40,992 nt of DNA from Pseudomonadota bacterium (lineage in GTDB: Bacteria > Myxococcota_A > UBA9042). The notes under the pieces were generated by a model. The model did no database searches. It saw nothing but the letters and a program-made list of their open reading frames with translations, and was not told where the DNA came from. Each line of letters starts with the position of its first letter. Position 1 is the stretch's first letter. The translations under genes and the position numbers were made by a program. Where the stretch lies: positions 1 to 40,992 of the forward strand of contig SXNM01000288.1 in the NCBI GenBank assembly GCA_005777155.1, in the 5' to 3' direction. This document shows positions 1-40,992 of this stretch, one piece after another.

Positions 1-624
1 CTACGGGCGCTGGGGCGCAGCAGCCTTGCGGCGGTCGAGGCCGAGCGGGCCCGCATCGCGCGCGACCTGCATGACGACCTCGGCCAGCTGCTGACGGCGC
101 TGCGGCTGCAGATCGACGCCGCCATCGCCCGTGGCGACGCCTCGTCGTTGGCGGCCGCGCGGGCCCGCGTTGAGGAGGCCACCGACGGGCTGCGGCGCGT
201 CGTCGCCGACCTGCGCCCGGCGGGCGTCGACGACGATGACATCGCCGCCACGTTGCAGGCGGCTTGCAGCCGGGCAGAGGTTGACCTCGGAATCATCGTC
301 GGCTTTCGCGGCGAGGGCGACGCTGGCGCCGATCCTGTGGTCGCCGCCGCCCTGCTGCGGGTGCTGCGCGAGGCCTTGCACAACGCCGTTCGGCACGGCG
401 CCGCCAGCGAGGTCTCGGTGCGCTTGCGCGCTGGCGTCGAAGGCTGGACGCTGGAGATCGCGGACGACGGCGGAGGGTTCGCGCCGTCGCAGGTGACGTT
501 GGGTGGGCTCTTGGGGCTCCAGGAGCGGCTGGCTTTGCTCGGTGGCAGCCTGGACATTCGCAGCAGCGAGGGCGCGGGTGCCACGCTGCGCGCTCGTCTG
601 CCGCGCGCGGAGGCGTCGTCATGA
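1..624 (+). CDS. Sensor histidine kinase, C-terminal part (HisKA_3-type H-box plus HATPase_c); 5' end lies outside the window
   Basis: Frame 1 is open from base 1; the track shows it only from the Met at 148. Translation reads ..ERARIARDLHDDLGQLLTALRLQ.. (NarX/DesK-type H-box, His codon 70-72). It continues ..LREALHNAVRHGAAS.. / ..IADDGGGF.. / ..GGLLGLQERLALLGGSL.. (N, G1, G2 boxes). Stop TGA 622-624 overlaps the next gene's ATG. Confidence 0.85.
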   Translation, partial: LRALGRSSLAAVEAERARIARDLHDDLGQLLTALRLQIDAAIARGDASSLAAARARVEEATDGLRRVVADLRPAGVDDDDIAATLQAACSRAEVDLGIIVGFRGEGDAGADPVVAAALLRVLREALHNAVRHGAASEVSVRLRAGVEGWTLEIADDGGGFAPSQVTLGGLLGLQERLALLGGSLDIRSSEGAGATLRARLPRAEASS

Positions 625-1274
625 GCGCTGGGGCTGCGTGTGAGCCTGGCAGGGTGGTGCGGGTGGCGCTGGTCGACGACCACGCCGTGCTGCGCGACGG
701 GTTGCGCGCCCTCTTCGCCGCCGCGCAGGACCTGCAGGTGGTCGGCGAAGCGGGCAGCCTCGCCGAGGCGCGGGCGCGCTTGGCCAGCTGGGGCGCCGAC
801 GTCATCACGCTCGACCTTGCCCTCGGAGACGGCGATGGCCTCGACTTGCTGACCGGCCTGCACGCCCCGCCGCCAGCGATCGTCGTGCTGACCATGGTCG
901 ACGCCCCTGCTACGGTCGATCGCGCCCTGCGGGCCGGCGTACGCGGCTGGGTGCAGAAGGGTCGCAGCAGCGAACGGCTCTTGGCCGCCGTGCGCGCCGT
1001 CGCCCGTGGCGAGGTCTGGCTCGACGAGGCTGTGGCCCCGCTGGTGCTGCGCGGCTACCTCGGCCAGGGCGCCTCGCCGGTCGACTGCCTCACGTCGCGC
1101 GAGCGCGAGATTGTCGCCTTGGTCGCCGCCGGGCTGACGAGCGACGACATCGGTCGCCGCCTCGGCGTCGCCGCCAAGACGGTGCAGAATCACCGCAGCC
1201 GTGTGCTCGAAAAGCTAGGCCTTCGCACCACAGCGGCCCTGGTGCGCTGGGCGATGGAGCAGGGCATCGCCTGA
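621..1274 (+). CDS. NarL/FixJ-family response regulator (REC + LuxR/GerE HTH)
   Basis: REC motifs VALVDDHAVLRDGL.. and ..DVITLDLALGDGDGLDLL... C-terminal HTH LTSREREIVALVAAGLTSDDIGRRLGVAAKTVQNHRSRVLEKLG. ATGA overlap with the kinase (621-624) indicates translational coupling. Confidence 0.9.
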   Translation: MSAGAACEPGRVVRVALVDDHAVLRDGLRALFAAAQDLQVVGEAGSLAEARARLASWGADVITLDLALGDGDGLDLLTGLHAPPPAIVVLTMVDAPATVDRALRAGVRGWVQKGRSSERLLAAVRAVARGEVWLDEAVAPLVLRGYLGQGASPVDCLTSREREIVALVAAGLTSDDIGRRLGVAAKTVQNHRSRVLEKLGLRTTAALVRWAMEQGIA

Positions 1275-1282
1275 GCCGAGCC

Positions 1283-2614
1283 TCAGTCTGCGGCGACGAC
1301 GGGCGCGGCGCGACGGGCGCCGATGCCCCAGACCAGCGCGCCGGCCGCCAGCGTCAGAGGCACCAGCGCCATGCCCATGCCGAGTGAGCCCGTGGCGTCG
1401 GCGATGGCGCCTACGATCGGCGGGCTGATGGCGTCGCCGAAGAGGTGGATCGCGAGGATCGACAGCGAGAACGCACGGGTCCGCAGCCGCGCCGGCACGC
1501 TGCTGACCAGCACGGCGTTGATCGGGCCGTTGTAGCACCAGAGCAAGAGCTGTGCCCCGGCCATCGCGGCGCCACTGGCGACCTTGCCCGGCACCCACAG
1601 CGCGACCACTGCCAGGGCGGCGGCGCCTGCCATGGTGACGGCAGAGAGCAAGAGGTAGGGAGAGGCCACACCGCGCCGCCGCAGCAGGTCGCCGAGCCAG
1701 CCGCCGAGCAAGGTGCCGCCGAGGCCTCCGATGACCGTTGCGGTGCCAACCAGCGAGCCAGCGGCGGCGAGATCGAGGCCGCGGTGGCGCACCAGAAAAG
1801 TCGGCGTCCAGTCGGCGAGCGCACCCGAGGCGAAGGTGACGAGCACGTACCCGCCGACGGCGTAGCACCAGACCGGCGTCCGCCGCAGCACCTCCAACGC
1901 CTCGCCCCACGTCGGCGCTTCCGGCTGCGGCGCTCCAGCGCCACTGCCCTCCTCGGCCGCGTCGAGGCCGCCCGGCCGCGCCTCGGGCACCCGCAGCACC
2001 AGCAGCGCCGCCAGCAGCCCTGGCAGCCCGACGGCGAGGAACGCGACGCGCCACCCATAGGCCTGGCCGAGCTGCCCGCCGAGCACGAAGCCCAGCGCCG
2101 CGCCGAGCGGGATCGCCACGTAGAACAGCGTCAGGGCGCGGTTGCGCCGCGCCTCCGGGTAGACGTCGGCGATCCAAGCCGGGCTCAGCGTGGCGTAGGC
2201 CGCCTCGCCGACCCCGACCAAGGCCCTGGCGAGGAGGAAGGTCCAAAACCCCGTAGCGTATGCGGCGGCGGCCGTCGCCAGCGACCACAGGGCCACGCCT
2301 GCCGCGATGACGACGCGACGCGGCACGCGGTCGGCCAAGGCGCCAAAGAGCGGGCTCGCCAGCATGTAGACCACGACGAACGCGGTGAGCGGCCAGGCGG
2401 TCTCGGCGTCGGTCAGGCCGAGATCGGTCTTGAAGAGGTCCTTGACGGCGCTCGGCACGTAGCGATCGACGTAGTTCAGCAGGTTCATCGCCGTCAGCAC
2501 CAGCAGCGTGCGGGTGGCTGCCGGCGCCAGCGGCGGCGAAATGGTCCTAGAGGCGGCGGCGGACTGCGGATCGCTCATCGTCGGGCTCATGGCAGGTGAC
2601 TGCTCCTTTGTCAT
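1283..2614 (-). CDS. MFS transporter (Spinster-like subgroup suspected)
   Basis: 443 aa, about 12 hydrophobic segments. MFS signature region LLVLTAMNLLNYVDRYVPSAVKDLF..LASPLFGALADRVPRR. ATG 2612-2614 overlaps the upstream gene's stop (tcat at 2611-2614). Overlapping ORFs 1215..2288-, 1445..2599+ and 1411..2058- are Arg/Pro-rich shadows. Confidence 0.85.
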   Translation of the reverse strand: MTKEQSPAMSPTMSDPQSAAASRTISPPLAPAATRTLLVLTAMNLLNYVDRYVPSAVKDLFKTDLGLTDAETAWPLTAFVVVYMLASPLFGALADRVPRRVVIAAGVALWSLATAAAAYATGFWTFLLARALVGVGEAAYATLSPAWIADVYPEARRNRALTLFYVAIPLGAALGFVLGGQLGQAYGWRVAFLAVGLPGLLAALLVLRVPEARPGGLDAAEEGSGAGAPQPEAPTWGEALEVLRRTPVWCYAVGGYVLVTFASGALADWTPTFLVRHRGLDLAAAGSLVGTATVIGGLGGTLLGGWLGDLLRRRGVASPYLLLSAVTMAGAAALAVVALWVPGKVASGAAMAGAQLLLWCYNGPINAVLVSSVPARLRTRAFSLSILAIHLFGDAISPPIVGAIADATGSLGMGMALVPLTLAAGALVWGIGARRAAPVVAAD

Positions 2615-4464
2615 CGGTGGCGGACGGTCAGCGCCTCGAGCCGCGCAAGTCGCGGCGCCGCGCCGAGCCAGCCGAAGCCGTCGCTGCCAAGCAGGGTGAC
2701 CTCGCGGTGGATAACCACCCGCGCGCCTGCAGCCAGCGCTTTGGTCCGGGCGTCACGGCAGGCCGCGATCGGCCACTTGTCGCCGGCGTGGCCGTCGTCG
2801 AGGTAGCAGCGGACGCCCAGCACGATCCAGGTCTCCTCGCAAGCGCTCCTGTCGTCCACCTCCGAAAGGGAGATCAGGCGGTCACGGCGAAGCGGCGGCT
2901 GAAACAAGTAGTCCGGAAAGTCGCGGTGGACCCGGGCCTGCGCCGGTGCATCGCTGAGATCGAGCCGCGCGACGCAGACCGACTTGTCGGGCAGCGAGGC
3001 CAGCAGCTCTCGCACCAGCGACTCCTCCGTCGCCTCGTCGGTCGCCTGCAGCCGCGCCCGCGCCGAGGGCAGGGCAGAGGTCACGGCCCACGCGATGGCG
3101 AGCACCCACGTGGCGCGCCTCCCCGCTGGCGAAGCCAACGCAGCCCCAAGCGGCCCCGTGCCGCCGCGTCCGGCCGCCTGCCACAGGCCGACGGCGCCGA
3201 GCGATGCCACGAGGGTGACCCACAGTGCCGCTTGGGCGTGCAGGCGCGGCAGCGAGACGTCAGGCAGGTCGATGGCGTAGACGCCGGTCGCGATCGCGGA
3301 GACACAAAGGAGCCAGAGGCCGAGCCGCCTCGCTGGCGCCGGCAGCGTCATCAGGCCCAAGCACCCCGCCAGCCAGCCCACCGGATACAGCTCAGGGCGG
3401 AAGAGCGCCGACCCCCCGGCCATCACGCCGACGGCTCGCAGGAGCAGCGCTGGCGTCACGGGCGGCAGCGCGCCGGTCGCCACTTGCTCCGCGGTCATGC
3501 GCTGCATGTGGAGCAGGCTCGGCAGCGCCAGCGCGCAGAGGCACGCCGCAGCCAGGTAGAGCCAGGACCGTGGCAGCGCCGCCTGGCCGCCGTCTCCCGG
3601 ACGCCCGATGAGCGGCGTCAGCGCCAGCAGCGGACCGAGCAGCAAGAGCTCGGGGCGAATCGTCGCCGCGAGCCCCAGTGCGACGACCGCCGCCGCGACA
3701 TCGCCGGCCGCCCCGGCCTTGTCTTGGTTCGCGGTCGCGGCGCCGACTCGCAACCAGCCGATCGCCATCGCCAACCCGCCAAGGACGAGGATGCTCTCGC
3801 TGCGGGCGTCGACGATGGCCAGCGGCATCAGCGCGATCGCCGCCGCGGCGATGGGCACCGCCAAGCGCGCCCCGGAGAATCCGCGCAGCCCAAGCGCAAG
3901 GCAGGCCGGCAGCAGCAGCGATGTCAGCACCGCAGCGGCTGTGGTGAGCCCGATGATGGCGTTGTGGTCTGGCGCCACCCACACCATCAGCGCGCGGTGC
4001 GCCACTAGGCTGCCCGCTCCATAGCGCGGTACCGAGACGAAATCGGCCGCCGCCTGCGTCAATTCGTAGCCCTTGTAGACCATGACCAGCTGCGGCGGCA
4101 GCGCCAAGCGCAATCCAGCGCCGAGCCCCACGGCCACAAGCACCAGCGGCCAGACGCCAGATCCAGCCTCGCGCAGCGCCGCCCACGACAAGCGCAGCGT
4201 CCGCGGCAGCTGGAGCAGCGCGAGCAGCCAGAGGAGCGCCACCCCGCCAACTTGGAGCAGATCGAGGCCATCGAGCCACGACACCTGCGCCAGGAGGTCG
4301 CGCGGCGGCGGACCAGCGGAGGCGAGCCAGTGGGAGACGCCGGCCGAGCCACGGTGCAGCCGGTTGTCAGTTTGGCCAAGCGCGATGGTCGGGGCCGCGA
4401 CCGACGCCAGCGCGACGCCCATGGTGCGCCAGCGCGCCGTCCCGCCGCCTGCGCCTGAGGCCAT
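2611..4464 (-). CDS. Large polytopic integral membrane protein with a hydrophilic C-terminal domain; function unknown (GT-C-like topology is only a guess)
   Basis: Track ORF 2611..5094 is open far upstream, but its first ~210 codons are Arg/Pro-rich and overlap the TPR gene, which ends at 4494. The first plausible starts are ATG 4464 (cat 4462-4464) or ATG 4422. Many hydrophobic helices (..LLWLLALLQL.., ..VWPLVLVAVGLGAGL.., ..IIGLTTAAAVLTSLLLPACLALGL.., ..WLLCVSAIATGVYAI..). The last ~170 aa are hydrophilic. I recognised no diagnostic catalytic motif. Confidence 0.6.
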   Translation of the reverse strand: MASGAGGGTARWRTMGVALASVAAPTIALGQTDNRLHRGSAGVSHWLASAGPPPRDLLAQVSWLDGLDLLQVGGVALLWLLALLQLPRTLRLSWAALREAGSGVWPLVLVAVGLGAGLRLALPPQLVMVYKGYELTQAAADFVSVPRYGAGSLVAHRALMVWVAPDHNAIIGLTTAAAVLTSLLLPACLALGLRGFSGARLAVPIAAAAIALMPLAIVDARSESILVLGGLAMAIGWLRVGAATANQDKAGAAGDVAAAVVALGLAATIRPELLLLGPLLALTPLIGRPGDGGQAALPRSWLYLAAACLCALALPSLLHMQRMTAEQVATGALPPVTPALLLRAVGVMAGGSALFRPELYPVGWLAGCLGLMTLPAPARRLGLWLLCVSAIATGVYAIDLPDVSLPRLHAQAALWVTLVASLGAVGLWQAAGRGGTGPLGAALASPAGRRATWVLAIAWAVTSALPSARARLQATDEATEESLVRELLASLPDKSVCVARLDLSDAPAQARVHRDFPDYLFQPPLRRDRLISLSEVDDRSACEETWIVLGVRCYLDDGHAGDKWPIAACRDARTKALAAGARVVIHREVTLLGSDGFGWLGAAPRLARLEALTVRHR

Positions 4465-4493
4465 GGCACACACCGCCGCCGCCCGGCGGGAGC

Positions 4494-6311
4494 TCACGGC
4501 GTGGCCGCGACGCCGCGACGGGCACGCCGCCAACGCCGCGCCAGCAGCAGCCCCGCCAGCAGCACCAAGCCGCCGCCGAGCCATGGCAGGCTGGTCTTCA
4601 GCAGCGCCTTGCGCTCCAGGCAGGCCCGCGGGCTGCTGGCCGCAGCGCATCCCTCTAGGTCTTGCAGCATATGCCGGACGCGGGCCTGCTTGCCTGGGTT
4701 GACCTCGGCGGTGCCCGTCGTGCGGTCGAGGTAGGCCTTCAGGTCGCGCGTCGACTGCGCCGGATCGCGATCGAGGTCGATGACGGCGCGACAATAGAGC
4801 ACGTCGGGATCTTCGGCGCCGAGCGCGACGGCGCGGGCGATGAACGCCGAGGCGGTGGCGTCGTCGCCGAGGCGGTGGTGGTTCATCGCCCGGTAGATAA
4901 GGAGCCTGGCGATGCGGCCATGGCGCGCCTCTGCCTGCGCCAGCGCGCTGTCGCTGTCGCGCCAGTCGTCGCGGTAGTGCAGCAGGACGCCGAGCAAGAA
5001 GGCGTCGTCGGCCTGGCGAGCCGCGGCGCGCTCGTCCTTGGCCGCGGTCGCCGACTTTGCGGCCTCGACCCGGCGGCGCAGGGTCTCCAGCCACGCCTCC
5101 GGAGCCCGCACCACCGTGGCGATGTGGCTAATATCGACCAGCGCCGGCGCCTCGTGCGGACCGGCCTGCAGGGCACGATCGAGCAGGGCGAAGACCTCGT
5201 CCACCCGCTCTTGGCGCGCCCGCAGCCACGCCAGCTCGCGCACCACCTCGCCGTCGTTAGGGCGCGCCTTGGCCCCGCGCTCCAGCAGCGCCTCGAAGGC
5301 CTCCAGCCGGCCTGTGCGACGCATAGCCGCGGCCAGCGGTGGATAGATCGCCGCGCACGCTGGGTGGTCGCGGGTGAGCTGGTCGCCGCGCTTCAGCAGC
5401 AGGTCGTCGCGGCGCAGCACAGCGTCCCGCTCGAGCAACGCAGCCGCCGCGCAGCCATCGGCGCCACCATGGGTCGCCAGGGCCAGGGCGTCGTCGTCGC
5501 GGTCCTGCAAAGCCAGGGCCAGCACCCGCAGGGCGTGGATCCCGGCGTCGCGCGCGCCCGCCTGTCCCGTGCCGAGACCGCCAGCCGCTCCCGCCGTCGG
5601 CGGCGATGTCAGCTTCTGTTCGCTGTCGAGCTGCACCAGCTTCGCGGTCAACAGCGTCGCCGCCGCCGCCGCCTGTCCCTCTGCCCGCAGCAGCAGCGCG
5701 TGCCGCAACTGCAGCCACACGGGGCAGTCGCTCGCGCACTCGGTCGCGAGCCGCTGCAGCACCTCGCGGCGCGTGGTCTCGCGGCCGTGCGCGGCCCGGC
5801 GCTCCAACTGCAGCGCGAGGCCGACGGCGTCTGCGAGCGACTCGCGCTGGGTCTTCCTCGGCTCGGTCGCGCCAGGGACTGGCTTGGCCGCTGCGCCCAC
5901 CGGCGGCGTGGCGACCTCTTCCCAGCGCATCGGCACCTGCGCGGCGTGCAGGCGGGCGTCGATCGTCGCCGCGTCAGGCAGCCCAGCGCCAGGAACGCCT
6001 TCCCAGGTCGCCCGCAGTCGGCCATCGTCGCCGCGTTCCAAGCGCAGCGACGGCGCCGCGGAGTCACCAGTCGGCGCTTCGGCGGTCGCCGCGCCGCCCT
6101 TTCCGGGTTCCGGCTTCGACGCCGGCAGCTTGACCGTAATGGTCGCCGCCTCGATACGAATCTCCGGATCGGCGACCTCGGGCAGCGCCGCCCGTACCAC
6201 CTGCTCGACCTGCGATTCCTGGCCCGGCGGCAGCACCCACGTCGCCGACGCCAAGGCTGGGTAGACGGCGCAATACAGCGCCAGCGCGGCGCCAACCAGG
6301 GCCCGGCTCAT
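4494..6311 (-). CDS. TPR-repeat protein with N-terminal signal peptide and C-terminal membrane anchor
   Basis: Start chosen at Met 60 of the track ORF (cat 6309-6311), giving MSRALVGAALALYCAVYPALASA, which is signal-like. Repeated Ala/Leu-rich helical TPR-like units (..AFIARAVALGAEDPDVLYCRAVIDLD..). C-terminal hydrophobic stretch LPWLGGGLVLLAGLLLARRWRR. The 575-aa plus-strand ORF 4662..6389 is an Arg-rich shadow. Confidence 0.7.
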   Translation of the reverse strand: MSRALVGAALALYCAVYPALASATWVLPPGQESQVEQVVRAALPEVADPEIRIEAATITVKLPASKPEPGKGGAATAEAPTGDSAAPSLRLERGDDGRLRATWEGVPGAGLPDAATIDARLHAAQVPMRWEEVATPPVGAAAKPVPGATEPRKTQRESLADAVGLALQLERRAAHGRETTRREVLQRLATECASDCPVWLQLRHALLLRAEGQAAAAATLLTAKLVQLDSEQKLTSPPTAGAAGGLGTGQAGARDAGIHALRVLALALQDRDDDALALATHGGADGCAAAALLERDAVLRRDDLLLKRGDQLTRDHPACAAIYPPLAAAMRRTGRLEAFEALLERGAKARPNDGEVVRELAWLRARQERVDEVFALLDRALQAGPHEAPALVDISHIATVVRAPEAWLETLRRRVEAAKSATAAKDERAAARQADDAFLLGVLLHYRDDWRDSDSALAQAEARHGRIARLLIYRAMNHHRLGDDATASAFIARAVALGAEDPDVLYCRAVIDLDRDPAQSTRDLKAYLDRTTGTAEVNPGKQARVRHMLQDLEGCAAASSPRACLERKALLKTSLPWLGGGLVLLAGLLLARRWRRARRGVAATP

Positions 6312-6339
6312 CGCCGCCCGTCGCGACCGCGCTGCAACA

Positions 6340-6648
6340 TCAGGCGTCGTCCCAGATCTCAAGCAGATCGTACACCCCGCCGCCGTTGAACGTGTTGGCC
6401 ACACCCTGCGAGCGCAGCCACTCCGTAGCGCGACCGCTGCGACCGCCCGAACGGCAGTAAACGACGACCGTATCGCCTTTTGCAACATGCTCGAACGCCA
6501 CGATCGGCAACGTATGCAGCGGCACGTTGACCGCGCCCGGCACAGCGCCCTCGGCGAACTCCTCCACCGTGCGGACGTCGATCAGCTTCGCGCCCTGATT
6601 GACCAGCTCTTGCGCGCGCTCGGGCGCGACATCCCAATCGCTCATCAC
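6340..6648 (-). CDS. Single-domain rhodanese-like sulfurtransferase
   Basis: 102 aa. ..LIDVRTVEEFAEGAVPGAVNVP.. and active-site loop VVYCRSGGRSGRA (Cys-X5-Arg), typical of GlpE/PspE-size rhodaneses. Ends 28 nt upstream of the TPR gene start. Confidence 0.85.
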   Translation of the reverse strand: MMSDWDVAPERAQELVNQGAKLIDVRTVEEFAEGAVPGAVNVPLHTLPIVAFEHVAKGDTVVVYCRSGGRSGRATEWLRSQGVANTFNGGGVYDLLEIWDDA

Positions 6649-6777
6649 TCACCTCCCGATCTTGCTCCCGATCTTGACTGTCCTTGACCCCAACCGTCCA
6701 GGCGTCGCCCCGCGCACCTCGGCCCCGCCGGCGTCCGCCGCCCACGGCTCACGCGGCGCCCTTCGGCGTCGGCGCAG

Positions 6778-7377
6778 CTACAGGCCGCCGATCACCACCT
6801 CTTCGAGCGGTCGGCGCGTTCTGGGCGCCAGCTCACGTCGCTGGAGATCCTCGGGCAGCGCGTCTGGGTCGCCTGGGTAGCCCACTGACCAGACCGTCAC
6901 GATGTCCAGCGACTCCGGGATCGCCAGCGAGGTCCGTAGCCTGTCGGCGACGAAGCCCGCCATCGGGTGGCTGTGGAGGCCGACAGCGTGCGCCTGCAGC
7001 GCCATGCTGAGGCCGGCGGCGCCTACGTCGTGGCGCGCCCAGTCGTTGCGTTGGCCCGCCGCGCGACCGCTCTCAAAAGTCGACTGGGCGAGGGTGACGA
7101 CGAGGGCCGCCGCCCTCTCGCACCAGCGCTGATTTCCGGGCTCCAGACCGTCGAAGATCGCCTGCCAGCGCGCTTGGTTCGCGGCATCGGCGCCGCGTCG
7201 GCCTGCGATGAACCGCCACGGCTGCACGTTGCCCGACGAAGGCGCCCAGATGGCGGCCTCGAGCAAGCCGCGCATCGTCCGACCATCGATGGTCCGCTGG
7301 CCGTCGAAGGCGCGCGCGCTCCAGCGACCGGCGAGCAAGGGGTGTAGGGGCACACTGCTTGGAGCTGGATTCTCCAT
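6778..7377 (-). CDS. Nitroreductase-family (FMN-dependent) oxidoreductase
   Basis: Start at ATG 7377 (cat 7375-7377) gives 199 aa. Motifs MENPAPSSVPLHPLLAGRWSARAF..LLEAAIWAPSSGNVQPWRF... The upstream part of track ORF 6778..7815 has no family similarity. Confidence 0.8.
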   Translation of the reverse strand: MENPAPSSVPLHPLLAGRWSARAFDGQRTIDGRTMRGLLEAAIWAPSSGNVQPWRFIAGRRGADAANQARWQAIFDGLEPGNQRWCERAAALVVTLAQSTFESGRAAGQRNDWARHDVGAAGLSMALQAHAVGLHSHPMAGFVADRLRTSLAIPESLDIVTVWSVGYPGDPDALPEDLQRRELAPRTRRPLEEVVIGGL

Positions 7378-7551
7378 GGGACGCCTCGGTCGTGCGCGCT
7401 TGGCACTGCAGCGGGCAAAGCGCGTCGAGGCGCCGCTCCACCGCTCGAGCGCACGGTAGCCTGAGGCCACGCTTGCCGCCAGGGCAGCGGGTGACCATGA
7501 TCGCCGCGAGCTGTCGCCGTCGCCGCGGTGGCAGGACGCCTGGAGCGGCCC

Positions 7552-8514
7552 ATGTCGATTGACCTGAATGATGTCTTGGTGTTCGCGCGCGTCTATGAGG
7601 CCGGCAGCTTCACCGACGCGGCTCGAGCCCTCGGCGCCCCCAAGTCGACCATCAGCCGGAGGGTCGCCGCGCTCGAAGAGCGGCTCGGCGCTCGCTTGAT
7701 TGAGCGGACCACACGGAAATTTCGCCCGACCGAGGCCGGCACGCTGCTGTACGAGCGCGCCCGACGCATCGCGCTGGCGCTCGACGAGGCAGAGGCGGCG
7801 GTCGCAGAGCTGCACGATCGCCCCAAAGGCACGCTGCGGCTGACGGCCCCGGTCGACTTCGGCAGCGCTTGGCTGCCCGCGATGTTGGCGGACTTCGTTC
7901 GGCAGTACCCAGAGGTCCGCGTCGACGTCGAGCTGAGCAACCGCTACGTCGACCTGTTGGCCGAGGGATTCGACCTCGCCATCCGCGCAGGGCAGCTCGA
8001 AGACTCCTCGCTCATCGCGCGGCGGCTCGGCAAGAACCGCCTCCGACTGTACGCCGCGCCGAGCTACTTCGCGGACCGATCGGAGCCCTTGCAGCCCGAG
8101 GAGCTAGCGGATCACCAGCTCGTGTTGTTTCGGGCGCCGCGCTTCCAAGCGACCTTGACGCTCAGCCGCGGCGCCGAGGTGCGGACGCTGGAGGCGACGT
8201 CGCGCATCTCGGTTCATGATTTTACGCTACTGCGCGGGCTGCTGATCGCTGGCACTGGCATCGGCGTCCTGCCCGACGTGGCCGGCGGCGTCGAGGTCAA
8301 GTCCGGGCGCCTGCGGCTTGTGCTGCCAGAGTGGTGCCTCGGTGAAGGCGTGATCTCAGCCGTCTATCCGTCCTCGCGGCACCTGTCTGCCTCGCTGCGC
8401 GCCTTCCTCGACCATCTGACGTCGCAGCTGTCGCCACCGCCCTGGCATGAGGAGGGCAGCGACGGTGCCACGCCATCGCCGGCGAGCGCGGTGCACCTCG
8501 GCGCCAAGGGTTAG
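7552..8514 (+). CDS. LysR-family transcriptional regulator
   Basis: N-terminal wHTH MSIDLNDVLVFARVYEAGSFTDAARALGAPKSTISRRVAALEERLGARLIERTTRKFRPTEAG followed by a LysR substrate-binding domain. Divergent from the nitroreductase gene, a classic LysR-target layout. ATG 7552 preferred over 7528. Confidence 0.9.
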   Translation: MSIDLNDVLVFARVYEAGSFTDAARALGAPKSTISRRVAALEERLGARLIERTTRKFRPTEAGTLLYERARRIALALDEAEAAVAELHDRPKGTLRLTAPVDFGSAWLPAMLADFVRQYPEVRVDVELSNRYVDLLAEGFDLAIRAGQLEDSSLIARRLGKNRLRLYAAPSYFADRSEPLQPEELADHQLVLFRAPRFQATLTLSRGAEVRTLEATSRISVHDFTLLRGLLIAGTGIGVLPDVAGGVEVKSGRLRLVLPEWCLGEGVISAVYPSSRHLSASLRAFLDHLTSQLSPPPWHEEGSDGATPSPASAVHLGAKG

Positions 8515-8524
8515 CGTCGCCGGG

Positions 8525-8899
8525 CTATTTCTGCTTTCGCGTCAGCCACGGGCTGCTGTCTGGGTAGCCCGGCGGAGCCGCCTCGCCGCGCGCCAGGACG
8601 AGGATCTCCTGGGCGCGGGGCTGGTCGGGCTTGCCCGCCGATCGCACCAGCACCATCCCGAACGCTACGTCCTGACACTGCGGGCCGGCGACTACCGCCA
8701 CAGTCGGCGGCGCCGGCGTCTCCATGCGCTCGACCAGCATGCCGCGCGCCTTGCCGTAGATGCCCTGGTAGAAGGCGTGGAGGTCGTCGAGACGCGCCTC
8801 TACGCCGTAGCGGGCGCAGCTGTCGTCGGCCGAGACCTCCTCCGCCAGTGGCGGGAGCGCCGCGCCAAATCGCGCGATATCAGGAGATTTCTGCGCCAT
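8525..8899 (-). CDS. Hypothetical protein (124 aa)
   Basis: Strong third-position G/C bias in this frame. GGGAGAA Shine-Dalgarno-like sequence just upstream of ATG 8899. Lies 12 nt downstream of the tdk stop. No motif recognised. Confidence 0.5.
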   Translation of the reverse strand: MAQKSPDIARFGAALPPLAEEVSADDSCARYGVEARLDDLHAFYQGIYGKARGMLVERMETPAPPTVAVVAGPQCQDVAFGMVLVRSAGKPDQPRAQEILVLARGEAAPPGYPDSSPWLTRKQK

Positions 8900-8911
8900 G
8901 TCTTCTCCCGG

Positions 8912-9562
8912 CTATCCCTGGGCGGTCAAGGCGTCATCGTCGCGCACCGGCACCCGCAGCGCGTCGGCTCGGGCCCGCGACAACTCAAGCTGTCGCGACT
9001 CCTCCGGCTCGAAGTGGCGGCGGCAGCGGGCCTCGTAGCGCTCGGCGCTGCCGATCTCGACCGTGTGGCTGGTCCCGGCGATCTTCTGCGAGAAGGACGC
9101 TGCAGCGCCGCAGACCATGCACACCGCCTGGCTCTTGGTCACCGACTCGGCGACTGCCAACAGCGCGGGCATCGGGGTGAAGGGCCGGCCACGCCAATCG
9201 AGATCGAGTCCGGCGACGATCACCCGGGCGCCTCGCGCCGCCAGTTGGTCGCAGACGTCGACCAAGCAGTCGTCGAAAAACTGCGCTTCATCGATGCCGA
9301 CCACCTCGGTGCGGGCGTGCGTCGCCCCGAGGATTGCCGCGGCGGTTGCCACTGGCGTCGCAGACAGGCGGGTGTCGGAGTGACTGACGACCTCATCATC
9401 GGCGTATCGGCTATCGACCACGGGCTTGAAGACTTGGACCCGCTGGCGGGCGATGATCGCGCGCCGCAGACGGCGGATCAATTCCTCCGATTTGCCCGAG
9501 AACATGGGCCCACAGATCACTTCGATGCGCCCACCGCCGAGCCCGCCCCAGACCACGTTCAC
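8912..9562 (-). CDS. tdk: Thymidine kinase (type II)
   Basis: GRIEVICGPMFSGKSEELIRRLRR (P-loop), ..VVGIDEAQFFD.., ..VIVAGLDLDWRGRPF.., and zinc ribbon VCMVCG..ARCRRHF. There is no ATG between the far-upstream ATG 9658 and the P-loop. GTG 9562 (cac 9560-9562) or GTG 9556 gives the usual ~10-aa N-terminus. The start is uncertain; the function is not. Confidence 0.85.
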   Translation of the reverse strand: MNVVWGGLGGGRIEVICGPMFSGKSEELIRRLRRAIIARQRVQVFKPVVDSRYADDEVVSHSDTRLSATPVATAAAILGATHARTEVVGIDEAQFFDDCLVDVCDQLAARGARVIVAGLDLDWRGRPFTPMPALLAVAESVTKSQAVCMVCGAAASFSQKIAGTSHTVEIGSAERYEARCRRHFEPEESRQLELSRARADALRVPVRDDDALTAQG

Positions 9563-9705
9563 CCCCGCTTGGCCGTCGCCTCGGGACCGCGATGGGTCGC
9601 TGCGTCTGCCCCGCTCTGAGGCTACGGAGGTGGCCGCGATCTGGCAATCGCCGCGCATGGTCTGGCAGGCTCTGGCCCGCGAAGCCGGGCGGCAGAGGAG
9701 CGCGA

Positions 9706-10512
9706 ATGCAGGGCGAGGGTGAGGCGATGGCCGCGGTCCGGTGGGCGCAGCCGGACGGCGGAGGGGCGAAGCGGCGCCTCCGGGCCGTGATCGCCAGCGC
9801 GCTCCCCTCCATCGCGGCGCGTCGACGGACCGCCCATGAACGCCGCTTTTTCGCGTCGTTGATGCCCGCCGCCGGCCTCGCGTTCGACGTCGGCGCCTGC
9901 CAGGGCCGCTTTACGCAGCGCCTGTTGGAGCGCGGCCGCGTCGTCGCCTTGGAGCCTGATCCGACCCTCGCCGCCAGCCTGAGCGCGCGACTTGGAGGCC
10001 ACCCGGGCCTCTGCGTGGTCGCCGCTGCGGTCGGCGCAGGCGACGGGGAAGCCGAGCTGTCGCGCAGCGTCCACCCGGCCAATGGCACGCTGTCGCCGCA
10101 GTTCCGCCTCGCCTTTGAGGCTGAGGGCGGCTTGGCGGGGGCCGGCGGCGTGGTCTACCGGGAGCGTGTTCCGGTGCGGCTGGTGACCCTCGAGACGCTG
10201 ATCGCGACCTACGGCCTGCCGGACTACGTCAAGATCGACGTCGAGGGCTTCGAGGCCGAGGTGTTGGCAGGCCTCCAAAGCCCGGTCGCGGCGCTCTCGT
10301 TTGAGGTCAACGCGCCGCTCGTCGAGGTCGCCCAGGCCGCGCTGTCGAGGCTTGGGGCGCTGGCGGGCTATGAGTGCGCGTTCTCGCCGTGGGAGGAGCT
10401 TTCGCCGCGCCTGCCCTACCTAGACCCGGCCGCGTTGTCGGCGCGCTTGCCCGACCTCTGCCGCCGTGGCGCCGCCCTGACCGGCGACGTAATCTGTCGG
10501 CGACGCAGCTGA
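9706..10512 (+). CDS. FkbM-family SAM-dependent methyltransferase
   Basis: ..FDVGACQGRFTQRLLERGRVVALEPDP.. (SAM-binding glycine-rich loop) and ..LPDYVKIDVEGFEAEVLAGL.. (FkbM hallmark). ATG 9706 is preceded by GGAG (9696-9699). The longer track ORF from 9592 would overlap tdk head-to-head. Confidence 0.8.
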   Translation: MQGEGEAMAAVRWAQPDGGGAKRRLRAVIASALPSIAARRRTAHERRFFASLMPAAGLAFDVGACQGRFTQRLLERGRVVALEPDPTLAASLSARLGGHPGLCVVAAAVGAGDGEAELSRSVHPANGTLSPQFRLAFEAEGGLAGAGGVVYRERVPVRLVTLETLIATYGLPDYVKIDVEGFEAEVLAGLQSPVAALSFEVNAPLVEVAQAALSRLGALAGYECAFSPWEELSPRLPYLDPAALSARLPDLCRRGAALTGDVICRRRS

Positions 10513-10534
10513 GGCGGTCTCGTCCGCCGCGTGG

Positions 10535-11875
10535 CTACAGCAGGAAGAGATGGCAAGCGGCGATGGCGGCGACAGCTCCAGCGGCGTCGGCGCACAGGCC
10601 CGCTGCCAGGGCCCAGCGGCCGCGGCGGACTCCCACCGAGCCGAAGTAGACGGCCAAGATGTAGAACGTCGTGTCTGTGGAGCCGGCGAGGGTCACAGCC
10701 TGTAGGCCAATCGCGGAGTCCGGGCCGTGGCGGGCCAGCAGCTCGCTGCAGACCCCGAAGGCGCCAGAGCCCGACAGCGGGCGGAGCAGCGCAACCGGCA
10801 GCACCTCGGGCTCGACGCCGAGCGGACGCAGCAGCGGGCCAACGAAGGTCACGAGGCCTTCGACCGCGCCAGAAGCGCGCAGCATCGCCACCATCGCCAA
10901 GATCCCCACCAGGGGCGCCACGATGCCCAAGATGGCCTGGAGGCCCTGGCGGCCGCCAGCGAGGAACGCTTCATATACCGGGACCTTGCGCCAGAGGCCG
11001 ACGACGATGATGCCGGAGATCAGCGCCGGCAGCAGCCAACTGGTGAAGCCGTCACCCACCACGAGCGTCGCCACAATCATCGCCAGCAACGCTGCGAGCA
11101 CGATGGGCGCCCGATAGCGCGATTCGGCGCCCTCGGTCGCTACAGCGTCTCCGGCAGCCAACGTGGCCGTCGGCGTCGGGGTCGCGGCGGTGGCGGCGCC
11201 ATCGAGGGATTCGCGATCGGCCGCGGCGGGAGGCGGCGTCGCTGGCGCTGGCCCCGACGTGGCCTCTATCAGCGTCTCCTCGACCACGATCGGCGCCGGC
11301 GACCAGCGCCGGCGCAGCACCATGGACGCTAGAATCGCCACGGCCGTCGAGGTCCCGGTAGCGAGCCAGACCGCTGGCAAGATCGCAGCCGGATCGCGCG
11401 CGCCGTGGGTCGCCCTCAAGGCCAGCAGATCGGTGGGCAACAAGGCGAGGCCGCTGGTGTTGATGGCGAGGAACATGCACATGGCGTTGCTTGCGACGTC
11501 GCCGTGGGGCGAGAGCTGACGGAGCCGCTGCATCGCCTGCAAGCCAAAAGGTGTCGCGGCGTTGCCGAGGCCGAGCAGGTTGGCCGAGAAGTTGAGGACG
11601 ATGGCGCCGAGCGCGGCGTCGTCGCCAGCGACCTCTGGGAGGAGGCGCCGCAGCACGGGACGCAGCGCGTGCGCCAGCCAACGCAGGCCACCCGCGCGCT
11701 CGACGATCGCTAGCAGGCCGGTGAAGAACACCAAGGCGCCGCAGAGGCCGATGGCGACCTCTGCCGCCTTGCGCGCCCCGTCGAGCGCTGCGCGGCCCAC
11801 CGCGGCGCCGTCGACGCCGCCTAGCGCCGCCGTCGCCACCGCGCAGAGGATCAGGAGCGCGAACGCGGTGTTCAA
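10535..11875 (-). CDS. Fused SpmA/SpmB-like nucleoside-recognition (Gate) domain membrane protein
   Basis: The N-terminal half resembles SpmA (..IGLCGALVFFTGLLAIVERAGGLRWL..VLNFSANLLGLGNAATPFGL..). The C-terminal half resembles SpmB (..LRASGAVEGLV..LLRPLSGSGAFG..GSTDTTFYILAVYFG..). The two halves are joined by an Ala/Pro/Thr-rich linker. The start is TTG (revcomp of caa 11873-11875) and overlaps the upstream gene's TGA stop (11872-11874). Confidence 0.75.
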   Translation of the reverse strand: MNTAFALLILCAVATAALGGVDGAAVGRAALDGARKAAEVAIGLCGALVFFTGLLAIVERAGGLRWLAHALRPVLRRLLPEVAGDDAALGAIVLNFSANLLGLGNAATPFGLQAMQRLRQLSPHGDVASNAMCMFLAINTSGLALLPTDLLALRATHGARDPAAILPAVWLATGTSTAVAILASMVLRRRWSPAPIVVEETLIEATSGPAPATPPPAAADRESLDGAATAATPTPTATLAAGDAVATEGAESRYRAPIVLAALLAMIVATLVVGDGFTSWLLPALISGIIVVGLWRKVPVYEAFLAGGRQGLQAILGIVAPLVGILAMVAMLRASGAVEGLVTFVGPLLRPLGVEPEVLPVALLRPLSGSGAFGVCSELLARHGPDSAIGLQAVTLAGSTDTTFYILAVYFGSVGVRRGRWALAAGLCADAAGAVAAIAACHLFLL

Positions 11876-14800
11876 CCGGCACCCCCAGGCTCGACCGCCG
11901 CGCCCGTCGTCACGCCGTCGCCACCATCCCCGGCCCGAGCGACCAAGGCCTCCGCGATGGACAGCGCCATCACCGCCGCCTCCGCCGAGAGCAGCGCCGT
12001 GCCCTCCGCGGTGTCGTCGAGCGCCGCCTGTAGCAGCGCGGCGTCGGCGCTGAGCGTCGGGAGCGGTAGCGGTCGCGCCACCTCATCAGCCTGCGCGCGC
12101 AGGGTCGCCGTCGCCTCGCCAGCGCTCAGCCGGCACGTCGCCTCCAGGTGGCCCGATCGCAGGCGGAGCGTCCGCGTGCTCGCCGACGCCGCGGTGTGGA
12201 GTTGCAGCCCGACGAACCCTCCGAAGAGCTCCAACTCGGCGCGCAAAGTGGAGCCATCGTCACTCCAGTACGCTTGTAGCACCGCGCGGTGGGCCACGAG
12301 CGCGGCGCCGACCTCGCCCTCCGCGACCGCGGGCGTCTGGTTCAGAAGCGGCACTGACGTCGATGGACCCGTGATCGCCCGCGCCCACGCCCAGGCCACC
12401 GCGAGATCGTGGACCAGGAGATCGATTACGGCAGCTGTCTGCGCCGCCGCTGCGACCGGCCGCGGCGGCTCCGCCCTCTCGACCTCGATGCGCCAGCCGA
12501 CACGTTCGCCCACAGGTTGTCGCCGCAACGCCCCGAGCCATGCGTCGGCCGCCGCCCGCGTCGCTGGGTCGAAGCCGCTGGTGTGGGCCACCCGCAGCTG
12601 CGCCGCTGGGTTCGGTGTCTGCGCCAGCAAGGCCGCAGCGTCCGCCGCGTCGGCCGCGAGCGGCTTCTCGATGAGCACCCGCAACCCTGCCGACAACAGC
12701 GGGGCGGCGACCGTGGCGTGCTGACCGGTCGGCACGGCGACCACGACAAGCGCCGCGCCGGCTGCTCGCAGCGCGTCGGGCAGCGACGCTGCCGGCTCGG
12801 CGTCGACGGCGACGACCCCCTCGGGCACACGCAGGCGATCGGCCGCCCCGCGCACGACGGCCAGCCGGCGCATGCCGAGCGCCTGGGCCGCCTGCAGGTG
12901 GCGGAGCCCCATCGGCCCGAGCCCGATGACCGCCACCGCCTTCGGCTGTGCCCGAAGCTCGCCGACACCATGCGCCGCGGCGTACTCGGCCCGGACGCCG
13001 AAGCAGCGAGGCTCTAGGGCGCAGTGGCCGCAGATGGACGCCGGCTTGACGCAGCCCTCGGACTCGCCGAGGCGCCCTGCTGTCGGCACCTGCCGCAGCG
13101 CACGTGGATCGAGCACCGTCAGCTCGGGATCGAGGACGCAGAGGGCAAAGCCACACGGATGGGCGAGGTCCAGCACGGTGACGCCGCGCTCGCGTGCCCT
13201 CGCGAGGCCGGCGCGGACCGCAGGCGCCAGGGCCGACAGCATGGGCAGCACATCGGGATCGAGCGGACCGCGGTCGATGGCGCTCGCCACCGCCAGCGTC
13301 AGCTGAATGCCCGCCTGGCCTGGCGCGGGCACGAAGCGGTCGGCGCAGAGGTCAATGAAGTCTGACAGTCCCGCCACATTGACCCGATTGAGCACGTGGT
13401 TGACCACTACTCCGACGCCGGCAGCCAACAGCGCCTTCACCCCGGCCAGCGTCCGCACGAAGGTGCCAGGCGCGCCCGTAATAGCGTCGGAGGTCGCGGC
13501 GTCATGGCCGTGCAGCGAGACCAGCGCCTCGGTCAGCCCAGCCGACCGCAGCCGCAACGCCAAGTCGCCCTCGGCGAGCCGGACCGCGTTGGTCTGCAGC
13601 TGGACCCGCCCGGCACCGGCCTCCCGCGCCGCCGCACGCAGCGCCGGCAGATCAGCGCGCAGCGTCGGCTCGCCACCGGTGAACGTGATGGTCTCGGCGC
13701 TTGGGTCGGGGCTTGCCGCCAGCGCCGAGGCGATCGCCGCGACGACCGCCTCAGCGGGCATCTCCCCCGCCTCGAAGTCGACCCAGCAGAAGCGACAGCG
13801 CTGGTTGCAGGCGTGGTTGATGCGCAGGACGTGCTCGCGCCGCCGCGCCGTGGTGGCCGAGCCGTCTCTGACGTCGACGCGGTCGGTGCGTACGCCGTGG
13901 CGCGTACGCTCTTGGACGCCAGCCCAGAGCGCGCGACGCTCGTCGGTCAGGGGCGAGATCACCGCCGCCCCCAAGGCCGCGGCAAGACTCCGCTCGACGC
14001 CGTCGCAGCGCTCTCGCAGCGCGCAGACGGCGCAGCCGGGCAGCTGGACGAAGCGCGCGCCATCGCCGACGCGGCCGCCTCGCAACAGGCCCGCCAGCGG
14101 CCGAGGCCGCTCGAAGGCGCAGGGGTGGAAGCCTCGCGAGGGATCGGCGCGCAGCGCGATGCCTGCCGCCTGCAGCGCCGTCGCCGCCCTTTGCAGTCCC
14201 GGCTCTAGAGCCCGCGGCGGCGGGTGCCACGCTGCTGGCGCGAGCGTCGGGACCCTGGGCGTCGTCGCGCGATCGTGGCGCTCTGCGGGCGGCGCGCTGC
14301 GGTACGGGTGGACGATGAGGGCGTCGACGCGACCCATAGCGACGGCGCGGCGCACCAACGCGTCGAGCTCGGCCACCACATCCGGCAGCGCGACCACGGC
14401 CAACTCCAGCCGGACGCCCGCCGCGACCGCGGCCTCAGCCCCGCTCCAGGCCAGCGCCAGGGCCTCCGGTCGCCGCATGCGGACGCCGACCGCGTCTGCT
14501 TCGCCGCCACCGAGCCCGACGCGGACGCCATGGAGACCGGCCTGCTGTAGCTGACTGCAGGCGCTTGGTGACAGCGCGAAACCGTTGGTCTCGAGCCAGA
14601 CCTCCGCGACGCCAGCGGCGCACGCCGTCCGGATCAGCGCCGGCAAGCGTCGGTACAGCGTCGGCTCGCCGCCGCCGAGGACCAGTCGCCTCGGCGCGCC
14701 GCCGTGACGTCGCTGAAAGGCCTCGAGCACCGCCACGAGGCGGCGGAGCGGCCCGTCGCCCTCGCGGTCGTCTGCTGGGCCCGGCCGGTGCTCGAAGCAG

Positions 14801-14892
14801 TGCGCGCAATGGGCGTTGCAGGAGTCGATGACTCGGAAGGGCAGCTCGCCGGCGGCGGGGTCGGGCGGCGCGGAGGGCACCTCGGCGTCCAT
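11872..14892 (-). CDS. Tri-domain protein: radical SAM core 1 + radical SAM core 2 + Gfo/Idh/MocA-type NAD(P)-binding oxidoreductase domain
   Basis: CX3CX2C no. 1 is CNAHCAHC (14797-14820), with GGGEPT downstream. CX3CX2C no. 2 is CNQRCRFC (13786-13809), with TGGEPT downstream. Each core is followed by a CX2CX5C motif: CAVCALRERC-DGV (14005-14034) and CGHCALEPRC-FGV (13003-13032). The C-terminal ~355 aa starts with Rossmann motif KAVAVIGLGPMGLRH and contains ..LIEKPLA.., as in Gfo/Idh/MocA. ATG at 14890-14892. All motifs were verified by reverse-complementing the DNA. Confidence 0.8.
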   Translation of the reverse strand: MDAEVPSAPPDPAAGELPFRVIDSCNAHCAHCFEHRPGPADDREGDGPLRRLVAVLEAFQRRHGGAPRRLVLGGGEPTLYRRLPALIRTACAAGVAEVWLETNGFALSPSACSQLQQAGLHGVRVGLGGGEADAVGVRMRRPEALALAWSGAEAAVAAGVRLELAVVALPDVVAELDALVRRAVAMGRVDALIVHPYRSAPPAERHDRATTPRVPTLAPAAWHPPPRALEPGLQRAATALQAAGIALRADPSRGFHPCAFERPRPLAGLLRGGRVGDGARFVQLPGCAVCALRERCDGVERSLAAALGAAVISPLTDERRALWAGVQERTRHGVRTDRVDVRDGSATTARRREHVLRINHACNQRCRFCWVDFEAGEMPAEAVVAAIASALAASPDPSAETITFTGGEPTLRADLPALRAAAREAGAGRVQLQTNAVRLAEGDLALRLRSAGLTEALVSLHGHDAATSDAITGAPGTFVRTLAGVKALLAAGVGVVVNHVLNRVNVAGLSDFIDLCADRFVPAPGQAGIQLTLAVASAIDRGPLDPDVLPMLSALAPAVRAGLARARERGVTVLDLAHPCGFALCVLDPELTVLDPRALRQVPTAGRLGESEGCVKPASICGHCALEPRCFGVRAEYAAAHGVGELRAQPKAVAVIGLGPMGLRHLQAAQALGMRRLAVVRGAADRLRVPEGVVAVDAEPAASLPDALRAAGAALVVVAVPTGQHATVAAPLLSAGLRVLIEKPLAADAADAAALLAQTPNPAAQLRVAHTSGFDPATRAAADAWLGALRRQPVGERVGWRIEVERAEPPRPVAAAAQTAAVIDLLVHDLAVAWAWARAITGPSTSVPLLNQTPAVAEGEVGAALVAHRAVLQAYWSDDGSTLRAELELFGGFVGLQLHTAASASTRTLRLRSGHLEATCRLSAGEATATLRAQADEVARPLPLPTLSADAALLQAALDDTAEGTALLSAEAAVMALSIAEALVARAGDGGDGVTTGAAVEPGGAG

Positions 14893-15000
14893 GCAACTCC
14901 AGCGGGTGTCGACCCGATGCCCTCGCGCCAGGGTAGATCCGTGCGCGCGGCGAGACTAGCATGAGCGCTGCGCTTTGTCTGGCGCCGGCGGGGGCCCGCA

Positions 15001-16167
15001 ATGGACGTGATTGTCTGTCATCGCTCGGTCCGACTGGCTGCGGTCTTGACCCTGCTGTTGCTCGCGGCGTGCAGCGACCCCGCGACCGGTCCCGCCGGCC
15101 CCGATGGCAACGCGGGCGGCGGAGTGGATGCCGCTGTTGGCGATGGCGGTGGTGTCGGCGATAGCAGCGGCGACAGCGGCGGCGCCGGCGGCGGTCGGGG
15201 CGACGCTGGCGGTCCGGCCTCTGACTGCTCTCCAGCCGCGCGCGCAAAACGCTCCTGGTCGGTGCTCAAGGAAGGCACCGCGTCTGGCGTGTGGATGGCC
15301 GGCGCGCTGCTCGCCGATGGAACTCCGCTGCTCGTCGGTGGGCAGGCGAATCTCGGCGCCATCGCGACCCTTTCTGGCGCCGAGCTGACGACGGCGACCA
15401 TCGCCCAAGGGCCCCTGCTAACTTGGGCCTCGGTCGCAGCCGATGGCACCGCGCTTGTCGTCGGCAATGGGCGCCGCGCCCTCTGGCGAACCGCCGCCGG
15501 CGTCTGGAGCGAAGAGGAGCTGCCAGGTGGCGACAAGCTCTGGGGATGCCTACAGTTTTCAAAGGATGACGCCTGGGCCGTTGGCGCCGACGAGCCGACC
15601 AAGGACCAGTTCGTCCCTGTCGTGCTGCGCCGCACCGCCAGCGGTTGGAGCAAGGCGTCTTTGCCGACGCTGTCGAAGTCGCGTGCCCAGGCGCAGGTGT
15701 TCAAGATCGACGGCCACGACCCGAATGACGTCTTGGCTGTCGGCGACACCGGTTTGGCGCTGCGCTGGGATGGCAAGGCCTGGACCGAAGAGGAGACCGG
15801 CGTGGACGCCAACCTCGTCACCGTCCGCAAGCTCCCTGGCGGCGCCTACGTAGCGGTCGGTGGGACCGCTGCTGGGCTGGTGATGACGCGCAAGGATACT
15901 GGCGGCTGGTCGAAGCTGCACCAGCCGATGGTCGGTGTCTCTGGCGTCGACGTCTTCGGCGACCAACTCATCGTCGCCGGCAACTATGGCTGGATTGAAC
16001 ACGTCGCGCTGGCGGATGGCAAAGCCGTCGAGGTCGATGAGCTGCTCACCACCGATGTGCTCCACTTCGTGCTGCGTTTGCCCGACTGCGGGGCGCTCGC
16101 TGGCGGCGGCAACCTGCAGGTGTGGCCGAATCCGATGCAAGGGACATTGCTGCGTTTTGGGCCTTGA
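15001..16167 (+). CDS. Lipoprotein, probable beta-propeller (Ycf48/BNR-like repeats)
   Basis: Signal plus lipobox ..LTLLLLAAC (Cys24). A Gly-rich linker follows. Repeated units of the type ..AWAVGADE.., ..VLAVGDTGLALRWDGKAW.., ..YVAVGGTAAG.., ..LIVAGNYGW... Confidence 0.65.
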   Translation: MDVIVCHRSVRLAAVLTLLLLAACSDPATGPAGPDGNAGGGVDAAVGDGGGVGDSSGDSGGAGGGRGDAGGPASDCSPAARAKRSWSVLKEGTASGVWMAGALLADGTPLLVGGQANLGAIATLSGAELTTATIAQGPLLTWASVAADGTALVVGNGRRALWRTAAGVWSEEELPGGDKLWGCLQFSKDDAWAVGADEPTKDQFVPVVLRRTASGWSKASLPTLSKSRAQAQVFKIDGHDPNDVLAVGDTGLALRWDGKAWTEEETGVDANLVTVRKLPGGAYVAVGGTAAGLVMTRKDTGGWSKLHQPMVGVSGVDVFGDQLIVAGNYGWIEHVALADGKAVEVDELLTTDVLHFVLRLPDCGALAGGGNLQVWPNPMQGTLLRFGP

Positions 16168-16419
16168 GTCGCGTGGCCGCGGAGATGCGATCGGTCTGCG
16201 TCGCCTCGGGGAGCTACATGCGTTGGGTCGTGTGCCCTGTTGTGAGCCACGGCGCTTGCGGATAGTGCCGGGACTTGGCTTGAACGCGGTGTTTTTGGCG
16301 TCGGCGGGGTCCTTGCGGCGGTCGCTCGGTGAAATATCGTGCGGTGAAGTGGCGGCGGAATTCGGGAGCCTGGGTTGATTCGGGAGTCTCGCTTGCGAGT
16401 GATTGCGGTGTTTAGTCGT

Positions 16420-16584
16420 TTGAGACGGTCGTTGGACCGTTTCAACGGCGGGATTTGGTGGAGTTGAGACTGTCTTGAGGTTGTCTTGTGACCGTCCTAC
16501 GACCGTTTTGAGACCGTTTTGAGACCGTCTTGAGACCGTTTTGAGACCGTCTTGAGACCGTCTTGAGACCGTCTTGAGACCGTC
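16420..16584. repeat. Tandem array of 15 units of an 11-bp repeat, consensus TTGAGACCGTC (Y at position 11)
   Basis: Read directly from the sequence. Units 16464-16584 are, in order: ttgagactgtc, ttgaggttgtc, ttgtgaccgtc, ctacgaccgtt, ttgagaccgtt, ttgagaccgtc, ttgagaccgtt, then ttgagaccgtc four times. Four degenerate units lie in phase upstream (16420-16463, starting ttgagacggtc). Each good unit contains the 9-bp palindrome AGACCGTCT. The last copy completes the 11-bp perfect palindrome GAGACCGTCTC. Confidence 0.95.
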
Positions 16585-16737
16585 TCCGGTCCCGATGGGT
16601 GGGCCGCTGACTTTATGGCTTACGCGTCGGGTTCTGCCGGGTTGTTGTTGATAGGTGACCGTTTTGTAGCTGGCATCGCCGATTGGCATGGCGATTGCTT
16701 CCTGCAGCGCGGGACCTCTGCCGATGGGTCCTGTCGA

Positions 16738-16892
16738 CTACCCCGTTGGCCAGGGGTAGAGACCGCAGGCCGGGTCGCTGGCGGCACCCCGGGAAACCGG
16801 GGCAGGTGCCGATGGTTGACTGCGCGCTTGCGCAGGTGGGGAGGGCGTCGGGTTTCGCCGGGACTGTCCCGGGAGGGCCCCGAGATCGGGGC
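16738..16892. other. Cluster of five consecutive GC-rich hairpins in non-coding DNA (candidate structured RNA or stacked terminators)
   Basis: Hairpins read from the sequence: CTACCCC/GGGGTAG (16738-16759); CCCCGG-GAAA-CCGGGG nested in GGCA/TGCC (16783-16810); CTGCGC-GCTT-GCGCAG (16820-16835); CCGGGA-CTG-TCCCGG (16858-16872); GCCCCG-AGAT-CGGGGC (16877-16892). Strand and function are unknown. Confidence 0.3.
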
Positions 16893-16965
16893 GGCCATTG
16901 CCTGATTCCGTCGGGGGCTCACCTGACAGTGCCAACCGCGCGCCCTGAAGTCGCAGCGAAGTGCG

Positions 16966-18762
16966 TCACGGACACAACGCCCCCAGCGCCGGGTCCGAAG
17001 GCAACCGAGCCAACAACCGCCCGGTCGGGTCCAACGCAGCCGCGCCCTCGACGCCCAACTCAACCAAGGTCGACTGACCACCGACGAGCAAAGTGCCGCC
17101 CGGTACAGACACACCGACCAACCCAAAGCGCGGCCCGCCGAGCGCATCCACGACCTGCAGCGTCAGCGGCTGTGCCCCCACGCCAGCCCCGGTATCAGCG
17201 CCCAGCGCCACCCGCCACAGATCCGCCCCGATGCACTCGGCCGCCGACCCAGCGCAAGGCGCCCCGCCGGTCAACTTGATTGCGCCAGCAGCGACAAGTG
17301 CCCCACCTGGCACGGCGACGCCAAGCCCGGCGAATCCGCCAAGCAGCGCTTTGCCGCCGATGTCCACACCGACCAAGGTCACCTTTGCGGCCGCGACGTC
17401 CACCCGCGCAAGGTAGGTCTGGCTCTGCTCCGCCGTGATGGACGACGCCCCGAGCCCTCCCATCACCAGCACCGCCTCAGCCCCATTGCGGACCCCCAGA
17501 GACACAGCGATCGGGCCAATCGTCATCAGGCCCTTCGACTGCATCAGCGCCGCGTCGCCGGCAACCGCCAGGGCTACGGGGCCCTTGGCGACTTCGGTCA
17601 GCAACTCGAAGCCCTGGCCAGACCCGCCGTCGAGGTTGCCTCCCACGATCAGCACGCCGCCGCCCTCCAGCACGACGAGCCCCGGCCGCGCCCGCGCCGC
17701 GCCGAGGCTAAGCGTCGTCGCCTTGCCAGCCCCGCCACCGATGATCCCGGCAAAATCGCCGACATGAGTCGCCACCTTGGTCGCCGCGCCGCTGCCGTCG
17801 ACACCGCCGACAAAGAGCGCGCCGCCGAGCGCCGCCACAGCCGACGACAGCAGCTGCAGACCGGCGCCGGCGGCGACCGGGACCTTGCGGCTGTTCCCCA
17901 CCTTGAGGTCGATCAGCTCCGCTGCCGCCAGGGGTGCCGCGTCGTCCGGCTTGCCGGGCATCAGCAGGGGCGACGGCAGGTTGGTCGCGCCGATCTGCTG
18001 CACCTGAGTCACGCCGCCGACGACCAGCACCTGCTGCGGCCCGATGGCGATGGCGTGGTGCCACACGCGCGACGACTGCAATTGCGGCCCCTTGTAAAAC
18101 GCGCCGACCCTATGGTCGAAGACGTCGACGTCTCGGCTCGCCACACCTTTGCGGTCTTTGCCGCTCCAGCTGCCGATGCCACCGACCACCACCGCGTCGC
18201 CGCCCGCTAACGCCGCGATCGCGCTCAGGCTACGCCCGGTCTGCAGGTGGTCGGTCTCGCCGGCGGTTACGCTCTTGGCGTCGCTGCCGGTGCAGCCGAG
18301 CGCGGCGGTAGGCGCCAGGAACACCTGCGTCGTCGACTCCTTCTGCGCCTCCACCGACAGCCCGTTGCTCCGGCCTGCCCAGCCGACCGACTTGTCAGCG
18401 CCGCAGCCCCAGACCTCGACGTCGATCGGCACGCCGGCCTTGACGTTCGGGACCAGCCACTGGCCGGCGCTCATCAGCTTCGTGCGGGCAATCCGCTCGA
18501 TTCGCGGCGCCGCGTCCCCGGCGCGGATGGCCACCGCCACGGTCGCGACCGTCTCCGGCACGCTGTTGCGCCCCGCCGTGCTCGTCAGGCAGCCGCTCGG
18601 CGTCAACGCGGCGAACTGCAACTGCAGCCCGCCACCTTCGGCCTCCGGCGCGACGTCAGCGCAGCCAGCCACCACGCCCAGCAGCGACAGCGCAGCCGCG
18701 CGGAGGCTGTGTGACGACCGAGATCCTCGGAACCACGGGTCCAGACTCATAGCCGATGCCAT
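16966..18762 (-). CDS. Lipoprotein with Kelch-like beta-propeller repeats
   Basis: Start at ATG 18762 (cat 18760-18762; alternative 18750) gives MASAMSLDPWFRGSRSSHSLRAAALSLLGVVAGC (lipobox). Recurrent blade motifs: ..AVVVGGIGSW.., ..VLVVGGVTQV.., ..ALFVGGVDGSG.., ..VLIVGGNLDGG.., ..VLVMGGLGAS.., ..TLLVGGQSTL... Confidence 0.7.
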   Translation of the reverse strand: MASAMSLDPWFRGSRSSHSLRAAALSLLGVVAGCADVAPEAEGGGLQLQFAALTPSGCLTSTAGRNSVPETVATVAVAIRAGDAAPRIERIARTKLMSAGQWLVPNVKAGVPIDVEVWGCGADKSVGWAGRSNGLSVEAQKESTTQVFLAPTAALGCTGSDAKSVTAGETDHLQTGRSLSAIAALAGGDAVVVGGIGSWSGKDRKGVASRDVDVFDHRVGAFYKGPQLQSSRVWHHAIAIGPQQVLVVGGVTQVQQIGATNLPSPLLMPGKPDDAAPLAAAELIDLKVGNSRKVPVAAGAGLQLLSSAVAALGGALFVGGVDGSGAATKVATHVGDFAGIIGGGAGKATTLSLGAARARPGLVVLEGGGVLIVGGNLDGGSGQGFELLTEVAKGPVALAVAGDAALMQSKGLMTIGPIAVSLGVRNGAEAVLVMGGLGASSITAEQSQTYLARVDVAAAKVTLVGVDIGGKALLGGFAGLGVAVPGGALVAAGAIKLTGGAPCAGSAAECIGADLWRVALGADTGAGVGAQPLTLQVVDALGGPRFGLVGVSVPGGTLLVGGQSTLVELGVEGAAALDPTGRLLARLPSDPALGALCP

Positions 18763-19052
18763 CCTCGCTCCTCGGTCGCATGTCGCCGTTCGCCCGCAGC
18801 CTGCCCGCCGCCGTCCACCGGCGCAGGTCCACGCTAGACATTCCGCTTGGGCAGCGTGGCCGCCAACGCCTCGGACTGTACGGTGCCCACGCCACACCTT
18901 CAACCTCTCGGGTCGTGACAACCGGCGGGAATCCAGCGGCGAGCAGCGCGGTTGTGCAGCCTCAAGGGCTGGCGTCCACCGCCTTTCCCTGTATCCTCGC
19001 GGCGGCGGGCGCATCAGTCGGTCGTGACCTCCGCCACGCCCATGGGATCGCG

Positions 19053-20906
19053 ATGTTCATCGTCTACTTCCTGCTGCTCCTCATCCCGCTGGTGCTCTTC
19101 CACGAGCTCGGCCATTACCTCGTCGCGCGCTGGATGGGCGTCCGCGTCCTCTCGTTTTCGATCGGCTTTGGCCCAGTAGTGTTCGCTTGGGAGCGCGCTG
19201 GAACCGAGTATGCCGTCCGCGCGCTGCCGCTCGGCGGCTTTGTCCGCATGCTCGGCGACGATCCGATGGGCGGTGAAGACGAGGGGCCACCAGCCCCAGA
19301 CTCATTTTTAGCCAAACCAGTGTGGCAGCGGTCGCTCATCGTCGCCGCTGGCCCGATCGCCAACCTCCTGTTGCCGATGGTCATCCTGTCCGGCGGCTCG
19401 CTGCTCGTCGATGGTCAAGTCGCCTCCACGCGGCTCGGCACGGTGATGCCCGGCGGCCCAGCCGACGTCGCAGGACTCCGCAGCGGCGACCGTGTCCTCG
19501 AGGTGGAGGGCGAGGAGGTCCACAGCTTTATCGCCTTCCGCAACGCGATTACGGCGCGGCCAGGGATGCCCACCCGCGTCGTTGTCGAACGCGACGGCAA
19601 GCGAGAGGTCTTCCAGGTCCAGCCCGAGGCGCGTCGCGAGGTCAAGATGGCCGAGCTCGGCGTGGTCGACACAGTCGGCCGCGTCCAAGTGGCACCGGAC
19701 GCTGAAGCGTCGATCGTCGTCGTCGACCCCACCGGCCCGGCCCTCGCGGCTGGTGTGCACAGCGGCGAGCGCGTGGTCGCCGTCGACGGCGTCGGCATCG
19801 CGACCTTCTGGCAGCTCCGTGCGGCGCTAGAGGCCGCGGCGCGCAGTCGGCCTGGCGGCACCGTCCGCCTGACGCTCGCCCCGCTGCGCCACGACAAGCC
19901 GCTGACCAAGGAAGAGATCAGCAGCCACGACGGCGTCTTGCACGACGCCAAGGGCCGCCACGAGGTCACGCTGCCGGCGTCAACGGTCGATGCCTTGGGC
20001 CTCCACGCGGCGCAGAACGTCATCGGCTATGTCGAGAAGGACAGCCCGGCTGCGCGCGCCGGGCTGCGGGCGGGCGACAGAATCCTATCGGCAGACGGCC
20101 AGCCGACGCCCAGCTTTGTCGTCCTACTCGACCGCCTCAAGCAGGGATACGAGGACGTCCGCGTCGCTCCTGAGAGCCGCGGTCTCAGCCCTGAGGAACT
20201 GCTGGCCCGCCTGCGCGCCGCGCTAGAGAAGCCCATCCCGCTGCGCATCCGCCGCGAGCTGCGGCCAGCCGATCGCGACGCGCTGAGCGGCCCAAAGGCA
20301 CCCGCCGACCCCCTCCTCGCCAGCGTCTACGCTCAGGCGGACCGCCGGGCCGAAGCGCTCCGTGCTGGTCTCCTTGAGGTCGACGCGCCGCTCAAGCTGC
20401 AAGCGACGCTCGACGCCAACGAGCGGCCGCGGCTGAACTTTGGCGCCGGCGCCTTGCAGGGCAGCGAGCCGCCCGAAGAAGTTGAGAACGTTGATCGTCT
20501 CGGCCACGCCTGGCTCCACACCCGCGAGTCGATGGCCGACGCCCTGCGCATGACGGTGCTCGCCGTCGCCGGCCTCTTCCGCGGCCACCTGCCCATCAAA
20601 GAGGTCGGCGGCCCCATCTTTATGGCGCAGCTCGCCGCGCGCACCGCCGACCTCGGCTGGGGCTTCTTCTTCCACATCATGGTGTGGCTCTCGGTCAACC
20701 TCGCGATCATTAATCTGTTGCCGATCCCCATCGCTGATGGCGGCCACCTGCTCTTTCTGGCCATCGAGGCGGTCCGCCGCGAGCCCGTCAGCGTCCGAAC
20801 GCGCATGATCGCCGCCTACGCCGGCATGACCTTCCTCGGGCTGCTTTTCGTCGTCGTCATGATGAACGATGTCCAGCGCCTCATCGCCTCGTTCGTCCAG
20901 GGCTAA
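19053..20906 (+). CDS. rseP: RIP zinc metalloprotease RseP (site-2 protease, M50 family) with PDZ domains
   Basis: ATG 19053 gives MFIVYFLLLLIPLVLFHELGHYLVARWMGVRV (HExxH). ..ALPLGGFVRMLGDD... PDZ-like segments (..GGPADVAGLRSGDRVLEVEG.., ..DSPAARAGLRAGDRILSADG..). C-terminal ..NLAIINLLPIPIADGGHLLF.. (NxxPxxxxDG motif). Confidence 0.9.
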   Translation: MFIVYFLLLLIPLVLFHELGHYLVARWMGVRVLSFSIGFGPVVFAWERAGTEYAVRALPLGGFVRMLGDDPMGGEDEGPPAPDSFLAKPVWQRSLIVAAGPIANLLLPMVILSGGSLLVDGQVASTRLGTVMPGGPADVAGLRSGDRVLEVEGEEVHSFIAFRNAITARPGMPTRVVVERDGKREVFQVQPEARREVKMAELGVVDTVGRVQVAPDAEASIVVVDPTGPALAAGVHSGERVVAVDGVGIATFWQLRAALEAAARSRPGGTVRLTLAPLRHDKPLTKEEISSHDGVLHDAKGRHEVTLPASTVDALGLHAAQNVIGYVEKDSPAARAGLRAGDRILSADGQPTPSFVVLLDRLKQGYEDVRVAPESRGLSPEELLARLRAALEKPIPLRIRRELRPADRDALSGPKAPADPLLASVYAQADRRAEALRAGLLEVDAPLKLQATLDANERPRLNFGAGALQGSEPPEEVENVDRLGHAWLHTRESMADALRMTVLAVAGLFRGHLPIKEVGGPIFMAQLAARTADLGWGFFFHIMVWLSVNLAIINLLPIPIADGGHLLFLAIEAVRREPVSVRTRMIAAYAGMTFLGLLFVVVMMNDVQRLIASFVQG

Positions 20907-21867
20907 GTCATCCCAGCTGCACGGCGCGCGGCGACCAGGCGGCCCGGGCGCCCGGAGGACATCGCCGCTGCACCCAACCTCGCCATCCCTGCCATCCCTG
21001 ACAGCCCTGCCAGCTGCGCGCAGCGCCGCCGCCGGGGCCATATTCCCCATTGAAGTCCGGGCGCTGTCGCCGCTGGCCGTAGACACGGGCACGGGCCCCG
21101 ATTTCTCCTTCACCGCGCTGCCCCCGCGGCAGGTCGCGGCGGCCGGATCGGCGCGCACGATCATCGCGATCTCAACCTCGTCCGACGTCGAGCAGGTCGC
21201 CTGGCAGGGCGCCGATGGCAGCCGTAAGGTCTGGCGCCAGCGCTGGCGCCGCGGCCAGCCCCGCCGCTTGCTGCCCGCCGCCCTCGCGATGGCTGGCGCT
21301 GAGGCCCTCGGGCAGGTTCAACTGGTCGTCTGCGACGTCGGACCCGGCAGCTTCACCGGCCTGCGTCTCGGCCTCGCCACCGCCCGCGCCATCGCATGGT
21401 TGGCTGGTGCCGCCACGCGCTCTGTGAAGTCCAGCGCGCTCCTCGGCGCCGCCGCACGCGCGGCCGGAATCCTGGGGCCGCTGCGGGTCTTGCTGCCGAG
21501 CCGCGCCGGCTACGTCTACGACGCCTGGCTGGCACCTGCCGGCCAGGATGAGCCGCCCGGGGTCGAGACGGTCGAGCGCGCGTTGACGGCGGTGCAGGCC
21601 GCGTGGTCCGGCCCGTTCTCGCCCATGGAGACGACGCTGATCCTCAGCCCAGAGATCGAGCACCTCGCCGCGCCGCTGAGCGCGGGCTTCCAGGTCGTGG
21701 TCCTCGTCACGGCTCCAGATGCGGCGTGTCTGCTCGACTCTGACTTGGCGGCTCGACCGGCGGCGAATTGGGCCGCGGTCGTTCCGCACTATGTCGGCAT
21801 CAGCGAAGCGGAGCGCGCCGGCGGCACGACGGCCGACCATCCTGGCCTACCCGTTCAGCGTGGCTGA
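20869..21867 (+). CDS. tsaB: tRNA threonylcarbamoyladenosine biosynthesis protein TsaB (YeaZ-like); true start uncertain
   Basis: Conserved part begins ..TIIAISTSS.. (~21160) and includes the hallmark ..VCDVGPGSFTGLRLGLATARAIAW... The only canonical in-frame start is ATG 20869, which overlaps rseP by 38 nt and adds ~95 Ser/Pro/Ala-rich residues. Third-position GC only becomes gene-like from ~21055. See findings. Confidence 0.7.
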   Translation: MSSASSPRSSRAKSSQLHGARRPGGPGARRTSPLHPTSPSLPSLTALPAARSAAAGAIFPIEVRALSPLAVDTGTGPDFSFTALPPRQVAAAGSARTIIAISTSSDVEQVAWQGADGSRKVWRQRWRRGQPRRLLPAALAMAGAEALGQVQLVVCDVGPGSFTGLRLGLATARAIAWLAGAATRSVKSSALLGAAARAAGILGPLRVLLPSRAGYVYDAWLAPAGQDEPPGVETVERALTAVQAAWSGPFSPMETTLILSPEIEHLAAPLSAGFQVVVLVTAPDAACLLDSDLAARPAANWAAVVPHYVGISEAERAGGTTADHPGLPVQRG

Positions 21868-22047
21868 CGCGACCCGAGTGGCCGAAAGCCGTCGCCCCAT
21901 CGACCGACCCGGCAGCCCACCCTTGGCGCCGCTCGCCGACGGCTATCGTCCCCATTGACTGCGGCCCTCGCCGAGGACTCTGATCTTCTCGGACGCCGCC
22001 AGCAACCAAGCAAGCACGGACTGCCAGCGGCCACTCAGGAGCCAACG

Positions 22048-22395
22048 ATGAACGACGCCACCGCCTGCGACCCGCTCGCCGCAGACCCGCCCCCAAGCGA
22101 CCGGTTGGCGCTCCACCCAGCGGTCGCTTGGCGTCCAGTCGCCGGCGAGATCTTCCTCGTGACGCCGGATCGCGCCATGCACCGCGTCGCCTCGCCCACC
22201 GGCGCCGCCATCGTGAAGGCGCTGGCTGGCCCGGGCGTCGAACGCGGCGACCTAATCGTGCAGCTGACGCAGCGCTTCACCGGGCATCCCTCAGCCATCG
22301 CCGCCGACGTCGACGCGTTCTTGGCCTCGCTCACCGCCGCGGGCATCCTGCGAACCGTCCCGGCTGCTCCTCACGCGCCCCTGAGCGCGCCTTGA
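22048..22395 (+). CDS. PqqD-family protein (stand-alone RiPP recognition element type peptide chaperone)
   Basis: 115 aa from ATG 22048, preceded by AGGAG (22037-22041, 6-nt spacer). The PqqD-like pattern is ..LALHPAVAWRPVAGEIFLVTPDRAMHRVASPTGAAIVKALAGPGVERGDLIVQLTQRFTGHPSAIAADVDAFLASLTAAGILR... That corresponds to a beta-strand region, then the helices 'iw..l.g', then 'Dv..Fl..L...gl'. Confidence 0.75.
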   Translation: MNDATACDPLAADPPPSDRLALHPAVAWRPVAGEIFLVTPDRAMHRVASPTGAAIVKALAGPGVERGDLIVQLTQRFTGHPSAIAADVDAFLASLTAAGILRTVPAAPHAPLSAP

Positions 22396-22576
22396 ACGGC
22401 GATGACACCAAAGTCCCGACGGCCGAGTCACGATTGCGATCGCGTTACGACCGTGACACACTTCACCAGTCTCGACCACAAGCGCGCTCCGTTCACGAGC
22501 AGCGCGCCGGGTCGATGCGACCACTCGGCGGCCCCCCGGCGCGCTGGGTACGGCGACATGCGCCAGAGGTGAGAGG

Positions 22577-25500
22577 ATGATGCGCTCGACAATCAAGTCC
22601 GGCCTTACGACTTGGCTTCCCGCCTCAGAGAGCCATGATTCGGCGCAGAACCAAGCCAAACGTATCAGCCTCCGCGCGCTGCCCTTGCTCGGGCTCCTAC
22701 TGGCGCTGAGCGTCGCGCTCTCCGGCTGCGGCGATGACGATCCGGTCAATCCCGGCGGGGCTGACTCCGCCATCGACGGCGGGGGCGACGCGGGTGCCGA
22801 CGGCGGAATCGACGGCGGCGGGCTCCAGGTCGACAGCACCGGTCCGCAGGCAAAGCTCACCTTCAACATCGCGCACGCCAAGGGCAATGGCTTGGTCGAC
22901 CCGGTCAACGCCCAGATCCTCGACCTAGCGCTCGACAAGTACCCTGGCCTCACCGATCCGGGCTTTCAGGTCGATGTCCAGATCAACGGCATCAACGTGC
23001 CGGACGGCACCGAGATCGACGTCCAGCTCGACGGCAAGTCTGTCGGCAAGGTGACCATGACCGGCGGCACCGCAGAGCTCGCCAAGGTCACGCTGCAGTG
23101 CACCGCGTCGCAGAGCGCGATCTCGGTCCTCGCGACGGTCACGGGCAACCAGGTCAGCGCCACCAAGGCCGCCAAGCTCGACTGCGGCGATGGCTGCACC
23201 GCGGCCCTGGTTCCAGTCAATGGCTGCGTCACCGAAGACGCCGATCCTGCGACCCCCGGCCTCCAGGCGACCTTCCAGGTCACCTCAACCACACCTGACT
23301 GCACCCACGCCCAGTTGCGCGTCACCGACGTCAGCGGCAAGGTTCAGGAGACGCCCAAGGTCTCCCTCGTCGCCGGCAAGGCCACCGTCACCGCGACCGT
23401 CGCCGCCGACACCACGGGCGTCGTCAATGAGACGGCGACCGTCGTCGGCATCGTGATCGACGAGGCCCACGCTGAGCGTCCCAAAGGCGAGTCCGATGCG
23501 CTGGCTGTGCCAATCACCACGGACGCCCCGAGCGTCGCCATCGTGGCGCCCGACAAGGCGCAGCTGACCCTCGCCGATGACGCCGATGGCAAGGACGCCA
23601 ACGGAGTCCAGGTCACCATCGTCGGCACCGCGACCACCATGAAGCCGAGCGATATCGAGAAGCTCGTCGTCAAGGTCGATGGCGTTGAGGTCGGCAAGAC
23701 CTCGATGAAGCTCAACGGAGGCTTCGAGTTCGACCTCAGCTTCGCCACCTCCAAGACGTGGGAGGTCACAGTCGAGGCCACGAACGCATGCGGCCTGTCC
23801 GCCACCGGCAAGCGCAGCTACAAGGTTGCGGCCTCCAAGGCCAAGCTTAAGATCAGCTCGCCGTCCAGCGGCGCCGTGCTCAACGCCAAGAACGACACGG
23901 ACCTGTCGACCGCGACCGTCCTCGAGACCAACTTCGAGGTCGCAATTCAGGGCGCGAACGATGGCGACAAGGTCTCGGTGTTCTGCCGCCCGAACCAGGC
24001 CGGCAGCCCGTATCCCATCACGCCCAACGGCACAGCGACCGTCACTGGCGGCGCCGCGACGCTCTCCCTACCGCTGTCGATTGATGCCACCGCGGTCGGC
24101 ACCAGCGTCGTCTGTGTGGCCCGCGACAACGGCGCCAACCCAGCCGAGAGCCCCGAGGTCGCCCTGACCGTCGGCCTGCCGCCGCCCTGCATGACGATCA
24201 AGCTGCCGAAAGAGGGCTTCGTCACCGCGAGCGCCACCTTGCCCGTCGGCGCGACAGCCACCGGCCTGGAGGGCGCGGTCGTCGAGGCCAAGCTGGCGCT
24301 GGTCGACGGAGCGACGTTGATCGACACGCCGATCGGCAAAATCACCGGCGGCGCCTTCACCGGCGCCCTGGCGCTGACCATTGGCAGCCCACCGCTGCCG
24401 ATCCCGCACGGCACCTATGTCCTCTCGCTCAACGCCGCGGACACGTTCGGCAACGCCGTCAACACCGGCAACTGCTCGACGCTGAGCCGCACCATCGTCG
24501 TCGACCGCAAACCGCCCCTGCTCGCGCTCGCCATTCCGACCAAGCAGGTGCTGGATCCCGCCGGCGACGCCGACTCTGACGTGGTGTCACCTGGCTACCA
24601 GACCAAGGTCGTGTTCAGCGTCGGCGGTGAGAGCGACTTGACGACCTCGACCGTCTGCGCCAGCGTCAACGGCTTCGCGCTGCCTTGCCAGACCATCACG
24701 GGCAACGGCCAGTTGACCTTCTCCTCCGTCACCCTGCAGCCCGGCGCCAACATCATCGTCGCCACGGCCAAGGACGCGCTCGGCAATGTCAGCAAGGACG
24801 TCATCGTCAACATCACGCTGCAGTCCAACGCCGCGATGGTGAAGTGGATCAAGCCTGCGACCAGCACCTTCGTCGCCACCGACTCGCTGCAGCTCGAGAT
24901 CAGCGTCACCGACCAAGCGCTCGGCGTCCCGGTCAACGGCGCCGCGATTACCCTGATCCTCAATGGCAAAGAGACCCCCGGGGTTGTGTTCTCGGCCAGC
25001 GGCAACGGTCTCTACAGCGCCAAGGCGACTGGGCTGGCCTTGGGTCCGAACACCCTGCAGGTCACGGCCTTGCCGGTCGGCGCCGCCACCGAGGGCGTCA
25101 GCCCGCAGCTGACTGTGACCCGCAAGGGCGCTTCGCCGACCATCGCGCTGCAAGGCCTGACGAACGGGGAGATCGTCAACCTCGCCAAGGCCTCATGCAT
25201 CGCTGGCCTCACCGACTGCATCACCAACCTCAACGCAGTGACCACCAACGCCGCTGACGGCAGCACCGCCACGCTCGTCGTGACCTGCGACCTGGCGGCG
25301 GCGGTGACGGCCACCGCCACGGTGACCGGCGGCGTGGCTGGCTTCTCCTTGATCACGTTGCCGCACGGCGCCAAGTGCACGCTGCAGGTCAGCGTCATCG
25401 ATGAGGCCGCGCAGCAGGCCCTCGGCGCCCCGATCGCCGTGTCGATCGACCGCGTCGCGCCGGTGTTCTCGGTGTTCTCGCCGCTGACGACCGCGCTGCT

Positions 25501-28500
25501 CGCGCTCTCCGATGCCAACGGCAACCCCGCCGACGGCGTCCAGGTCGCCACCAACGTCTCCCTCAGCGGCCTCGAGAAGGACCGCCCCATCGTGCTGCAA
25601 GTGTTCAACGACGGTGGCACCAAGGCCTTCGAGGCCACCTCCGCCATGCCGAGCACCGCCACCGCCGGCCAGGCCGTGTCGGTCAACTTCGGCGTCGTGA
25701 CGTACCCGGCTGGCAAGACCATCAAGCTCACCATCACGACCAGCGACCTGGCCGGTAACCCCGCGACCTTCACCGCCACCTTCGTTGTCGTCCCAGACGC
25801 CGCGGAGGTCCGCTTGATCGGCCCGACGTTCGTCGACCCGAAGTCGTGCTCCGTCCACTCCGACTGCGGCACGTCGATCTGCCAGACCGGTAAGTGCACG
25901 ATCCCATGGAACAAGAACACGTTTCGCCAGTTCACGGTCATCGGTCTCGGACTCCTGACCGGCGCCAAGGCGCGCATCTGCTCGGACAACGGCAACGTAA
26001 CCGGGCCGAGCTGCGCCACCGCTGGCACCAAGGAGATCGTGGCACCGACGGACTTCGACGGTGTCCAGGTCGCGCTGCTGGCACAGACGCTCAACGAGGG
26101 CCTGCACACGCTCCACGCCGAGGTCCTGCCGGCGGGCGCGAATGCCGCAACGGCGTCGAACTGGCTGACCTCAATCGCCGCATCGGCGACCGGCAGCAAG
26201 ACGCGCCGCATCTTGTACGACGCGACGCCGCCCGTGGTGGCCGCGGTGACCGCCCCGGCAGCCGCCGGCGTCCCCGCCAAGTGCCTCGCGCGGGCCTCGC
26301 AGCTCTCCTCTGACGGCTTCGCCCCCGGCGGCGTGTTCGTCTTCGCCGCCACCATCGCCAACGACGACGGTCAGGTGGCCATCCTCACTGGCGGGACCAA
26401 GGTCGGCACCGCCAGCTCGGTGTCCAAGGTGGCGTCGGTGCAGATCCAGCTCGCTACCGAAGGCTCGACCACGCTGACCGCCGTCGCCACCGACAGCGTC
26501 GGCAACGAGAGCGCGCCCTTCAATGTCGGCACCTTTGACGTCAATACCATCCCGCCGATCGGCGCCTTTGCCGCCCCCGGAAAGTCCACGCTCATCGTTG
26601 GCGACTCGCTTGATGTCCGCGTCACCTCGCAGTCGACCGACGTCGAGGCCCAGCCTGTGACGCTCAAGGACGGCGACAAGACGATCGGCTCGGTGGCGAT
26701 GACCAAGGGCGAGGCGCTCTTCTCCGACAGCCTCTACAAGACGCTGACCGACGGCACCCACACGTTGACGGCGATCGTCACGGACAGCTGCGCCAACCCG
26801 GCGACCATCGCGACCTCTCCAGCGTTGGTGACGGTGGACACCTCGGCGCCGACGGCCTCGATCTCTGGGCCGACCCAGGGCCAGACCTTCGGCGACGCCA
26901 ACGACGCCAAGGCCGACGTCAGCGGCTACCAGATCGCCGCCACGTTCACCACCGGCGGCGGCACGTCGTGGACGCTTGACCTCGGCACCGACTGCGACGC
27001 GGCCTTCGCCAACTGCGCTGGCTTCGCTGGCGCCGGCAGCGGCAACGTCAGCAACGATGGCGGCGCCGAGCCGACGCAGTTCGTGACCATTCCGTTCGGC
27101 AAGTCCAAGCAGTACGTCCTGCGCCTGACCGTGACCGACGCCAATGGCAACAAGACGGTTGTGGACCGCGGCTTCATCGTCGAGCTCTCTGGCTGCTTGG
27201 TCGGTCTGACGGGCCTGCCGGCCTCTGGCATCGTCAACACCAGCGCCTGCGCCACCGCCGGCCAGAACTGCGCCAGCGCCAAGCTCACGCTGACTGCCTC
27301 ATTTGTCGGCCCCTGCGGCACGGTCAGCGCGGTCGAGCTGCGGGTCGATGGCGCGCTCTCCGCCTCCAAGGCGCCGACGGGCAGCGCCGCCGGCTTCGAT
27401 CTCACCGTCACCGGCGGCACGAGTCCCAAGGTGGAGGCCAAGGTCCTTGAGGGCGCGACCTCCAAGGGCACCAGCGGCGAGACCACCATCAAGGTCGACC
27501 TGACCCTGCCGGTCGTCAGCTTCATCGCCGGCACCGTGCTGGGCGTCGCCACGCCGGCCAACACCGCGCCCGCCCTGGCCGGCAAGGCCAAGGACGCCGA
27601 CGGCGCCAAGAACGGCCACCAGGCCCACCTGTTGCTGCAGGTGGTCGACGCCGGCCTGACGGGTGGCAAGCTCACGAGCGTGAAGGAGACGGTCGGCAAC
27701 AGTGACCTCTCCAGCTCGCTCGGCCTGCCGCTGACCTACGCTGCGAACGGCACGGTGACGACCGAGCTGAAGTTCGTGACGGCGAAAGAGGACGCCAACA
27801 ACACCATCGAGGCCACCGTGGCGGACGCCGCCGGCAACGTCGGCAAGGCCACGCTGACCCTGGAGGTGGACTGGACCTCGCCGGGCGCCGTCACCCTGAG
27901 CGACCTCAAGGCAGCCGACCTCAATGCCCGCCGGCCCTTCGCCAAGCTCAGCTTCAAGGCACCGGCGGAGGATGGCAATTCAGGAGGCGCTGCGGCCAGC
28001 TACGAGGTCGTCTACTCGCGCTCGGCGATCGCGAGCACCACCGAGTTCGAGGCCGCCTGCAAGGCGACAAGCCTGCCGAAGTCCGCCGTCCCGACGCCGG
28101 GCGCGCCGGGTGCCGACCAGGTGGTCGTGGTCGAGGGTCCCGACGGTCGCGCCGCTGCCGAGGCGTGCAAATTCGCGCCTCTGACCGACAACGGCGTCGG
28201 CAAGTACCACTTCGCCGTCCGCGCCGTCGATGCTGCTGGCAACGCAGGGGCGATCAGCAACGTCGTCTCGACCTCCGACCTCCGCCTGCGCTACGCCAAG
28301 ATCACCTCGGCGACGGCGCCCTGGAACACCGCCACCTCCTTCACCAACGTCGTCGGCGTCGGCGACCTCAACGGCGACGGGCTTGGCGACTTCGGCTTTG
28401 GCGGCAACACCAACACCAACAAGTTCTGCGTCGTCTACGGTCACGCGGACAGCAGCTTGCAGGTGCCCGAGGTGAACATCGCCGCCGCCTCCGCCGCGAC

Positions 28501-29734
28501 TCACACCTGCTTCGACAACTTGACGGCGTTCGGCCTGTCCACGGCGGCGCCTGTCGACATCAACGGCGATGGCATTCACGACCTCGTGGCCGCGAACGGC
28601 CATGGCACGGCGTCCGCGCCGCGCTCGGTGCTCATCTTTCTCGGCGAGAAGGGCAAGCCGATCACCACGACGGCGGCGGTCACGATCTCCAACATCTCCC
28701 ACTCGTTGACCTATGGCGTCCGCGCGTTGACCTCGGCGGGCAACTTCAACGGCGACAAGACCTCGGGTGGCAAGCCGATCGGCGACATCGCCTTCACGAC
28801 CCGCCCAGCAGGCGCCGTGACCATCGACCGCGTCATGGTGGTTCCGGGCAACGCCGCGTGGTCGACCAGCGCACCCGTCACCATCGACATCAACGACGCA
28901 GCCGCGTTGGCGACCCACAACGTGCTCATCATCACGCAGCCGGCTGCGGCGGCGTCTGTCAGCTTTGGCTCCTTCCTGGCCGGTCCAGGCAACGTCCTGA
29001 CCGACGCCGGCGACGCCCAGTTCGATGACCTGGTGATTCGCCGTCCCTCGCCGACGGAGGGTCTGTTCGTGGTCAAGGGGCGAACCTGGACCGGCACGCA
29101 GACCCTGACGACCACGCCGACGCTCGATGGCTCGGGCTCTGCCGACGCGACGTCGATTCGCATCTTCGGGCCGCAGTACGGCACCAACCTCAGCGGCTTC
29201 GGCTTCGCCACCGACGTGTCGTTCGACGGCGACGCGATCCCGGACCTCGTCGCCACCGAGGCGGAGACGGGCAAGCCGACGGCGATTGTCTGGATGCGGG
29301 GCTCGCTGCTCAGCAAGGCGATTGGCACATCGGTCAACGTCAAGGGCACGCTGGTGGCGGGCTCGTCGGCGCCCCAGGTGTTCTCGCACGCCTTCGGCCA
29401 CGCGGTCGTCGACTATGGGCGCCTGACGTCCAGCGTCGGCGACTTCGGCGACCAGGGCGGCGGCGCCAAGGCGTTTGTCCACGGCTTGCCGTCGTGGACG
29501 CCGGGCGGACAGCTCACCGTCAGCGTCCGGCAGCCCGTGACGCGCGTCGACGGGTTGGTGAAGGACATCGCGTCATTCCACCACGCTGACTTGGTGATCG
29601 GAAATCCCTTCACCCCTGGCTTGGCGACCATGGGCAACGCGACGCTCAATGGCGTTGGCGACTTCAACGGCGATGGATTCCAAGACTTCGTGGTGGGCAC
29701 GAGCACCACCGGCTACCTGATCCTCGTCTACTGA
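22577..29734 (+). CDS. Giant (2385 aa) surface lipoprotein: tandem Ig-like/Big-type domains, fibronectin-III-like segment, C-terminal FG-GAP/VCBS (integrin-alpha-like) repeats
   Basis: Lipobox ..LALSVALSGC (Cys codon 22727-22729). Long Thr/Val/Ala/Gly-rich beta-type repeats, each ~90-100 aa (..TAKDALGNVS.., ..TSDLAGNPAT.., ..ATDSVGNESAP.., ..VTDANGNKT.., ..VADAAGNVGKA.., ..AVDAAGNAGA..). A small Cys-knot, CSVHSDCGTSICQTGKC, lies at about 25834-25910. C-terminal FG-GAP motifs GDLNGDGLGDFGFGG, VDINGDGIHDLVAANG, FDGDAIPDLVATE, GDFNGDGFQDFVVGTS. Confidence 0.85.
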   Translation: MMRSTIKSGLTTWLPASESHDSAQNQAKRISLRALPLLGLLLALSVALSGCGDDDPVNPGGADSAIDGGGDAGADGGIDGGGLQVDSTGPQAKLTFNIAHAKGNGLVDPVNAQILDLALDKYPGLTDPGFQVDVQINGINVPDGTEIDVQLDGKSVGKVTMTGGTAELAKVTLQCTASQSAISVLATVTGNQVSATKAAKLDCGDGCTAALVPVNGCVTEDADPATPGLQATFQVTSTTPDCTHAQLRVTDVSGKVQETPKVSLVAGKATVTATVAADTTGVVNETATVVGIVIDEAHAERPKGESDALAVPITTDAPSVAIVAPDKAQLTLADDADGKDANGVQVTIVGTATTMKPSDIEKLVVKVDGVEVGKTSMKLNGGFEFDLSFATSKTWEVTVEATNACGLSATGKRSYKVAASKAKLKISSPSSGAVLNAKNDTDLSTATVLETNFEVAIQGANDGDKVSVFCRPNQAGSPYPITPNGTATVTGGAATLSLPLSIDATAVGTSVVCVARDNGANPAESPEVALTVGLPPPCMTIKLPKEGFVTASATLPVGATATGLEGAVVEAKLALVDGATLIDTPIGKITGGAFTGALALTIGSPPLPIPHGTYVLSLNAADTFGNAVNTGNCSTLSRTIVVDRKPPLLALAIPTKQVLDPAGDADSDVVSPGYQTKVVFSVGGESDLTTSTVCASVNGFALPCQTITGNGQLTFSSVTLQPGANIIVATAKDALGNVSKDVIVNITLQSNAAMVKWIKPATSTFVATDSLQLEISVTDQALGVPVNGAAITLILNGKETPGVVFSASGNGLYSAKATGLALGPNTLQVTALPVGAATEGVSPQLTVTRKGASPTIALQGLTNGEIVNLAKASCIAGLTDCITNLNAVTTNAADGSTATLVVTCDLAAAVTATATVTGGVAGFSLITLPHGAKCTLQVSVIDEAAQQALGAPIAVSIDRVAPVFSVFSPLTTALLALSDANGNPADGVQVATNVSLSGLEKDRPIVLQVFNDGGTKAFEATSAMPSTATAGQAVSVNFGVVTYPAGKTIKLTITTSDLAGNPATFTATFVVVPDAAEVRLIGPTFVDPKSCSVHSDCGTSICQTGKCTIPWNKNTFRQFTVIGLGLLTGAKARICSDNGNVTGPSCATAGTKEIVAPTDFDGVQVALLAQTLNEGLHTLHAEVLPAGANAATASNWLTSIAASATGSKTRRILYDATPPVVAAVTAPAAAGVPAKCLARASQLSSDGFAPGGVFVFAATIANDDGQVAILTGGTKVGTASSVSKVASVQIQLATEGSTTLTAVATDSVGNESAPFNVGTFDVNTIPPIGAFAAPGKSTLIVGDSLDVRVTSQSTDVEAQPVTLKDGDKTIGSVAMTKGEALFSDSLYKTLTDGTHTLTAIVTDSCANPATIATSPALVTVDTSAPTASISGPTQGQTFGDANDAKADVSGYQIAATFTTGGGTSWTLDLGTDCDAAFANCAGFAGAGSGNVSNDGGAEPTQFVTIPFGKSKQYVLRLTVTDANGNKTVVDRGFIVELSGCLVGLTGLPASGIVNTSACATAGQNCASAKLTLTASFVGPCGTVSAVELRVDGALSASKAPTGSAAGFDLTVTGGTSPKVEAKVLEGATSKGTSGETTIKVDLTLPVVSFIAGTVLGVATPANTAPALAGKAKDADGAKNGHQAHLLLQVVDAGLTGGKLTSVKETVGNSDLSSSLGLPLTYAANGTVTTELKFVTAKEDANNTIEATVADAAGNVGKATLTLEVDWTSPGAVTLSDLKAADLNARRPFAKLSFKAPAEDGNSGGAAASYEVVYSRSAIASTTEFEAACKATSLPKSAVPTPGAPGADQVVVVEGPDGRAAAEACKFAPLTDNGVGKYHFAVRAVDAAGNAGAISNVVSTSDLRLRYAKITSATAPWNTATSFTNVVGVGDLNGDGLGDFGFGGNTNTNKFCVVYGHADSSLQVPEVNIAAASAATHTCFDNLTAFGLSTAAPVDINGDGIHDLVAANGHGTASAPRSVLIFLGEKGKPITTTAAVTISNISHSLTYGVRALTSAGNFNGDKTSGGKPIGDIAFTTRPAGAVTIDRVMVVPGNAAWSTSAPVTIDINDAAALATHNVLIITQPAAAASVSFGSFLAGPGNVLTDAGDAQFDDLVIRRPSPTEGLFVVKGRTWTGTQTLTTTPTLDGSGSADATSIRIFGPQYGTNLSGFGFATDVSFDGDAIPDLVATEAETGKPTAIVWMRGSLLSKAIGTSVNVKGTLVAGSSAPQVFSHAFGHAVVDYGRLTSSVGDFGDQGGGAKAFVHGLPSWTPGGQLTVSVRQPVTRVDGLVKDIASFHHADLVIGNPFTPGLATMGNATLNGVGDFNGDGFQDFVVGTSTTGYLILVY

Positions 29735-29756
29735 TCGACCTCTGCAGGAGAGCTCC

Positions 29757-29942
29757 ATGGCAAGCGAAAACCGTGACCGTGACGCAACAGTAGGAAACCT
29801 CAGCGGGGATCCTGCGGCGACGCCGTGGGTGGCACCGACCTTGGAGTCCAGCCCGCCGCGCGACTGGGCCGAGCTGCAGAGCTGCACCTTTGGGCCGGGC
29901 TGTGATCCAGAGAACGACCCACCGGGCGATGCCTGCGTGTAG
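29757..29942 (+). CDS. Small ORF (61 aa), candidate RiPP precursor peptide with a Cys/Asp/Pro-rich C-terminus
   Basis: MASENRDRDATVGNLSGDPAATPWVAPTLESSPPRDWAELQSCTFGPGCDPENDPPGDACV. AGGAGAG at 29746-29752 lies 6 nt (from GGAG) before ATG 29757. The ORF starts 22 nt after the giant gene's stop and ends 43 nt before the HPr-kinase-like gene. Third-position GC (~72% by my count) is lower than in neighbouring genes, so coding status is not certain. Confidence 0.5.
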   Translation: MASENRDRDATVGNLSGDPAATPWVAPTLESSPPRDWAELQSCTFGPGCDPENDPPGDACV

Positions 29943-29985
29943 GCAGACGGCGCCCAGGCTGGAGCGCAGGCGCTCGGTCCCGGGA

Positions 29986-30918
29986 ATGGTCAGTCCGATG
30001 GCAGAGGTAGGCCGACAGAGGAGTTGGGCCTTCGGCGACACTGGAGAAGGCCGGACCCTGATCCGTGGACTCTGGCACACTCCGACGAGCGCCTTCGAGA
30101 AGCGAATCGCGACCATGCGGGTGCTCGACGCGGTCGTGGCGTTCGACGCCCATGATGAACGCTTCGAACGCGCCCGTTGGCACGACGCCCCCGGTGACAC
30201 GCCCCCCTGCGTCGCCGAAGTGCGCATCACGGCCGGCCCTCGACCGGACTGGGCAGCTGGCGGCGAGGCTTGCGAGCGGCTCGATGGCGGCGGCTACCTC
30301 TTCCGGGCCCAAGGCGGGCGCTTGGAGTTGGCAGCGAGCGGTGAGTCGGCGCTGGCCGAGGTCTGGGATCCCGGCACCAAGTGGGACATCATCTTCCATC
30401 TCTGGCGCTTAGGCTGGCGCTGGCTCCTGCACGAATGCCAGCGGCGTGGCGCGCTGGAGCTGCACGCGGCGTCTTTCCTCGACGGCGACGGTGCGTGGAT
30501 CGTCGCCGGCGACTCCGGCGCTGGCAAGACCACCCTGTGTGGCCGGCTCGACCCTGAGGTCCTCCTCAACGAGGAGTTCGCGCTCGCTGCCCCGACTCGC
30601 GCCGGCGGCTACGAGGCCTGGTGGTTTCCTCACGCCCGTGCGCCGACCGAGCCCCGACCGCCGAGATCGCCGCTGCGAGGGATCGCCTATCTGACGCCGC
30701 GCCGCGATCGGACGGCGGCGCAGCGCCTGTCGCCTCCGGCGGCGCTGGCGTGGCTCTCGGCTCATGCGCTGGGCCCGCTCGATGCGTCGCCTGAGCGCTG
30801 GCTGGAGTCGGTGGCGACGATGGCACTGAACGTGCCGGTCATGGCGCTGGACCACCACCTCGGCAGCCCGGTCGCCGCCGTGGCTGCGGCCCTGCGCGCG
30901 GCGACGGAGGTCGAGTGA
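29986..30918 (+). CDS. HPr-kinase-like P-loop protein (HprK C-terminal-domain fold; probable peptide/protein kinase)
   Basis: ..LELHAASFLDGDGAWIVAGDSGAGKTTLCGRL.. matches the HprK C-domain P-loop pattern (h-h-h-GDSGxGKS/T); P-loop at 30508-30531. Start taken at ATG 29986 (alternative 29998), because track start 29890 would overlap the small ORF. Stop TGA 30916-30918 overlaps the next gene's GTG. Confidence 0.6.
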   Translation: MVSPMAEVGRQRSWAFGDTGEGRTLIRGLWHTPTSAFEKRIATMRVLDAVVAFDAHDERFERARWHDAPGDTPPCVAEVRITAGPRPDWAAGGEACERLDGGGYLFRAQGGRLELAASGESALAEVWDPGTKWDIIFHLWRLGWRWLLHECQRRGALELHAASFLDGDGAWIVAGDSGAGKTTLCGRLDPEVLLNEEFALAAPTRAGGYEAWWFPHARAPTEPRPPRSPLRGIAYLTPRRDRTAAQRLSPPAALAWLSAHALGPLDASPERWLESVATMALNVPVMALDHHLGSPVAAVAAALRAATEVE

Positions 30919-32096
30919 TCGAGATCGTCAACCCCATCGCCCAGGCCTGGCAGCGCTTGCTGACCGAGCAGGGCATTCCCATTCGGGCCCACCTCGATAT
31001 CACCTACCGCTGCGACCTCGACTGCGAGCACTGCTACCTCGACGACAAGGACGATCGCCGCGAGTTGGCGACCGAGGAGTGGCTGCGGGTCGTGGATGAG
31101 CTCGCCGACTGGGGCGTCCAGCGCCTCGGCTGGAGCGGCGGCGAGGTCTTCGCGCGCGCGGACTTCTTCACGCTGCTGGAGCACAGCGTCCGTCGCGGCT
31201 TCATCAACATCATCAAGACGCACGCTGGCAACATCGACCGCGACCTGGCGCTGCGCCTGCGTGCGCTCGACGTGCAGCGCATCGACATCAGCCTCTACTC
31301 GCTGTCGGCGCCAGTCCACGACGGCATCACGCGCATTCCTGGCTCCTTGAGCGCGACCTTGCGGGGAATCGCCGCGCTGCGCGCCGTGGGGCACATCGTC
31401 TCTGTGCAGGTGATGCCGTTTCGCGCCAATATGCTCGAGATTGAAGACATGATCGCCTTTCTGGAGGGCCTCGGCTGCGTGGCGTCGATCGCTCCTGGGC
31501 TCAAGGCCGACAACGGCGGTGGCTTGGCGGTGCTCGACCTCGACCTCAGCTACGAGGAGCGGATCGAGCTAGAGCGGATCCGGCTGCGCGTGGCGCTTCG
31601 GCAGGGCCACAAGGGCTGGCGGCCTGGGGTGGTGGCGGCCGAGGATCAGCCCTGCGAGATCGGCACCGGCAGGATCTACTTCGGCCCAGACGGCGCCATC
31701 TTCCCTTGCGTGACCTACCCGTCAGCCATCGGTCACGTGCGGTCGGGGCCGATCCGGGCGCAGTGGGACGCCTCGCCGCTGCGGCGCCAGTTGGCGGCCT
31801 GGACCAACGCCAAGCGCACCAGCTGCCTCTCTTGCGGCGCCTCGGCCGGCTGCGGCTACTGCGCCGGCGCTGCCTTCAAGGCGACAGGCGACCACGACGT
31901 CGCGCCGCCCTACTTCCACGAGCGCTCGCGCGCCAAGGCTGTCGCCTACGAGCTGGAGCGCGGCGTGGCGCTCGGCGACGCCTTCTGGGCTTCGGTGCCG
32001 ACCGGCGAGGCGCCCGTCGTGAAGCGGCGCGGCCAGTTTCCGATCTTTCGCGCGCAGAAGACCGGCAAGGCCGCGCTCGCCGCAGGTGAGCGCTGA
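30915..32096 (+). CDS. Radical SAM enzyme with C-terminal SPASM/Twitch-type auxiliary cluster domain
   Basis: CDLDCEHC (CX3CX2C, 31011-31034). SAM-binding GWSGGEVF. C-terminal Cys pattern C247-X12-G-X4-C265 (CEIGTGRIYFGPDGAIFPC), then C304-X2-C-X5-C-X2-C316 (CLSCGASAGCGYC), spanning 31653-31862. GTG start 30915 sits in a GTGA overlap with the upstream gene. Confidence 0.85.
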   Translation: MIEIVNPIAQAWQRLLTEQGIPIRAHLDITYRCDLDCEHCYLDDKDDRRELATEEWLRVVDELADWGVQRLGWSGGEVFARADFFTLLEHSVRRGFINIIKTHAGNIDRDLALRLRALDVQRIDISLYSLSAPVHDGITRIPGSLSATLRGIAALRAVGHIVSVQVMPFRANMLEIEDMIAFLEGLGCVASIAPGLKADNGGGLAVLDLDLSYEERIELERIRLRVALRQGHKGWRPGVVAAEDQPCEIGTGRIYFGPDGAIFPCVTYPSAIGHVRSGPIRAQWDASPLRRQLAAWTNAKRTSCLSCGASAGCGYCAGAAFKATGDHDVAPPYFHERSRAKAVAYELERGVALGDAFWASVPTGEAPVVKRRGQFPIFRAQKTGKAALAAGER

Positions 32097-32107
32097 GCGC
32101 CGAGCCG

Positions 32108-32521
32108 ATGGCGCGGCATGACCGCCGCCGTTGGCGTCTGCAGGGCGGCTCCATGCGTCCGCTCGGCCCGGGGTGGGAGGCAGAGGTCGACGCCAGCGAC
32201 ACCGGCAAGACCGCGCTCGCCGCCGGGGACCTCGTCTGCTATCTCGGGCTCGATGGGCGCGCGGTCGTGCACCGGCTCCACGCCCTGGAGGGCGGTTGGC
32301 TGCTGGTGCAGGGCGACACCGCAGGGCCCGAGCCGCCCCTGCCGCAGAGCGCCATCCTCGGGCGCGTGAGCGCTCTCTGGTGGCGGGGGCTGCGGCTGCC
32401 CTTGCCGACGCGCGGCCCCGCGGCGCCTCTCGTGCGTCGCAGCGGCCTGCTCTGGTCGGCGATTGCGCCAGTGATTCAGCGGGTATGGGGCCACGATGTA
32501 TGGAAGCGATCGAATGTTTGA
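32108..32521 (+). CDS. S24/S26-family serine peptidase (signal-peptidase-I/LexA-like fold) lacking an N-terminal membrane anchor
   Basis: ..LQGGSMRPLGPG.. (GxSMxP nucleophile motif, Ser15 codon 32150-32152). ..AAGDLVCYLG.., ..AVVHRLHAL.. (HR motif as in SipW/Sec11-type S26B), ..LLVQGDTAG.., ..AILGRV... An in-frame TGA at 32087-32089 shows the N-terminus cannot be longer. Starts 11 nt after the rSAM stop. Confidence 0.65.
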   Translation: MARHDRRRWRLQGGSMRPLGPGWEAEVDASDTGKTALAAGDLVCYLGLDGRAVVHRLHALEGGWLLVQGDTAGPEPPLPQSAILGRVSALWWRGLRLPLPTRGPAAPLVRRSGLLWSAIAPVIQRVWGHDVWKRSNV

Positions 32522-32594
32522 CAGCGAGGGCTTGCTGTGATCACGATCGGTTGCGGCTCGGGCAGGTCTCTGTCCCGTCCCGCAGGAGGCCGAC

Positions 32595-33530
32595 GTGGCT
32601 GTGACCCAATCCCTGATGGCGCGACGACGTCGCTCGGGCGTTGCCCTGGCGCTGGCGATTGGCGGCCTCGGTGGCTGTGGCGGCGCCCGACTGGAGACGC
32701 TCGAGACCGAGGTGAGCCGCCAGCGCGAAGAGCTGTCTGAGCTGCGCCGCAACCAGGCAGCGCAGCGCGTCCAGTTCGACGAGTTCCGCAATCGACTCGT
32801 TGTGTTGCAAGACAAGCTCGAGTCGGAGCGACTGGCAGCTCAGCGCGCGGCGCGGGCCATGGAGCCTCTGCCGCAGCTGCCGCATGTCGTCGTCGGCCGC
32901 GGGGATGGTGACGTCCGCGTCGATGGCAGCGACGGTGTCGCCGCTCCGCCGCCGGCCGCTGCGCCGCGCTCTGTGGTCATCGGCGCCGATGGTGTCGCTC
33001 GCGACGTTCGGCCCGGTGTCGGTGCGGACGCCGGGGAGGGTCGCTCGGGCGCTGCAGGTGCCACGTCGCCGCGCCGGCCGAAGGTCGCCGCTGCAGGGCC
33101 GAGTGACGCCGAGGCGGCGCGTCCGCCGCAGGAGGGCAACACAGCCGAGGAGGCGGCCGCGGCCTTGTACCGCGACGCCAAGTCCGTCCTCGACGCCGGT
33201 CGGCTCGACGAGGCCCGCGTCGGCTTTGAGCGCTTCTTGGAGCAGAACCCCGAGCATCCGCTGGCAGACAACGCGCTGTACTGGATCGGCGAGACTTGGT
33301 ACGCGAAGTCCCTCTGGCTCAAGGCGGCTCGGGTTTTTGGCGAGGTGGTGACGCGTTTCCCGCGCGGCAACAAGGTCCCGGACGCGATGCTGAAGACGGC
33401 CCTTTGCTACGACCGCTTGGGCGAGGTGCAACTCTCGCGCGAAGTGCTCGGCCAGCTCTCTCGGCTCTACCCGGCTTCCCCTGCCGGTGAGCAGGCGCGT
33501 GATCGGCTGCAGCGGGCGGAGGAGCGATGA
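32595..33530 (+). CDS. YbgF/CpoB-like lipoprotein (N-terminal coiled coil, C-terminal TPR)
   Basis: GTG 32595 is preceded by AGGAGG (32584-32589). Lipobox ..LAIGGLGGC. Coiled coil LETLETEVSRQREELSELRRNQAAQR... C-terminal YbgF-type TPR: ALYRDAKSVLDAGRLDEARVGFERFLEQNPEHPLADNALYWIGETWY..FGEVVTRFPRGNKVPDAMLKTALCYDRLG... No tol-pal genes are adjacent. Confidence 0.7.
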   Translation: MAVTQSLMARRRRSGVALALAIGGLGGCGGARLETLETEVSRQREELSELRRNQAAQRVQFDEFRNRLVVLQDKLESERLAAQRAARAMEPLPQLPHVVVGRGDGDVRVDGSDGVAAPPPAAAPRSVVIGADGVARDVRPGVGADAGEGRSGAAGATSPRRPKVAAAGPSDAEAARPPQEGNTAEEAAAALYRDAKSVLDAGRLDEARVGFERFLEQNPEHPLADNALYWIGETWYAKSLWLKAARVFGEVVTRFPRGNKVPDAMLKTALCYDRLGEVQLSREVLGQLSRLYPASPAGEQARDRLQRAEER

Positions 33531-34750
33531 CGACCACCGTCCCAACAGCGCGCGGACTCCAGCTCCGCGCGGTCGGCCGCAACGCCGTGGCGAAACTCAA
33601 GCAGACGTTGCTGCGTCGCATCGGCGCGCCCCTTGCGCTGCCCACGTTGGCGTTGGCTATGGCGCTGATGTCACCAGCGACCTCTCGCGGTCAGGTGCCC
33701 TGGATGGTGGAGAGCGAGGGTCCGACCATCAAGATGGAGGAGACCGCCACAACTGGCGAGCGCATCTACGTCGTGCAGCCAGGCGATACGCTGTGGAGCA
33801 TCGCTGAGGGGTTCTACGACGAGCCGTGGTACTGGCCGTCGCTGTGGTCGTACAACCCGCAGATCACAAACCCGCACCAGATCTATCCCGGCGACGTCGT
33901 GTACCTCAGCCGCCGGCGGGCGCCGATGACCAAGCAGAAGGCCATCACCTTCGCGGCGTCACGCTACGAGCGGCGGCGGCCGACGCCGGTGACGCTGGCG
34001 CGGCGCGTCGGCTACATCTCTGCCCGCGACTATCGCGAGAGCGGCGTCATCGAGGGTAGCCGCGAAGAGCGCGCGATGCTCGGCACGCTTGACGAGGTCT
34101 ACACGCGATTTGGCCTCAAGCGCTGCAGCGAGGTCGAGAAGGCCTCGGTCGCTGACGCCGCACGTGCCGACGCCGAGGGCAAGGGCGAAGACGTCGAAGT
34201 CGCTGGCCCCTGCGTGCGCGACGGCGATCGCTACGTCGTCTACCGGCTTGAGCGGCCCGTGGTGCACCCGAACACCGGCAAGACAGTGGGATATAAGATC
34301 AACTTCGTAGGCGAGGCCGAGGTGGTCAACACCAAGCGCAACATCGTCGGCATGGTCCTGACCAAATCGCACAGCGAGATTACCCGCGGCGATCTCATGA
34401 CCAACCTGTTCGAGCCGCTGACGAGCGTGACGCCTCGCACCAATGACCAGGAGGTGGTGGCGACCATCATCGACTTCCACCACGAGAGCGGCGCAGTCGG
34501 GCAGCACAGCTACATCTATCTCGACAAGGGCGCAGCGCACGGCGTCAAGCGCGGCAACCGCTTCGAGCTGGTGTGGCGCGGCGACGGCCTGCGCGGCACG
34601 GCTGTGCGCGACATCAAGGACTACCCGGACGAGCAGATCGGCATCGCGATGGTGGTGGAGGCCTATGACCAGCACTCGCTCGCCTACCTCTCGGCGTCGG
34701 TGCGCGAGATCGAGCGCGGCATGGTGGCGGTGATGCCGCCCGGCTTTTAG
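33527..34750 (+). CDS. LysM domain-containing (peptidoglycan-binding) protein
   Basis: ATGA overlap with the upstream gene (33527-33530), preceded by GGAGGAG. Signal-like N-terminus. LysM motif YVVQPGDTLWSIAEGFYDEPWYWPSLWSYNPQITNPHQIYPGDVVYL. Confidence 0.8.
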   Translation: MTTTVPTARGLQLRAVGRNAVAKLKQTLLRRIGAPLALPTLALAMALMSPATSRGQVPWMVESEGPTIKMEETATTGERIYVVQPGDTLWSIAEGFYDEPWYWPSLWSYNPQITNPHQIYPGDVVYLSRRRAPMTKQKAITFAASRYERRRPTPVTLARRVGYISARDYRESGVIEGSREERAMLGTLDEVYTRFGLKRCSEVEKASVADAARADAEGKGEDVEVAGPCVRDGDRYVVYRLERPVVHPNTGKTVGYKINFVGEAEVVNTKRNIVGMVLTKSHSEITRGDLMTNLFEPLTSVTPRTNDQEVVATIIDFHHESGAVGQHSYIYLDKGAAHGVKRGNRFELVWRGDGLRGTAVRDIKDYPDEQIGIAMVVEAYDQHSLAYLSASVREIERGMVAVMPPGF

Positions 34751-34901
34751 GCGCCGCCGCGCGGCCTGAGTCTTCAGCCCGCCCCGAACGGCTTGGCGGC
34801 GCCACCCATGGCCGCACCGTCTCGCGCCGCTGTCTCATGGCAGTGGCCTCGCCTAGGCGCCGCGGTTGAGTCACTGTGGCACCGCAGTCGCGGCGCTCGC
34901 C

Positions 34902-35561
34902 CTACTCGGCGATGAAGCCGGCCGCCTTGTGGCTGCCATCGCAGAAGGGCTTGTTGGCCGACTTGCCGCAGCGGCAGAGGGCGCACTTGCTCCCGCGCCA
35001 GGCTACGCGTCCTGCCGCCGTGACCAGCGTAACGTTTCCGGCGAGGAGCAGCGGCCCATCGGGCGCGCGCTTCACGTGGAGCGCACCGCCAGGCGCCTCG
35101 AAGCCCCTGCCAGCGTCGCCGATCGCGCCGCGGTCGACGAAACCGGCGCGCTCATGGCTGCCGTCGCAGAAGGGTTTGCGCGCAGAAGCGCCACAGCGGC
35201 AGAGGGCGGCGCGGGTGCGCAGTCCGGGCATGGCGGCGTCGGCGCCGTCGACGTGCAACTCGCCGCGCAGGTAGAGTGGGCCGTTGTTGCTGACGACCAC
35301 CGTGTTCTCGGCGGGCACCTGCTCCTGCACGCCGTCGCGCCGCGTATAGCTGAGGGCTCCGGTCGGGCACCGTTCGACGACCTCCACGGCCTCGGCGACG
35401 CTGGACGCGTCGGGCTGACACCACGGCTTGCGGCCGCTGACGAAGAGGTCGCCAGGAGCGCGGCCGCACTCGCCGATGTGGATGCAGAGGCCACCGTGCC
35501 AGGCAATGGTGGCGTCGGCGCCGGTAAATTGGGTGACCTTCGGGGCCTGTTCGTCGCTCAC
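34902..35561 (-). CDS. Iron-sulfur protein: N-terminal divergent 4Fe-4S mono-cluster domain plus two CDGSH-type [2Fe-2S] motifs
   Basis: CRCGASARKPFCDGSH and CRCGKSANKPFCDGSH. N-terminal ..GGLCIHIGECGRAPGDLF..VVERCPTGAL... Start assigned to GTG 35561 (cac 35559-35561) with AAGGAG 6 nt upstream. The opposite-strand 353-aa ORF 34866..35927 is rejected. Confidence 0.85.
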   Translation of the reverse strand: MSDEQAPKVTQFTGADATIAWHGGLCIHIGECGRAPGDLFVSGRKPWCQPDASSVAEAVEVVERCPTGALSYTRRDGVQEQVPAENTVVVSNNGPLYLRGELHVDGADAAMPGLRTRAALCRCGASARKPFCDGSHERAGFVDRGAIGDAGRGFEAPGGALHVKRAPDGPLLLAGNVTLVTAAGRVAWRGSKCALCRCGKSANKPFCDGSHKAAGFIAE

Positions 35562-35882
35562 TTTGAACTCCTTGGCGTCCGTTCGCGGCCCTGGTCGCCG
35601 GGGGCAAGCGGTGCACCGTGCGGCGCGGGCGGAGTCGAACAGGGTTGGCGCTGCCCTGTGGCGGCGCGGCCTGCGCCTATCGACCCGTGCCACGGCATTA
35701 GACCCTGCGCGGGGCGCACATCGCAAGCGGCGCGACCCCAAGCGCCCGTCCCCGTGCGCGTCTGGGCGACACTGAGAGGCGGCCGGGCGCGGCGAGCCCT
35801 GCGCAGGTTGGGCCTATGCGGTCACCCGCTGGCGTGCGACGACGAGCCCAGCTGCGGCCACGACGCGCTACCGGCAGAGCGA

Positions 35883-37121
35883 CTATGGCAGCATCGCGCC
35901 TCGCTTGCGCGGCCACAGCGCGCCTAAGGCGACGGTCGACGCGCACGCCGCGCCGGCGATGAAGGTGGCCTCGGCGCCGAGCTGTTGCCACAAGATCCCG
36001 GCGGCGCCGTTGCCGAGCAGCAGGGCGACGCCGCTGATGAGATGGAAGACGCCGAACGCCGTGCCCCGCAGCGCTGCCGGTGCGGCGTCCGCCACCATCG
36101 CGGCCAATAGACCCTGGGTCATGCCGAGGTGGAGGCCAAACAGGGCGATTCCGGCCCAGAGGGCGGCGGTGTCCGGCGCCGTCGCCAGCGCGAGATCTGC
36201 CACGACCAGGGTCAGCATGCCGAGCGCGAGGAGCTGATGCCGCGGTAGTCGATCGGACAGGCGGCCCAGCGGCCACGCCGTCAGCGCGTAGACCGCGTTC
36301 AGCACCACCAGCACCAGGGGCGTCTGGCCGAGGCTCAGCCCGCCTTCGCTGGCGCGCAGAACCAAAAACGCTTCCGAGATGCGCGCCATCATGGCGGCGG
36401 CGCCGAGCGCGACCACCCAGGCGAAGCGCCCGTCAAAGGCGGCGTCGAACGGTAGGAGGCGGCGCAGCATGACGGCGAGCGGAGCCCAGGGGCGCTGCAT
36501 TTCGCGCGGGTCCACGCGAGGCTCACCGACTCGCGACGGCGGCCCCGCCCTGCCGTCGACGCGCGGCGCCTCTTCGACGAATCGCCAGAGCACCAGGACC
36601 GCGAGCACTGCGGGGACAACGGCGACTTGGAACACTGCGCGGACGTCGTCTTGCCAGGCGTACATCAGCGCCATCGCAAGCAGCGGCCCCGCCACCGCGC
36701 CGAGCGTGTCGAGCGACTGTCGCAGCCCATACGCCGCGCCGCGGATCGACGGCGGCGTGAGATCGGCGATGAGCGCGTCACGTGGCGCGCCACGCAGGCC
36801 CTTGCCGACGCGGTCGATGACCCGCGCGCCGAAGATCCAGCCCGACGACGCCGCGACCGAGAAGAGCGGCTTGCTCAACGCCGAGAGCCCGTAGCCGAAC
36901 AGCGCCCACGGCTTTCGCTGCCCGCTCCGATCCGAGAGCACCCCCGAGGCGACCTTGACCATCAGCGCCGTCGCCTCCGAGGCGCCCTCAATCAGCCCCA
37001 GAGTCAGCGCGCTGGCGCCGAGGCTGCCGATCAGGAAGGCCGGCAGCAGGCCATGGATCATCTCCGACGAGAGGTCCATCAGCAGGCTGACGACGCCGAG
37101 CGCGATGACGGCGACTGGCAT
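35883..37121 (-). CDS. MFS transporter
   Basis: ATG 37121 gives MPVAVIALGVVSLLMDLSSEMIHGLLPAFL..GVLSDRSGQRKPW... About 12 hydrophobic segments. Second-half motif ..LGRLSDRLPRHQLL... Confidence 0.8.
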   Translation of the reverse strand: MPVAVIALGVVSLLMDLSSEMIHGLLPAFLIGSLGASALTLGLIEGASEATALMVKVASGVLSDRSGQRKPWALFGYGLSALSKPLFSVAASSGWIFGARVIDRVGKGLRGAPRDALIADLTPPSIRGAAYGLRQSLDTLGAVAGPLLAMALMYAWQDDVRAVFQVAVVPAVLAVLVLWRFVEEAPRVDGRAGPPSRVGEPRVDPREMQRPWAPLAVMLRRLLPFDAAFDGRFAWVVALGAAAMMARISEAFLVLRASEGGLSLGQTPLVLVVLNAVYALTAWPLGRLSDRLPRHQLLALGMLTLVVADLALATAPDTAALWAGIALFGLHLGMTQGLLAAMVADAAPAALRGTAFGVFHLISGVALLLGNGAAGILWQQLGAEATFIAGAACASTVALGALWPRKRGAMLP

Positions 37122-37642
37122 GTGCGGTCGAGGCGCCAGCGTCGGCGCCGGAAGGGGGGTTGGTAGCGCGGCGGCAGGGGGCCGTCGACACGCCTCGCCG
37201 CTGCGGCGGGCCACCGACGCTACCACACCTCAACGGCTGCCGGCGAGCCGCGCAGCGGGCCAGTCGCCGACGCCACGCCCCACTCCGGCGCTTGGCTCAG
37301 CGACCGCCCCCGCAGACGTCGGCGCCAACAGGGCACGGCGCAGCGCTGACTGCGACTCCGCGGCCCCTGCGCCAGTGACCCACGCCGCCTCGTTGGACCG
37401 CCGCGCCGTATCGGGCGTGAACGACGCCGCAGCGACGTCCAGCGGCCCAGCCCCGCGGCCCTCGCCCGCCCCAGCCAAGGTCGCGCGGGTCGCCTGCGCC
37501 GCCACAACCCGGTCTGGGCGTCTTGCTCGCTCCGCCCATCTGGTCCACACTACCGGGGCAGAGCGGCGGGTCTCCCGCTCGGCGCTAGACCGCCTCACGG
37601 GCGCCCACCGGCAGGTCCCCTGGGGGACGGGAGGCGAAGCCA

Positions 37643-39703
37643 ATGTTCCTCGAGTTCCGGGATGTCAACGGCCGCCTGACGCACCTGCCTGTCGAGTCAG
37701 GTGGCGAGCCGATCACCATTGGCCGGAACCCAGGCTCATCGATCTATAGCAAGCAGAGCACGGTCTCGCGTAACCACGGTCGCATCGGCTTCGAGGGCCA
37801 GACTCTCTACTTCAAGGATCTCGGCAGCAGCAACGGATCGTTCATCAACGGCGAGAGCACGACTCGGACCTCGCTGCAGGTCGGTGACCTCGTCCGCTGC
37901 GGCGAGGTGTTCGAGATCAGCATCCGAGACGGTCAGCCCGACCCGGCACATCTGCCCGAGCGCGAGGGACGGGAGCGTTCGTCGAAGCCGATCGAGATGG
38001 GCCGCGTCGACCCGCCTCCCGCCAGCGCCGCCGCCGCTGCTGCCGGCGACGACTCGCTGGAAGAGCGACGGCGACGCAACGCCGATATCGAGGCCGAGCG
38101 CGAACGGCGACGACGCGAGCGCGAGGACCGCCGGGGTCGCTCCGACGGCGAAGGTCCGATCGCGCGCGGCTCCGAGACCGAGGCCCGCCGCGTCCCCGAC
38201 CCACCGCCGCGCCCCGAACCTGAGCCGGCGCGGCGGGCCCCAGAGCCAGCGCGTCGTGCGCCCGAGCCGCCGCGCAACGTCCCTGAGACGGTTCGACGCG
38301 AGCCCTTGCGGCCGGCACAGATCGAGCGCGCTGAGCCGGTCGCGCCGCGTGTCCACCAATCCACCGGCCAGAGCCGCATCGTCCAGGCGATGGACGCCGC
38401 CACAGGCAGCGACGCCAACCGCGAGCTGGCGGAGATGCGGCGCAAGGCGGCCGCCCTCGACGGTGAGCTGAGCGACGCCGTCCGCCGCGCGAACCAATTC
38501 GAGAACGACGCCAAAACCGCCGAGCAGCGGGCGATGCGCTACTCAGTCGAGCTTGAGGGCCTGTCGGAGAAATACCGCCAGCTCAAGGAGCAGAACCGCG
38601 TCATGGCGGCTTCGCTCGAGGAGACGCGCGAAGAGCAGCGCAAGCGTGAGGACGAGACCTTTGAGGCCGAGCGCAGGGTCAGCGATCTCGAGAGCGAGCT
38701 GGCGCAGCAGCGATCCAAGGCCGCCGAGGCGACCGAGCAGCTGGCCGGCCTCAAGGTGCGTCTGACGCAGAAGGACCGCCAGATCGAGGAGTTGCAGCGC
38801 CAGCTCGACCTCCTGGAGTATGAGCTCCGCACCCAGCGCGACGAGATGGAGAGCCTGCAGAGCAGCTTCAACCGCGAGGGTGGTGGCGTCGAGAAGCTCG
38901 AGCGGCGCATCAACATGCTGCAAGAGGTCATCCAGGAGAAGGAAGGCCACATCGAGCAGCTGCGCCTCGACTTGCGCGACAAGGACATCGAGATCCGCCA
39001 GGTCCGCATGGGCGTCGGCATCAGCGACCTCGAGCACGAGAAGCGGCGCCTGCTAGAGGACTACCACAACGCGACACGGCGGGTCGACGAGCTCCAGGGC
39101 CGGCTCGACCAGAGGGGCCGCGACCTCGACGCCATGCGCGCCGAGTTGGACGCCGCCCGCCGCGAGGCTGGCGAACGCAAGGCGCCCGTCGACGTCAGCG
39201 ACCACCCGGACATGAAGGCCCGCCAGCGCGAGGTAGAGCGGCTCGCTGAGGCGCTTGAAGCCGCCCAGCGCGACCTCGCCAAGTCGGCGCTCAAGCTGGA
39301 GGCCAGCGGCCAAGACGCCGAGGCCATGGCCCGCATGGAGCACGAGCTCGCCGCGGCACAGCGCAGGGCCGAGAGCCTTGGCCAGAAGCTGGAGGCCGCC
39401 GAGCTGCAGGTTGCGGAGCTGCAGGCCATCGAGCCCGTCGCCAAGGGCGCGGTCGTACCGCCGGGGATGGCAGACGACGTTGAGGCGCTCAACGACGCCG
39501 TCGGCGCCTCCAAGCAGAACGCTCGACTGGTGCGCAAGTACGCCAGCCAATTGGATCAGCAGCTGCGCGCCGACGGTGGCGAGACAGGCGATGCGGCGAG
39601 CTTGTTGTACGACATCGCCGTGGTGTTGGTGCAGGACATCGGCGAGCAGGAGCGCCTGGTGCGCGAGGTCCAGGGGCACCTGACCGGGAGCGACAAACGA
39701 TGA
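37643..39703 (+). CDS. FHA-domain protein with Pro/Arg-rich linker and ~450-aa coiled coil
   Basis: FHA motifs ..ITIGRNPGSSIYSKQSTVSRNHGRIGFEGQTLYFKDLGSSNGSFINGE... Linker has near-repeats PEPARRAPEPARRAPEPPR. The remainder is heptad-rich and Glu/Arg/Leu/Gln-rich. GGGAGG (37629-37634) precedes ATG 37643. Confidence 0.85.
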   Translation: MFLEFRDVNGRLTHLPVESGGEPITIGRNPGSSIYSKQSTVSRNHGRIGFEGQTLYFKDLGSSNGSFINGESTTRTSLQVGDLVRCGEVFEISIRDGQPDPAHLPEREGRERSSKPIEMGRVDPPPASAAAAAAGDDSLEERRRRNADIEAERERRRREREDRRGRSDGEGPIARGSETEARRVPDPPPRPEPEPARRAPEPARRAPEPPRNVPETVRREPLRPAQIERAEPVAPRVHQSTGQSRIVQAMDAATGSDANRELAEMRRKAAALDGELSDAVRRANQFENDAKTAEQRAMRYSVELEGLSEKYRQLKEQNRVMAASLEETREEQRKREDETFEAERRVSDLESELAQQRSKAAEATEQLAGLKVRLTQKDRQIEELQRQLDLLEYELRTQRDEMESLQSSFNREGGGVEKLERRINMLQEVIQEKEGHIEQLRLDLRDKDIEIRQVRMGVGISDLEHEKRRLLEDYHNATRRVDELQGRLDQRGRDLDAMRAELDAARREAGERKAPVDVSDHPDMKARQREVERLAEALEAAQRDLAKSALKLEASGQDAEAMARMEHELAAAQRRAESLGQKLEAAELQVAELQAIEPVAKGAVVPPGMADDVEALNDAVGASKQNARLVRKYASQLDQQLRADGGETGDAASLLYDIAVVLVQDIGEQERLVREVQGHLTGSDKR

Positions 39704-40992
39704 CCATGGCAGCAGAGAACCCAGTGGCCGACGCGGCGGCGGCCAGCAGCGCGAGGCCTGTGCCGGCAGCCGTCGACGACCTGCATTACCTCATCCGGGC
39801 CCAGTACAAGCTGCTCTACGTCGTCAGCGCCGAAGAGGCACGGGTCGAGACTTGGCTGCGCGAGCTCGCACTGCTTGAACGCGAGAGCCTCCGCGAGCGC
39901 TGGGACATCACCAACTGGAAGGCGCGCAGCTTCATCACGTGGTCGTGCTCGCAGGGCTTTCGCAGCGATAACCTCGACGTCCCCGGCGACATCCGCGAGC
40001 CGATCCGCGCCCTGGACTGGATCGCCAACGGCCTGACCCGCGACGCGCTCGTCGTCCTGCGCGACTTCCACCCCTTCCTCAGCGACCCCATGGTGGCCCG
40101 CCGCGTGCGCGACCTCGTCACGCTGTTCGATGGCGCCGCCGTCAAGCGGACCGTCGTCTTCCTGTCGCCCATCATCAAGCTGCCGATGGAGCTCGAGAAG
40201 GACCTGCAGGTCATCGACTTCGACCTGCCCGATCGGGCGACGCTCGAAGACATCGTCCGCGAGAAGGCCTTCGCCGGCGCGCGATCGCGGCGCTTTGGTA
40301 GCAATTTCCAGAAAGTGCTCGAATCGCCGGCGCTCCAGCGCGAAGTGGCAGAGGCGGCCTTGGGGCTGACCGAGGCCGAGGCGCGACAGGTCTTTGACAA
40401 GACCTCGGTGCGAGACAAGCAGTTCGCGCTGTCGACCATCCTCGCTGAGAAGAAGCACATCATCCGCAAGAGCGGCATCTTGGAGTTCTACGAGACCAAG
40501 CTCGATCTCAACGCCGTCGGTGGCTTGCCGGAGATGAAGGAGTGGCTGCAGAAGCGCCAACATTCCTTTACCCAGAGCGCGCGCGACTTCGGCTTGCCGC
40601 TGCCCAAGGGCATCCTCCTCCTTGGCGTGCCTGGTTGTGGTAAATCGCTGTCTGCCAAGGCGATCTCTCAGGCCTGGCAGATGCCATTGCTGCGCTTGGA
40701 CGTCGGCAAGGTGTTCGGTTCGCTGGTCGGCTCGTCGGAAGAGAACATGCGCCGCGCCATCAAGACCGCCGAGGCGGTGGCGCCTGCCATCCTGTGGCTC
40801 GACGAGCTCGAGAAGGGCTTCAGCGGCACCAAGAGCTCGGGCAGCTCGGACGGCGGCACCACAGCGCGCGTGTTCGCGACCTTCCTCACCTGGCTGCAGG
40901 AGAAGGAGTCGCCGGTCTTCGTCATCGCCACCGCCAACGACGTCAGCCAGCTGCCGCCTGAGCTGCTCCGCAAGGGCCGCTTCGACGAGATC
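39700..40992 (+). CDS. Ycf46-like AAA+ ATPase (classic-clade AAA domain after a ~270-aa N-domain); 3' end outside the window
   Basis: Not in the supplied ORF track because it has no stop within the window; I translated it by hand. It reads [37 protein letters not shown].. then ..[115 protein letters not shown]. Walker A at 40624-40647; Walker B is ILWLDE. ATG 39700 overlaps the FHA gene stop (ATGA). The frame is open for 431 codons to the window end. Confidence 0.85.

Follow-up and report, generated by a model that had tools for sequence, protein, structure and literature searches.

A gene on the minus strand (11872..14892) of the window, by which we mean the whole 40,992-nucleotide stretch of contig SXNM01000288.1 that was analyzed, encodes a single 1006-residue protein in which radical SAM (rSAM) modules 1 and 2 are followed by a Gfo/Idh/MocA oxidoreductase. 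This double-rSAM protein with a dehydrogenase is an uncharacterized variant built from known kinds of enzyme. We propose, with a probability of roughly 35%, that it is a self-contained enzyme whose substrate resembles a sugar or nucleoside and undergoes two radical steps and an NAD(P)H-dependent hydride transfer. The first-pass annotation, made from the sequence alone, had described one chain with two complete rSAM cores and a Gfo/Idh/MocA domain but gave no strand; the ORF, the Pfam domains, and the AlphaFold model all agree with that description.

Integrity of the gene

The ORF begins with ATG and ends with TGA, and a Shine-Dalgarno GGAG lies 7 nt 5' of the start codon. Its GC content at codon positions 1, 2, and 3 is 0.80, 0.58, and 0.86, in a window of 72% GC, which is the pattern of a real coding sequence. 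Pfam matches Radical_SAM in two stretches of the protein (E 1e-34) and GFO_IDH_MocA once (E 6.8e-12). AlphaFold2 returns a confident three-module model (pLDDT 86.4, pTM 0.72), in which the linker between the rSAM modules (13843..13917, minus strand; residues ~326-350) drops below a pLDDT of 50 at residues 328-332 and 343-348.

A false join of two or three genes, through misassembly or a frameshift, might be suspected from the metagenome-type contig and from the existence of natural split forms (L005 and L019), but such an artifact is extremely improbable. The codon-position GC pattern is unbroken along the ORF, and 11 contigs in ENA and NCBI assemblies show this architecture for the 78% identical ortholog (P0002). 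More distant fused relatives were drawn from JGI, ENA, Logan, and NCBI, and the dehydrogenase domain is found in 44 of the 192 family proteins collected, about a quarter. The missed stop or frameshift against which the first-pass annotation had cautioned thus gives way to a real single gene, as relatives from independent assemblies share its architecture.

Two radical SAM modules

All motifs were retranslated directly from the DNA, and both pairs of CX3CX2C and GGEP motifs reported in the first-pass annotation are present. The N-terminal module (13918..14850, minus strand; residues ~15-325) includes the first Pfam Radical_SAM stretch. Its CX3CX2C motif, CNAHCAHC (14797..14820, minus strand; residues 25-32), provides the predicted ligands C25, C29, and C32 of the SAM-binding [4Fe-4S] cluster and is at least 90% conserved in alignment A1. 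The SAM-binding GGEP motif follows (14662..14673, minus strand; residues 74-77), with G74 invariant and G75, E76, and P77 at least 90% conserved. This half also contains a TN ribose motif (T102-N103), and beta/alpha elements alternate over residues 16-196 of the AlphaFold model. The C-terminal module (12949..13842, minus strand; residues ~351-648) has its best Pfam Radical_SAM stretch at residues 359-504. It includes CNQRCRFC (13786..13809, minus strand; C362, C366, and C369 within residues 362-369), which is invariant in alignments A1, A2, and A3, and an invariant second GGEP (13666..13677, minus strand; residues 406-409). Each half accordingly shows the CX3CX2C, GGEP, and Pfam match expected of Radical SAM (PF04055). 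Both keep the cluster ligands and GGEP in the target's subfamily.

An auxiliary cysteine motif lies 262 and 259 residues past the respective CX3CX2C motifs, close to the 260 first estimated. The first is CAVCALRERCDGV (13996..14034, minus strand; residues 287-299), of the form C287-x2-C290-x5-C296-DGV, with C287, C290, C296, and G298 unchanged across 30 family members; the second is CGHCALEPRCFGV (12994..13032, minus strand; residues 621-633), of the form C621-x2-C624-x5-C630-FGV, with C621, C624, C630, and G632 invariant. A fourth invariant cysteine upstream of each motif had been overlooked. These are C258 (14119..14121, minus strand) and C585 (13138..13140, minus strand), the predicted fourth cysteines of auxiliary clusters 1 and 2; C580, near the latter, is ~90% conserved. 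The auxiliary segment, with its invariant cysteines C258/287/290/296 and C585/621/624/630, is modeled at lower pLDDT. Judged from these positions, the four cysteines per half would leave room for one auxiliary cluster, which would suit a Twitch-like domain. Together, a SAM cluster and a four-cysteine site (C-x28/35-C-x2-C-x5-C-x-G) in each half predict up to four Fe-S clusters per chain.

In the earlier label "Twitch/SPASM-like," the second part needs correction. We took a SPASM domain, with its two auxiliary clusters, to require a hit to the corresponding Pfam model along with the seven-cysteine pattern CX9-15GX4C ... CX2CX5CX3C ... C. In the target, Pfam SPASM (PF13186) has no match at E up to 0.1, and CX2CX5C is followed in both halves by D/F-G-V with no cysteine at +4; with only four conserved auxiliary cysteines per half, the SPASM label does not apply. 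The two halves are homologs (30% identity over 257 positions by BLASTP, E 2e-9), in an alignment spanning GGEP and the C-terminal cysteine motif, which upholds the proposed internal tandem duplication of the whole rSAM and auxiliary-cluster module.

The dehydrogenase domain

Residues ~649-990 (11923..12948, minus strand) form a Gfo/Idh/MocA oxidoreductase, with a Rossmann domain and a C-terminal beta-sheet domain that includes a six-strand sheet (residues 871-932) in the AlphaFold model. The domain matches GFO_IDH_MocA (PF01408) with 46.6 bits against a Pfam gathering threshold of 24. Its GxGxxG element is a predicted dinucleotide-binding loop, GLGPMG (12907..12924, minus strand; residues 657-662), with G657 kept in 29 of 32 fused members and G659 in 28. 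The EKP motif (E742, K743, and P744; 12661..12669, minus strand), which includes the family's catalytic lysine, is conserved in 27 (E), 23 (K), and 31 (P) of the 32. An acid-x3-His pair, D824-LLV-H828 (12409..12423, minus strand), is predicted to be catalytic; the acid is present in 22 and the histidine in 24 of the 32, and the pair had gone unnoticed in the first-pass annotation. EKP aligns with the EKP of GnnA, and D824...H828 with its DLMIHD. By sequence and model, the domain has the EKP lysine, the Asp/His pair, and the C-terminal beta-sheet domain of a catalytic PF01408 member.

For this domain, PDB matches include 7bvj and 3c1a, and the best Foldseek match is GnnA (E 5e-14), with target-normalized TM up to 0.77. 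The Pfam match, the GnnA alignment, Foldseek, and conservation in fused members agree with the earlier assignment of a C-terminal Rossmann-type Gfo/Idh/MocA domain with intact motifs. The cofactor is probably NADP(H), because strand beta2 ends without an acidic residue, a preference read from this one sequence position.

Comparison with known enzymes

The nearest rSAM structures to the target halves are BlsE, DesII, MoaA, and viperin, which act on a nucleoside sugar, a TDP-sugar, GTP, and CTP, respectively. Fold searches also return the peptide maturases SkfB, SuiB, and CteB, and GDGT-MAS (7tol) ranks high by both sequence and fold. BlsE (cytosylglucuronate decarboxylase, 7VOB) and DesII (8HZV) are the best of these by sequence and fold: BlsE matches the C-terminal module by sequence at E 2e-11, and Foldseek gives E 4e-10 for BlsE and 1e-9 for DesII. 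Like the target, both have CX3CX2C near the N-terminus and no leader-recognition domain, but identity is 21-24% over ~190-270 aligned columns, and each chain has a single module, where the target has two and a fused dehydrogenase besides. Against the NCBIfam BlsE model (TIGR04466) the target scores 75 bits, with a cut-off of 400.

MoaA (GTP 3',8-cyclase) is among the top NCBIfam matches of both halves and among the fold matches; the N-terminal half is best matched by TrsS and MoaA, at ~45 bits. MoaA has an N-terminal SAM cluster and a C-terminal auxiliary [4Fe-4S] cluster, as predicted for each target half. The auxiliary cluster of MoaA has three cysteine ligands, whereas the target has four invariant auxiliary cysteines per half; MoaA is also unduplicated and lacks a dehydrogenase. 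The target reaches 111 bits against the MoaA models (TIGR02666 and TIGR02668), which have cut-offs of 284 and 325. Similarly, it scores 75 bits against viperin NF038283 (cut-off 180), with no full-length match, and only positions 6-159 of the 257 in the prokaryotic viperin profile (PADLOC pVip) are matched, corresponding to the rSAM core.

Enzymes with two full catalytic rSAM modules are rare among characterized proteins, FO synthase being the example we were able to document. FO synthase FbiC, a CofG-CofH fusion, has two rSAM domains and completes a single overall reaction by means of two 5'-deoxyadenosyl radicals (PMC11917521). FbiC is therefore a precedent for two rSAM domains in one enzyme, but it joins distinct paralogs and has no dehydrogenase, whereas the target is a tandem duplicate of the whole module, including the auxiliary-cluster domain. 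CofG and CofH models are absent from the NCBIfam matches shown for the target.

For the dehydrogenase, the nearest structures are GnnA (UDP-GlcNAc 3-dehydrogenase, 7BVJ), 1,5-anhydrofructose reductase (2GLX), and KijD10 (TDP-sugar 3-ketoreductase, 3RC1). These enzymes and the inositol dehydrogenases share the two-domain fold of the target's C-terminal 350 residues. Foldseek matches to Gfo/Idh/MocA sugar oxidoreductases range from E 5e-14 to 1e-11 (target-normalized TM 0.66-0.77). The GxGxxG loop, EKP, and D-x3-H are held in common at 17-21% identity, but those enzymes are free-standing, whereas the target's is fused behind two rSAM modules. In aminoglycoside pathways, AprD4/AprD3, and BtrN versus NeoA, illustrate a radical step leading to a keto-sugar, which an NAD(P)H enzyme then reduces. 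Pairs of the AprD4/AprD3 type differ from the target in being separate proteins, with a single rSAM module each, encoded in antibiotic clusters; no aminoglycoside-type cluster surrounds the target gene.

Every NCBIfam match to the target falls far under its cut-off, and neither a curated family model nor a solved structure covers the double-rSAM proteins. Literature searches on double, tandem, or fused rSAM proteins, rSAM with Gfo/Idh/MocA, myxobacteria, and His-Xaa-Ser (HXS) systems returned nothing on the double-rSAM family, and no description of an enzyme that joins two rSAM modules to a sugar-type NAD(P) dehydrogenase. The architecture is thus uncharacterized, as the first-pass annotation had supposed, but it is not a one-off, being shared by dozens of divergent protein clusters of Myxococcota.

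Family distribution and gene neighborhood

An exhaustive profile search places double-rSAM proteins in more than 150 clusters at 50% identity, nearly all from Myxococcota, a phylum noted for its unusual chemistry; a word-indexed homolog search had returned only ~41 relatives, a strong under-count. For the dehydrogenase, phmmer with the target's domain alone misses a distant fused clade that an HMM built from alignment A2 recovers. GFO_IDH_MocA is present in 27 of 32 long family members, and independent assemblies show the fusion retained in relatives at 78, 53, 52, 42, and 35% identity. Two relatives instead encode the dehydrogenase on its own, immediately downstream of the rSAM gene: L005/L006, with the two genes overlapping, and L019. 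The same dehydrogenase being fused in some genomes and adjoining in others constitutes a Rosetta-stone link to the double rSAM. The large P0037-like fused clade, whose N-terminal half has lost GGEP, includes a fused relative in the cultured Polyangium sp. 15x6, which is of practical value, together with the protein being a well-defined, foldable target. JGI already labels the architecture automatically as "radical SAM enzyme/predicted dehydrogenase."

ORFs were called and clustered in 88 family loci plus the window, and neighbors were annotated with Pfam and NCBIfam. Across these loci, the dehydrogenase is the only partner that recurs across clades of the target subfamily, and no substrate-defining neighbor is conserved. 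Immediately downstream of the target is a gene (10535..11875, minus strand) for a 446-residue membrane protein with two Gate (nucleoside-recognition) domains (Pfam Gate E 1.4e-19, in two stretches). Its TTG start overlaps the target's TGA stop (TTGA, as read from the DNA). This arrangement is repeated in the loci of the 78% identical ortholog (L001, L002, and L009); the partner is lineage-specific. The window also contains a convergent FkbM methyltransferase gene, a thymidine kinase gene is present in a locus of the 78% ortholog, and a NodU/TobZ-type carbamoyltransferase lies directly upstream in L011 and L012, the former with a GH92 gene downstream. Gate, FkbM, thymidine kinase, NodU/TobZ-type, and GH92 neighbors are loose contextual hints of sugar or nucleoside metabolism. 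In L005, L010, and L091, the rSAM gene is followed by one for a hydrophobic protein of 148-162 residues.

The divergent neighbor of the target (15001-16167) encodes a predicted lipoprotein matching nothing in Pfam, NCBIfam, or the PDB, and we judged it uninformative. Rfam and tRNA searches of the window returned no matches. An antiphage defense system was considered and rejected, as PADLOC returns only generic rSAM-core matches to pVip and none for the neighbors.

Proposed function and alternatives

We propose that the protein works without partners and that its substrate is a small hydroxylated molecule resembling a sugar, a nucleoside sugar, or an NDP-sugar. Modules 1 and 2 are duplicated MoaA/BlsE/DesII-like rSAM domains, each with a predicted SAM cluster, GGEP, and a predicted auxiliary [4Fe-4S] site. 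Each would make a 5'-deoxyadenosyl radical that abstracts hydrogen from a C-H beside hydroxyls, leading to dehydrogenation, dehydration, or epimerization via a keto or enol species. At the carbonyl so formed, the dehydrogenase domain would next add or withdraw a hydride, by the same logic as in AprD4/AprD3, and because the modules are fused, reactive keto intermediates would stay bound to the enzyme. The assignment to sugars or nucleosides draws on distant fold similarity (17-24% identity), because no substrate-defining neighbor is conserved across the subfamily. The target begins its CX3CX2C at residue 25, with no N-terminal peptide-recognition domain. The analogy to sugar and cyclitol enzymes drawn in the first-pass annotation is plausible insofar as the nearest folds act on nucleotides, nucleoside sugars, or sugars; it is weakened by the peptide maturases in the same fold searches and by the His-Gly-Ser (HGS) repeat peptides beside relatives.

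A bolder reading, which we regard as speculative and somewhat unlikely, is that the double-rSAM and dehydrogenase proteins of Myxococcota represent a new class of self-sufficient enzyme. Two 5'-deoxyadenosyl radicals, made at the duplicated rSAM sites with their four-cysteine auxiliary motifs, would be combined with NADP(H) hydride transfer within one chain in a multi-step transformation unmatched by any known single enzyme. The substrate, a nucleoside or NDP-sugar or else a glycosylated or serine-rich protein, might for example undergo double deoxygenation, epimerization, or C-C rearrangement. Such chemistry would be set in aerobic bacteria, without dedicated partner genes. Once known, the reaction would provide a function for hundreds of genes labeled only "radical SAM protein," and possibly a new way to couple radical and hydride chemistry.

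The main alternative is that the enzyme matures a peptide or protein, as HGS-repeat (HxsA4) peptides adjoin more distant members of the family. The double-rSAM core would have evolved from the paired rSAM maturases found in HXS systems and kept their mode of action, modifying residues in a ribosomally synthesized protein whose gene lies elsewhere, with the dehydrogenase oxidizing or reducing a side chain or attached group. HxsB and HxsC have been shown to mature the HxsA protein (PMC13128918). The C-terminal half has HxsC4 as its best NCBIfam model and also matches HxsC, and SkfB, SuiB, and CteB are among the fold matches. In L008, two double-rSAM genes flank an HxsA4 repeat peptide (119 bits, cut-off 55); six of the 88 family loci scanned contain HGS-repeat ORFs, and family members are often found among other rSAM and SPASM genes. 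These flanking HxsA4 peptides raise a possible tie to the recently described HXS antiphage maturases. We nevertheless consider a maturase unlikely. For the C-terminal half alone, scores are far under the cut-offs (82 versus 500 for HxsC4, NF038332; 59 versus 268 for HxsC, TIGR03977), and the target has no RRE or PqqD-like domain. HxS-repeat ORFs are absent from the window and the target-subfamily loci, and neither a six-frame scan of the window for at least three H-x-S repeats nor Tandem Repeats Finder detected an HxsA-type precursor. The HxsA4-linked members belong to subfamilies B and C, which lack the GFO domain and are 30-35% identical to the target, and no peptide-modifying Gfo/Idh/MocA enzyme is known to us. 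HXS systems resemble the target in using two rSAM activities together, but HxsB and HxsC are separate proteins, there is no dehydrogenase, and the target window encodes neither HxsA nor HxsD; they are reported almost only from Pseudomonadota. If an HXS maturase is defined by a score above cut-off and a neighboring HxsA repeat protein, the target falls outside the group.

Less plausible still seems a non-sugar substrate, whether a cofactor, a tetrapyrrole, or a lipid. It might undergo two successive AhbC/AhbD- or NirJ-like steps or a Tes-like lipid C-C coupling, with the dehydrogenase adjusting a hydroxyl or keto group. Both halves match the AhbD, AhbC, NirJ, and Tes models at 60-100 bits, but these are generic rSAM-core matches far under the cut-offs; the prominence of GDGT-MAS in the searches, the membrane-protein partners behind the gene (Gate here, the hydrophobic protein elsewhere), and the placement of the gene among housekeeping genes such as nadC, birA, coaX, and priA in several genomes also favor this alternative. 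A PLD-type phospholipid enzyme and a 3-beta-HSD-type NAD-dependent epimerase/dehydratase would point the same way, but they are neighbors of subfamily B, a different subfamily. A lipid or prenyl link through UbiA was rejected, as the gene near L005 encodes heme o synthase (273 bits, above cut-off), an ordinary respiratory enzyme; for the UbiA in L008, no NCBIfam model matched at E <= 1e-5. Under the sugar or nucleoside reading, as under the others, only one module may be catalytic, the other (probably the faster-evolving N-terminal one) being a structural or electron-relay pseudo-enzyme, which would leave effectively a single rSAM enzyme with a dehydrogenase. This we think doubtful. N-terminal halves diverge faster than C-terminal halves in a neighbor-joining tree and score lower against rSAM models, and 28 family representatives, which we take to be the P0037-like fused clade, keep the cysteine triad and have a single GGEP; two active radical sites may therefore not hold family-wide. 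The target itself has histidine, not the usual aromatic residue, just before the third cysteine, but phenylalanine occupies this position in most close relatives, and the N-terminal half in the target subfamily retains CX3CX2C and GGEP together with the TN ribose motif and its full set of four auxiliary cysteines. A single active module would be compatible with any of the substrate classes.

A gene encoding two radical SAM modules and a dehydrogenase

GC content in the window is approximately 71%. At 11872-14892 a single long ORF shows the GC pattern of coding sequence; it occupies the minus strand, begins with ATG, ends with TGA, and encodes 1006 aa. Its GC at codon positions 1/2/3 is 0.80/0.58/0.86, and a GGAG occurs 7 nt upstream of the ATG. 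Re-translation of the DNA recovered every motif quoted in the first-pass annotation, to which we add only the strand (minus throughout): the radical SAM (rSAM) CX3CX2C motifs CNAHCAHC (residues 25-32) and CNQRCRFC (residues 362-369), GGEP at residues 74-77 and 406-409, the auxiliary Cys motifs CAVCALRERCDGV (residues 287-299) and CGHCALEPRCFGV (residues 621-633), and, in the dehydrogenase, GLGPMG (residues 657-662) and LIEKPLA. Pfam assigns Radical_SAM to two stretches of the protein (E 1e-34) and GFO_IDH_MocA to its C-terminal part (E 6.8e-12; 46.6 bits versus a gathering score of 24). The gene is real and the earlier observation is confirmed; the product is a radical SAM superfamily member by two of its modules and a Gfo/Idh/MocA family member by the third.

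The three-module fusion is likewise real and not an artefact. P0002, an ortholog with 78% identity, has the same architecture on 11 contigs in ENA and NCBI, and fused relatives at 53, 52, 56, 42, 35, and 29% identity all come from other assemblies. A split form is found in loci L005 and L006, where a separate GFO_IDH_MocA gene (325 aa) overlaps the end of a double-rSAM gene (630 aa), and L019 is arranged in the same way. This pattern of fusion and fission across relatives is strong comparative evidence that the double rSAM and dehydrogenase activities would work together. Within subfamily A, to which the protein belongs, the double rSAM is obligately associated with a GFO_IDH_MocA dehydrogenase.

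Internal duplication and predicted iron-sulfur clusters

The internal tandem duplication proposed earlier is borne out by the alignment of residues 1-330 with residues 331-651 (257 positions, 30% identity, E 2e-9), which spans GGEP through the C-terminal Cys motif. Across the 30 family members in alignment A1, conservation of CX3CX2C is complete for the second copy and at least 90% for the first. Also invariant are the auxiliary cysteines C258, C287, C290, and C296, then G298, in the N-terminal half, and C585, C621, C624, and C630, then G632, in the C-terminal half. Each rSAM half has seven conserved cysteines, of which three would bind the SAM cluster and the other four a single auxiliary cluster, so up to four [4Fe-4S] clusters are predicted per chain. 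The modules had been described as Twitch/SPASM-like, and only part of that description stands: Pfam SPASM has no match in the protein and the X3C that follows CX2CX5C in SPASM is absent, so Twitch-like, denoting one predicted auxiliary cluster, appears to be the better label for halves that each carry four auxiliary cysteines.

In a neighbor-joining tree built on the separated halves, all the C-terminal halves group together in one clade, with single-module rSAM proteins of ~450 aa as its sister group. The N-terminal halves have diverged more than the C-terminal ones, and both sets show the same subfamily structure. Taken together, these three results point to a single old duplication, probably followed by co-divergence of the halves.

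Family size and distribution

A word-indexed homolog search returned only 41-49 proteins, while an exhaustive profile search with the double-rSAM part only (622 profile positions) returned 3233 representative clusters at E <= 1e-30. Each of the top 150 has E < 1e-113, and in most of them the double module is matched whole, in one stretch. Many double-rSAM matches are 920-1040 aa long, with GFO_IDH_MocA present in 27 of the 32 long members scanned; an HMM of the C-terminal region detects the dehydrogenase domain in 44 of 192 collected family proteins. Some fusions are larger still (1283-1581 aa), with either ~500 additional N-terminal residues or a DUF483 region. In six proteins of 1430-1580 aa (P0086, P0095, P0136, P0155, P0163, and P0172), the double-rSAM core lies behind an unannotated N-terminal extension of ~500 residues, and some of these have a C-terminal GFO_IDH_MocA domain or a weak C-terminal DUF483 match.

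Scanning one genome per species yielded at least 270 relatives, nearly all in Myxococcota, including Polyangiaceae, Nannocystaceae, Sandaracinaceae, Archangium, Minicystis rosea, Labilithrix, and Polyangium sp. 15x6. Carrier genomes often encode several paralogs, frequently among further rSAM genes. Two carriers are cultured: Polyangium sp. 15x6 encodes a fused member (NZ_JASBQE010000073.1; L027:6900-9953), and Minicystis rosea DSM 24000 encodes the double-rSAM form (CP016211.1, at approximately 5.97-5.99 Mb). Subfamily A is smaller and was found here only in uncultured MAGs. The first-pass annotation did not recognize the architecture as characterized; it is indeed uncharacterized, but the recurrence of the family in the exhaustive profile search means that it is not singular.

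FO synthase was the only documented precedent we found for an enzyme that uses two rSAM domains; unlike this protein, it fuses two different paralogs and lacks a dehydrogenase. We regard the protein as an uncharacterized variant of known parts that is recurrent in Myxococcota: a good target for enzymology, not a categorically new kind of system. Membership in the SPASM, MoaA, BlsE, HxsC/HxsC4, AhbC/D, PqqE, Tes, and viperin families was considered and rejected, as the respective models score far under their curated cut-offs.

Predicted structure and the dehydrogenase domain

An AlphaFold2 model of the full chain, computed on A1 (mean pLDDT 86.4, pTM 0.72), predicts a pair of beta/alpha modules, a flexible linker at residues 328-348, and a Rossmann domain accompanied by a beta-sheet domain. 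Foldseek matches to this model fall mostly on the C-terminal domain, led by the UDP-GlcNAc 3-dehydrogenase GnnA (E 5e-14; target-normalized TM up to 0.77) and followed by 1,5-anhydrofructose reductase, DgpA, KijD10, levoglucosan dehydrogenase, and inositol dehydrogenases. For a second model, restricted to residues 1-648 (pLDDT 84.6, pTM 0.77), the best fold matches are BlsE, DesII, SkfB, GDGT-MAS, MoaA, and viperin, in agreement with sequence matches in the PDB.

HMMER aligns EKP of the protein to EKP of GnnA and DLLVHD to DLMIHD. Among 32 fused relatives, G657, G659, E742-K743-P744, and the acid-x3-His pair are largely conserved. Strand beta2 ends in Arg, or in another clade in Ser-Pro, and not in Asp or Glu, which hints that the domain may prefer NADP(H).

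Genomic context of subfamily A

The gene directly downstream encodes a membrane protein of 446 aa that carries two Gate (nucleoside-recognition) domains; its TTG start overlaps the TGA stop of the double-rSAM gene as TTGA. A convergent gene for an FkbM-family methyltransferase is next. The P0002 locus has the Gate and FkbM genes as well as a thymidine kinase. In L011 and L012 (P0008/P0009) the fused gene follows a 513-aa rSAM/SPASM gene and a gene for a 1206-aa carbamoyltransferase, which overlaps its start by 4 nt; this NodU/CmcH/TobZ-type protein contains Carbam_trans_N and Carbam_trans_C and is approximately twice the usual length. A GH92 gene is downstream in L011. In L005, L010, and L091 the gene is followed by one for a small hydrophobic protein (148-162 aa). 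Other subfamily A genes lie in unrelated settings: beside priA, beside a metallophosphoesterase, and among nadC, birA, and coaX. No substrate-defining neighbor conserved across the subfamily A loci was found.

The divergent neighbor at 15001-16167 (+) encodes a predicted lipoprotein with an LLLAAC lipobox, a Gly-rich linker, and beta-propeller-like repeats, and it has no match in Pfam, NCBIfam, or PDB. In L028, a homolog takes the same divergent position upstream of a double-rSAM gene from subfamily B.

Subfamilies B and C and His-Gly-Ser repeat peptides

Subfamilies B and C lack the dehydrogenase domain, and their neighbors include an NAD-dependent epimerase/dehydratase, a PLD-type enzyme, a class V aminotransferase, and many rSAM genes. 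Six of the 88 family loci scanned contain small ORFs of the HxsA4 type that end in 10-16 His-Gly-Ser repeats (L008:9620-9928, L038:23101-23190, L043:8761-8895, L045:15884-15973, L056:4073-4216, and L064:6529-6627). All six loci are from Myxococcota and contain many double- and single-module rSAM genes. The repeat ORF in L008, which scores 119 bits against the NCBIfam HxsA4 model (cut-off 55), sits between two double-rSAM genes. Reports of the His-Xaa-Ser (HXS) system come almost only from Pseudomonadota. Its canonical form, in which HxsA is matured by the rSAM proteins HxsB/HxsC, was recently shown to be antiphage (PMC13128918). The presence of HxsA4-type ORFs in these loci suggests a myxobacterial variant of this system.

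Five other loci (L022, L034, L042 from Minicystis rosea CP016211.1, L049, and L072) share a conserved module that includes a double-rSAM gene. It also encodes a ~900-aa rSAM-like protein without any CX3CX2C (Radical_SAM E 2e-4), which may be a pseudo-rSAM partner, and a 655-aa protein with a SPASM-like segment before its rSAM core.

Likely function

The protein has three conserved modules, with both rSAM modules motif-complete in subfamily A and the dehydrogenase catalytic motifs intact. We tentatively propose, at a probability of roughly 35%, that it works as a self-contained enzyme whose substrate is a small hydroxylated molecule akin to a sugar, nucleoside, or NDP-sugar. A carbonyl made by radical H-abstraction steps would be reduced by the NADP(H) domain, or one formed by that domain would be consumed in the radical steps. 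This substrate class is suggested by the nearest folds (BlsE, DesII, MoaA, and viperin; GnnA, 1,5-anhydrofructose reductase, and KijD10), by the lack of a peptide-recognition domain, and by weak hints from context, namely the Gate protein, the FkbM methyltransferase, the carbamoyltransferase, and GH92.

Repeat peptides do occur in family loci, and no His-Gly-Ser repeat ORF was found in the window. We consider an HXS-like role as a protein maturase less likely than the main proposal, and action on a cofactor or lipid slightly less likely still. Whatever the substrate, one rSAM half alone might be catalytic, which we consider rather unlikely. GGEP is kept in both halves in subfamily A; in the larger P0037-like fused clade, the N-terminal half retains its Cys triad and has lost GGEP.

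Other features of the window

The gap at 16168-16965 between two convergent genes is unusually long (~800 bp) and lower in GC (0.64). Within it, at 16464-16585, lies a tandem repeat of TTGAGACCGTC (~11 copies, 85% matches, TRF score 167) whose 11-bp period is not divisible by three; the repeat region has no Rfam or tRNA match.

Genes at 29890-32521 (+) and 21955-22395 (+) look like a second, separate peptide-maturase set. The former stretch encodes a 342-aa ScmC/HprK-kinase-like protein (below threshold), a 393-aa rSAM/SPASM protein (30915-32096), and a 143-aa ORF, and the latter a 146-aa PqqD-like protein just upstream of a giant surface protein of 2385 aa (22577-29734, +; GC3 0.90). The giant protein has a signal/lipoprotein-like N-terminus, Big_13/Big_3_3 Ig-like domains, and C-terminal FG-GAP repeats, and it is kept beside the same genes in the P0002 locus.

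Follow-up and report, generated by a model that had tools for sequence, protein, structure and literature searches.

A so far unnamed bacterial gene set that probably tailors a small cysteine-containing peptide

Results

Six genes at the locus

In a 40,992-nt stretch of myxococcotal DNA (hereafter the window), four genes on the + strand follow one another closely, namely a small open reading frame (ORF) of 61 aa that is the precursor candidate (gene 1, 29757-29942), a ScmC-type gene of 310 aa (gene 2, 29986-30918), a radical SAM (rSAM) gene of 393 aa with a GTG start (gene 3, 30915-32096), and a peptidase gene of 137 aa (gene 4, 32108-32521), joined in this order by a 43-nt gap, a 4-nt GTGA overlap, and an 11-nt gap. 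The coordinates, junctions, and motifs that an earlier note had given for this cassette were all reproduced on re-reading the window. GC3 ranged from 0.82 to 0.90 in genes 2-4 and was 0.73 in the small ORF. Upstream on the same strand lie a stand-alone PqqD gene (115 aa, 22048-22395) and, between it and the precursor gene, the gene of a giant lipoprotein-type cell-surface protein of 2385 aa (22577-29734). While the four genes are real, the unit is larger than the earlier note had proposed: the functional unit comprises six genes (22048-32521), as the PqqD and giant lipoprotein genes belong to the Myxococcota version of the system. The PqqD gene, which the note had picked out 7.4 kb upstream, adjoins the rSAM gene directly in other phyla, lying immediately 5' of it in Acidobacteriota and Rokubacteria.

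A precursor family with a conserved leader motif

The small ORF has an AGGAG Shine-Dalgarno sequence 6 nt 5' of its ATG and was called independently by gene callers in public records; Pfam and NCBIfam profile searches gave no family match for it. Its predicted leader (residues 1-42; 29757-29882, + strand) contains the motif W24-V-A-P-T-L29 (29826-29843, + strand), a candidate recognition site, and is followed by the C-terminal stretch CTFGPGCDPENDPPGDACV (residues 43-61; 29883-29939, + strand), the predicted core. A small ORF beside the rSAM/ScmC-like pair, with leader motif and Cys-containing core, proved to be conserved at the equivalent position in ~75 of 89 loci, and 72 distinct homologues from at least four phyla keep the motif, the length, and the Cys pattern. 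The hallmarks of this family are a lasso-like [W/Y]xxPxΦ leader and a small-residue site before the first Cys, joined in most members by a C-x(n)-C core. The motif proline P27 and the two cysteines C43 and C60 are invariant in alignment A6; family members keep the motif's Y/W and P and both core cysteines, with the exception of L092, which has a single core Cys, and cores contain only one to three cysteines.

Precursors generally have a small residue at position -1 relative to the first Cys, and an invariant Ala at -3 is confined to the Acidobacteriota/Rokubacteria set. Leaders of this set have a fixed length of 21 residues with invariant Y-18, P-15, T-5, A-3, and L-2, and position -1 is S, A, T, or G in 50 of 51 precursors, which makes this a predicted AxA-like signal-peptidase site. 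The C-terminal residue of these precursors is always Ser, which is not conserved in Myxococcota, where Asp, Glu, Asn, and Pro are abundant beside the core Cys.

The enzymes

Gene 2 encodes a ScmC-family protein with a PEP-carboxykinase/HprK-like fold. It is filed under PF27840 ScmC in the precomputed Pfam annotation, its NCBIfam matches to ScmC (E 7.9e-6) and HprK_rel_A (E 1.2e-3) both fall under their cut-offs, and ScmC is its best family match, as it is for 46 of 65 homologues. Its earlier description as HPr-kinase-like holds only at superfamily level; Pfam gave no match to Hpr_kinase_C at E <= 0.1, and ScmC is the family instead. The AlphaFold model (pLDDT 85.6) found its best PDB matches in ATP-dependent PEPCKs (E 2.6e-7). 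Homologues fall into 219 representative clusters by exhaustive search, H160, G180, K181, and T183 being invariant, and the Walker A motif reads G175-D-S-G-A-G-K-T-T183 (30508-30534, + strand). The protein is probably an ATP-dependent phosphotransferase.

Gene 3 was recognized by Pfam as Radical_SAM (E 3.4e-18) and, narrowly, as SPASM (22.2 bits at a gathering score of 21.5), in line with the radical SAM enzyme and SPASM-like Cys region described before. It carries the CX3CX2C motif CDLDCEHC (residues 33-40; 31011-31034, + strand), SGGE at residues 74-77, and six C-terminal cysteines (C247, C265, C304, C307, C313, and C316; 31653-31862, + strand) that are invariant in alignment A4. All its NCBIfam matches lie far under the cut-offs, and its 27 homologues show 28-53% identity. 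The closest solved structures by sequence are those of the peptide-modifying SkfB (7e-34), PqqE (3e-28), and SuiB (1e-18); an anSME-type affinity, which the note had considered, was not found, as none of the 10 chains listed at E <= 1e-5 was a sulfatase maturase of that type. Since the radical SAM core begins at about residue 25, leaving no N-terminal RRE domain, a separate RRE is needed.

When close relatives are compared, precursor, ScmC, and rSAM stand out as a block of sharply diverged genes between conserved flanks. The window's rSAM protein is 51% identical to that of L092 versus 42% to that of L003, the closest genome, and the window and L092 cores have C-x-DP(P/E)ND in common, which suggests enzyme-substrate co-evolution in which the rSAM sequence tracks the core sequence.

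The S24/S26 assignment of gene 4 stood up through its orthologues, its invariant motifs, and its GGSMRPL sequence, although the window's own protein had no family match in Pfam and NCBIfam profile searches. Orthologues match Pfam Peptidase_S24 above its gathering score and NCBIfam sigpep_I_arch (E 1e-7, 2e-9, 6e-6, and 1.3e-12). Ser15 of GGSMRPL lies at 32150-32152 (+ strand) and is lost from the public gene call, which begins at Met16; His55-Arg56, G69-D70-T71, and G85-R86-V87 are invariant in alignment A1. His55-Arg56 stand where bacterial signal peptidase has Lys-Arg, the His aligning with the catalytic Lys of signal peptidase I. A low-confidence model (pLDDT 66.7) matched LexA, lambda cI, UmuD, SpsB, and SipA with Foldseek E-values of only ~6e-3. 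Because orthologues, invariant motifs, and this fold match agree, we read gene 4 as encoding a putative anchorless peptidase, more narrowly of the Ser/His S26 type (ER/archaeal, SipW-like), and probably the leader peptidase. As it has no membrane anchor, it should be cytoplasmic.

The PqqD protein matches Pfam PqqD (E 2.7e-8) and, weakly, NCBIfam lasso_PqqD and PQQ_PqqD, and by analogy it is likely the leader-binding RRE of the cassette. Of the 21 Myxococcota loci, 15 have an orthologue at the corresponding position, and the remaining six include loci on contigs that end short of it. The giant protein, whose signal peptide contains the lipobox LSGC, is built of Ig-like domain arrays and a C-terminal FG-GAP beta-propeller (Pfam Big_13, Big_3_3, FG-GAP, and FG-GAP_3). 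Every one of the 21 Myxococcota species loci has an orthologue of it (~2350-2950 aa) directly 5' of the precursor; a lipobox-like X-X-[GAS]-C is seen in most of these proteins, and the ending GDFNGDG...(V/I)L(V/I)Y in nearly all.

A gene set shared across phyla

The gene set was found in at least 80 bacterial species. In the 80 species-level loci (21 from Myxococcota and 59 from other phyla), the ScmC-type gene adjoins the rSAM/SPASM gene in 79 and an anchorless S24/S26-fold peptidase gene adjoins it in 70, and a weak HMM detected PqqD in at least 55. The peptidase was undetected in two Myxococcota loci (L021 and L023, with 8.3 and 4.7 kb of downstream sequence) and in eight of the 59 others, several of which have ample flanking sequence. 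As dozens of genomes contain this set together with a homologous small ORF, the four-gene set is not a chance arrangement. The gene order, pqqD-giant-precursor-scmC-rSAM-pep in Myxococcota, is precursor-pep-scmC-pqqD-rSAM in other phyla, and this rearrangement indicates that the genes travel together for functional reasons. Acidobacteriota and Rokubacteria have a compact cassette with an NTP_transf_5 nucleotidyltransferase added in about half of the loci. The Myxococcota cassette sits in vertically inherited synteny with the envelope genes RseP, CpoB-like TPR protein, and LysM, and no exporter gene lies within it in the window and related loci.

Discussion

A probable leader-dependent maturation pathway

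Judged from sequence comparison, the region 22048-32521 probably encodes a leader-dependent peptide-maturation system of the RiPP type, so that the pathway proposed in the earlier note gains comparative backing from the conserved gene set and precursor architecture. We infer its chemistry, cleavage site, and product as follows. The PqqD protein would bind the W/YxxPxΦ leader motif and hand the 61-aa precursor to the enzymes, by analogy with the lasso B1 RREs; in lasso systems, the PqqD-like B1 protein binds YxxPxL at leader positions -17 to -12 and also stimulates the cluster kinase (PMC10368454). The rSAM/SPASM enzyme would modify the Cys-containing C-terminal core, most likely by forming Cys-derived thioether cross-links to nearby Asp, Glu, Asn, or other residues, and the ScmC-type protein may use ATP in a step of its own, probably a phosphoryl transfer. 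Leader removal at the small-residue site just before the first Cys would fall to the cytoplasmic Ser/His S26-type peptidase and free the ~19 residues of the predicted core. Against this reading count the six conserved cysteines of the SPASM region instead of seven or eight, the single core Cys of the close homologue L092, the exporter-free Myxococcota cassette, and Myxococcota precursors without the conserved C-terminal Ser that lasso-type kinases phosphorylate.

Rather than being a free secreted product, the modified peptide may serve a co-encoded large secreted protein as a dedicated partner, be it as ligand, small subunit, or peptide-derived cofactor. We consider this unlikely though worth weighing, and it would extend the RiPP-type explanation rather than exclude it. 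Such peptide-protein partnerships have precedents in QhpC, the gamma subunit of quinohemoprotein amine dehydrogenase (QHNDH), and in PQQ with its beta-propeller dehydrogenases. The invariable position of the giant gene between pqqD and precursor in the 21 Myxococcota loci speaks for it, and this adjacency also holds in L022, L024, and L040, three loci in which RseP/TsaB and TPR/LysM were not detected as neighbours. In 36 of the 59 loci from other phyla, a different secreted protein of ~700 aa is encoded that weakly resembles beta-propellers; its gene ends <=500 nt 5' of the precursor in 34 of the 36 loci where both were found. An exporter-free cassette within vertical envelope-gene synteny would also be unusual for an antibiotic-type RiPP cluster, and in QHNDH an rSAM enzyme makes Cys-Asp/Glu thioethers in the small subunit before a serine protease removes its leader (PMC7876137). 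However, adjacency by itself is no proof of interaction, the ~700-aa protein is absent from 23 of the 59 loci, and the acidobacterial one has no detectable homology to the giant protein. Sequence relationships are likewise divided: in the trio of the window, L003, and L092, the C-terminal ~450 aa of the giant protein group as the rSAM and precursor do and not as the flanks, yet over 13 genomes its C-terminal domain goes with the flanking genes (Spearman 0.80 with LysM) and only weakly with the rSAM (0.40; 0.28-0.29 for the rest of the protein).

Far less probable is that the cassette matures the giant protein itself, with the small ORF accessory or irrelevant. The embedding of the giant gene in the Myxococcota cassette would fit, and SipW and other ER-type signal peptidases have specific matrix proteins as substrates; but the same four enzymes and a small precursor occur where the giant protein is absent, in 59 loci of other phyla, the precursor combines a leader motif of the RRE type with a conserved cleavage-like site, and an anchorless, presumably cytoplasmic peptidase is at odds with a substrate bearing a lipoprotein signal peptide. 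It is more doubtful still that the cassette is one of the named systems (lasso, SynChlorMet (SCM), GeoRSP, mycofactocin, PQQ, or sactipeptide/ranthipeptide). Sub-threshold matches to ScmC, ScmE, GeoRSP_rSAM, MftC, PqqE, StsB, and AlbA, the YxxP-type leader with a lasso-like PqqD protein, and the acidobacterial combination of kinase, NTP_transf_5, and C-terminal Ser, known from lasso peptides that are phosphorylated or glycosylated (PMC8498205), point that way. Yet NCBIfam scores lie about 3- to 10-fold under curated cut-offs, the operon has neither a lasso cyclase nor a B2 transglutaminase-type protease, it has one rSAM where SCM has two (ScmE and ScmF), and its precursor has no C-terminal Gly-Tyr or Glu/Tyr motifs. 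A chance origin of the small ORF in a GC-rich spacer, with the three enzymes acting on another substrate, would suit its lower GC3 and its missing family match; this idea is effectively refuted by the recurrent homologous small ORFs with their conserved motif, as well as by the Shine-Dalgarno sequence and the independent gene calls, and we give it next to no credence.

Comparison with known systems

Literature searches found no paper describing the cassette, and no NCBIfam model reaches its cut-off for the cassette proteins; the earlier note could not place the enzyme combination in a named RiPP class. Among named systems, the SynChlorMet cassette and the kinase/RRE modules of lasso-peptide clusters come closest. 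SCM (NCBIfam ScmC TIGR04249, ScmD TIGR04248, ScmE TIGR04250, and ScmF TIGR04251), which no paper found by literature search mentions, likewise joins a P-loop protein of the ScmC family and a member of the PqqD family with a radical SAM/SPASM enzyme that resembles PqqE. The present cassette differs in its scores (ScmC, 25 bits versus a cut-off of 125; ScmE, 74 versus 400), its single rSAM, its S26-type peptidase, and its identifiable precursor; to our knowledge, the TIGRFAMs text on SCM identifies none.

With lasso clusters that have a split B1, an HPr-kinase-like K, and a nucleotidyltransferase N (paeninodin, pseudomycoidin, Bradymonadales bsf), the cassette shares a P-loop kinase-like protein, a stand-alone PqqD whose best named matches are lasso PqqD chaperones, and Y-x-x-P-x-Φ at about -18 to -13, compared with -17 to -12 in lasso leaders (PMC10368454). 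The Acidobacteriota/Rokubacteria version adds the NTP_transf_5 gene and the invariant C-terminal Ser (PMC8498205), whereas the Myxococcota version has neither an N gene nor that conserved Ser. In place of the asparagine-synthetase-like cyclase and B2 cysteine protease stand an rSAM/SPASM enzyme and an S26-type serine peptidase.

Sactipeptide, ranthipeptide, and QhpC-type systems (SkfB, AlbA, PapB, QhpD) similarly direct an rSAM/SPASM-type enzyme to a Cys-containing core after a leader; SkfB is the closest solved structure to gene 3 by sequence among the chains listed, and in QHNDH maturation the rSAM is likewise paired with a dedicated serine protease and with a large partner in the periplasm (PMC7876137). 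Gene 3 nevertheless scores far below their models (StsB, 82 versus 625 bits; AlbA, 67 versus 850; SkfB, 40 versus 300), the few cysteines per core set the cassette apart, its thioether chemistry being putative, and literature searches did not find ScmC or an S26 peptidase as components of those systems. The gene 4 family, finally, resembles ER/archaeal signal peptidase I (S26B; Sec11, SipW; TIGR02228, the best family for the orthologues) in keeping boxes B-E (GxSMxP, GD, [H]R, GD[TN], GRV), in the His that replaces the bacterial catalytic Lys, and in a predicted small-residue cleavage site, A-x-[SAT] in the Acidobacteriota/Rokubacteria set. It departs from those enzymes in orthologue scores just under the curated cut-off (best 47.9 versus 51.85 bits), in having no transmembrane anchor at 118-189 aa with a basic amphipathic C-terminal helix, and in being encoded within a peptide-modification cassette, once as a fusion to ScmC (P0092).

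A six-gene unit encoding a candidate peptide-modification pathway

The earlier note had described a tight four-gene cassette, and we found all four ORFs in place on the plus strand: a small ORF of 61 aa (29757-29942; gene 1, the putative precursor), a ScmC-family P-loop protein of 310 aa (29986-30918; gene 2), a radical SAM/SPASM enzyme of 393 aa with a GTG start (30915-32096; gene 3, rSAM) and a peptidase-like protein of 137 aa (32108-32521; gene 4). The junctions (43 nt, a GTGA overlap and 11 nt) and the C-terminal end of the small ORF, CTFGPGCDPENDPPGDACV, likewise agreed with that description. While all four genes are real, the unit proved to be bigger than a four-gene cassette, since it also includes a PqqD-family gene (22048-22395, plus strand) and a gene for a giant protein of 2385 aa (22577-29734, plus strand), whose stop lies 22 nt before the small ORF. 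The upstream stand-alone PqqD gene that had been pointed out is a genuine family member (Pfam PqqD PF05402, E 2.7e-8), syntenic in Myxococcota and adjoining the rSAM gene elsewhere. Coding is supported for genes 2-4 by their GC3 of 0.82-0.90, in a window of ~70% G+C that matches the metagenome-assembled genome (MAG) GCA_005790405.1; the small ORF has a lower GC3 of 0.73 and an AGGAG Shine-Dalgarno sequence 6 nt 5' of its ATG. Pfam and NCBIfam scans gave no match for the small ORF or gene 4, a terminator/promoter scan returned nothing above shuffled expectation, and neither Rfam nor tRNA scans gave a match in the window.

A neighbouring, unrelated group occupies 9457-14955 and consists of an FkbM-type methyltransferase (9457-10512, plus), a 'Gate' nucleoside-recognition membrane protein (10535-12082, minus) and a 1027-aa ORF (11872-14955, minus) that combines a radical SAM domain, matched in two stretches, with a GFO_IDH_MocA oxidoreductase domain. 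The G+C content drops to 0.637 at 16-17 kb, and the long ORFs at 15001-16167 (plus), 15559-16689 (minus) and 16966-19014 (minus) have no Pfam match.

The gene set is kept across phyla while its order changes

Upon scanning the rSAM alignment against one genome per species and searching the surrounding ORFs with our own HMMs, we obtained 80 loci; every locus found lies in a MAG. ScmC adjoined the rSAM gene in 79 of them, the 137-aa protein family was present in 70, and PqqD in at least 55, a lower bound because its HMM is weak. Homologues sharing 28-53% identity with the window's rSAM lie on contigs with one conserved gene order, RseP - TsaB - PqqD - giant (~2350-2400 aa) - small ORF (54-76 aa) - ScmC - rSAM/SPASM - 132-144-aa protein - TPR protein - LysM protein, in which precomputed annotation assigns the ScmC slot to Pfam PF27840. 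The 21 Myxococcota loci run pqqD - giant - precursor - scmC - rSAM - pep, an arrangement kept even in three of them (L022, L024 and L040) in which neither the RseP/TsaB nor the TPR/LysM neighbours could be detected. In the 59 loci of Acidobacteriota, Rokubacteria/Methylomirabilota and Binatia, by contrast, the order is compact: precursor - pep - scmC - pqqD - rSAM. Because the gene order differs between phyla and the gene set is nonetheless kept, the co-occurrence reflects function and not inherited synteny alone.

Two further genes accompany the compact version. An NTP_transf_5 nucleotidyltransferase (PF14907, E 1.5e-61) lies downstream in 29/59 of these loci, and was a cassette member in 0/21 Myxococcota loci. 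A secreted protein of ~700 aa, weakly beta-propeller-like, occurs in 36/59; at loci where a precursor could be identified as well, the secreted protein ends no more than 500 nt upstream of it in 34 of 36. Among the Myxococcota-type syntenic loci, three (L013, L014 and L017; 58-69% G+C) come from MAG records titled 'Klebsiella pneumoniae' or 'uncultured Enterobacteriaceae', labels that look wrong. L040 harbors a second, unrelated cassette ~3 kb downstream of the first and on the opposite strand (14280-19982, minus), with PqqD, an HprK/ScmC-like protein, two family-2 glycosyltransferases and NTP_transf_5, which resembles the 'HprK-related kinase A/B' neighbourhood.

A putative precursor family with a conserved leader motif and a mostly two-cysteine core

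The small Cys ORF singled out beside the rSAM and ScmC genes has homologous small ORFs at the equivalent place in ~75/89 loci, amounting to 72 distinct sequences. Their N-terminus is hydrophilic and often contains [KR][KR]P, followed by [W/Y]-x-x-P-x-[VILF] and by 10-16 residues, often of the form ..AFE..AL.., up to the first Cys; the core then runs from this first Cys through x(1-14) to a second Cys and a further 0-10 residues. Every sequence in the precursor alignment has the motif Pro and the two Cys, which correspond to P27, C43 and C60 of the window precursor; the window motif, W24-x-x-P27-x-L29, lies 19 residues ahead of the first Cys. Two core Cys are not universal, since the precursor of one related locus, L092 (5455-5598), the closest contextual relative of the rSAM, has one Cys in its predicted core (GGCVDPPNDQD) and one in its leader.

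The Acidobacteriota/Rokubacteria precursors (48-51 sequences) share a leader of fixed length, KKPYEKPSFRYEQVFVTTAL[S/A/T]|CGK..., in which Y-18, P-15, T-5, A-3 and L-2 are invariant, Φ stands at -13 and a small residue occupies -1 in 50/51; C1, K3 and the second Cys of the core are invariant, and the C-terminal residue is Ser in 51/51. To judge from its residues, A-x-[SAT] before Cys is a putative cleavage site of the classical signal-peptidase type. Position -1 is also small in Myxococcota precursors (S, G, T, A, P or V), in which the C-terminus is variable and an acidic residue often stands ahead of the second Cys.

Three enzymes and a predicted leader-binding protein

The Cys clusters of the rSAM confirm it as a radical SAM enzyme with a SPASM/Twitch-type Cys region, as had been proposed. 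Pfam matched Radical_SAM at E 3.4e-18 and SPASM at 22.2 bits (gathering score 21.5), and CDLDCxHC (CX3CX2C), SGGE and six C-terminal Cys, spaced C-x12-G-x4-C and then C-x2-C-x5-C-x2-C, are invariant in 26 homologues. The closest solved structures by sequence are SkfB (7e-34), PqqE (3e-28) and SuiB (1e-18), and scores against all named NCBIfam families were 3- to 10-fold below cut-offs. As its radical SAM core begins near residue 25, the enzyme has no fused RRE. Four rSAM homologues (P0020, P0021, P0022 and P0025; alignment columns 401-428) carry a C-terminal extension with a Gly/Cys-rich tail, for example AAGCSTG-CP or GRQAGGCS-S, which is absent in the window protein.

Gene 2 had been called HPr-kinase-like. 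The name fits as regards the PEPCK/HprK P-loop superfamily and the GxSGxGK[ST] signature, and is not valid at family level, since Hpr_kinase_C PF07475 gave no match at E <= 0.1. Pfam matched generic P-loop models only; in NCBIfam the matches to ScmC (E 7.9e-6) and to HprK-related kinase A (E 1.2e-3) lay far below cut-offs. A word-indexed homology search found only the protein itself, and an exhaustive HMMER search recovered 219 representative clusters in 1.84 billion proteins. Among 65 homologues scanned, 46 matched ScmC, 34 HprK-related kinase B and 28 HprK-related kinase A, none above cut-offs; TIGR00679 (HprK) was matched by one of four homologues scanned singly (P0116, E 6e-3). H160, G180, K181 and T183 are invariant in the family, with G175 and S177 nearly so. 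The window's GDSGAGKTT...LLNEE agrees with the signature GxSGxGK[ST] plus an acidic pair ~15 residues downstream, and the homologue consensus of this region is GxSGAGKSTL..R.....L.DE. The acidic pair was compared with the ADD motif of HprK. The best PDB matches of the AlphaFold model (pLDDT 85.6) were ATP-dependent PEP carboxykinases, not HprK (E 2.6e-7, TM ~0.5), in agreement with profile searches, which also match PEPCK. In one homologue of 408 aa (P0092), a ScmC-like domain (~108-214) is fused to an archaeal-type signal-peptidase-like domain (296-371).

For gene 4, the reading as an anchorless S24/S26 peptidase drew support from invariant GxSMxP, HR and GD motifs and from matches of its orthologues, while the window protein itself has no family match. 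Six aligned orthologues share G13-x-S15-M16-x-P18-L19, G40-D41, H55-R56, G69-D70-T71 and G85-R86-V87, motifs that correspond at the sequence level to boxes B-E of S26 signal peptidases; the clan SF features, namely the Ser in GxSMxP, the base in the [KH]R box and the GD and GDx boxes, are all present. Orthologues matched NCBIfam sigpep_I_arch at E 1.2e-7, 2.3e-9, 6.3e-6 and 1.3e-12, with scores of 26-48 bits (best 47.9) against a cut-off of 51.85, and an acidobacterial orthologue reached 24.9 bits for Pfam Peptidase_S24 (gathering score 23.3). A profile search against PDB sequences placed signal peptidase I on top with a weak, suggestive match (E 0.28), in which H55 is aligned with the catalytic Lys. 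The structure model, built from a shallow 4-sequence alignment and of low confidence (pLDDT 66.7), matched LexA, lambda cI, 186 repressor, UmuD, SpsB and SipA at E ~6e-3. The protein shows no hydrophobic anchor, the predicted catalytic Ser being residue 15, and ends in a basic amphipathic helix. Public gene calls start it at Met16 (122 aa) and thereby lose Ser15 of GGSMRPL; conservation backs the longer ATG start at 32108. Gene 4 would be a leader peptidase of unusual type, with a predicted signal-peptidase fold and no membrane anchor. No other leader peptidase of this fold is known to us to act unanchored, and literature searches found none.

Taken together, these features favor the earlier reading of the locus as a RiPP-like pathway, here extended to six genes, with a predicted leader, core, PqqD RRE and rSAM/SPASM enzyme. 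By analogy with lasso systems, in which a PqqD-like B1 protein binds YxxPxL at -17 to -12 and also stimulates the cluster kinase (PMC10368454), the PqqD protein may bind the [W/Y]xxPxΦ leader and present the peptide to the three enzymes. The rSAM/SPASM enzyme would act on the Cys-containing core, with Cys-derived thioethers the likeliest chemistry; QhpD forms Cys-Asp/Glu thioethers in QhpC before the leader is removed by a serine protease (PMC7876137). ScmC would carry out an ATP-dependent step, and the S26-type peptidase would cut before the first Cys, which in the window precursor places the predicted cut between Ser42 and Cys43. Lasso peptides can be phosphorylated and glycosylated on a C-terminal Ser (PMC8498205), which is mirrored by the C-terminal Ser of Acidobacteriota/Rokubacteria precursors together with NTP_transf_5 in about half of the loci. 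The Myxococcota version has neither a conserved C-terminal Ser nor NTP_transf_5.

A divergent block next to a giant lipoprotein

The signal peptide of the giant protein carries the lipobox LSGC; the protein further contains Ig-like domains (Big_13, Big_3_3) and, at its C-terminal end, an FG-GAP propeller (residues ~1940-2385). A lipobox-like X-X-[GAS]-C is seen N-terminally in most orthologues, and nearly all end in GDFNGDG-x(13-21)-[VI]-[LIV]-[VIA]-Y. Its mature N-terminus (CGDDDPVNPGG...) is similar in composition to the peptide cores, a likeness that is probably just linker-like low complexity. The acidobacterial secreted protein was considered as a homologue of the giant protein and rejected, as jackhmmer found no link; NCBIfam has no name for either protein.

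Comparison with the closest genome, L003, revealed a sharply delimited loss of similarity at 28800-32130, a stretch that takes in the precursor, ScmC and rSAM genes and the 3' end of the giant gene. Amino-acid identities were high for the TPR (88%) and LysM (87%) proteins, and fell from the peptidase (77%), PqqD (71%) and the giant protein (63%) to the rSAM (42%) and ScmC (33%), with no alignment for the precursor. The DNA aligns up to 28797 and resumes at 32129, and between these points only the rSAM core at 30983-31369 aligns; the giant protein goes from 84-89% identity near its N-terminus to 36% in its last 150 residues. The window rSAM shares more identity with its L092 counterpart (51%) than with the one in L003 (42%), while the L092 flanks are less similar to the window (LysM 76%, TPR 62%, peptidase 45%). 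The ~450 C-terminal residues of the giant protein showed the same reversal, and the L092 core GGCVDPPNDQD resembles the window's CDPENDPP. Across 13 genomes, cassette genes correlate mutually (rSAM-PqqD 0.63) and hardly with the flanks (ScmC-TPR 0.06). Likeness of the rSAM is incongruent with that of the flanks, and from these comparisons we conclude that the precursor-ScmC-rSAM block is diverging or exchanged. Taken whole, the giant protein varies with the flanks (0.74-0.85), and its C-terminal domain correlates only slightly better with the rSAM (0.40) than the rest of the protein does (0.28). On so weak a link we do not claim co-variation of this domain with the rSAM; co-variation of the giant protein with the cassette is at most a lead.

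The constant link to a 2400-aa surface lipoprotein, along with the divergent precursor/ScmC/rSAM block, suggests a cell-surface role. One reading, which we regard as rather unlikely, is that the modified peptide of the Myxococcota cassette works with the giant lipoprotein of the unit, serving as ligand, small subunit or recognition tag. If it did, the precursor-ScmC-rSAM block, possibly with the C-terminal FG-GAP propeller of the giant protein, would set specificity as a module that diversifies or can be exchanged, within a cell-envelope locus whose other parts are inherited vertically, and the product would be part of a peptide-plus-receptor pair and not a classical antibiotic RiPP.

Comparison with known systems

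The cassette shares the general layout of the PqqD-RRE plus radical SAM/SPASM RiPP class, as a rSAM/SPASM enzyme, a co-encoded PqqD and a short precursor with a conserved leader are all present. Membership in lasso, SCM, GeoRSP, mycofactocin or PQQ systems was considered and rejected, because scores stay below curated cut-offs or defining components are missing. For SynChlorMet, the window's ScmC reaches 25.4 bits against the TIGR04249 cut-off of 125 bits, and even the best of the 65 homologues (E 1.4e-13) stays below it. SynChlorMet moreover has two PqqE-like rSAM/SPASM enzymes (ScmE and ScmF, cut-off 400 bits each), whereas the cassette here has one, which reaches 74.2 bits with ScmE; the 25 families listed as its matches do not include ScmF, with which an acidobacterial orthologue scores 64 bits. 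Like lasso systems, in which YxxPxL stands ~17 residues before the core, the cassette has a leader motif of this type and a PqqD-like, B1-type protein, but neither an asparagine-synthetase-like lasso cyclase nor a B2 transglutaminase-type protease was found in the ORFs scanned between 15001 and 34750 or in the related loci. The similarity to SkfB (E 7e-34) and the Cys in the core are what bears on a possible kinship with sactipeptides and ranthipeptides, which carry the thioether on the alpha carbon (sacti) or on the beta/gamma carbon (ranthi).

Literature searches on HPr kinase, radical SAM, SPASM, PqqD, RiPP and signal peptidase retrieved no description of this gene set and no paper on SynChlorMet, and the main text of two large rSAM-RiPP surveys mentions no kinase, signal peptidase, Acidobacteria or Myxococcota. 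We propose a candidate new RiPP family with an unreported enzyme set (rSAM/SPASM, PqqD, a PEPCK/HprK-fold ScmC and a putative cytoplasmic Ser/His S26 peptidase). Its carriers number at least 80 species and belong to Myxococcota, Acidobacteriota, Rokubacteria/Methylomirabilota and Binatia. Such a family would supply a probable substrate for the orphan ScmC proteins, and it would connect the SynChlorMet and 'HprK-related kinase' cassettes with leader recognition of the lasso type. Overall, the nearest named systems are SynChlorMet (ScmC/D/E/F), the RRE/kinase/nucleotidyltransferase modules of lasso clusters and thioether-forming rSAM systems: the RiPP logic is already known from such systems, the enzyme combination and precursor family are new, and the fixed association with large secreted proteins is unusual.

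Follow-up and report, generated by a model that had tools for sequence, protein, structure and literature searches.

A conserved gene for a cysteine-bearing peptide, probably a RiPP precursor, in a PqqD, ScmC-like, radical SAM/SPASM and signal-peptidase-like module of uncultured Myxococcota

Described relatives and layout of the locus

The linear polyphosphorylated peptides (LPPs) are a RiPP family of Bacillota whose leader peptidase is a SipW-like Ser/His/Asp enzyme that requires the RiPP recognition element (RRE); radical SAM is unmentioned in the main text of the paper describing them (Popov et al., Nat Commun 2026, PMC13381572). A [Y/W]xxPx[L/V/I/F/A] motif is bound by the discrete RREs of lasso and LPP systems (PMC13381572). 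Sactipeptides and ranthipeptides, for which SkfA/SkfB, subtilosin/AlbA, SCIFF/CteB and PapA/PapB were compared here, combine a radical SAM/SPASM maturase with a short Cys-containing core behind a leader, and the SynChlorMet (SCM) cassette is covered by the NCBIfam models TIGR04248-TIGR04251 for ScmC, ScmD (PqqD-like), ScmE and ScmF (radical SAM/SPASM). The SCM cassette was reportedly published by Haft and Basu in 2011 without an identified precursor, as its TIGRFAMs description has it.

The window, meaning the whole stretch of 40,992 nucleotides that was analysed, contains the following features.

22048..22395, + strand: PqqD-type RiPP recognition element, 115 aa (Pfam PF05402 PqqD, E = 2.7e-8, 34.5 bits, cutoff 23.4)
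22577..29734, + strand: giant lipoprotein, 2385 aa, with FG-GAP/Big_13 repeats and lipobox LSGC (ORF translation; faint Pfam matches)
29746..29752, + strand: Shine-Dalgarno-like AGGAGAG (direct sequence reading; GGAG-to-ATG spacer 6 nt)
29757..29942, + strand: candidate precursor peptide gene, 61 aa plus stop (gene-called in three independent assemblies; syntenic slot conserved)
29826..29849, + strand: putative leader recognition motif W24-V-A-P27-T-L29-E-S31 (family pattern [YW]-x-x-P-x-[VLI]-x-[ST])
29874..29882, + strand: predicted leader-peptidase site L40-Q41-S42 (-3 Leu, -1 small; register +16/+18)
29883..29939, + strand: predicted 19-aa core CTFGPGCDPENDPPGDACV (alignment A3, register table, composition)
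29998..30918, + strand: ScmC-like HprK-related P-loop protein, 306 aa as gene-called (precomputed Pfam PF27840 ScmC)
30915..32096, + strand: radical SAM/SPASM enzyme, 393 aa (Pfam Radical_SAM 3.4e-18, SPASM 1.8e-4)
32108..32521, + strand: SEC11/SipW-type Ser/His signal-peptidase-I-like protease, 137 aa (profile and invariant residues)

Comparison of loci groups PqqD, the candidate precursor, the ScmC-like protein, the radical SAM/SPASM enzyme and the protease into one module, in which the peptide is always accompanied by the other four; no dedicated exporter is encoded with it. No account of the module was found in the literature on ScmC, on HPr kinase with radical SAM, and on Myxococcota RiPPs with signal peptidase.

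Like the LPP systems, the module has a [Y/W]xxPx[V/L] leader motif with a discrete PqqD-like RRE, an HprK-related kinase-like protein (matched in the window at superfamily level only), an archaeal/ER-type (SipW/SEC11-like, Ser/His) signal peptidase I homologue dedicated to the leader (presumed in the window), a conserved leader followed by a variable core, and a small hydroxyl residue at +18 from the aromatic one (phospho-Ser3 in LppA, Ser42 here). It differs from them in its host phylum (Myxococcota instead of Bacillota), in having a radical SAM/SPASM enzyme and a Cys-rich core, in the absence of an MsbA-like exporter and an NTP-transferase among its conserved neighbours, in the register of the FE motif (F +11 and E +12 here, +13 and +14 in LPP), and in an RRE gene that is parted from the precursor by the 7-kb lipoprotein gene. 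The SCM cassette also combines an ScmC-family P-loop protein, a PqqD and a PqqE-like radical SAM/SPASM enzyme, and the type of protease encoded in the window is linked to this cassette as well. However, the window has one radical SAM enzyme where SCM has two (ScmE and ScmF), its proteins score 25.5 bits against a cutoff of 125 for ScmC (TIGR04249) and 74 against 400 for ScmE, its protease is encoded by a gene of its own, and the genes are ordered differently. The module resembles both the SynChlorMet cassette and the LPP family and is a member of neither.

The sactipeptide and ranthipeptide layout recurs here with a predicted substrate, in which acidic residues stand beside Cys as in the Cys-Asp/Glu ranthionine substrates. 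As expected for this type, an SPASM-type radical SAM gene lies close to the peptide gene and the core contains Cys, and SkfB is the best solved-structure profile match of the window enzyme. In contrast to the described maturases, which usually carry an N-terminal RRE, the window relies on a separate PqqD; an HprK-like protein and a signal-peptidase-like leader peptidase are absent from those systems, and no NCBIfam cutoff for a curated sactipeptide or ranthipeptide maturase is reached. PQQ biosynthesis shares the W-x-x-P leader and a discrete PqqD serving an RRE-less radical SAM/SPASM enzyme (presumed for the window), with PqqE as the second-best solved-structure match, but the window peptide lacks the invariant Glu/Tyr pair and has a variable core, PqqB, PqqC and PqqF genes are absent, and the PqqE model gives 80 bits against a cutoff of 381. 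With lasso peptides a YxxPxL-type leader motif is shared, and neither a macrolactam cyclase nor a transglutaminase-like (B2) protease was found among the genes called or scanned nearby.

The peptide gene and its conservation

The translation of the ORF is MASENRDRDATVGNLSGDPAATPWVAPTLESSPPRDWAELQSCTFGPGCDPENDPPGDACV, starting at ATG 29757 and ending at TAG 29940-29942. No alternative start codon lies between the preceding in-frame stop (29718-29720) and this ATG, and 22 nt separate the start from the stop of the 2385-aa gene. The preliminary description had claimed a 61-aa ORF with a GGAG motif and a 6-nt spacer, and re-reading gave the same coordinates, ATG, stop and ribosome-binding site. 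Its placement of the ORF directly before modifying enzymes also agrees with the gene order, the kinase-like ScmC-like gene being followed by the radical SAM/SPASM gene, and its estimate of about 72% third-position GC with a computed GC3 of 0.726 (72.6%), compared with 0.80-0.91 in the neighbouring genes. Taken alone, the ORF is not beyond chance in this 70% GC DNA, of which 14 kb is overlapped by 108 ORFs of at least 40 aa; it is the comparative evidence of conservation, not ORF size, that raises it above chance.

In about 55 distinct Myxococcota loci an ORF of 47-65 aa occupies the same slot upstream of the ScmC-like/radical SAM pair, and wherever the upstream flank is available in this phylum a small ORF fills it. 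The carrier genomes represent at least about 55 species-level Myxococcota, all uncultured, and relatives of the module occur in Acidobacteriota, Nitrospirota and other phyla. A first HMM, built from only five syntenic peptides, found its best six-frame match in this slot in almost all untrained Myxococcota loci. The family HMM matched the slot with E = 1e-16 to 3e-5 in every locus with upstream flank, the second-best match anywhere having E >= 0.15; in the untrained loci L042, L046, L052-54, L057, L058 and L062 the slot matches were at E = 1.8e-9 to 3e-5 or better. Only one copy of the family was detected in the window by this HMM, so no shorter precursor of this family is hidden there, which answers, for this family, the earlier concern that precursors below 60 aa might be out of sight.

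Nearly all orthologous peptide genes combine ATG with a Shine-Dalgarno-like motif, and an AGGAG/GGAG-type sequence precedes most of them. The peptides share 16-33% identity across the roughly 55 loci, with reading frame, start context and motif register kept. Their dN/dS values range from 0.13 to 0.70; when pooled, the N-terminal part gives 0.57, and the stretch that begins with the leader motif and runs to the end gives 0.26. Judged by this comparison, the 61-codon ORF is a true gene, maintained in evolution, whose small Cys-bearing peptide defines an undescribed family in uncultured Myxococcota; this peptide is very probably the substrate of the peptide-modifying enzymes encoded next to it. 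The peptides are matched by no Pfam or NCBIfam model, and a word-index search with the window peptide returned the query only. A full phmmer search with the single peptide against 1.84 billion representatives returned the query and P0029 alone; the latter, a 208-aa protein with four tandem repeats that inflate its score, is taken as a chance match.

Leader, core and proposed maturation

The leader was read from a gap-free register table of about 54 peptides, in which the aromatic residue is +0. Y/W at +0, P at +3 and S/T at +7 occur in 100% of them and V/L/I at +5 in 94%; position +16 is Leu in 83%, with V/A/S/I/F in the rest, and +18 is always small (S in 35, G in 6, C in 6, A in 4 and T in 3). 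This register is fixed through the +16 Leu and the +18 small residue, after which Cys follows. The equivalents in the window are W24, P27, L29, S31, L40, S42 and C43, and P27 is invariant in the 43-sequence alignment A3. With Ser at +18 in only about 65% of the peptides and a mixture of Ser and Thr at +7, neither position is a clean universal phospho-acceptor. The L40-x-S42 pattern fits the -3/-1 rule of type I signal peptidases, from which we infer a leader cut between S42 and C43. The leader/core boundary had been drawn at 42/43 in the preliminary description, with a Cys-free segment 1-42 and three cysteines in residues 43-61; the cysteines lie at 43, 49 and 60, and the boundary equals that of the family, whose conserved Cys falls at 43. 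The L-x-S-C string was also considered as a lipobox for Lgt/LspA processing, for which there is a precedent (PMC13056109), and rejected because no hydrophobic h-region precedes it: the highest 9-residue Kyte-Doolittle mean of the window peptide is 0.68, and its leader is charged and hydrophilic.

Within the core, Cys43 aligns with a Cys conserved in at least 90% of the family and Cys49 with a second one conserved in about 70%, whereas Cys60 is unconserved, so that the three-Cys core proposed earlier holds for its first two cysteines and not for the third. A five-sequence alignment had pointed to Cys49 as the family's conserved Cys; the 43-sequence alignment and the register table point to Cys43. 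At least one Cys follows +15 in all but one of 55 scored peptides, the exception being L062, where the motif was mis-registered by the script. Cys accounts for 13.3% of core residues across the family versus 0.5% of leader residues. The cores are 10-22 aa long, hypervariable in length and sequence, G/P/D-rich and strongly anionic, almost without Lys/Arg (K+R 0.5%), and apart from the near-invariant Cys no core column is invariant in A3 or the register table. Since Cys occurs just once in some members and is confined to the vicinity of the C-terminus in two, no fixed cross-link topology can be proposed.

We consider it likely, with good confidence, that the ORF encodes a genuine RiPP precursor processed by the surrounding conserved module. 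The features generally expected of such a precursor are present: enzymes conserved together with it, a conserved leader ahead of a variable core, and an RRE with a predicted leader peptidase. The PqqD protein, the presumed leader-binding partner, would bind the leader through W24-x-x-P27-x-L29 and present the peptide to enzymes that have no recognition domain of their own, a role modelled on PqqD for PqqE and on LppB in LPP systems. Its gene, with an ATG 6 nt downstream of AGGAG, was located by an HMM made from the PqqD genes of distant relatives. It lies upstream of the giant lipoprotein gene, which separates it by 7.4 kb from the precursor, and a PqqD gene likewise stands ahead of the giant gene in L091, L092 and L093. 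Although the Pfam cutoff for PqqD is passed, no NCBIfam ScmD match was obtained at 1e-6, and no PqqD match was found in the ScmC-like proteins. The PqqD-like protein mentioned in the preliminary description is present, but the small gene after the radical SAM gene that had been taken for it is S26-like, encoding a signal-peptidase-like protease by profile, and has no PqqD match.

The radical SAM/SPASM gene, whose start overlaps the ScmC-like stop by 4 nt, is invariably present across the family loci. Its radical SAM domain begins at about residue 28 without an N-terminal RRE extension, and C33, C37 and C40 (CX3CX2C) and six SPASM cysteines are invariant among the orthologues. A profile search against the PDB matched SkfB (7e-33), PqqE (5e-28) and 5v1q (1e-18). 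No NCBIfam family reaches its cutoff (bits/cutoff: StsB 82/625, AlbA 67/850, SkfB 40/300, ScmE 74/400, PqqE 80/381), and the scores are alike for heme, PQQ, mycofactocin, sactipeptide and other maturases and fall far short of every cutoff; on these scores the enzyme is equidistant from many SPASM families and its chemistry is not readable from sequence. It would act on the short anionic Gly/Pro/Asp-rich core, in which Cys is the sole conserved functional group. A sactipeptide- or ranthipeptide-type thioether cross-link from the Cys sulfur to carbon is tentatively put first among the reactions, and other Cys-centred or backbone radical chemistry on the core is possible.

An ScmC-like gene is found in every locus with flank, and in L084 and L089 the ScmC and signal-peptidase domains are fused. 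The window gene has an alternative ATG at 29986 and encodes a Walker A motif, GDSGAGKTT; its product matches the NCBIfam models ScmC (7.6e-6) and HprK_rel_A (1.1e-3), both below their cutoffs, and its orthologues match ScmC in 27 of 32 cases, HprK_rel_A in 23 and HprK_rel_B in 19. H156, G171, G176, K177 and T179 are invariant among the orthologues, and the profile matched PEPCK and P-loop proteins in the PDB. A word-index search with this protein returned the query only, and a single-sequence AlphaFold model was unusable (pLDDT 34.6). By analogy with the HprK-like kinases of lasso and LPP systems, this protein may use ATP, perhaps chiefly for phosphorylation of Ser/Thr in the peptide, a suggestion that we advance with reserve.

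In every Myxococcota locus the protease gene follows the radical SAM gene. The start called at 32153 omits the catalytic Ser box, a conserved G-x-S-M-x-P lying upstream of it, and in 24 orthologues G13, S15, M16, P18, G40, D41, H55, R56, G69, D70 and G85 are invariant. Its profile matched SEC11C (6.6e-5), SEC11A and bacterial signal peptidase I in the PDB, and 7 of the 24 members match Peptidase_S26 and 6 match S24. The third catalytic residue is uncertain, since after the GD box, at a position where Asp prevails among the orthologues, the window protein has Glu. From its sequence this SEC11/SipW-type protein is presumed to be the leader peptidase of the module; that it cuts after the +18 small residue (L40-Q41-S42, before C43), freeing a 19-residue core with Cys first, is a proposal that we hold to be evenly balanced.

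In this way an anonymous 61-codon ORF becomes the candidate substrate of a five-protein maturation module, with W24, P27 and L29 as candidate key residues for recognition, the S42-C43 bond as the predicted cleavage site, and Cys43 as the predicted key residue. The comparison links the SCM cassette with the LPP family, extending the scheme of RRE, HprK-like kinase and SipW-like leader peptidase by a radical SAM enzyme. More speculatively, and with low confidence, the peptide family might be the missing substrate class of pan-phylum cassettes of PqqD, radical SAM/SPASM, ScmC and signal-peptidase-like proteins, SynChlorMet included. If true, it would amount to a new RiPP class that joins radical SAM Cys chemistry, HprK-type phosphorylation and SipW-type leader removal.

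Alternative readings and the giant lipoprotein

The strongest alternative, possible but on balance doubtful, accepts a genuine precursor and places its class-defining modification elsewhere than in a thioether, for example in an LPP-like (poly)phosphorylation by the ScmC-like kinase. The radical SAM enzyme would then carry out an epimerisation, a C-C/C-O cross-link or a Cys oxidation, or would shape a metal-binding site in a Cys/Asp peptide. A YxxP leader, an HprK-like kinase, a SipW-like peptidase and a discrete RRE make up the LPP core set, which is primarily a phosphorylating one, and the anionic, Cys-rich core with almost no Lys/Arg, the existence of single-Cys members and the equidistance of the radical SAM enzyme from many SPASM families are consistent with this alternative. 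The thioether reading is favoured instead by the position of Cys as the only functional group conserved in the core, by the thioether synthase SkfB as the best solved-structure match, and by the core itself, which has no conserved aromatic residue or other recurrent partner for a C-C cross-link.

The giant lipoprotein gene raises a second question. Its C-terminal 600 aa lie upstream of the peptide in most Myxococcota loci with 25-52% identity, the lipoboxes of its orthologues being LTGC, LSSC and LSGC, and this deep conservation of a gene embedded in the module hints at an envelope-related physiological role. The small protein could on this ground be a chaperone, regulator or envelope partner of the lipoprotein and not a radical SAM substrate, a reading to which the 22-nt spacing (probably with co-transcription), the recurrent gene order and the envelope-related surroundings (CpoB/YbgF-like and LysM) lend some weight. 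It is nevertheless improbable: L039 and L059 have no giant gene, PqqD stands directly before the peptide there, and the set of PqqD, peptide, ScmC, radical SAM and signal-peptidase genes is retained, while in the loci of other phyla (L067-L079), likewise without the giant gene, the same set occurs in different gene orders and the peptide moves with the enzymes. The peptide thus belongs to the module and not to the giant gene, and its leader bears the RRE-type [YW]xxP motif. The N-terminus of the lipoprotein showed no convincing resemblance to the peptide core. Under the more speculative reading of a new RiPP class, the fact that in Myxococcota the module has long been wrapped around this gene of about 2,350 residues with FG-GAP repeats suggests that the matured peptide could serve the surface protein or the envelope. 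In that case the lipoprotein or the envelope could have this anionic Cys peptide as its own partner, ligand or cofactor, and the product would not be a diffusible antibiotic.

Slightly less probable still is that the peptide gives rise to a small redox cofactor of housekeeping type and not to a peptide product, as happens with PQQ (PqqA/PqqD/PqqE) and mycofactocin. Such a precursor would have invariant core residues, but here only Cys recurs in a hypervariable core of 10-22 aa and no conserved tailoring or oxidising enzymes follow downstream, and these differences outweigh the PqqA-like W-x-x-P leader, the discrete PqqD, the PqqE-like radical SAM enzyme without its own RRE, and a single-copy, apparently vertically inherited locus amid housekeeping genes (RseP, TsaB, CpoB-like).

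The least probable reading takes the ORF for a product of chance in GC-rich DNA, or for part of a small RNA or untranslated 5' leader before the kinase-like gene. Although spurious ORFs are very common in the window, GC3 is below that of the neighbouring genes and single-sequence word-index and full phmmer searches gave no homologue, the comparative sequence data already contradict it: frame, start context and motif register persist in about 55 loci at such low identity, dN/dS is below 1, and no Rfam match, promoter or terminator was found. The preliminary description had left its precursor reading open to refutation on frame, Cys positions and an untranslated 5' leader; that reading is supported overall, since the frame is kept without the frameshifts or stops that would speak against it, Cys43 and Cys49 recur in the family, and nothing supports an untranslated leader.

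A small gene in the slot before the ScmC-like gene

The peptide is encoded by an open reading frame (ORF) that starts 22 nt after the stop codon of a giant lipoprotein gene and is followed by the kinase-like (ScmC-like) and radical SAM/SPASM genes.

18756..20906, +: RseP-type site-2 protease gene
20869..21867, +: TsaB-like gene
22048..22395, +: PqqD-type protein, ATG start after AGGAG
22577..29734, +: giant FG-GAP/Big_13 lipoprotein gene, 2385 aa
29746-29752, +: Shine-Dalgarno-like AGGAGAG, GGAG-to-ATG spacer 6 nt
29757 (ATG) to stop codon 29940-29942, +: precursor ORF, 61 aa, MASENRDRDATVGNLSGDPAATPWVAPTLESSPPRDWAELQSCTFGPGCDPENDPPGDACV
about 29998..30918: ScmC-like protein
30915..32096: radical SAM/SPASM enzyme
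32108..32521, +: peptidase, ATG 32108, 137 aa

Read from the sequence, the coordinates, the ribosome-binding site with its spacer and the placement of all three Cys (positions 43, 49 and 60) are exactly as the preliminary description had them, and no in-frame alternative start codon was found upstream of the ATG. Its third-position GC estimate of about 72% agrees with the computed GC3 of 0.726, beside 0.80-0.91 in neighbouring genes and 0.68 and 0.63 when this stretch is read in its two alternative frames. Since 108 ORFs of at least 40 aa overlap 14 kb of the window's 70% GC DNA, ORF size is uninformative, and the reality of the gene was settled by comparison.

Homology searches with the peptide alone (word-index and phmmer) failed to reach orthologues; the orthologous loci were reached via the radical SAM protein, a compact family with relatives 35-53% identical, whose contigs show the gene order of the window, each with a gene call of 47-76 aa in the slot. 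A locus scan with one genome per species covered 80 loci, about 55 of them Myxococcota metagenome-assembled genomes (MAGs). With only five peptides as input, an HMM placed its top six-frame match in the slot, on the correct strand, in nearly all Myxococcota loci that had not been used to build it. From these loci 46 distinct peptides were extracted, nearly all with an ATG start after an AGGAG/GGAG-like motif; in the untrained loci still left, the family HMM hits the slot with E-values no higher than 3e-5, against E >= 0.15 for runner-up matches anywhere, and it detects a single copy of the family in the window. Among 18 related pairs (Nei-Gojobori), dN/dS is 0.13-0.70 where computable, three pairs being saturated at synonymous sites; the pooled values are 0.57 for the N-terminal segment and 0.26 for everything from the motif onward. 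Neither promoter-like nor terminator-like sites turned up around the ORF, and the only two Rfam matches nearby are sub-threshold and do not overlap it. Slot conservation, dN/dS and these scans lead us to reject both a chance ORF and the alternative raised in the preliminary description, an untranslated 5' leader of the kinase-like gene. The peptides form a precursor family without prior annotation (0 of 43 match any Pfam or NCBIfam model), and the conserved slot, the leader motif and the module enzymes bear out the earlier candidate-precursor interpretation.

Anatomy of the peptide family

Gap-free register of the peptide family, counted from the aromatic residue (about 54 peptides)
+0: Y or W, 100%; window W24
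+3: P, 100%; window P27
+5: V/L/I, 94%; window L29
+7: S or T, 100%; window S31
+16: L 83%, otherwise V/A/S/I/F; window L40
+18: always small (S35, G6, C6, A4, T3); window S42
First Cys: mostly +19/+20; window C43

The segment after +18 is 10-22 aa long across the family and differs sharply in composition from what precedes it, with Cys at 13.3% versus 0.5% and Lys plus Arg at 0.5% versus 11.9%; Gly, Pro and Asp are also enriched after +18. This family boundary coincides with the leader/core division at 42|43 proposed earlier. The three-Cys core proposed with it holds in part: in a 43-sequence alignment P27 never varies, conservation is at least 90% for L40 and C43 and about 70% for the second Cys column, which contains C49, but Cys60 shows no conservation in the family, and 14 of 55 scored peptides have a single core Cys. 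L-x-S-C looks like a lipobox, but a secretion or lipoprotein signal is rejected because the peptide lacks any hydrophobic stretch, its hydropathy over 9 residues peaking at 0.68.

The module and its predicted chemistry

A PqqD-like recognition protein, which the preliminary description mentions, is encoded upstream of the giant gene. In distant relatives from Acidobacteriota, Nitrospirota and Syntrophorhabdaceae a PqqD gene is directly 5' of the radical SAM gene, and an HMM built from these matches the window at 21868-22392; the ORF 22048..22395 scores 34.5 bits against the Pfam PqqD cutoff of 23.4. Three Myxococcota loci (L091, L092, L093) share with the window the order TsaB-like, PqqD, giant lipoprotein, peptide, ScmC-like, radical SAM, peptidase, CpoB-like, LysM. 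The RseP and TsaB-like pair immediately upstream of PqqD in the window also precedes it in L091 and L092, as does the TsaB-like gene in L093, which begins too late for RseP; the whole block is thus syntenic with housekeeping genes.

The radical SAM/SPASM enzyme matches Pfam Radical_SAM and SPASM, has CX3CX2C and six invariant C-terminal Cys, and resembles SkfB, PqqE and 5v1q most closely among solved proteins by profile; against the NCBIfam models it stays far below every cutoff. Its domain begins near residue 28, indicating an enzyme without a recognition domain of its own. The start of its gene overlaps the stop of the ScmC-like gene, which is 5' of it in all loci with flank. The ScmC-like protein has a precomputed Pfam ScmC match and weak NCBIfam matches to ScmC and HprK-related kinase A; its orthologues match ScmC (27/32), HprK_rel_A (23/32) and HprK_rel_B (19/32), all below cutoff, keep the Walker A residues and one His invariant, and recall PEPCK and P-loop proteins in profile comparison with the PDB.

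All Myxococcota loci have the peptidase gene 3' of the radical SAM gene. In three assemblies it is called from 32153 (122 aa), losing the invariant G-x-S-M-x-P catalytic-Ser box that ATG 32108 keeps. Profile matches are to SEC11C, SEC11A and bacterial signal peptidase I, where the Ser, "HR" and "GD" boxes line up, and G13, S15, M16, P18, G40, D41, H55, R56, G69, D70 and G85 are invariant in 24 orthologues, 7 of which match Peptidase_S26. By these sequence features the product is a signal-peptidase-like protease of the Ser/His (SEC11/SipW) type, and an assignment as PqqD is rejected on the same profile and Peptidase_S26 matches. With the Ser box at residue 15, it lacks an N-terminal membrane anchor.

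We propose that PqqD would bind W24-x-x-P27-x-L29 and deliver the peptide to its enzymes. The radical SAM/SPASM enzyme would act on the Cys-bearing core; we infer its chemistry, with a thioether as the leading guess, which sequence cannot decide. The ScmC-like protein would spend ATP, probably phosphorylating a Ser or Thr; candidate sites are S or T at +7 and Ser at +18 (about 65%), neither of them a clean universal site. Type I signal peptidases obey a -1/-3 rule, which the small +18 residue and Leu at +16 fit, so that cleavage is predicted after L40-Q41-S42, before C43, and would release the 19-aa core CTFGPGCDPENDPPGDACV. The module has no conserved exporter.

The most intriguing loose end is the giant gene, a deeply conserved insertion of about 2,350 residues between the recognition and precursor genes.

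L091, 1846..8898: giant lipoprotein gene
L092, 1709..8770: giant lipoprotein gene
L093, 1722..8855: giant lipoprotein gene

These and the window's copy encode 2,350-2,385 aa with an LSGC, LTGC or LSSC lipobox. The insertion is kept across Myxococcota whose radical SAM proteins are only about 40% identical, and is absent from a few lineages (L039, L059), where PqqD is directly 5' of the peptide. The peptide belongs to the module, not to the giant gene.

Relatives and known systems

Other phyla have no giant gene; similar peptides (for example ...KKPYEKPVVTRFPLRPEEAVLGFCK...C...C) usually lie just 3' of the radical SAM gene, beside ScmC-like and S26-like genes. Such "KKPY-x-x-P...L-x-x-C...C...C" peptides adjoin PqqD, radical SAM, ScmC-like and S26-like genes in Acidobacteriota, Nitrospirota and other phyla (L067, L068, L069, L071, L072, L073, about 5214..5396, L075, L077, L078 and L079). 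They look like a wider superfamily of precursors of this kind; the Myxococcota HMM matches them weakly (E = 6e-4 to 0.04). ScmC and peptidase are fused in one ORF in L084 (6311..7819), a Syntrophorhabdaceae genome, and L089 (6306..7832), a MAG labelled Methanospirillum. L084 holds a near-bona-fide SynChlorMet cassette: its ScmC scores 148.7 bits against a curated cutoff of 125, the fused domain 48.8 bits against archaeal-type signal peptidase I, and its two radical SAM genes 365 bits against ScmE and 299 bits against ScmF. By this comparison the window module is a distant relative of SynChlorMet, with one radical SAM gene instead of two.

The linear polyphosphorylated peptides (LPPs) of Bacillota derive from precursors with the motif YxxPxVLxHQxIxFET|xxS, whose YxxP is bound by a discrete recognition element (Popov et al., PMC13381572). 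Core Ser3 is polyphosphorylated by an HprK-like kinase, and a SipW-like Ser/His/Asp peptidase, a type not seen before in RiPP pathways according to these authors, removes the leader only when the recognition element presents it; radical SAM is unmentioned in the main text (PMC13381572). The window shares four core features with LPPs, namely leader motif, recognition element, HprK-related protein and SipW-like peptidase, whereas it lacks the LPP exporter and NTP-transferase; additional to the LPP set are its radical SAM/SPASM enzyme and Cys core. The system is a RiPP combining known parts in a new way, and our literature search found no paper describing the Myxococcota module.

Several minor observations were made. 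L040 has two precursor-like genes, 47..238 (+) and 4891..5088 (-), and two ScmC-like genes in differing arrangements, which suggests a duplicated module. L015, L019, L020, L024 and L066 carry the Myxococcota-type locus in MAGs titled "uncultured Enterobacteriaceae" or "Klebsiella pneumoniae" and look like mislabelled bins. P0029, a 208-aa protein found by phmmer, has four tandem repeats "PQEWAQIHSCTQGRGCKESFAPTGDPN" resembling window residues 33-58, probably by chance, because repeats inflate the E-value. In the window, a 1006-aa ORF at 11872..14892 (-) matches radical SAM in two regions (about residues 19-195 and 350-520), which suggests a radical SAM protein fused from several domains and with no relation to the precursor.
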